Part shown: positions 1 to 19,891 of the stretch, piece by piece
Layout of the letters: every line of letters starts with the position of its first letter
How positions within the stretch are numbered: the first letter of the stretch is position 1
Source: Candidatus Bathyarchaeia archaeon
GTDB lineage: Archaea > Thermoproteota > Bathyarchaeia > Bathyarchaeales > Bathycorpusculaceae
Direction of reading: 5' to 3'
Assembly: GCA_038883715.1 (NCBI GenBank)
Contig: JAVZLS010000018.1
Location: forward strand, 1-19,891
Length of the DNA: 19,891 nt
Position numbers and translations under genes: made by a program
Notes under the pieces: generated by a model
The model's input: only the letters and a program-made list of their open reading frames with translations
Database searches by the model: none
Told to the model about the DNA's origin: nothing

Positions 1-2027
1 TTGAAGTTGCCCACAAAACCGCTGACTTCAACGACTTCTGCGCCCAAATAGACGTGGATAAGCTTGTTCTCCATAACAGCCTTAACAAGCCTCTTCAAGT
101 GCTTTTGCGGGTCTTCACCCTCAAGCAAATAATAGATTTTCCTCAAGTGTCCGCCAAGCTCTTTTTCGCGTTCTACCAAGTGAACCTCAAAGCCTTGATT
201 AGCCAACTCCAGTGCTGCAGTCATCCCTGAAACGCCGCCGCCGATAACGAGGGCTACTGGAGTGACGTTTACGGTCGGGTTCTTCAATGGCTTTAAGAGT
301 CTTGCCTTTGCAACAACTGAGCGGACAAGGTCTTTGGCTTTTTCCGTTGCCTCTTCTGGCTCGTGCATGTGAACCCAGCTGCACTGGTCTCGGATGTTTG
401 CCATCTCAAAAAGGTAGGGGTTTAATCCGGCCTCGCGGACGGTTTCGCGGAAAAGCGGCTCGTGGGTTCTGGGCGTGCATGAAGCCACAACAACACGATT
501 TAGGTTGTACTCCTTAATCTTCTCCCTAATCCGCTTTTGAGTGTCATCTGAACAGGTGTAAAGGTTTTCTTCAGCATAAACAACGGTTGGAAGCTTCTTA
601 GCGTATTCAACAACTTCTGGAACGCGCACTATGCCGCCGATGTTTATGCCACAGTGGCATATGAAAACTCCTATGCGGGGTTCCTCTTGGCTTACGTCCC
701 TTTCAGGCGGGTACTCCTTAGCAGCAATAAGTTTGCCACGTTCGGGAGCGATTATTGCCATGGCCTTTGCTGCGGCGCCACTTGCTTGGGCAACGCTTTC
801 CGGAATGTCCTTCGGCGAACTGAAGGCTCCGCAAACAAATATGCCGGGCTTCGAGGTTTCCAAGGGTGTGAAGGCGTTGGTTTCGCAGAAACGGTACTTG
901 TTAAGCTTTATCCCAAGCGCTTTAGCCAGTTTCTCCACATCTTTTGGCGGCTGCATGCCCGTGGATAATACAACCATGTCGAATTCTTCAATTCTCGGAG
1001 TCTCATCCTCGCCAACATAATGGACAAGCAGATTGCCAGTTGCTGGGTCCTCTGTTATGCTTGCAACCCTTGAACGAACAAAGCGTATGCCATACTCCTC
1101 CTGGGCACGCTTATAGTAGGCGTCAAACTCCTTCCCATAAGCCCTTATGTCCATGTAGAAAATTGTGCAGTCCAGCTTTGTCGGCACATGCTCCTTGGCT
1201 ATGATGGCTTCTTTAATGCTGTACATACAACAAGCGGCAGAACAATAATTGTTTCCAAGCTGGGCATCCCGCGAACCAACACACTGGACGAAGGCAATTT
1301 TCCGCGGAATCTCGCCGTCTGAAGGTCTCAAAACAACTCCGCCATATGGCCCGGAAGCGCTTAGGATACGCTCAAACTCTATGCTCGTCACAACATTTGC
1401 GTATCGCCCATAACCATATTCACTTTTCAACCGCGCATCAAAAGGTTCAAATCCCGGAGCCAGAATCACCGCGCCAACATTTAACATTATTTCGCTGTCC
1501 TTCTGGTCATATTCAACGGCGTTCGCCTTACAAACCTCTTGGCATGTCCTACAACCGATGCATTTTTCTCGGTCTATCTTGAAGCGTAGCGGAACCGCTT
1601 GCGGAAATTCCACGTATACGGCGCTTCTGTCCGTCAAACCCTTATTGTAGGTGTCTATGGCTTCAACTGGGCATTTTTGTGCACAAAGACCGCAACCGTT
1701 GCATTTCTCTTCGTTTATGTAGCGGCTTCTTTTTCGAATCTTCACTTCGAAGTTTCCAGCCTCGCCTTTCAAGTCCAAAACTTCGCTGTTCGTAATCAAC
1801 GAGATGTTAGGATGCCTCCCAGCAGCAACAAGCTTAGGAGCCAAAATGCACATGGAACAATCGTTTGTCGGGAAAGTCTTGTCAAGCTGAGCCATAACGC
1901 CGCCAATACTGGGCGACTGATCAACCATATACACCTTAAAGCCAGAATCCGCCAAGTCCAAAGCAGCCTGTATCCCAGCAACGCCGCCGCCGACGACCAG
2001 CACTGCGCCAACCTTTCCTTCAGCCAT
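1..2027 (-). CDS. hdrA: Large tandem heterodisulfide reductase subunit A family protein (HdrA/HdrL-type), 3' end truncated by the window edge
   Basis: Not in the ORF track because there is no stop in the window. Hand translation from ATG 2027 is open for 675 codons to base 3: MAEGKVGAVLVVGGGVAGIQAALDLA (FAD Rossmann), DKTFPTNDCSMCI, CNGCGLCAQKCP and CIGCRTCQEVC (2x[4Fe-4S]), QCVGSRD, YCSAACCMYSIK, PKDIPESV, then IGVFICHCG...YTCS...VASCTPRTHE...IRDQCSWVH and a second ALVIGGGVSGMTAALELA. GGAGGTG SD just upstream. Confidence 0.95.
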   Translation of the reverse strand, partial: MAEGKVGAVLVVGGGVAGIQAALDLADSGFKVYMVDQSPSIGGVMAQLDKTFPTNDCSMCILAPKLVAAGRHPNISLITNSEVLDLKGEAGNFEVKIRKRSRYINEEKCNGCGLCAQKCPVEAIDTYNKGLTDRSAVYVEFPQAVPLRFKIDREKCIGCRTCQEVCKANAVEYDQKDSEIMLNVGAVILAPGFEPFDARLKSEYGYGRYANVVTSIEFERILSASGPYGGVVLRPSDGEIPRKIAFVQCVGSRDAQLGNNYCSAACCMYSIKEAIIAKEHVPTKLDCTIFYMDIRAYGKEFDAYYKRAQEEYGIRFVRSRVASITEDPATGNLLVHYVGEDETPRIEEFDMVVLSTGMQPPKDVEKLAKALGIKLNKYRFCETNAFTPLETSKPGIFVCGAFSSPKDIPESVAQASGAAAKAMAIIAPERGKLIAAKEYPPERDVSQEEPRIGVFICHCGINIGGIVRVPEVVEYAKKLPTVVYAEENLYTCSDDTQKRIREKIKEYNLNRVVVASCTPRTHEPLFRETVREAGLNPYLFEMANIRDQCSWVHMHEPEEATEKAKDLVRSVVAKARLLKPLKNPTVNVTPVALVIGGGVSGMTAALELANQGFEVHLVEREKELGGHLRKIYYLLEGEDPQKHLKRLVKAVMENKLIHVYLGAEVVEVSGFVGNF

Positions 2028-2029
2028 CT

Positions 2030-2773
2030 TTATCGCACCTCCAAAGCCTTATACAAAGGCGTATAACCTTCAACATGGTCTAGGGCTATCATGCCCTTCC
2101 GCCTCATGTTCGTTATATGCCTCAAAACAGCAGAAGGCTTTATCCCGAGAATTTGGGCTAACTCCTTAACAGAGCGGGGCTTAATCCTCGCCAAGTGGTG
2201 GATTTTGTAGCGGATGAACTCAGCCCTAACAATATCATCTAATAGGGCGTCAAACTCCGTTTCTGGGATTTTCTCGCCATAAGCGTTCATAAATTCGGTT
2301 AGCTCTTCCTCTCTTCCAAGTAAAACGCGAAGCCTAAAGGCTGAAGCCGCCTCCTTAGCTGCTGTGAGATTGGCTACAATCTCCTCTTTGCTGAGCGGAG
2401 AATTTCCAAGCTTCCAAACCTCTTCGGAGAACACTTTGGCGTAGTGACTGAAGCTTTTGTCTTCTAACGGTGAGACTAACAGGAGCTTCAGTCGTTCAGG
2501 CTCAAGTCCAGCCAATGCCAGCAACTTCTTCAACATTTTAACGGCGCGTTCAGCATGGAGGTTGCCATCAACAAAGTGGCAGTCTGGAGGCTTACACCCA
2601 ACAAGCAACACGCCTTCAGCCCCATTGACAAAAGTTTCCAGAACCAGCGCTGGGTCCATTCTTCCAACACACATAACGCGGATAACATTAACATTGTAAG
2701 GAACACGCAGCTCTTCTTCGCAGAAGGCCCAATTACACATGAAACAAACAATTTTTGGAGGGTTAGACTCCAT
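2030..2773 (-). CDS. mvhD: MvhD/FlpD-type [2Fe-2S] protein fused to a C-terminal ArsR-like winged helix-turn-helix
   Basis: N-terminal CNW...IRVMCVGR...GVLLVGCKPPDCHF...GLEPERL is the MvhD signature. C-terminal RYKIHHLARIKPRSVKELAQILGIKPSAVLRHITNMRRKGMI...GYTPLY fits a wHTH pattern. Confidence 0.85.
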   Translation of the reverse strand: MESNPPKIVCFMCNWAFCEEELRVPYNVNVIRVMCVGRMDPALVLETFVNGAEGVLLVGCKPPDCHFVDGNLHAERAVKMLKKLLALAGLEPERLKLLLVSPLEDKSFSHYAKVFSEEVWKLGNSPLSKEEIVANLTAAKEAASAFRLRVLLGREEELTEFMNAYGEKIPETEFDALLDDIVRAEFIRYKIHHLARIKPRSVKELAQILGIKPSAVLRHITNMRRKGMIALDHVEGYTPLYKALEVR

Positions 2774-2780
2774 TTCTATT

Positions 2781-4496
2781 TCACCTCTCCAAGGCTGTTA
2801 AAACCATTGTGAGAATTTGCTCGTTGGAAAGCTTCTTCATAATTATGGCTCTTTCTGGACAACGTGCCGCACAAAGCCCACAGCCCTTGCAAAGGTCTTC
2901 ATTTACTTGGGCTACACCCTTCTCGTTCTTTTTGATGGCGCCAACTGGGCAGATAACTGCGCAGACATTGCAGCCCACGCATTTGCCCTCATCCACAGCA
3001 GCCTTGTCACCCTCACACAAGTCCATGTTTGCGAGGCACTCCGCACATGGTCCACAACCCAGACAGCGGAAAGCTTCAAACCTTGCTTGACGCTTTAGCT
3101 TTTCAAGATACTCCCTTGCCTCTTCAAAACTTAGGTGGGGCTTCTCTATTGGAGCGTCGTATCGGCGCTCTTTCTTGTCCAGCAACCGCCAGTCCTTAAC
3201 CCACGTGGTTTCCTCAATCTTCTCTTCTTCCCTATCCTTCCGCAGGTCCTCGCCCCTCAAATAACGGTGTATGGAAACCGCTGCACGTTTACCAGCACCA
3301 ACAGCCTCAATGATGCTCGCCGGACCAGTGGCAACATCCCCACCAGCAAAAATCCCCGGAACATTAGTTTCCAATGTCATGGGGTCCACTTGCAGTGGTG
3401 GTCCCCGCTTCTCTTTGCTTATAAGCTCGGGCGGCAAAACAGACGTTTCAACAATCTGTCCAAGAGCCGGGATGACCATGTCCACCTCATATTGATGTTC
3501 TGAAAAGGCAATCGGTATTGGGCGTCTTCTCCCAGTTTCATCAGGCTCGCCCAAGCGCATTCTCAAGCATTCAACAGCCTTAACCCGCCCATTTTCGCCT
3601 ATAATCTGCTTAGGAGCCACCAAGAAATAGAACTTTATCCCATCCTTCTCGGCAAGCTCCACTTCGTGGGGTAGCGCCGGCATCTCCTCGCGAGAACGCC
3701 TATATAGAATTATAACCTCCTTGGCGCCAAGCTTCTTAGCCATTCTTGCAGCGTCTATGGCTGTGTTGCCGCCACCAATAACGGCTACTCTTTCGCCAAC
3801 AGTTATTTTCTTGCCCAGAGCTATGGCCCTTAAAAAGTCTACAGCGTTTATTACGCCTTCTAAGTCTTCGCCTGGCACGTTTAACTTCATGCCCAATTGT
3901 GTGCCAATGGCAAAGAAAATTGCCTTATAACCATCCTTCTTAAGGCTTTCAATGGTTATGTCCTTGCCGAACTCAATGCCAGTTCTAATTTCAACGCCTA
4001 TATCCTTAATGTAGGCTATTTCATTTTCAACAACAAATTTTTCTAGGCGGAAGTCTGGTATGCAATAGCGCATCATGCCGCCAGGCTCAGCCATCCGCTC
4101 AAAAACAGTAACCGGATAACCCAGCTTCGCAAGTTCATAAGCCGCTGTCAAACCAGCTGGTCCAGCACCTATTATGGCTATTCTCTCGCTGTACTTCTTT
4201 GGCACTGGCTCAGCAACAACTCTTCCTTGTTCGCGTTCGATGTCTGCCACGAGCCTCTTTAAGGCGCGTATAGCCACCGCCTGGTCAAGGTTTACCCTTG
4301 CGCATGCATCTTCGCATGGGCTGAAGCAAACCCTTCCACAGATGGCGGGGAAGGGCATGTCCCGCCTTATGACTTCAACAGCTTCCTTAAACTTGCCTCT
4401 CTGGATAAGAGCCACATAAGCTTGAACGTTCACATGTGCTGGACATGCTGCTCGACAAGGAGGTAATTTCCTAACCTCTTGTAATGGCTTTTCCAT
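2781..4496 (-). CDS. GltD/NfnB-like FAD-dependent NAD(P)H oxidoreductase with C-terminal 2x[4Fe-4S] ferredoxin domain
   Basis: PPCRAACP...CGRVCFSPCEDAC Fe-S motifs; IIGAGPAGL (FAD); VIGGGNTAID and YRRS (NADPH-type site); FAGGD; RCLGCGPCAEC; CVGCNVCAVICP and CKGCGLCAARCP. Start is ATG 4496 (AGGCTGA SD-like upstream) or ATG 4523 as in the ORF track. Confidence 0.88.
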   Translation of the reverse strand: MEKPLQEVRKLPPCRAACPAHVNVQAYVALIQRGKFKEAVEVIRRDMPFPAICGRVCFSPCEDACARVNLDQAVAIRALKRLVADIEREQGRVVAEPVPKKYSERIAIIGAGPAGLTAAYELAKLGYPVTVFERMAEPGGMMRYCIPDFRLEKFVVENEIAYIKDIGVEIRTGIEFGKDITIESLKKDGYKAIFFAIGTQLGMKLNVPGEDLEGVINAVDFLRAIALGKKITVGERVAVIGGGNTAIDAARMAKKLGAKEVIILYRRSREEMPALPHEVELAEKDGIKFYFLVAPKQIIGENGRVKAVECLRMRLGEPDETGRRRPIPIAFSEHQYEVDMVIPALGQIVETSVLPPELISKEKRGPPLQVDPMTLETNVPGIFAGGDVATGPASIIEAVGAGKRAAVSIHRYLRGEDLRKDREEEKIEETTWVKDWRLLDKKERRYDAPIEKPHLSFEEAREYLEKLKRQARFEAFRCLGCGPCAECLANMDLCEGDKAAVDEGKCVGCNVCAVICPVGAIKKNEKGVAQVNEDLCKGCGLCAARCPERAIIMKKLSNEQILTMVLTALER

Positions 4497-4540
4497 CAAG
4501 GTTATCAGCCTTCTTAGAAGCATATTTGAATGTTAAACCA

Positions 4541-4601
4541 GATATATTAAGCCATCTAAACCAAACTTAACACAAAATTAACATAAAATTTCAACATAAA
4601 A
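4541..4601 (-). promoter_or_regulatory. Putative promoter of the oxidoreductase-mvhD::HTH-hdrA operon with upstream ~11-bp periodic repeats
   Basis: TTAATATATC on the minus strand at 4541-4550 (TATA-like). Upstream of it lie AAACCAAACTT (4558), AACACAAAATT (4569), AACATAAAATT (4580) and AACATAAAA (4593), given on the plus strand. Confidence 0.45.
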
Positions 4602-4620
4602 AGAGGGGAAATAGAGGGTT

Positions 4621-5211
4621 TTATTCGCGAAGTCTTCCTTCGAGTTTGCTAACCCACTTGTTATATTCCCTAGAGCTTAGAAGGCTTTTGAGCTCCTCCT
4701 CAAGCGTCAAGGAGTTTTTGGGCTTGATCTCGACTATCCAGCCCTCGCCATATGGATCTTCGTTTACTAAGTAAGGCTTATCCTTCAATTTTTCGTTAAC
4801 CTTAACAATTTTGCCGCTTACGGGCGCGTATAAATCAAACATAAACATCCAAGTTTCAGCCACACCAAAGGGCTCCATTTTGGCAACTTCCTTCCCAACG
4901 GGTTCGGTCATTATGTTTGCAATGCCTTTAAGGTGCCTCTGGGCGTAGTCTGAAACACCCACACGGATGTTTCCTTCAGAAGTTATTTGCGCCCATGTGT
5001 GCTTCGGCGTGTACAGTAACTGCTCCGGAATAGCCAAAAGCTCTTCACGTTTTGCGGCTGGAATTCCCTCAGCCCGCATTAGCTCTTCTAAGCGCAGCCT
5101 TATGGCTTCTGAGACAAATTCTGATATGCTTCTGTATCGTCCTGTTCTTAGTAGTCTCTCGATTTCTTTTATTAGCTCTTGCCTTATGCTTACGGTTTTC
5201 CATTCAGACAT
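4621..5211 (-). CDS. Ribbon-helix-helix (CopG-like) DNA-binding domain fused to a glycine-cleavage H-protein-like domain lacking the lipoyl lysine
   Basis: N-terminal WKTVSIRQELIKEIERLLRTGRYRSISEFVSEAIRLRLE is an RHH pattern. C-terminal LLYTPKHTW...VGVSDYAQ...LYAPVSGKIVKVN...VNEDPYGEGWIVEIK is the GcvH fold. GGAGGTTGA SD upstream. Confidence 0.88.
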   Translation of the reverse strand: MSEWKTVSIRQELIKEIERLLRTGRYRSISEFVSEAIRLRLEELMRAEGIPAAKREELLAIPEQLLYTPKHTWAQITSEGNIRVGVSDYAQRHLKGIANIMTEPVGKEVAKMEPFGVAETWMFMFDLYAPVSGKIVKVNEKLKDKPYLVNEDPYGEGWIVEIKPKNSLTLEEELKSLLSSREYNKWVSKLEGRLRE

Positions 5212-5337
5212 TTCACATCAACCTCCTTTACATCTGCGTGATATATAGAGCAAAGCGAAAAATATATATCTAACGTAAATAGAAAATATAGAATAAATAA
5301 ATGTGTTAAAGTAAATACTATAAATAGAGGGAAGCCT
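5212..5337. promoter_or_regulatory. AT-rich divergent promoter region between the RHH-GcvH gene and the PhoU-family regulator
   Basis: 126-bp intergenic region between divergent genes, with several TATA-like tracts (ATATATAG, AATATATATC, TATAAATA). Confidence 0.6.
5275..5289 (+). repeat. 15-bp motif GTAAATAGAAAATAT, copy 1
   Basis: Exact match to 13615-13629. Both copies are intergenic, in the same orientation, upstream of minus-strand genes. Confidence 0.75.
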
Positions 5338-6411
5338 TTGGAAATTAGAAAAGTTCAAAGAGTAGGCCACTCAACAATGACCGTTTCGCTTCCAAACGAG
5401 TGGATTAAAGAACAAGGCATAAAGCCGCGAGACCTCCTATTCATAATGCCAGAAAGGGACGGCTCCCTAAAAATAATGCCAAGGCACGTAGCCCAAAAAG
5501 AGGAAGCCGAAGAATACATTGTCAATGCAGATGCATGCGACGAGCCGGGAATGCTTGAAAGAATAATTGTTGGAAGCTACATTCTCGGGCGAGATGTCAT
5601 AAGGGTAATCTCAACAAGCCGCATAGGCAAAAACCACATAGACGAAGTTCGAAGAATAGTTCAAAAACTTATTGGGTTGGGCATCCTTGAAGAGACTCCC
5701 AAAAGCATACTCTTGCAGTGCTCCATAGACTCCACGAAGTTTAAGCTCGACATGCTCATACGGAGGCTTGCCCTAATAGCTTCAACAATACTTTCTGAGG
5801 CTATGCAGGGCTTTAAGGAGAAAAAATATGACATTGTGGAGGAAGCCATAGCCAGAGAAGACGAGGCCGATAAAATCTACTATTTGGCGGTGCGTCTGCT
5901 TCTTTCCGCGCAAGTAAAACCAGCCATAGCCGAAGAGGTCGGCATGGTGGACGTACTTTTTATACCTGCTGCAAGGCTGATTCTGCAGTATTTGGAGCTG
6001 GTAGCAGATTATTCCGAGGACTTAGCCAAGGAGGTTCTTGAAATGGAGATTTACAGAAATAGGCTTCCAGAGGATGTTGTTGACAGAATATTCCATTTAA
6101 GCGAGCTAACCCAGACAATTCTTCAGAAGGCTATTGAGTGCATCTTCACAAGGGATTTGAAGGTTGCAAACCAGCTTCTGGAAATGAGAAAGGTGCTTGA
6201 GGTGGACTCGAATAGGCTTATGAGGGAAGCTCCAGAAATCCCCTATGTAAGGTCTATTCTCTCCTGCCTAAGCAAGATTGCCGACAAAGGCGCCACAATA
6301 GCTGAAATAGCCATAAACAGAGCCTTAGAAGATCCGAGTAAGTATGTTGGCGATGTTGTCCGGGCAGTTAAGCATGTTAGAACTCTGCCATTGACTATTG
6401 GAAAGAAATAG
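5338..6411 (+). CDS. Archaeal PhoU-family regulator with N-terminal AbrB/SpoVT-like DNA-binding domain
   Basis: MEIRKVQRVGHSTMTVSLPNEWIKEQGIKPRD (AbrB-like N-terminus typical of archaeal phosphate uptake regulators); two PhoU helical repeats (REDEADKIY...LELVADYSEDLA; LSKIADKGATIAE). TTG start. Confidence 0.85.
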   Translation: MEIRKVQRVGHSTMTVSLPNEWIKEQGIKPRDLLFIMPERDGSLKIMPRHVAQKEEAEEYIVNADACDEPGMLERIIVGSYILGRDVIRVISTSRIGKNHIDEVRRIVQKLIGLGILEETPKSILLQCSIDSTKFKLDMLIRRLALIASTILSEAMQGFKEKKYDIVEEAIAREDEADKIYYLAVRLLLSAQVKPAIAEEVGMVDVLFIPAARLILQYLELVADYSEDLAKEVLEMEIYRNRLPEDVVDRIFHLSELTQTILQKAIECIFTRDLKVANQLLEMRKVLEVDSNRLMREAPEIPYVRSILSCLSKIADKGATIAEIAINRALEDPSKYVGDVVRAVKHVRTLPLTIGKK

Positions 6412-6502
6412 CTTTCGAAAGTTAATGCTATAATTCAGCTACGCTTAAAGTAACAAAGTTAAATAATATGAAATGTAAAAATAATATTTAGAGGAAGACG
6501 TC

Positions 6503-6967
6503 ATGAGCGATGATTTTGAAGAGGCTTTAAGGAATATAGACGTCTTCTGCAAAGTTTTAGCCAAAAAACTGGTGGAAAGCCTTAAAGAAGAAGAAAGCAA
6601 GGGAGAAAACCCCCTAGAGCCTATGGAAAGGCTATTGAAAAGAAAGTATGTTATTGAGGAAAGGTTCGAGGAAAGCCCAACCGTCAAACATTTTATTCCA
6701 TTGCCCCATGTTGAGGAACCTTTAATAGACATTTTTGAAGACGAAAATTATGTTAAAGTTTTGATGCAGTGCCGCTGCAAAGACCAACGGGTAACGCTTA
6801 ACAAATTTGATGACGGCTTACAGATATGCCTAGAAAACACTTGTTGGAAACTTAACCTTCCAGTTAATGAGTTGCAAGTTGAAAACATGGTCATGAAGTG
6901 CAACAATAATAAGGCTTTAGAGGTTGAAATTCCGAAGCTAAAGACAACCGTGAACTATAGGAATTAG
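6503..6967 (+). CDS. Divergent Hsp20/alpha-crystallin-like small heat-shock protein, Cys-rich
   Basis: EEPLIDIFEDENYVKVL resembles the start of the archaeal sHSP domain and NNKALEVEIPK resembles the NGVLEV.IPK end motif. 154 aa, 6 Cys. Confidence 0.6.
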   Translation: MSDDFEEALRNIDVFCKVLAKKLVESLKEEESKGENPLEPMERLLKRKYVIEERFEESPTVKHFIPLPHVEEPLIDIFEDENYVKVLMQCRCKDQRVTLNKFDDGLQICLENTCWKLNLPVNELQVENMVMKCNNNKALEVEIPKLKTTVNYRN

Positions 6968-6977
6968 GCGCAAAGTT

Positions 6978-7175
6978 CTAAACAGCCACGCCCTTCTGTT
7001 TAATCCTCCGTCGGCAAGCCTCTTCTTCAGCACATTTTGCACAAGTGTAAATAACATCAAACTCGCTTTTAGTCGGGTTTTCAGGATTAACAATGAATAC
7101 GAAGCATTCCTCACCCTTTTTAATAACTCCGCCGCAGCAAAAGCATTTATGCTCCTTAAGGGCTGTAATCTTCAT
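6978..7175 (-). CDS. Small putative zinc-finger protein (~65 aa)
   Basis: CFCCGGVIKKGEEC...TCAKC. Likely start ATG 7175 after GAGGG; the ORF track extends it to 7220. Confidence 0.6.
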   Translation of the reverse strand: MKITALKEHKCFCCGGVIKKGEECFVFIVNPENPTKSEFDVIYTCAKCAEEEACRRRIKQKGVAV

Positions 7176-7270
7176 TTTAACGCCCTCAAAACCATATGCC
7201 ACCTCGTCAGCTTTTAACACTTTCTAACAGAATTGGGAAAAAATTATTTTTAGAAAAGTTTGAAAGTATT

Positions 7271-8146
7271 TCAGCCTATTTTTTCTAAAACTTTGTCGAT
7301 TTTTATCTTGTGGAAGTCTAGTGCGAGTTCTTTTGGTTCCACTCCTAGGCTTAGGCTTAACAGCTCGGCGTAGTGGATTATTGGCATGTTGTACTCTTCC
7401 TTGTAGGTGGTTTTTATCAGCATTTGTCCAAGGTCTAGGGTTAGGAAGCAGAAGGGACACAGTGTTGATATGCAGTCTGCCCCAGCGTTGTAGGCGTTTA
7501 CAATTTTGTCTCTTGCTATGGCTAGCGCCACGTCGTCTGCATAGCCTCTTAGGAGTCCTCCACAGCATCGCAGCTTATTCTTATATGGTATGCTTTTGGC
7601 TCCCAAAGCCTCTATCAGGGTGTCGAATATGCGGGGGCGTTCCGGATCATCAAAGCGTAGGAGTTCGCTTGGGCGTAGTAGGTGGCATCCTGAAAAGGCA
7701 GCTACCTTAAGATTGTTTAACGGTTTGACGATGCTTTGTCTTAAGCGGTTTACGCCTATATCGTTCATTAAGACCTGTAGGTAATGCTTAACCTCTTTTA
7801 TGCCTTTAAACTCCTTGCCAGTGTTGGCCAAAATCTTATTGACCTTTTCACGCAGTTCCGGCTTTTCTTTTAATAGGCGATTTGCAATTGTTAGGGATTC
7901 AAAGCATCCAGTGCAAAGCGTGAGTATGTTTAGATCTGCTTCTTCCGCTAGGCAAATGTTGTAGGCGGCTATTGCCAAGCTTGTTTCCAAGTCTATTGAC
8001 TGAAGCGGTGGTGGTGCGCAACACGTTGCGCCTTCCATGTCCACAAGTTCTATTCCAAGCTTTGTTAGGGCTTTTCTTGCTGCGAGTTCGTAGTGGGGCT
8101 GGCGGGCTGGTATTGTGCAGCCCAAAAATAGGGCGTAGCTTGTCAT
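7271..8146 (-). CDS. hdrB: Heterodisulfide reductase subunit B family (two CCG domains)
   Basis: FLGCTIP...TCCAP...TLCTGCF and GCHLLRP...CCGG...LCPFCF. ATGA overlap with hdrC. Confidence 0.93.
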   Translation of the reverse strand: MTSYALFLGCTIPARQPHYELAARKALTKLGIELVDMEGATCCAPPPLQSIDLETSLAIAAYNICLAEEADLNILTLCTGCFESLTIANRLLKEKPELREKVNKILANTGKEFKGIKEVKHYLQVLMNDIGVNRLRQSIVKPLNNLKVAAFSGCHLLRPSELLRFDDPERPRIFDTLIEALGAKSIPYKNKLRCCGGLLRGYADDVALAIARDKIVNAYNAGADCISTLCPFCFLTLDLGQMLIKTTYKEEYNMPIIHYAELLSLSLGVEPKELALDFHKIKIDKVLEKIG

Positions 8147-8649
8147 TGTGGTGCACCTTCTTTCTTAAACATGAGTTTGTCAAAACCTCTTGCCGCCAGA
8201 ATCTTTTTAATGGCTTCTATACCCGTCGGCTTTAGCGGTGGCAAGCCGTATTCAGCCCTTTTCTTTTCTAGGAATTTTGATATTGGGGCTAGGCGTCCTT
8301 CGCTCATGAGTCCCGTGGCGAATTCTGTGTATATGGCTGGTATGTTGCCTTCTCGGATGGCTATATTTCTTAAGGCGTATATCACGTCTGCAATCTCGAC
8401 TTTTTGTGGGCAGCGTTCTTGGCAGTTGTAGCATGAGGCGCAAAGCCATATAGCGTCGCCTTTTAGAACCTCGTCTCTCTGTCCCAGTAGGGCTAGTCTT
8501 ATTATTTGGCGGGGGTTGTAGCGCTCGGTTGTTCTTGCGACTGGGCATGTGCTGGCGCATGTGCCGCACTGGTAGCAGCGGGTTATTGTCTCTCCGCCAA
8601 GTCTGCTGGTTATTTCCCTTGCAAAATCACGGAGTTTTTCTTCAGCCAT
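8143..8649 (-). CDS. hdrC: Heterodisulfide reductase subunit C
   Basis: CYQCGTCASTCP and WLCASCYNCQERCPQ. Likely start ATG 8649 after GGGTGAG; alternative GTG 8658. Confidence 0.93.
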   Translation of the reverse strand: MAEEKLRDFAREITSRLGGETITRCYQCGTCASTCPVARTTERYNPRQIIRLALLGQRDEVLKGDAIWLCASCYNCQERCPQKVEIADVIYALRNIAIREGNIPAIYTEFATGLMSEGRLAPISKFLEKKRAEYGLPPLKPTGIEAIKKILAARGFDKLMFKKEGAPQ

Positions 8650-8682
8650 CTTGCTCACCCTTTTTGGAGTGTTCGCTTTAAG

Positions 8683-11103
8683 CTAGGCGAGTTGAAGTGA
8701 GCCTAGCCTTTCCACTTTTTCGGTCATGGCTTTGGCTGCTTCTGCGAATTTGTCGCCTTCTATGAAGACTAGGTTGAACATTTCGAGTCTTTCCGGTTCT
8801 ATGCCATAGGCTTGGAGAAGCGTCTTTGCCATTTCCACCTTTCTTTGGGCTTTTTGACTTCCAACCTCGTAGTGGCATCCGTCAGGCTTGCACCCCACCA
8901 CCATAACGCCTTGGGCTCCAGCCTTAAAGGCTTCGAGAATATGCTGAACTTGGATTATGCCCGTGCATGGAACTCGTAGTACTCTAACGTTGGCTGGGTA
9001 GCTCATCATAGCCATTCCAGAAGAGTCTATTGCTGCGTGGCCACATTCTGAACAGCTGAAAGCAAGAACAAGCGGCTTTGAAGTGCCATTAATAGACAAC
9101 AGCGCCTTTATTTGGGCCGATATTTGACTTGGCTTTAAGTGGCGAAGCTCTATGGCGCCCACTGGGCATGTGCCAACACATACTCCGCAGCCCTCGCATA
9201 AAAGTTCTGAAACCTTAGCCACAAAGTGGCCGTCGCCCTTCGGCTCAAGAGTTATGGCGTTGTATGGGCATGTTACTGGGCAGAACTGGCAATTGCCACA
9301 ATAATCCTCGTTTACAACGGCCACCTTCAAGTCCTTGACTATTTTGCCATTCATAAGGAATTTGGCTGCCTTAACAGCCGCTGAATGGGCATGGAGCGAA
9401 GCTGTTGGGGCATCCTTCGGGAAGACGGCGCCTCCACATATGAATATGCCTCTCCGCTTTGTTTCAGTAGGCCTAAGCTTGGCGTTATACTCCTTAAAGA
9501 AACCGTCTTGGTCCAATTCTATGCCTAGGATTTTCGCCAGCTCCTTTGCGTCTTCAGATGGAACCATGGCTGTGGCTAAAACCACTAGGTCTGCTTCCAA
9601 TTCCAAGAGCCTTCTTAAAAGCTCGTCTTCAACCTCAACAATCAGTGTGTTTGTGGCTGGGTCGTGGATTATTTCGGACGGCCTTCCCTTAACGAATTTT
9701 ATGCCCATTTCCCTTGCTTTCTCATAATAATATTCGTGTTCCCTGCCTGTTGTTCGGATGTCTATGTAGCATATGGTCACGTCGGCGTCTGGATAAGTCT
9801 CTTTAATCAGTGTGGCGTGCTTCAGCGAAATCATACAGCAAATACTCGAGCAGTAGGGGTTCCAGCGTCGGTCCCTTGAGCCTACACACTGCACAAAAAC
9901 AATGCGCTTTGCTGGTTTTCTATCTGAAGGCTTAACTGGCACCCCGCCTGTCGGGCCGAAAGCGTCCAGCATCCTCGCCAATTCCAAATGCGTTATCACG
10001 TCGGGATACTCGCCATAATGATACTCTTTTATGACGCTTGGGTCGTATTCGCGGAAGCCGGTAGCCACAATTATGCTCCCGACGTTAAGTGTCACATGTT
10101 CAGTTTTCTGGTCCAGATTGACGGCTTTTGTTGGGCAAACCTCAACGCATTTGGCGCATTCATGGAACTTGCAGGCTTTGGCGTCTATGGCGTAGGCTGG
10201 CGGGTAAACCAGAGGCCTGTTTATGTAGATTGCTTTCCGCTTTGTGAGCTTGGCGTTATATTCGTCTGGCACTTCGACGGGACAGACGCTTGTACATAGG
10301 TCGCATGCCACACACTTTTTCTCGTCCACATAGCGGGGTTTCCGTTCAACGGTCACCTTGAAGTTCCCCGGGCCTCCCTCAACCTTCACGACTTTAGCGT
10401 TTGTCAAAACACTCAAGTTTGGAATCTCTGAGAAGCCGGAACGGTAAACGCATTTCCTCGATGTTTGGGTCACGGTTTTTAGGTCCGTTGCTGGAGACTG
10501 AATGCATATGGCACAGTCGTCCGTTGGGAAGAAACGGACAGCTTTAGCGGCTAAACCGCCTAAGAAAGGCTCTTTCTCTATCAAGTAGACTTGGAAGCCC
10601 ATGTCCGCCAAGTCTTCGGCTGCCTGCATTCCAGCTATTCCGCCGCCAATAACAAGGATGGATTTGAGGGCTGGGAATTCGGCTTTCTCTATTGGTTCTA
10701 GAAGCTTGGCCTTTTCAATGGCAGCTAGGAGCATTGCCTTAGCCTTTTCAGTAGCCTCTCTCGGCGTGTCCTTGTGGGGCCATGCACAATGGTCCTTTAG
10801 GTCTAAAACCTCCACCAAATGCGGGTTAAGTCCAGCCTCTTCAACAGCTTTCGCGATGGCTATTTCGCTTATTTTTGGTATAGTCTCTGCGACGACGACA
10901 CGGTTTATCTTCTTGGTTTTAATGGCGTCCACCATAGTTTTTAGGCCTTCACCCCGCCAGAACTCGCTTCCCCTAGCGACAAGAGCGACTCCTGGAACAG
11001 TCTTAACAAAGTTTGTTAAGGCTTCAAAATCGAGGATTTTTGCTATTTGCCCACCGCAGTCGGATAGGAAGACTCCAACTTTTGCCTCTTCAACAGTTTT
11101 CAC
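8683..11103 (-). CDS. hdrA: HdrA::MvhD fusion protein (~806 aa)
   Basis: VIGGGIAGMQAA, PTDDCAICI, CVACDLCTSVCP, VQCVGSRD, YCSSICCMISLK, C-terminal 2x[4Fe-4S], then MvhD (FSCSEC...RVPCTG...VGCKPDGCHY...GIEPERL). Start most likely GTG 11103 after AGGAGGG; the 11262 start in the ORF track overlaps mvhA. Confidence 0.92.
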   Translation of the reverse strand: MKTVEEAKVGVFLSDCGGQIAKILDFEALTNFVKTVPGVALVARGSEFWRGEGLKTMVDAIKTKKINRVVVAETIPKISEIAIAKAVEEAGLNPHLVEVLDLKDHCAWPHKDTPREATEKAKAMLLAAIEKAKLLEPIEKAEFPALKSILVIGGGIAGMQAAEDLADMGFQVYLIEKEPFLGGLAAKAVRFFPTDDCAICIQSPATDLKTVTQTSRKCVYRSGFSEIPNLSVLTNAKVVKVEGGPGNFKVTVERKPRYVDEKKCVACDLCTSVCPVEVPDEYNAKLTKRKAIYINRPLVYPPAYAIDAKACKFHECAKCVEVCPTKAVNLDQKTEHVTLNVGSIIVATGFREYDPSVIKEYHYGEYPDVITHLELARMLDAFGPTGGVPVKPSDRKPAKRIVFVQCVGSRDRRWNPYCSSICCMISLKHATLIKETYPDADVTICYIDIRTTGREHEYYYEKAREMGIKFVKGRPSEIIHDPATNTLIVEVEDELLRRLLELEADLVVLATAMVPSEDAKELAKILGIELDQDGFFKEYNAKLRPTETKRRGIFICGGAVFPKDAPTASLHAHSAAVKAAKFLMNGKIVKDLKVAVVNEDYCGNCQFCPVTCPYNAITLEPKGDGHFVAKVSELLCEGCGVCVGTCPVGAIELRHLKPSQISAQIKALLSINGTSKPLVLAFSCSECGHAAIDSSGMAMMSYPANVRVLRVPCTGIIQVQHILEAFKAGAQGVMVVGCKPDGCHYEVGSQKAQRKVEMAKTLLQAYGIEPERLEMFNLVFIEGDKFAEAAKAMTEKVERLGSLQLA

Positions 11104-11134
11104 CCTCGTTTCCCTCCTTTTTCTCCTTACAACT

Positions 11135-12592
11135 TTACCTTTTGATTCTTTGGATGAGCCTTTTCTCGCTGTCATAAATTTCCACCTCCAAAGGCATTTG
11201 GCCAACGGCAAAATGAGTGGCGCATGCGAAACATGGGTCATAAGCCCTAAAGGCCATTTCAATCATGTTTAATATGCCGTCGGTCACTTTGCCCTTCTTG
11301 ATTAAGCCTTTGGCTGCATCCCTAATTGACATGCATATGCCGGGAACATTATGCGTAGTAGCCACAATCAGGTTGACTTTCTTGGCTAGGGCGTTCTCGT
11401 CCAGCTGGTAATGGTGGATAAGCGTTCCACGGGCGGCTTCCACGATGCCCACGCCTTCTCCCGGTTTGCCGGGTTTGTTGCGAATGTTTTTGCTTGTTAT
11501 TTCCGGGTCTGTTACAAGTTCTAGGGCGCGTTCAGCCGCATACAATAATTCAATAAGCCTTGCCCAGTGGTAAGCCAATGTGTTATGAACTGGTTTTCCG
11601 CCTAGTGTGGAGTACATGCGCTCGTATTCGGCTTGGGCTAGGGGTGTTGCCATGCCATCAGCCGCATTAAGTCTTCCAAGAGGACCGACACGGTATACGC
11701 CGTTTTCGGCTCCATCTATGAAGCCTTTCCATCCCACTTTTTTCAGGTATGGAAGTTTAACGTAGGTCCATGGCTCCACACGCTCTTCAATAACGTCCAA
11801 ATACTCTTTAGGTGAGAATTTGACGAATTCGCGTCCGTTGGGGTCTACTACGCGGACGTTTCCGTCGTAGAAGTTTACTTTGTTGTTTTTGTCCACCAAG
11901 CCCATATAGTAGGTTTTGAGCGTGTATGCCTCGCTTTTAATCAGGTCCACGTAGGCGGTGTTTTTCAGAACTATGTCGTCGAAGAGTTTCAGCGAGAACT
12001 TGGCGAATTCTAGGCAGCTTCTTACCATGCGCTCAATTTCTCGGCGCTCTTCTTCTGAGATTGGCCTTGCAAATCCGCCGGGGATGCATGCGCTTACCGG
12101 GTGGGTTGCTTTTCCGCCTAAAATTTCCGTTATTTTTTGGCCATAAGCCCTATGCTTTATAACCTCCTTGCCTATTTCAAGGCCTGCCTTCTCAATGACG
12201 CCTAGAACGTTGCGTTTTTCTGGTGGCGCGTCTGGTCCCACAACAAAGTCGGGGCCGCCAAGATAGTAGAAGTGTAGTGTGTGGTCGTATAGGTAGTAGC
12301 CGCAGTACATAAGCTCGCGGAGTTTTTTAGCTGGCTCTGGCGGTTCAACGTTGAAGGCGGCGTCTAGGGCCTTGGCGCTGGCCATGTGGTGGGCCACTGG
12401 GCATACGCCACATATGCGGGGCGTTATGATGGGCAGATCTTCGGCTCTGCGGCCTTCACAGAATTTTTCGAAGCCGCGGAGTTCCGGGACTTGGAAGTAG
12501 GCTTCGTCCACGTCGCCCTCTTCGTTTAGGAATATGGTTATTTTTCCGTGGCCCTCCAGCCTTGTTATTGGGTTTATAACTATCTCTTTCAT
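11135..12592 (-). CDS. mvhA: [NiFe]-hydrogenase large subunit, MvhA type (group 3c by context)
   Basis: TRLEGHG, RGFEKF, L1 RICGVCPVAH, L2 RAYDPCFACATH followed by a cleavable C-terminal tail; adjacent to hdrA::mvhD. Confidence 0.93.
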   Translation of the reverse strand: MKEIVINPITRLEGHGKITIFLNEEGDVDEAYFQVPELRGFEKFCEGRRAEDLPIITPRICGVCPVAHHMASAKALDAAFNVEPPEPAKKLRELMYCGYYLYDHTLHFYYLGGPDFVVGPDAPPEKRNVLGVIEKAGLEIGKEVIKHRAYGQKITEILGGKATHPVSACIPGGFARPISEEERREIERMVRSCLEFAKFSLKLFDDIVLKNTAYVDLIKSEAYTLKTYYMGLVDKNNKVNFYDGNVRVVDPNGREFVKFSPKEYLDVIEERVEPWTYVKLPYLKKVGWKGFIDGAENGVYRVGPLGRLNAADGMATPLAQAEYERMYSTLGGKPVHNTLAYHWARLIELLYAAERALELVTDPEITSKNIRNKPGKPGEGVGIVEAARGTLIHHYQLDENALAKKVNLIVATTHNVPGICMSIRDAAKGLIKKGKVTDGILNMIEMAFRAYDPCFACATHFAVGQMPLEVEIYDSEKRLIQRIKR

Positions 12593-13539
12593 GGGCGCAT
12601 CACCCTCCTCCTTAGAAGGGAATTAGCCAGAGAATACTTGTAGAAGGTTCCAACAGGGTCAACTACTTGCTGGATGACTTTTGGGTCTGTGGCTATGGAG
12701 GCGAAGGCGCTTATCATGGCTGCGCCTTGGTCTGTCACGCGGGGTGCTGGTCCGCCACACCCGGTGCATGGTATGTTCGCCTTTAGGCATTGGGCGCTGC
12801 ATCCGCCTCTGGTGGCTGGTCCCATGCATATTACGCCTTGGTCTAGGAAGCATGTTTTGTAGTCGTCTTCTATTTCGTAGATTCGTTTTACTTGGGTGAT
12901 TTTGCGGTCTTTCTTTTCTCTTGGGCATTCGTCGCAGACAGACTTGTTGAAGAGGAGGTTTGCACCTTTTGGTGGAAGCTTCCCGCTTAAAATGGCTTCT
13001 AGGGCGTCAATAACCCTTGGCACTGGTGGTGGACAGCCAGAAATGAAGTAGTCTACGTCAACGGTTTGCGCCAAAGTTTTAACGGTGTCATAGAACTCGG
13101 GAAGCTCAAGCTCGCCATGGGGCACTTTAAAACTTGTTTGGGGTGTTACACGCTCGGGATTCCGTGTTGAAGGAGTTTCGAAGTAGGCTCTTTCAAAAAT
13201 TTTCTCTCTATTCCACAAGTTGCCTAAGCCTATTACGCAGCCGTCGCAGGCGCATGAGCCGAAAGCCACAAGCACTTTCGCCTTCTGCCTCAACAGCTTG
13301 GCCATGTATTCTTGTTCGCTGTTTCGGATGGCGCCGTTGAAGAAGCAGACGTTTATGCTTTTGTCGGGCATGGCTTCAACATCCTTATATTTTATGTCCA
13401 TGGCTACGGGCCAAAAAACGATGTCTGCTTTGGCTATTACGTCTAGGATTTTCTCGTTAATGTCTAGAACAGCGATTTCGCATCCGCCACAGCTTGCTGC
13501 CCAATAAAAGGCAAACTTTAGTTTTTTGGGTTTCTCCAT
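12589..13539 (-). CDS. mvhG: [NiFe]-hydrogenase small subunit, MvhG type
   Basis: ASCGGCE, FGSCACDG, SGCPP, VCDECPR, CFLDQGVICMGPATRGGCSAQC...PCTGC. ATG 13539 after GGTGAGGAG; ATGA overlap with mvhA. Confidence 0.93.
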   Translation of the reverse strand: MEKPKKLKFAFYWAASCGGCEIAVLDINEKILDVIAKADIVFWPVAMDIKYKDVEAMPDKSINVCFFNGAIRNSEQEYMAKLLRQKAKVLVAFGSCACDGCVIGLGNLWNREKIFERAYFETPSTRNPERVTPQTSFKVPHGELELPEFYDTVKTLAQTVDVDYFISGCPPPVPRVIDALEAILSGKLPPKGANLLFNKSVCDECPREKKDRKITQVKRIYEIEDDYKTCFLDQGVICMGPATRGGCSAQCLKANIPCTGCGGPAPRVTDQGAAMISAFASIATDPKVIQQVVDPVGTFYKYSLANSLLRRRVMRP

Positions 13540-13563
13540 TCTCCTCACCAGTCATGTATAATT

Positions 13564-13639
13564 TTAATGAAGCTAGATTATTGCAGCTTCTATAATTTAA
13601 ATTTAGCTCATTGAGTAAATAGAAAATATGCTTCATTAA
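13564..13639 (-). promoter_or_regulatory. Putative mvhG operon promoter bracketed by a 10-bp inverted repeat
   Basis: TTAATGAAGC (13564-13573) and GCTTCATTAA (13630-13639) are perfect reverse complements. Between them are a TATA-like TTTAAATTATA (minus strand, ~13591-13601) and the 15-bp motif. Confidence 0.5.
13615..13629 (+). repeat. 15-bp motif GTAAATAGAAAATAT, copy 2
   Basis: Exact match to 5275-5289. Confidence 0.75.
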
Positions 13640-13678
13640 GCTTAATTCAAACTTAAAATAAAATATAGAAGGAGAACG

Positions 13679-16471
13679 CTAACCTGTTGCCGCTTCTTCA
13701 GCCTCTTTACCAGTTCCCTTTTCTACGCCAAGCACCGTTTCTGGAGTTTTCGTCTTTTCTACGGGTTTGATTGGCGGTCCCTCTTCTTTTAGGTTTAGGG
13801 TCCCCCTTATCGTGCCGTCCTCCATATACTTCAGCTGGAAGCCCAAATTTCGCATAAGCTCAATAGCCTTTCGGTTTTCTGGAAGCATTATTCCATAAAT
13901 GCTTTCTAGGCCTCTTTCTCTGCATATTTCTATAACGTAGTCCACGAGCTTTGTTCCTAGGCCTAAGCCTTGCCACGGATCCGCCACCAGAAAGGCTATT
14001 TCGCCTGTTTTTCCGTCTAATTCTATGCTGACTCTGGCTGTTCCAATGATTTTTCTTTTGCCGTTTTCTGTTAGTTCGGCGACTATGGCTATTTCTCGGT
14101 CGTAGTCTATGTTGCAGTAGCGGACCCTAACTTCGTGGGGCATATGCTTAAGGGTCTGGAAAAGCTTGTAGCGGATGGACTCTTCTGAGCAGTTTTTGAA
14201 CATTTCAAGCCACAGTGGCTCGTCTTCGGGTTTTATGGGTCTCAAAAGCACTGTTCTGCCGTCTCGGAGTTTCCACAAAGTTTCATACTTTTTGGGGTAG
14301 GGGCTTATAACCAAGTGTTGGTGGGGTTCCACTTTCCGGAATATGAGTTCTTTGTCTATTATTATGCGAGCGTCTATGGCTATGGCGTCCTTTTCATCCA
14401 CAAGCAGTGGGTTAATGTCAATCTCCTTTATTTGTGGAAAGTCTATTAGCAGATGCGAGAAGAGGACCATAACCTCTTCTAGGCGTTTAATGTTGGCTGG
14501 CGGCATATTCCGGTAACCTTTCAAAAGCTGGTAAACCTTTGTTTCTTCCATCATGCGTCTAGCCAACGTCTGGTTTAGCGGTGGCAAGCCTATGGAGAAG
14601 TCCTTGAAAAGCTCCACGCCTATGCCGCCCATTCCAAACATTATGATTGGACCGAAGACTATGTCCTTCTTTGACCCTAAAATGACCTCATAGCCACGTC
14701 TCTTAATCATCGGCTGAACTGTGACGCCGATTATTTGGGCTTTCGGGTTGTATTTTTTGGCGTTCTTCATTATGGTTCTGAAGGCTTCTCTAACTTCGTC
14801 TTCGCTTTTAATGTCGAGGATTACTCCGCCAGCATCCGTCTTATGAATTATCTGAGGAGAAAGAACCTTCAAGACCACCGGGTAGCCGATTCGCGAGGCA
14901 ATGGCAACGGCCTCATCCTCGTCCTTAGCAATATAGGTTTTCACCACTGGAAAGTTGTAAAACTCCAAAACTTTTTTGGCTTCAAACTCTGTTAGTACTT
15001 CACGGTTTTCAAGCGCTGCGCCCTTCAAAATAGCCAATATAGGAAGCTTAGGCGGAGAAAGGTCGACAGGCAATTCTTCTGGAGTTTCATAGAGCAGTTC
15101 GAGGTTTCGCTTGTACTGGTACATGTAAAGGTAGGTTTTCACCGCTTGCTCTGGAGTGGAGAAGGTTGGAATCTCGTTGGCGTTGAATATGAAGTTCGCC
15201 TCTTCCACAGCCTTCCTACCCATAAAAGACGTTAGGATCGTTTTGCCCCGCTGCCCCTTACTTTTCAAAAGCTCCACTATGCTCTTTGCAATTTCAACGG
15301 GTTCCGCCACTGCTTGAGCCGTGTAAATGATGAGGATTCCGTCAACGTTTTCGTCGTTTAGGCATGCTTCTAAAACGGCTTTGTAGCGGTCGGCTTTGGC
15401 GTCGCCTAAAATGTCTATTGGGTTTCCATGGCTCCAGTATGGCGGAAGAATACTGTTAAGATATTCCATTGTCTGGGGGCTTAGCTTTGCGAGTTTTCCT
15501 CCCATCCCTATGAGGGCGTCGGTAGCCATAACGCCTGGACCGCCAGCATTCGTTATTATTGCAAGGTTTGGGCCTCGGGGTAGTGGTTGCATGCCCAAAA
15601 CTTCGGCGCAGTTGAATAGATCTGCTATTTCTTCTACGCGTACTATTCCGGCACGTTTGAACGCTGCATCATAAACGTCATCCTCGCCTGTAAGCGAACC
15701 CGTGTGCGAGGCGGCTGCCTTTGCGCTTTCGCTGTATTTTCCAGCTTTTACAACGATTATTGGTTTTGTTCTGGCGAAGTGTCTTGCGGCACTCATGAAC
15801 TTGCGGGCGTTTGTTATGCCCTCAATATACATGAGGATGCTTCGCGTTTTGGGGTCTGTTCCAAAATGGTCTATTAAATCGCCGAAGTCCACGTCTATCA
15901 TGGAGCCTACGGAGACGAAGTGGCTGAAGCCAACATTCTCATGAACAGCCCAATCCAATATGGCTGTGCCGAGGGCTCCGCTCTGGCTTATGAAGGCAAT
16001 GTTGCCAGGTCTTGGCATCTTATTAATGAATGTGGCGTTTAGGCGTATACTTGGGCGGATAATTCCCAAACAGTTGGGTCCAATAATGCGTAAATCGTAT
16101 TTTCGCTTTATCTCAAGAATCTTATCCTCGAGGGCTTTGCCTTCTGGACCGGTCTCCTTAAAACCAGCACTTATAATTATTAGCCCTTTTATTCCGGCTC
16201 TGCCGCACTGCTCAACCACGTCCGGAACAGTTTTGGCTGGAGTGGCTATAACCGCCAAATCAACAGTTTTTGGAAGCTGCTCTACGGTTTGGTAGGCTTT
16301 AACGCCTAAAATCTCTTTTTTGCGGATGTTTACTGGGTAAACTTCCCCCTCAAAACCAGACTCAAGAAAGTTTTTCATTAGGGCGTAGCCTACAGAACCT
16401 TCCTCGTCGCTGGCGCCAACAACAGCCACGCTTTTAGGGTTAAAAATCTTGTCAAGATGTAAGGTAACCAA
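13679..16471 (-). CDS. ADP-forming acyl-CoA synthetase (alpha+beta domains) fused to a C-terminal GNAT acetyltransferase (Pat-like architecture)
   Basis: PKSVAVVGAS CoA-binding domain, IIGPNCLG, SQSGALG, AAASHTGSL, TNAGGPG, NPIDILGDA; ATP-grasp GYPVVLK...IIHKTDAGGV, EIDINPL; GNAT LLRPIKPED...VADPWQGLGLGTKL. TTG start. Confidence 0.92.
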   Translation of the reverse strand: MVTLHLDKIFNPKSVAVVGASDEEGSVGYALMKNFLESGFEGEVYPVNIRKKEILGVKAYQTVEQLPKTVDLAVIATPAKTVPDVVEQCGRAGIKGLIIISAGFKETGPEGKALEDKILEIKRKYDLRIIGPNCLGIIRPSIRLNATFINKMPRPGNIAFISQSGALGTAILDWAVHENVGFSHFVSVGSMIDVDFGDLIDHFGTDPKTRSILMYIEGITNARKFMSAARHFARTKPIIVVKAGKYSESAKAAASHTGSLTGEDDVYDAAFKRAGIVRVEEIADLFNCAEVLGMQPLPRGPNLAIITNAGGPGVMATDALIGMGGKLAKLSPQTMEYLNSILPPYWSHGNPIDILGDAKADRYKAVLEACLNDENVDGILIIYTAQAVAEPVEIAKSIVELLKSKGQRGKTILTSFMGRKAVEEANFIFNANEIPTFSTPEQAVKTYLYMYQYKRNLELLYETPEELPVDLSPPKLPILAILKGAALENREVLTEFEAKKVLEFYNFPVVKTYIAKDEDEAVAIASRIGYPVVLKVLSPQIIHKTDAGGVILDIKSEDEVREAFRTIMKNAKKYNPKAQIIGVTVQPMIKRRGYEVILGSKKDIVFGPIIMFGMGGIGVELFKDFSIGLPPLNQTLARRMMEETKVYQLLKGYRNMPPANIKRLEEVMVLFSHLLIDFPQIKEIDINPLLVDEKDAIAIDARIIIDKELIFRKVEPHQHLVISPYPKKYETLWKLRDGRTVLLRPIKPEDEPLWLEMFKNCSEESIRYKLFQTLKHMPHEVRVRYCNIDYDREIAIVAELTENGKRKIIGTARVSIELDGKTGEIAFLVADPWQGLGLGTKLVDYVIEICRERGLESIYGIMLPENRKAIELMRNLGFQLKYMEDGTIRGTLNLKEEGPPIKPVEKTKTPETVLGVEKGTGKEAEEAATG

Positions 16472-16582
16472 GCCATAGCACCAGCACCATGAAAATTCGG
16501 CGGCGAAGATTAAAAGTTTACCTAAAACTAAACCGCATTTTCAAAGTTGATTAAACTTATAACTTTAAAATCAGCATAGTGT

Positions 16583-16804
16583 TTGATAGAGAAAGGGATG
16601 ATTGTTGTGATGGATAAGGTGAAGTTTAGCTTCGCATTCATCGGCATAGCCCTATTCACACTTGCAGGCTGGCTTATAGGAGCACTTATTGAGCATACGC
16701 CTGGTCCCGGAGGCTTTCAAGCAATAACCGCCTTAATTGGCGCCACTATAGCGGTCGGCGTGCTGGCATTAGGAGAAGCACTAAAAGCTGAAAGGATAAA
16801 CTGA
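16583..16804 (+). CDS. Small hypothetical membrane protein (two TM helices)
   Basis: Hydrophobic segments FSFAFIGIALFTLAGWLIGALI and AITALIGATIAVGVLALG. Start may be ATG 16598 or 16610. Confidence 0.6.
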   Translation: MIEKGMIVVMDKVKFSFAFIGIALFTLAGWLIGALIEHTPGPGGFQAITALIGATIAVGVLALGEALKAERIN

Positions 16805-16892
16805 AACCTTCTTTTTCTCTACTTTTTATGCTAGTTGGGAATAAAAAATTTATACGAAAAATTAACGGAATTAATTGAAATAGTGAAAAAGT

Positions 16893-17246
16893 ATGCCAAT
16901 AGATACTTTTGAGTTATTAGGACTTAAGTCGAGTAAACCTAAAAGGGATTCAAGAAGGGCGTTTACAGCAACCCAAAAGAAGGAAATCCTATATCAGCAA
17001 GACAATAAATGTGCTAGATGCCATAAACCATTAGACCCTAGGGCAACCCATTTCCATCATATTAAGCCTTGGTCTGCTGGTGGAAGGACCATAACTGTCA
17101 ATGGAGCCGCAGTATGTGCAAATTGTCACGAAATCATAACACATAAAGAAAGACTCAAAAAAGTGGATAAGAAAAGAAGAAGAAAAAAGGAATCTGACAT
17201 TTTTGACTTATCTAAAGTAAAATCCCTCAGAGATATTATCTTTTGA
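16893..17246 (+). CDS. Stand-alone HNH endonuclease
   Basis: RRAFTATQKKEILYQQDNKCARC...HFHHIKPWSAGGRTITVNGAAVCANCH: Zn-binding CxxC pairs around an HH...N...H core. Confidence 0.85.
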   Translation: MPIDTFELLGLKSSKPKRDSRRAFTATQKKEILYQQDNKCARCHKPLDPRATHFHHIKPWSAGGRTITVNGAAVCANCHEIITHKERLKKVDKKRRRKKESDIFDLSKVKSLRDIIF

Positions 17247-17461
17247 AAGCGCTTTTGCATAACACTTTTGCTTATATGAACAAGTATTTCCATTCTGTGT
17301 TTTTTGGTTTGGGATTATATTTTGTGCAATAGTACTAAAGCTTGATATGAGACGTTAGAGAACTTTTAAGGCGAGAAAAGCTAGAAGGGAGGGGGTAGTC
17401 ACTTTGGGCTGTTTTTCTAAGCCATTTTCGCAGTTGAAAATCTATAGAGGACTAGCGGCTA

Positions 17462-17485
17462 TTGGCTTTGGAAAAAGCCAAAAAA
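17462..17485 (-). terminator. Possible terminator downstream of sudA (oligo-T tracts with 8-bp hairpin)
   Basis: TTGGCTTT-GGAA-AAAGCCAA stem-loop. The minus strand reads TTTTTTGGCTTTTTCC about 50 bp after the sudA stop. Confidence 0.35.
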
Positions 17486-17535
17486 TGTATAGAGGGGTAT
17501 CCAATTTATGGTTTGGCGGAAGCCTAAATTTGACT

Positions 17536-19771
<2,236 letters not shown>

Positions 19772-19775
19772 AGGG

Positions 19776-19891
19776 CTAAGCCTCCGTTTTTAAAGGTTTT
19801 ATTGGCGGTAAAGCCGCAACCCTCCTAACAAAGTCTTCGAGTTTTTTCTCAAATTTTCCAGCATCCCTCGGGGAAGCCTCATAAAGCTCAA
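19776..19891 (-). CDS. 3' end of an upstream gene resembling an MvhD C-terminus (partial)
   Basis: Hand translation ELYEASPRDAGKFEKKLEDFVRRVAALPPIKPLKTEA* (TAG 19776-19778, 4 bp before the sudB ATG) resembles the tails of the two MvhD domains in this window (e.g. NLVFIEGDKFAEAAKAMTEKVERLGSL). Confidence 0.6.
   Translation of the reverse strand, partial: ELYEASPRDAGKFEKKLEDFVRRVAALPPIKPLKTEA

Follow-up and report, generated by a model that had tools for sequence, protein, structure and literature searches.

MvhD proteins of the methanogen Mvh/Fdh-Hdr complexes have been solved in several structures (5odc_D, 7bkb_F, 8rvu_F and 9sw2_D). They are 129–141 aa in length and are encoded beside HdrA. 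The HdrA proteins have been classified in PMC12054007, where type II consists of two thioredoxin-reductase domains and type III contains an inserted GltD, and where GltD modules with HdrA and mvhADG are described for Bathyarchaeota. The accessible part of that article mentions neither a long MvhD nor a winged helix-turn-helix (wHTH) in its classification. A longer relative of MvhD, BamF of the class II benzoyl-CoA reductase (BamB-I) found in anaerobic degraders of aromatic compounds, has been described in a cryo-EM preprint (bioRxiv, April 2026) that is not peer reviewed (10.64898/2026.04.10.717634). According to the accessible part of this preprint, BamF is an MvhD-homologous adaptor that is more than 100 aa longer than the known MvhDs, carries a selenocysteine (Sec19), connects BamGHI with BamE (a fused HdrA dimer), and interfaces through its wHTH with BamI, a subunit of the input module. 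In a full-text literature search on MvhD together with a helix-turn-helix or winged helix, only this preprint joined both domains.

We analysed a window of 19,891 bases, which is an entire contig from a 1.33-Mb, 90% complete genome of a Bathyarchaeia archaeon, and followed up an ORF of 247 aa at 2030..2773 on the minus strand. The initial annotation had proposed two readings of its product, a redox-wired transcription factor or an MvhD whose wHTH has been co-opted for protein docking, and had known of no characterised example, a view now outdated by the BamF preprint. With a probability of about three in four, we consider the product of the ORF to be a BamF-type adaptor for electron transfer, whose wHTH has been reused as a protein docking interface, and not a transcription factor.

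Gene organization around the long MvhD

The ORF, assigned from the ORF list and the sequence as a BamF-type long MvhD adaptor, begins with an ATG preceded by the Shine-Dalgarno-like GGAGAGGTGA, has its stop codon at 2030–2032 and contains no in-frame TGA. Seven bases separate its start from the stop of the upstream gene, and two bases lie between its stop and the start of the downstream gene. The upstream gene (2781..4523, minus strand) encodes a GltD/NfnB-like FAD/NAD(P)-binding oxidoreductase of 580 aa (Pfam; PRK12771 with 523.5 bits against a cut-off of 516), in which Pfam and NCBIfam models identified an N-terminal Fer4_20 domain and a C-terminal 2x[4Fe-4S] domain. The downstream gene (3..2027, minus strand) encodes a BamE-like double HdrA (Pfam; NCBIfam HdrA2 with 808 bits in two stretches), with a second Rossmann motif at about aa 590; as the contig ends within this gene, its visible part comprises the N-terminal 675 aa. 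In a 92%-identical relative (genome G145, locus L035), the HdrA-like gene breaks at the same place. In this operon, the gene of the long MvhD is thus flanked on one side by that of the GltD/NfnB-like NAD(P)H oxidoreductase and on the other by that of the BamE-like double HdrA. As far as the accessible part of PMC12054007 describes them, the downstream gene fits a type II HdrA, and the GltD-like protein, being a separate subunit, differs from the GltD inserted in type III HdrA.

Twenty Bathyarchaeia loci were compared with wide flanks. An orthologue of the double HdrA lies directly 3' of the long MvhD gene in 19 of them (the exception being L045), whereas the position directly 5' is taken by a GltD-like gene in 9 of the 20 and by another HdrA-like gene in at least 7. 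On the longer contigs of Bathyarchaeia relatives, the HdrA orthologue has about 1000 aa and two HdrA halves, and the operon continues with genes for a short MvhD, HdrC, HdrB, MvhG and MvhA. The arrangement extends to other phyla: in 11 of 14 loci, the long MvhD adjoins a double HdrA that is 945 aa or longer and 54–63% identical to that of the window.

Since the double HdrA is the constant partner, in these other phyla as in Bathyarchaeia, and a GltD-like gene lies directly upstream in fewer than half of the bathyarchaeial loci, the part of the long MvhD that follows its MvhD domain may have a structural role in which the GltD-like protein is not docked. It could then steady MvhD on the double HdrA, dimerise the complex, or present a basic surface on which an acidic carrier such as ferredoxin might land. 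We regard such a role as unlikely on account of the natural fusions described below, in five of which, as well as in locus L122, a GltD-type module directly follows the extension, and on account of the contact reported for the class II benzoyl-CoA reductase in the accessible part of the preprint, which is with BamI of the input module and not with BamE.

Three parts of the 247-aa protein

Pfam models, AlphaFold2 and structure searches divide the protein into an MvhD/FlpD domain, a helical insert and a C-terminal wHTH. The AlphaFold2 model, built with 45 diverse homologues as input, has a mean pLDDT of 94.1 and a pTM of 0.91. The latter value suggests that the domains are held in a fixed mutual arrangement and form one compact body. 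The model contains a single alpha/beta domain followed by helices, while the accessible text of the preprint (10.64898/2026.04.10.717634) speaks of 'two Rossmann-fold domains' for BamF. The C-terminal end of the model consists of three helices (aa 171–197, 202–209 and 213–225) and two strands (aa 229–235 and 238–243).

The MvhD/FlpD domain (aa 8–123; 2405..2752, minus strand) was assigned from PF02662, Foldseek and the conservation of its cysteines. It matches PF02662 over all 123 profile positions (1–123) with an E-value of 1.5e-31 and 109.4 bits against a cut-off of 22.3; the profile E-value between the protein and the solved MvhDs 5odc_D, 7bkb_F, 8rvu_F and 9sw2_D is 2.1e-31. The N-terminal half of the model resembles 5odh_D, the MvhD of an Mvh-Hdr complex (Foldseek TM 0.80, target-normalised; 38% identity). 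The N-terminal 125 aa share both fold and cysteine pattern with the canonical MvhDs, beside which the gene context, next to HdrA, is also alike. The canonical proteins end where the extension of the window protein begins, so that the latter is longer by 120 aa, comprising the helical insert and the wHTH.

All four MvhD cysteines named in the initial annotation were found, namely C13 (in CNW), C35 (in VMC), C60 (in GC) and C65 (in DCH), and each aligns with a cysteine of the solved MvhD 5odc_D. All 45 aligned family members have C13 and C60, and at least 90% of them have C35 and C65. We take these four residues, by analogy with the solved complexes, to be the putative [2Fe-2S] ligands. The loop after CNW is indeed shortened, as had been noted, by 6–7 residues relative to the solved MvhDs, most family members and the BamF-like proteins.

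The insert (aa 125–184; 2222..2401, minus strand) was delimited by invariant alignment columns and model helices, carries the FRLRVLLGREEELTE..NAYGEK motif and has a net charge of -7. Its helices in the model lie at aa 130–143, 146–153 and 155–160, followed by the start of the helix at 171–197. The initial annotation had described this stretch as a helical linker. It is helical but not a loose linker, since residues from about 130 to 184 are conserved to the same degree as both flanking domains, and eight of them (F146, R147, R149, G153, R154, E155, N163 and Y165) are invariant in 30 of 30 close homologues, as befits a conserved subdomain. As the insert is acidic, the basic charge of the wHTH may be partly balanced inside the protein.

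The wHTH (aa 185–247; 2033..2221, minus strand; net charge +8, third helix at aa 213–225) was assigned from HTH_5/HTH_24, VIA-align and charge. A set of winged-helix Pfam models matches at aa ~192–230 and spans the HTH core only; within it, HTH_5 scores 25.0 bits where 22 are required, and HTH_24 scores 23.9 bits where 21.9 are required. When the last 62 residues were modelled separately, a pLDDT of 92.1 was obtained. Foldseek with this C-terminal model alone gave no match at E ≤ 0.001, the best being SmtB at 1.9e-3, and the clear matches came from VIA-align. The 62 residues superpose on PH1932 (2cwe_A) with a Z of 10.6 and an rmsd of 0.8 Å over 61 residues, and on the NolR-DNA complex (4omy_A) with a Z of 9.7. 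More generally, they have the same topology as repressors of the ArsR/SmtB type (SmtB, CzrA, HlyU, NolR and PH1932; Z 9–10.6, rmsd 0.8–1.6 Å), and the motif xVLxHI of the third helix resembles xVSxHL, the third-helix motif of ArsR. The wHTH of the initial annotation is borne out by Pfam, by the confidence of the model and by structural similarity. However, the ArsR/SmtB repressors are small and free-standing, whereas this wHTH is the terminal domain of a redox subunit. The closest structural neighbours are true repressors that bind DNA, and the structure of one was determined in complex with it, but the neighbours also include wHTH domains that act as protein interfaces, such as those of ESCRT-II (3cuq_B, Z 9.1), the N-terminal domains of O-methyltransferases, and ScpB; these would also suit a structural role of the extension apart from the GltD-like protein.

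Enzymatic and repressor roles are combined in PutA and BirA. By the same token, the adaptor might, when free, bind DNA through its basic wHTH, with the redox state or occupancy of the [2Fe-2S] cluster setting its affinity and the hdr/mvh operons being autoregulated; if true, it would be a subunit-regulator of an electron-bifurcating complex. The similarity in fold to repressors including one bound to DNA, the two Pfam scores above cut-off and the charge of the wHTH (+8, with +5 in the third helix) are in favour of this. The charge is kept within the clade of the window protein, where the wHTH ranges from +6 to +9 and the third helix from +4 to +5, and where R224 and R225 are nearly invariant. 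JGI automatic names point the same way, calling homologues 'F420-reducing hydrogenase delta subunit/biotin operon repressor' or '/predicted transcriptional regulator'. Nevertheless, we consider the DNA-binding role very unlikely, for several reasons: i) over 45 family members the net charge of the wHTH varies from -6 to +8, which makes the basic face a feature of the clade and not a family trait; ii) the NCBIfam ArsR/SmtB model HTH_metalloreg scores 23.5 bits on the window protein, below its cut-off of 55; iii) the model packs the wHTH rigidly on the MvhD domain; iv) the module is internal in fused oxidoreductases (see below); v) the only solved relative, BamF, uses its wHTH as a protein interface, according to the accessible part of the preprint; and vi) no convincing palindrome occurs in the intergenic regions proposed as targets. 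In these regions, inverted repeats were not found at 4500–4640, 5190–5360 has only an AT-rich 8-nt pair (at 5240–5270) that makes no convincing operator, and 13530–13700 has two weak inverted-repeat pairs, neither of them convincing as an operator. The redox-wired transcription factor can draw on the fold of the wHTH and on its basic charge but on nothing further, which leaves that reading unsupported.

A more restricted version, which seems to us more doubtful still, is that in the bathyarchaeial clade an ancestral docking wHTH has turned strongly basic, so that long MvhD that is not assembled in a complex could attach to DNA or RNA and thereby signal to the hdr/mvh operons whether its [2Fe-2S] cluster is oxidised or reduced. 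Among the loci compared, which are mutually related, the charge of the wHTH did not sort cleanly with the type of upstream gene, as would also be expected if the extension were structural and did not contact the GltD-like protein.

Family distribution, relation to BamF, and natural fusions

The family to which the long MvhD of the window belongs is widespread, and the protein is an ordinary representative of it. With a word-indexed search, 1077 homologues were obtained (E ≤ 0.001); the top 120 are without exception 218–260 aa in length and 60–97% identical. An exhaustive search found 2416 representatives at 50% identity (E ≤ 0.001). Many of these representatives have about 250 aa and cover residues 5–245 of the query at 28–58% identity. 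The close homologues carry Bathyarchaeia names in public records. A search with only the extension (aa 125–247) was positive for 50 of the 201 Bathyarchaeia genomes sampled, the figure for the 121 high-quality genomes being 23, and a full-length profile matched in 77 of 301 sampled genomes from the phylum of a Desulfobacteraceae MAG (E ≤ 1e-62). When a bacterial member of the family (P0163) was searched against one genome per species, full-length matches were obtained at 79 loci. The titles of these loci name Deltaproteobacteria, Syntrophaceae, Dehalococcoidia and Chloroflexota among the bacteria, and Bathyarchaeia, Asgard archaea, Thermoplasmata, Methanomassiliicoccales, Methanophagales/ANME-1 and Halobacteriota among the archaea. 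The Asgard members include one from the cultured Promethearchaeum syntrophicum MK-D1 (L101).

BamF coordinates were absent from the PDB copy searched, and a BamF-like protein was sought by gene context. Of 5 large genomes from the sampled phylum, three have a divergent AOR gene about 5 kb from the long MvhD gene on the same contig, and in a fourth the distance is 10.7 kb. One locus, L136, contains in order genes for an AOR (AFOR_N + AFOR_C, 669 aa), a 182-aa ORF, a Fer4+CCG protein (383 aa), a double HdrA, a long MvhD of 255 aa (P0511), a NuoE-like protein (150 aa), a NuoF-like protein (642 aa) and a Fer2_4+Fer4 protein (200 aa). P0511 has FlpD and HTH_5 domains (34.7 bits for the latter), and its gene has a TGA at codon 19, in agreement with the position of Sec given in the preprint. 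Judged by its gene content and the Sec19 match, L136 is a bamBCDEFGHI-type cluster. Residues 6–235 of the window protein align with residues 9–249 of P0511 at 30% identity (E 5e-32) in one segment that spans all three parts. The HdrA-like protein of the window is 50–55% identical to those of bam-type clusters. These alignments indicate that the gene pair of the window is homologous to BamE/BamF. The likeness agrees with the description of BamF in the accessible part of the preprint, as the window protein has about 250 aa, consists of an MvhD domain with an extension of about 100 aa that ends in a wHTH, and adjoins a fused, BamE-like double HdrA.

The window protein nevertheless differs from BamF. 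It has no selenocysteine, its residue at the CNW(U/C) position being Ala16 with Cys10 and Cys18 nearby, and its wHTH is more basic (+8) than those of two BamF-type proteins (+2 and +5). The neighbouring module is GltD/NfnB-like here, with the operons of relatives ending in MvhD-HdrCB-MvhGA, whereas that of BamF is BamGHI, as far as the accessible part of the preprint describes it. AFOR, Complex1_51K and 2Fe-2S_thioredx domains were absent from the window ORFs scanned, hence BamB/C or BamGHI genes were not found there, and this domain scan also gave no BamI homologue. Without AOR- or NuoEFG-like genes in the window, the protein is better regarded as a relative of BamF than as a subunit of a benzoyl-CoA reductase. 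It therefore belongs to the MvhD family and to its BamF-type, long-MvhD subfamily, and lies outside BamF proper. Sec-bearing members occur in the Desulfobacterota sample, and among the matches listed most members from this sample have one in-frame TGA each. In many family members outside Desulfobacterota, a Cys is found at the position equivalent to Sec19, so that Sec is a mark of BamF itself and not of the family at large. Some representatives start at query Met34; truncation by an upstream Sec codon was ruled out for them, as 26 of 26 loci read through CNWC without a TGA.

Natural fusions also bear on the role of the extension. In P0143 (1227 aa), P0149 (1737 aa), P0158 (1255 aa) and P0190 (574 aa), FlpD and the extension are followed in one chain by a GltD-type module of Fer4_20 and Pyr_redox_2 domains, and the match to the query runs to residue 229–243. 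P0189 (1000 aa) has the same domain order, but its match stops at residue 209. HdrA-type domains precede FlpD in P0122, P0149 and P0158. In Halobacteriota (L122), a long-MvhD-GltD fusion of 1050 aa is encoded beside a double HdrA of 1001 aa. The converse, a split form, was seen at L042, where a 154-aa MvhD gene overlaps by 4 bases with a 112-aa ORF consisting of the insert and the wHTH only. A wHTH in the middle of oxidoreductases of 1200–1700 aa fits poorly with a free DNA-binding head and easily with a structural module.

Proposed role of the insert and winged helix

We propose that the [2Fe-2S] cluster of the long MvhD exchanges electrons one at a time with the flavin/Fe-S core of the double HdrA, and that the insert and wHTH form a rigid docking arm which would hold a second redox module against this core. 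In the operon of the window, the docked module would most likely be the GltD/NfnB-like subunit, and in other operons a further HdrA. The arm is modelled on the contact between the wHTH of BamF and BamI reported in the accessible part of the preprint (10.64898/2026.04.10.717634). The short MvhD encoded downstream in the relatives would link the MvhAG hydrogenase, the classical job of MvhD, and the wHTH may be a relic of a DNA-binding fold that has turned into a protein-protein interface. As there is no BamI homologue in the window, the GltD-like partner was chosen from gene order and the fusions. A complex prediction of aa 125–247 with the 580-aa GltD-like protein, run twice without controls, scored 0.00 and carries no weight either way. 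Going by sequence, we infer that the electrons probably follow this path, that the partner is probably the one named, and that a regulatory role is probably absent.

The docking role, which the initial annotation had offered as its second choice, is favoured because the module is ancient, widespread and tied to the double HdrA, because it is internal in fused HdrA-MvhD-GltD polypeptides, because the surface charge of the wHTH is not conserved across the family, and because the protein is homologous over its full length to a BamF-type protein, the wHTH of BamF being reported on BamI in the accessible part of the preprint.

A wHTH on an Fe-S subunit is by itself no sign of a redox-sensing regulator. 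BamE and BamF of class II benzoyl-CoA reductase are one case of a much wider module of double HdrA and long MvhD, seen in Bathyarchaeia, Asgard archaea, Thermoplasmata, ANME-1, Chloroflexota and Desulfobacterota, which is combined with different input modules, be they GltD-like, further HdrA copies or MvhAG. For flavin-based electron bifurcation, this offers a hypothesis of how uncultured archaea may join the chemistry of NAD(P)H, H2, heterodisulfide or ferredoxin in one complex.

Forms of the long MvhD in other genomes

The architecture of the long MvhD, an MvhD domain followed by a helical insert and a C-terminal winged helix-turn-helix (wHTH), varied among relatives. In locus L042 (1795–2594, G184:C9) it is split into a 154-aa MvhD ORF and a 112-aa ORF consisting of the insert and wHTH, which overlap by 4 bases. 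The search of 201 Bathyarchaeia genomes with the extension (insert plus wHTH) detected further ORFs of 104–147 aa whose match is confined to the extension, several lying close to Hdr clusters. The Bathyarchaeia locus L040 has two long MvhDs at a distance of 3.8 kb from each other, and the unit of long MvhD and double HdrA occurs as two consecutive tandem copies in L072 and L061 (one Thermoplasmata and one Bathyarchaeota genome). A long MvhD of a Desulfobacteraceae MAG (L134:575–1321, G201:C140) has an in-frame TGA at the position of Cys60, a putative [2Fe-2S] ligand (SGUHFGDCHY), whereas in the bam-type clusters the TGA is at the CNW(U) position. The TGA in L134 may specify selenocysteine at a putative cluster ligand position.

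The two hdr/mvh regions and the contig end

The contigs of the window (positions 1–3) and of L035 (G145:C7:1), a relative with 92% identity, both stop within the same HdrA-like gene, probably because the assemblies broke at paralogous copies of hdrA. The remainder of the operon (short MvhD, HdrCB and MvhGA) is visible only in relatives, e.g. L036 to L038.

A second, canonical hdr/mvh cluster is located at 7271–13548 on the minus strand, encoding MvhG (12589–13548), MvhA (11135–12592), an HdrA-MvhD fusion, HdrC (8143–8658) and HdrB (7271–8146). The ORF of the fusion, 859 aa when begun at the TTG at 11262, overlaps mvhA, so translation probably starts at a site further downstream. A domain scan of the ORF found no wHTH extension, the MvhD domain forming the C-terminus of the protein. 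Of the 4 MvhD domains in the genome, 3 belong to ORFs of 805–859 aa.

Other genes of the window

The 930-aa product of 13679–16471 (minus strand) carries the CoA_binding_2, Succ_CoA_lig and ATP-grasp_5 domains of ADP-forming acyl-CoA synthetases and a C-terminal GNAT acetyltransferase, as in Pat-type protein acetyltransferases. Two genes of the region 17536–19771 (minus strand), overlapping by 29 bases, encode a 475-aa GltD-type protein (Fer4_20 and Pyr_redox_2) and a protein of 278 aa that contains an Fe-S domain of the DHODB type. This NfnAB-like pair is distinct from the 580-aa GltD-like gene beside the long MvhD. A small HNH endonuclease ORF is located at 16893–17246 (plus strand).

Putative DNA-binding folds near the GltD-like gene

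In the window (4621–5211, minus strand) and in 7 of the 20 related loci, the GltD-like gene is immediately preceded by a gene for a fusion protein, 196 aa in the window, that matches a GcvH-like domain (E 1.5e-31) and, weakly and below the cut-off (E 0.0018), the ribbon-helix-helix model RHH_1; L041 and L046 each have two copies. Where the ES(V/T)K motif in solved H proteins has its lysine, presumably the lipoylation site, the aligned residue is Met (ETWM). The fusion is a second case of a DNA-binding fold on a metabolic domain adjoining the long-MvhD operon.

Divergent from the gene of this fusion, with synteny kept in 8 of the 20 related loci, is 5338–6411 (plus strand), encoding a 357-aa protein with PhoU domains and a weakly matching AbrB/MazE-type N-terminus (E 5e-4, below cut-off). 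This protein is a candidate regulator of the region, of a more conventional kind.

Follow-up and report, generated by a model that had tools for sequence, protein, structure and literature searches.

The locus analysed here raises the question of what a protein with the fold of GcvH does once the lysine that would carry lipoate is gone and a ribbon-helix-helix (RHH) domain stands in front of it. We addressed this question in a window of 19,891 nt (contig JAVZLS010000018.1, assembly GCA_038883715.1), which is the whole stretch of DNA that was analysed and belongs to a Candidatus Bathyarchaeia archaeon genome of 1.33 Mb (90% complete). A preliminary description of the same DNA had proposed that the gene encodes an H-protein mimic that cannot be lipoylated and that serves as the sensor or decoy domain of a regulator of Hdr/Mvh genes.

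An RHH domain fused to a GcvH fold

The gene and its parts are as follows:

4621..5211, minus strand: RHH-GcvH-like gene, 196 aa plus stop codon
5083..5202, minus strand: ribbon-helix-helix motif (residues 4-43), with the strand segment W-K-T-V-S-I-R, two helices and SEFVSEAI
4648..5031, minus strand: GcvH-fold domain (residues 61-188), from the GCV_H match, AF2 and Foldseek
4834..4857, minus strand: hairpin E119-T-W-M-F-M-F-D126 replacing the lipoylation loop, with Met122 (4846-4848) at the lysine position

The start codon is an ATG (5211-5209) with a Shine-Dalgarno sequence, GGAGG at 5226-5222, ten bases 5' of it. Pfam searches of the 196-aa protein gave a GCV_H match over residues 65-188 (E = 1.5e-31) and an RHH_1 match over residues 6-43 at 18.6 bits, under the cut-off of 20.5; when residues 1-58 were scanned alone, RHH_1 rose above that cut-off (22.1 vs 20.5 bits), and it was also matched by 16 of 25 family N-termini. 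A profile of the family N-termini found the RHH domain of H. pylori NikR as its best PDB match (E = 0.004), and the NikR models run against the window protein itself gave E values of 0.064 and 0.16, far under their cut-offs.

The AF2 model of the protein, based on an 82-row alignment, had a mean pLDDT of 85, with 10-residue block means of 88-97 across the GcvH domain, and the top Foldseek matches of this model were GcvH structures (target-normalised TM of 0.86-0.94 for the best twelve). The model is a monomer and draws residues 6-22 and 29-47 as helices without an N-terminal strand, which we counted neither for nor against an RHH fold, since the ribbon is an intermolecular feature of the dimer. 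In the ESM Atlas, the only matches were Bathyarchaeota clusters to which the protein itself belongs, under the name "GCV_H domain-containing". Pfam and the family profile, together with AF2 and Foldseek for the GcvH fold, thus agree with the preliminary description that an RHH domain is fused ahead of a GcvH-like domain, and the N-terminal RHH and the confident GcvH fold constitute a genuine, conserved fusion. Read from its sequence, the protein contains no cysteine and only two histidines, and without cysteine a thiol switch is out.

Loss of the lipoyl-lysine in a family beside the canonical GcvH

We further compared the lipoylation loop with known GcvH proteins and found that it aligned without gaps to M. 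tuberculosis GcvH (3ift) and T. thermophilus GcvH (1onl) using HMMER, and to the canonical GcvH of the same genome (40% identity, BLASTP). E-S-V/T-K stands opposite E119-T120-W121-M122 in all three alignments, and the placement of the lost lysine at Met122 in the preliminary description is therefore confirmed against each of them; E. coli H-protein chains were also among the structure matches (3a8i_E, E = 2.3e-21). Among the best 120 homologues (84-99% identity, from a collection of 5.8 billion proteins), methionine occupied the lysine position in all 120 and lysine in none, while the residue two past Met122 was methionine in 117 and isoleucine, leucine or valine in one each, and the loop ETWMF[MILV]FDL was kept. 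Because methionine recurs at this position in 120/120 homologues, these alignments exclude faulty base calling and an isolated assembly artefact as its cause, in line with the earlier argument against a single-base error, and the protein as encoded cannot carry lipoate at the canonical site. The loss of lysine, whose conservation in orthologues the preliminary description had asked about, is thus conserved, and none of 40 aligned family members had lysine at the canonical site. In sister subfamilies, Met122 and Met124 give way to W, L, F, K, R, T or further residues.

Next, we examined the wider family using representatives of 50%-identity clusters, of which only 16 reached the threshold of E = 1e-30. 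The RHH-fused representatives lacked the lysine and had mostly aromatic loops (ETWMFKFDL, ETWLSTYDL, ESWWFTRDL, ETVARWPLVIHDL, ETPGWWYLRDL and LTRFAHVDL). Across 149 aligned rows (148 representatives and the window's protein), lysine was present at the site in 108 and absent from 41, three of which have a gap at this column. In a quick maximum-likelihood tree of 143 GcvH domains (7 fragments left out, own canonical GcvH added), all 10 RHH-fused rows fell together with 13 RHH-less rows, several of the latter being N-terminally truncated, in one 23-row clade (SH-aLRT 86, not starred). No row of this clade bears the lysine, compared with 109 lysine-bearing rows among the 120 outside it. This pattern agrees, with moderate support, with the lysine having been lost just once, at the root of the family. 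Other lysine-less GcvH-like proteins differ: only the clade of the window's protein has the RHH fusion and the W-M-F-M-F hairpin.

All of the best homologues that bear a name came from Bathyarchaeia, Bathyarchaeota, Thermoproteota or similarly labelled groups, and species-representative genomes gave some 45 full-length matches, all titled Bathyarchaeia, Bathyarchaeota, Bathyarchaeales or Thermoproteota; one cluster includes a member named Baldrarchaeota. Most of the named best homologues are annotated as "glycine cleavage system protein GcvH". No description of the RHH-GcvH fusion or its family was found in full-text literature searches or in the accessible parts of PMC6067878, PMC11237513 and PMC7325993, whose supplements could hold gene tables.

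Two families of the order (f4 and f5) carry two RHH-GcvH-like genes in tandem (L054-L058, L065 and L067). The loop reads E[ST]WWFT[YH]DL in the A-type paralogue and ETWMF[MKRV]F[DEN]L in the B type, which includes the window's protein. We also found a natural A-B fusion of 417 aa (P0121) with two GCV_H matches; when it was aligned to family members, every row fell on its second half. The tandem genes and the fusion would suit A and B paralogues that pair with one another, in the manner of RHH proteins. Separately, a protein of 1391 aa (P0131) combines three lysine-less GCV_H domains with FAD_binding_4, FAD-oxidase_C, 4Fe-4S dicluster and two CCG domains, and is thus a GlcD/HdrD-like enzyme bearing H-protein folds without lipoylation sites.

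The same genome has a canonical GcvH of 139 aa on contig C9 with its lysine kept (VESVKAVSDL), a GcvT about 32 kb from it on the same contig, GcvPA/PB on C8, and two BPL/LplA/LipB-family genes on C12 and C25. As the preliminary description had stated for gcvP, gcvT and lipoate ligase, no member of the gcvT, gcvP or lipoate-ligase families was present among the 14 large ORFs of the window. The RHH-GcvH-like protein is not the cell's H-protein but a dedicated paralogue that exists alongside a complete set of canonical glycine cleavage genes. Two weak GCV_H matches on C12 were considered as further paralogues and rejected, being biotin-carrier domains of carboxylases. Four nucleotides downstream of the canonical GcvH gene (C9; L001 1465-3249) lies a 453-aa ORF that looks by eye like a pyridine-nucleotide-disulfide oxidoreductase and may be an L-protein-like partner.

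A divergent pair of putative regulators beside hydrogen and redox operons

The genes that flank the RHH-GcvH-like gene are as follows:

5338..6411, plus strand: divergent AbrB(MazE/SpoVT)-PhoU regulator (PhoU E = 3e-14; MazE_antitoxin 24.8 bits vs cut-off 24.7, residues 1-61)
2781..4523, minus strand: GltD/NfnB-like Fe-S flavoprotein, whose gene opens the downstream operon
2030..2773, minus strand: fusion of an MvhD domain with a winged HTH (ArsR/MarR-like), from Pfam matches
3..2027, minus strand: HdrA-like flavoprotein, running off the window

Beyond AbrB-PhoU, the window encodes hdrB, hdrC, hdrA-mvhD, mvhA and mvhG. The MvhD-HTH protein (2030-2773, minus strand) has a [2Fe-2S]-type FlpD domain and a C-terminal HTH_5 match (25.0 bits vs cut-off 22), and may be a regulator that senses redox state and is encoded within the hdr-like operon. 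The HdrA-MvhD ORF, which opens with TTG, overlaps the end of mvhA by 128 nt (ORFs 8683-11262 and 11135-12592, minus strand), and probably begins further downstream than listed. The region immediately ahead of the mvhG operon (13679-16471, minus strand) encodes a 930-aa fusion of an ADP-forming acyl-CoA synthetase-like protein and a GNAT acetyltransferase, which we take to be the architecture of a Pat-type protein acetyltransferase, and a lone HNH endonuclease ORF of 117 aa lies among the metabolic genes at 16893-17246 (plus strand).

We then compared 25 loci from 22 genomes by searching them with the window's proteins (tblastn). AbrB-PhoU was divergently adjacent to the RHH-GcvH-like gene in 21 of the 25; of the four others, one lay at a contig end, one was a truncated copy and two were the second copies of tandem pairs. 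Downstream, the GltD-like/MvhD-HTH/HdrA-like operon was present in 17/25 loci, and the downstream operon differed in the g23 group, where one locus (L048, by Pfam) encodes TauE, HoxE/F/U-like subunits and a [NiFe] hydrogenase. At the two second copies (L057 and L058; 2/25 loci), tblastn detected no hdr, mvh or PhoU gene, and a scan of seven ORFs around the L057 pair gave PNPOx-like, BpsA/GNAT and ribosomal protein L3 families (Pfam). In the genome G321, a single contig that is 90% complete, the pair is present without an adjacent PhoU gene. In five loci (L040-L044), a small ORF that is apparently a membrane protein (MEKPIRSFAKAVSWRIVA...) lies between PhoU and the RHH-GcvH-like gene, and the promoter-proximal boxes of the latter are kept beside it. 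A complex prediction for AbrB-PhoU with the RHH-GcvH-like protein scored 0.00, which is uninformative either way.

Across 151 genomes of the order, whose kinship means that the counts are not independent and describe the sample without a test, the RHH-GcvH-like gene was found in 40 at E = 1e-40 (2 of the 40 match the GcvH part only), so that the fusion is not the one-off that the preliminary description had allowed for. Full-length matches down to 47% identity had no internal stop order-wide. An orthologous PhoU gene (at least 47% identity, or cut by a contig end) was present in 42/151 genomes and accompanied the RHH-GcvH-like gene in 36/151, side by side on one contig in 33 of these 36 (33/151). 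An MvhD-HTH orthologue occurred in 44/151 genomes and together with the RHH-GcvH-like gene in 25/151 (25/40 of the gene carriers). Six genomes had PhoU with no RHH-GcvH-like match at this threshold. Loci were examined in five of them: one held a more divergent adjacent RHH-GcvH-like copy (39% identity), PhoU directly faced an HdrA-like gene in two, and tblastn found no neighbour in two. The constant unit is therefore this divergent pair of putative regulators, set beside varying hydrogen or redox operons. The tie to Hdr/Mvh genes in the preliminary description is accordingly upheld in part: the hdr-like operon is downstream in most loci, but the most constant partner is AbrB-PhoU, and hdr/mvh synteny gives way to a Hox-type hydrogenase in the g23 group.

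The candidate cis elements are as follows:

5240..5270, minus strand: inverted repeat GATATATA-N15-TATATATC of the RHH-GcvH-like promoter, with 28 nt between its end and the ATG; candidate for a TATA box and an operator
5275..5289, minus strand: 15-mer ATATTTTCTATTTAC, close to the first TATA-like box on its upstream side
13615..13629, minus strand: second copy of the 15-mer ATATTTTCTATTTAC, some 66 nt ahead of mvhG, which starts at 13548
4598..4602, minus strand: run of five T, about 19 nt past the stop codon
4542..4550, minus strand: TATA-like TTAATATAT, about 23 nt before the ATG of the GltD-like gene, where a Shine-Dalgarno sequence is absent

The inverted repeat matched once in the window vs no match in 200 shuffles, and this match is the sole one in the 1.33 Mb genome. 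A regular expression for the palindrome matched 11 of 22 orthologous intergenic regions, and most of the remaining ones show, by eye, two TATATAT-like boxes at the same spacing. The first TATATAT box lies at the expected place of a TATA box and the second near the expected transcription start, a layout that suggests an autorepressed archaeal promoter; given their AT-rich sequence, however, both boxes may be ordinary TATA boxes. With one mismatch allowed, AGTATTTAC was not enriched in the window (3 found vs 3.8 expected).

The 12-mer core of the repeated 15-mer, TTTTCTATTTAC, has three copies in the genome when both strands are counted, among them the one ahead of the RHH-GcvH-like gene and the one in the promoter of the mvhG operon. 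Of 7 orthologous regions upstream of mvhG, 4 show a near-identical core at the corresponding position, as do the closest orthologous promoters of the RHH-GcvH-like gene. This shared 12-mer/15-mer was found post hoc and serves as a lead only, ATATTTTCTATTTAC being a candidate shared operator for the RHH-GcvH-like gene and mvhG. The locus encodes three putative DNA-binding proteins, AbrB-PhoU, the RHH-GcvH-like protein and MvhD-HTH, any of which could bind the 12-mer. Another motif, TTAAGTTTGR-N-GCTTAAT, occurs upstream of the GltD-like gene and mvhG (2 genome copies); it was derived from those same two sites and was dropped, being absent from the 7 orthologous mvhG regions. A T-run right after the stop codon recurs in 11 rows of family f1 (window and L035-L044) and would be terminator-like in archaea. 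Given the T-run, the TATA-like box and the absence of a Shine-Dalgarno sequence, the GltD-like operon probably has a separate, nearly leaderless promoter.

A probable NikR-style regulator and its alternatives

We consider it probable (roughly 60%) that the RHH-GcvH-like protein is a NikR-style transcription factor, in which an RHH domain is followed by a C-terminal effector domain derived from GcvH. Starting from the architecture, the lysine loss, conservation, synteny, co-occurrence and shared cis elements described above, we infer DNA binding, target genes and a signal as follows. The effector domain would retain the GcvH fold, with the lipoyl-lysine lost once at the family base and the aromatic/methionine hairpin E-T-W-M-F-M-F in its stead. 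RHH dimers may bind the palindromic double TATATAT box of the gene's own promoter, which would result in autoregulation, and the protein and the divergent AbrB-PhoU may jointly control the flanking hydrogen and electron-bifurcation operons. Here these would be the GltD-like/MvhD-HTH/HdrA-like and mvhGA-hdrACB operons, and in the sister genus a Hox-type hydrogenase; we give even odds that the flanking hydrogenase/Hdr operons are the targets. The GcvH-like domain would then act as a sensing or oligomerising surface, with the hairpin binding a protein partner or a hydrophobic ligand. Methionine oxidation or lipoyl-arm mimicry may play a part, but neither is indicated by the sister subfamilies, whose hairpins vary.

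A special case of the regulator model, which takes up the decoy idea of the preliminary description, is that the hairpin acts as a mimic or decoy of the lipoyl arm and docks into a pocket for the lipoyl-lysine arm or a similar hydrophobic thiol cofactor, and that the availability of the partner, for example an Hdr-like CCG subunit or a lipoate-handling enzyme, sets DNA binding. The hairpin does sit exactly at the lipoyl-lysine turn and is hydrophobic and sulfur-containing, the RHH-GcvH-like genes adjoin hdr-type operons, and lysine-less GcvH domains are also fused to the FAD-oxidase/CCG (HdrD-like) enzyme P0131. However, the hairpin varies widely among subfamilies (WWFTY, WLSTH, VARWPLVIH), one genus group has a Hox hydrogenase downstream without hdr, and the large ORFs of the locus in the window include no lipoate ligase or lipoyl enzyme. 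We therefore regard this possibility as unlikely, and it seems equally doubtful that the domain mimics a lipoylated H-protein or carrier arm, its hairpin entering the arm pocket of a redox enzyme, Hdr-like or not, so that the occupancy of this enzyme is read out directly as hydrogenase/hdr transcription jointly with AbrB-PhoU. A role outside regulation, as a subunit or assembly factor of an Hdr-like/GltD-like complex in which the RHH part is a dimerisation module and the GcvH fold a scaffold, would agree with the position of the gene directly upstream, and on the same strand, of the GltD-like/MvhD/HdrA-like genes in 17/25 loci, and with the structural use of barrel-sandwich domains in RnfC and NqrA (weak Pfam cross-matches). 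Such a role is likewise improbable in view of the gene's own promoter signals, the T-run after its stop codon, the separate TATA-like box ahead of the GltD-like gene, the closer co-occurrence with AbrB-PhoU (36/40) than with the MvhD-HTH operon (25/40), and the proximity to a different enzyme system, Hox.

Met/Trp sites bind soft metals such as Cu(I) or Ag(I) in CusF, and a Trp/Met hairpin that binds Cu(I) or Ag(I) would turn the protein into a metal sensor, an RHH regulator functionally like NikR. W121, M122 and M124 lie close together and show little or no variation in the best 120 homologues, the RHH profile is closest to NikR, and [NiFe] hydrogenase operons are neighbours; yet cysteine is absent, there are only two histidines, sister subfamilies do not keep the methionines, and no metal transporter is encoded among the window's large ORFs, which makes metal sensing very unlikely. 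The least credible reading, with only a slight chance, is that another lysine lets the protein work as a lipoyl carrier like GcvH or LbpA, or that the gene is a GcvH pseudogene in decay. PRK01202 (NCBIfam) scores the protein above its cut-off (127.3 vs 117), databases call it GcvH, and some paralogues have a lysine two residues downstream (ETWMFKFDL). In contrast, the score for the gcvH equivalog TIGR00527 is below its cut-off (105 vs 115.85 bits), lysine is missing from the canonical site in 120/120 homologues, the downstream position varies among M, K, R, V, I and L, and a canonical GcvH is encoded elsewhere in the genome; decay is further opposed by the loop kept in the best 120 homologues and by the full-length matches free of internal stops.

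The proposed NikR-style regulator shares features with several known systems. It resembles GcvH (PF01597, TIGR00527) in fold and by homology (40% identity to the genome's own GcvH; TM 0.86-0.94), whereas it has a methionine in an aromatic hairpin at the lipoyl-lysine position, an RHH domain fused ahead, a gene unlinked to gcvT/gcvP and a score under the equivalog cut-off. With NikR it shares an N-terminal RHH domain followed by a C-terminal effector domain, as well as the match of the family RHH profile to the H. pylori protein (E = 0.004), but the C-terminal domain of NikR is an ACT-like nickel-binding domain and the one here is a GcvH barrel-sandwich. TIGR03077 (not_gcvH) and NF045810 (GcvH_rel_desulf) likewise describe a GcvH fold that serves functions other than glycine cleavage, although the window protein reaches 46 bits vs cut-offs of 144-150. 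LbpA is a lipoate-binding, GcvH-like protein of sulfur-oxidising Hdr-like systems and needs its lysine and dedicated lipoate ligases (PMC6067878). Both are GcvH-like proteins encoded beside hdr-type genes, but the protein studied here lacks the lysine, has no BPL_LplA_LipB gene in the window and has neighbours of the Mvh/Hdr and Hox types; the parallel to LbpA drawn in the preliminary description was not substantiated here.

If the regulator reading is correct, RHH regulators would gain a new type of effector domain, and a cofactor-carrier fold that has lost its cofactor site would have been recruited to a probable regulatory role. The public naming of these proteins as GcvH is wrong and can lead metabolic reconstructions to overcount glycine-cleavage or reductive-glycine capacity. 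Very little has been established about the control of hydrogen and electron-bifurcation genes in uncultured Bathyarchaeia, and the locus offers a compact, testable cassette composed of AbrB-PhoU, the RHH-GcvH-like protein, MvhD-HTH and candidate operators. Should lipoyl-arm mimicry prove true, it would represent a novel sensing mode, in which the cell reads the state of an electron-bifurcating complex.
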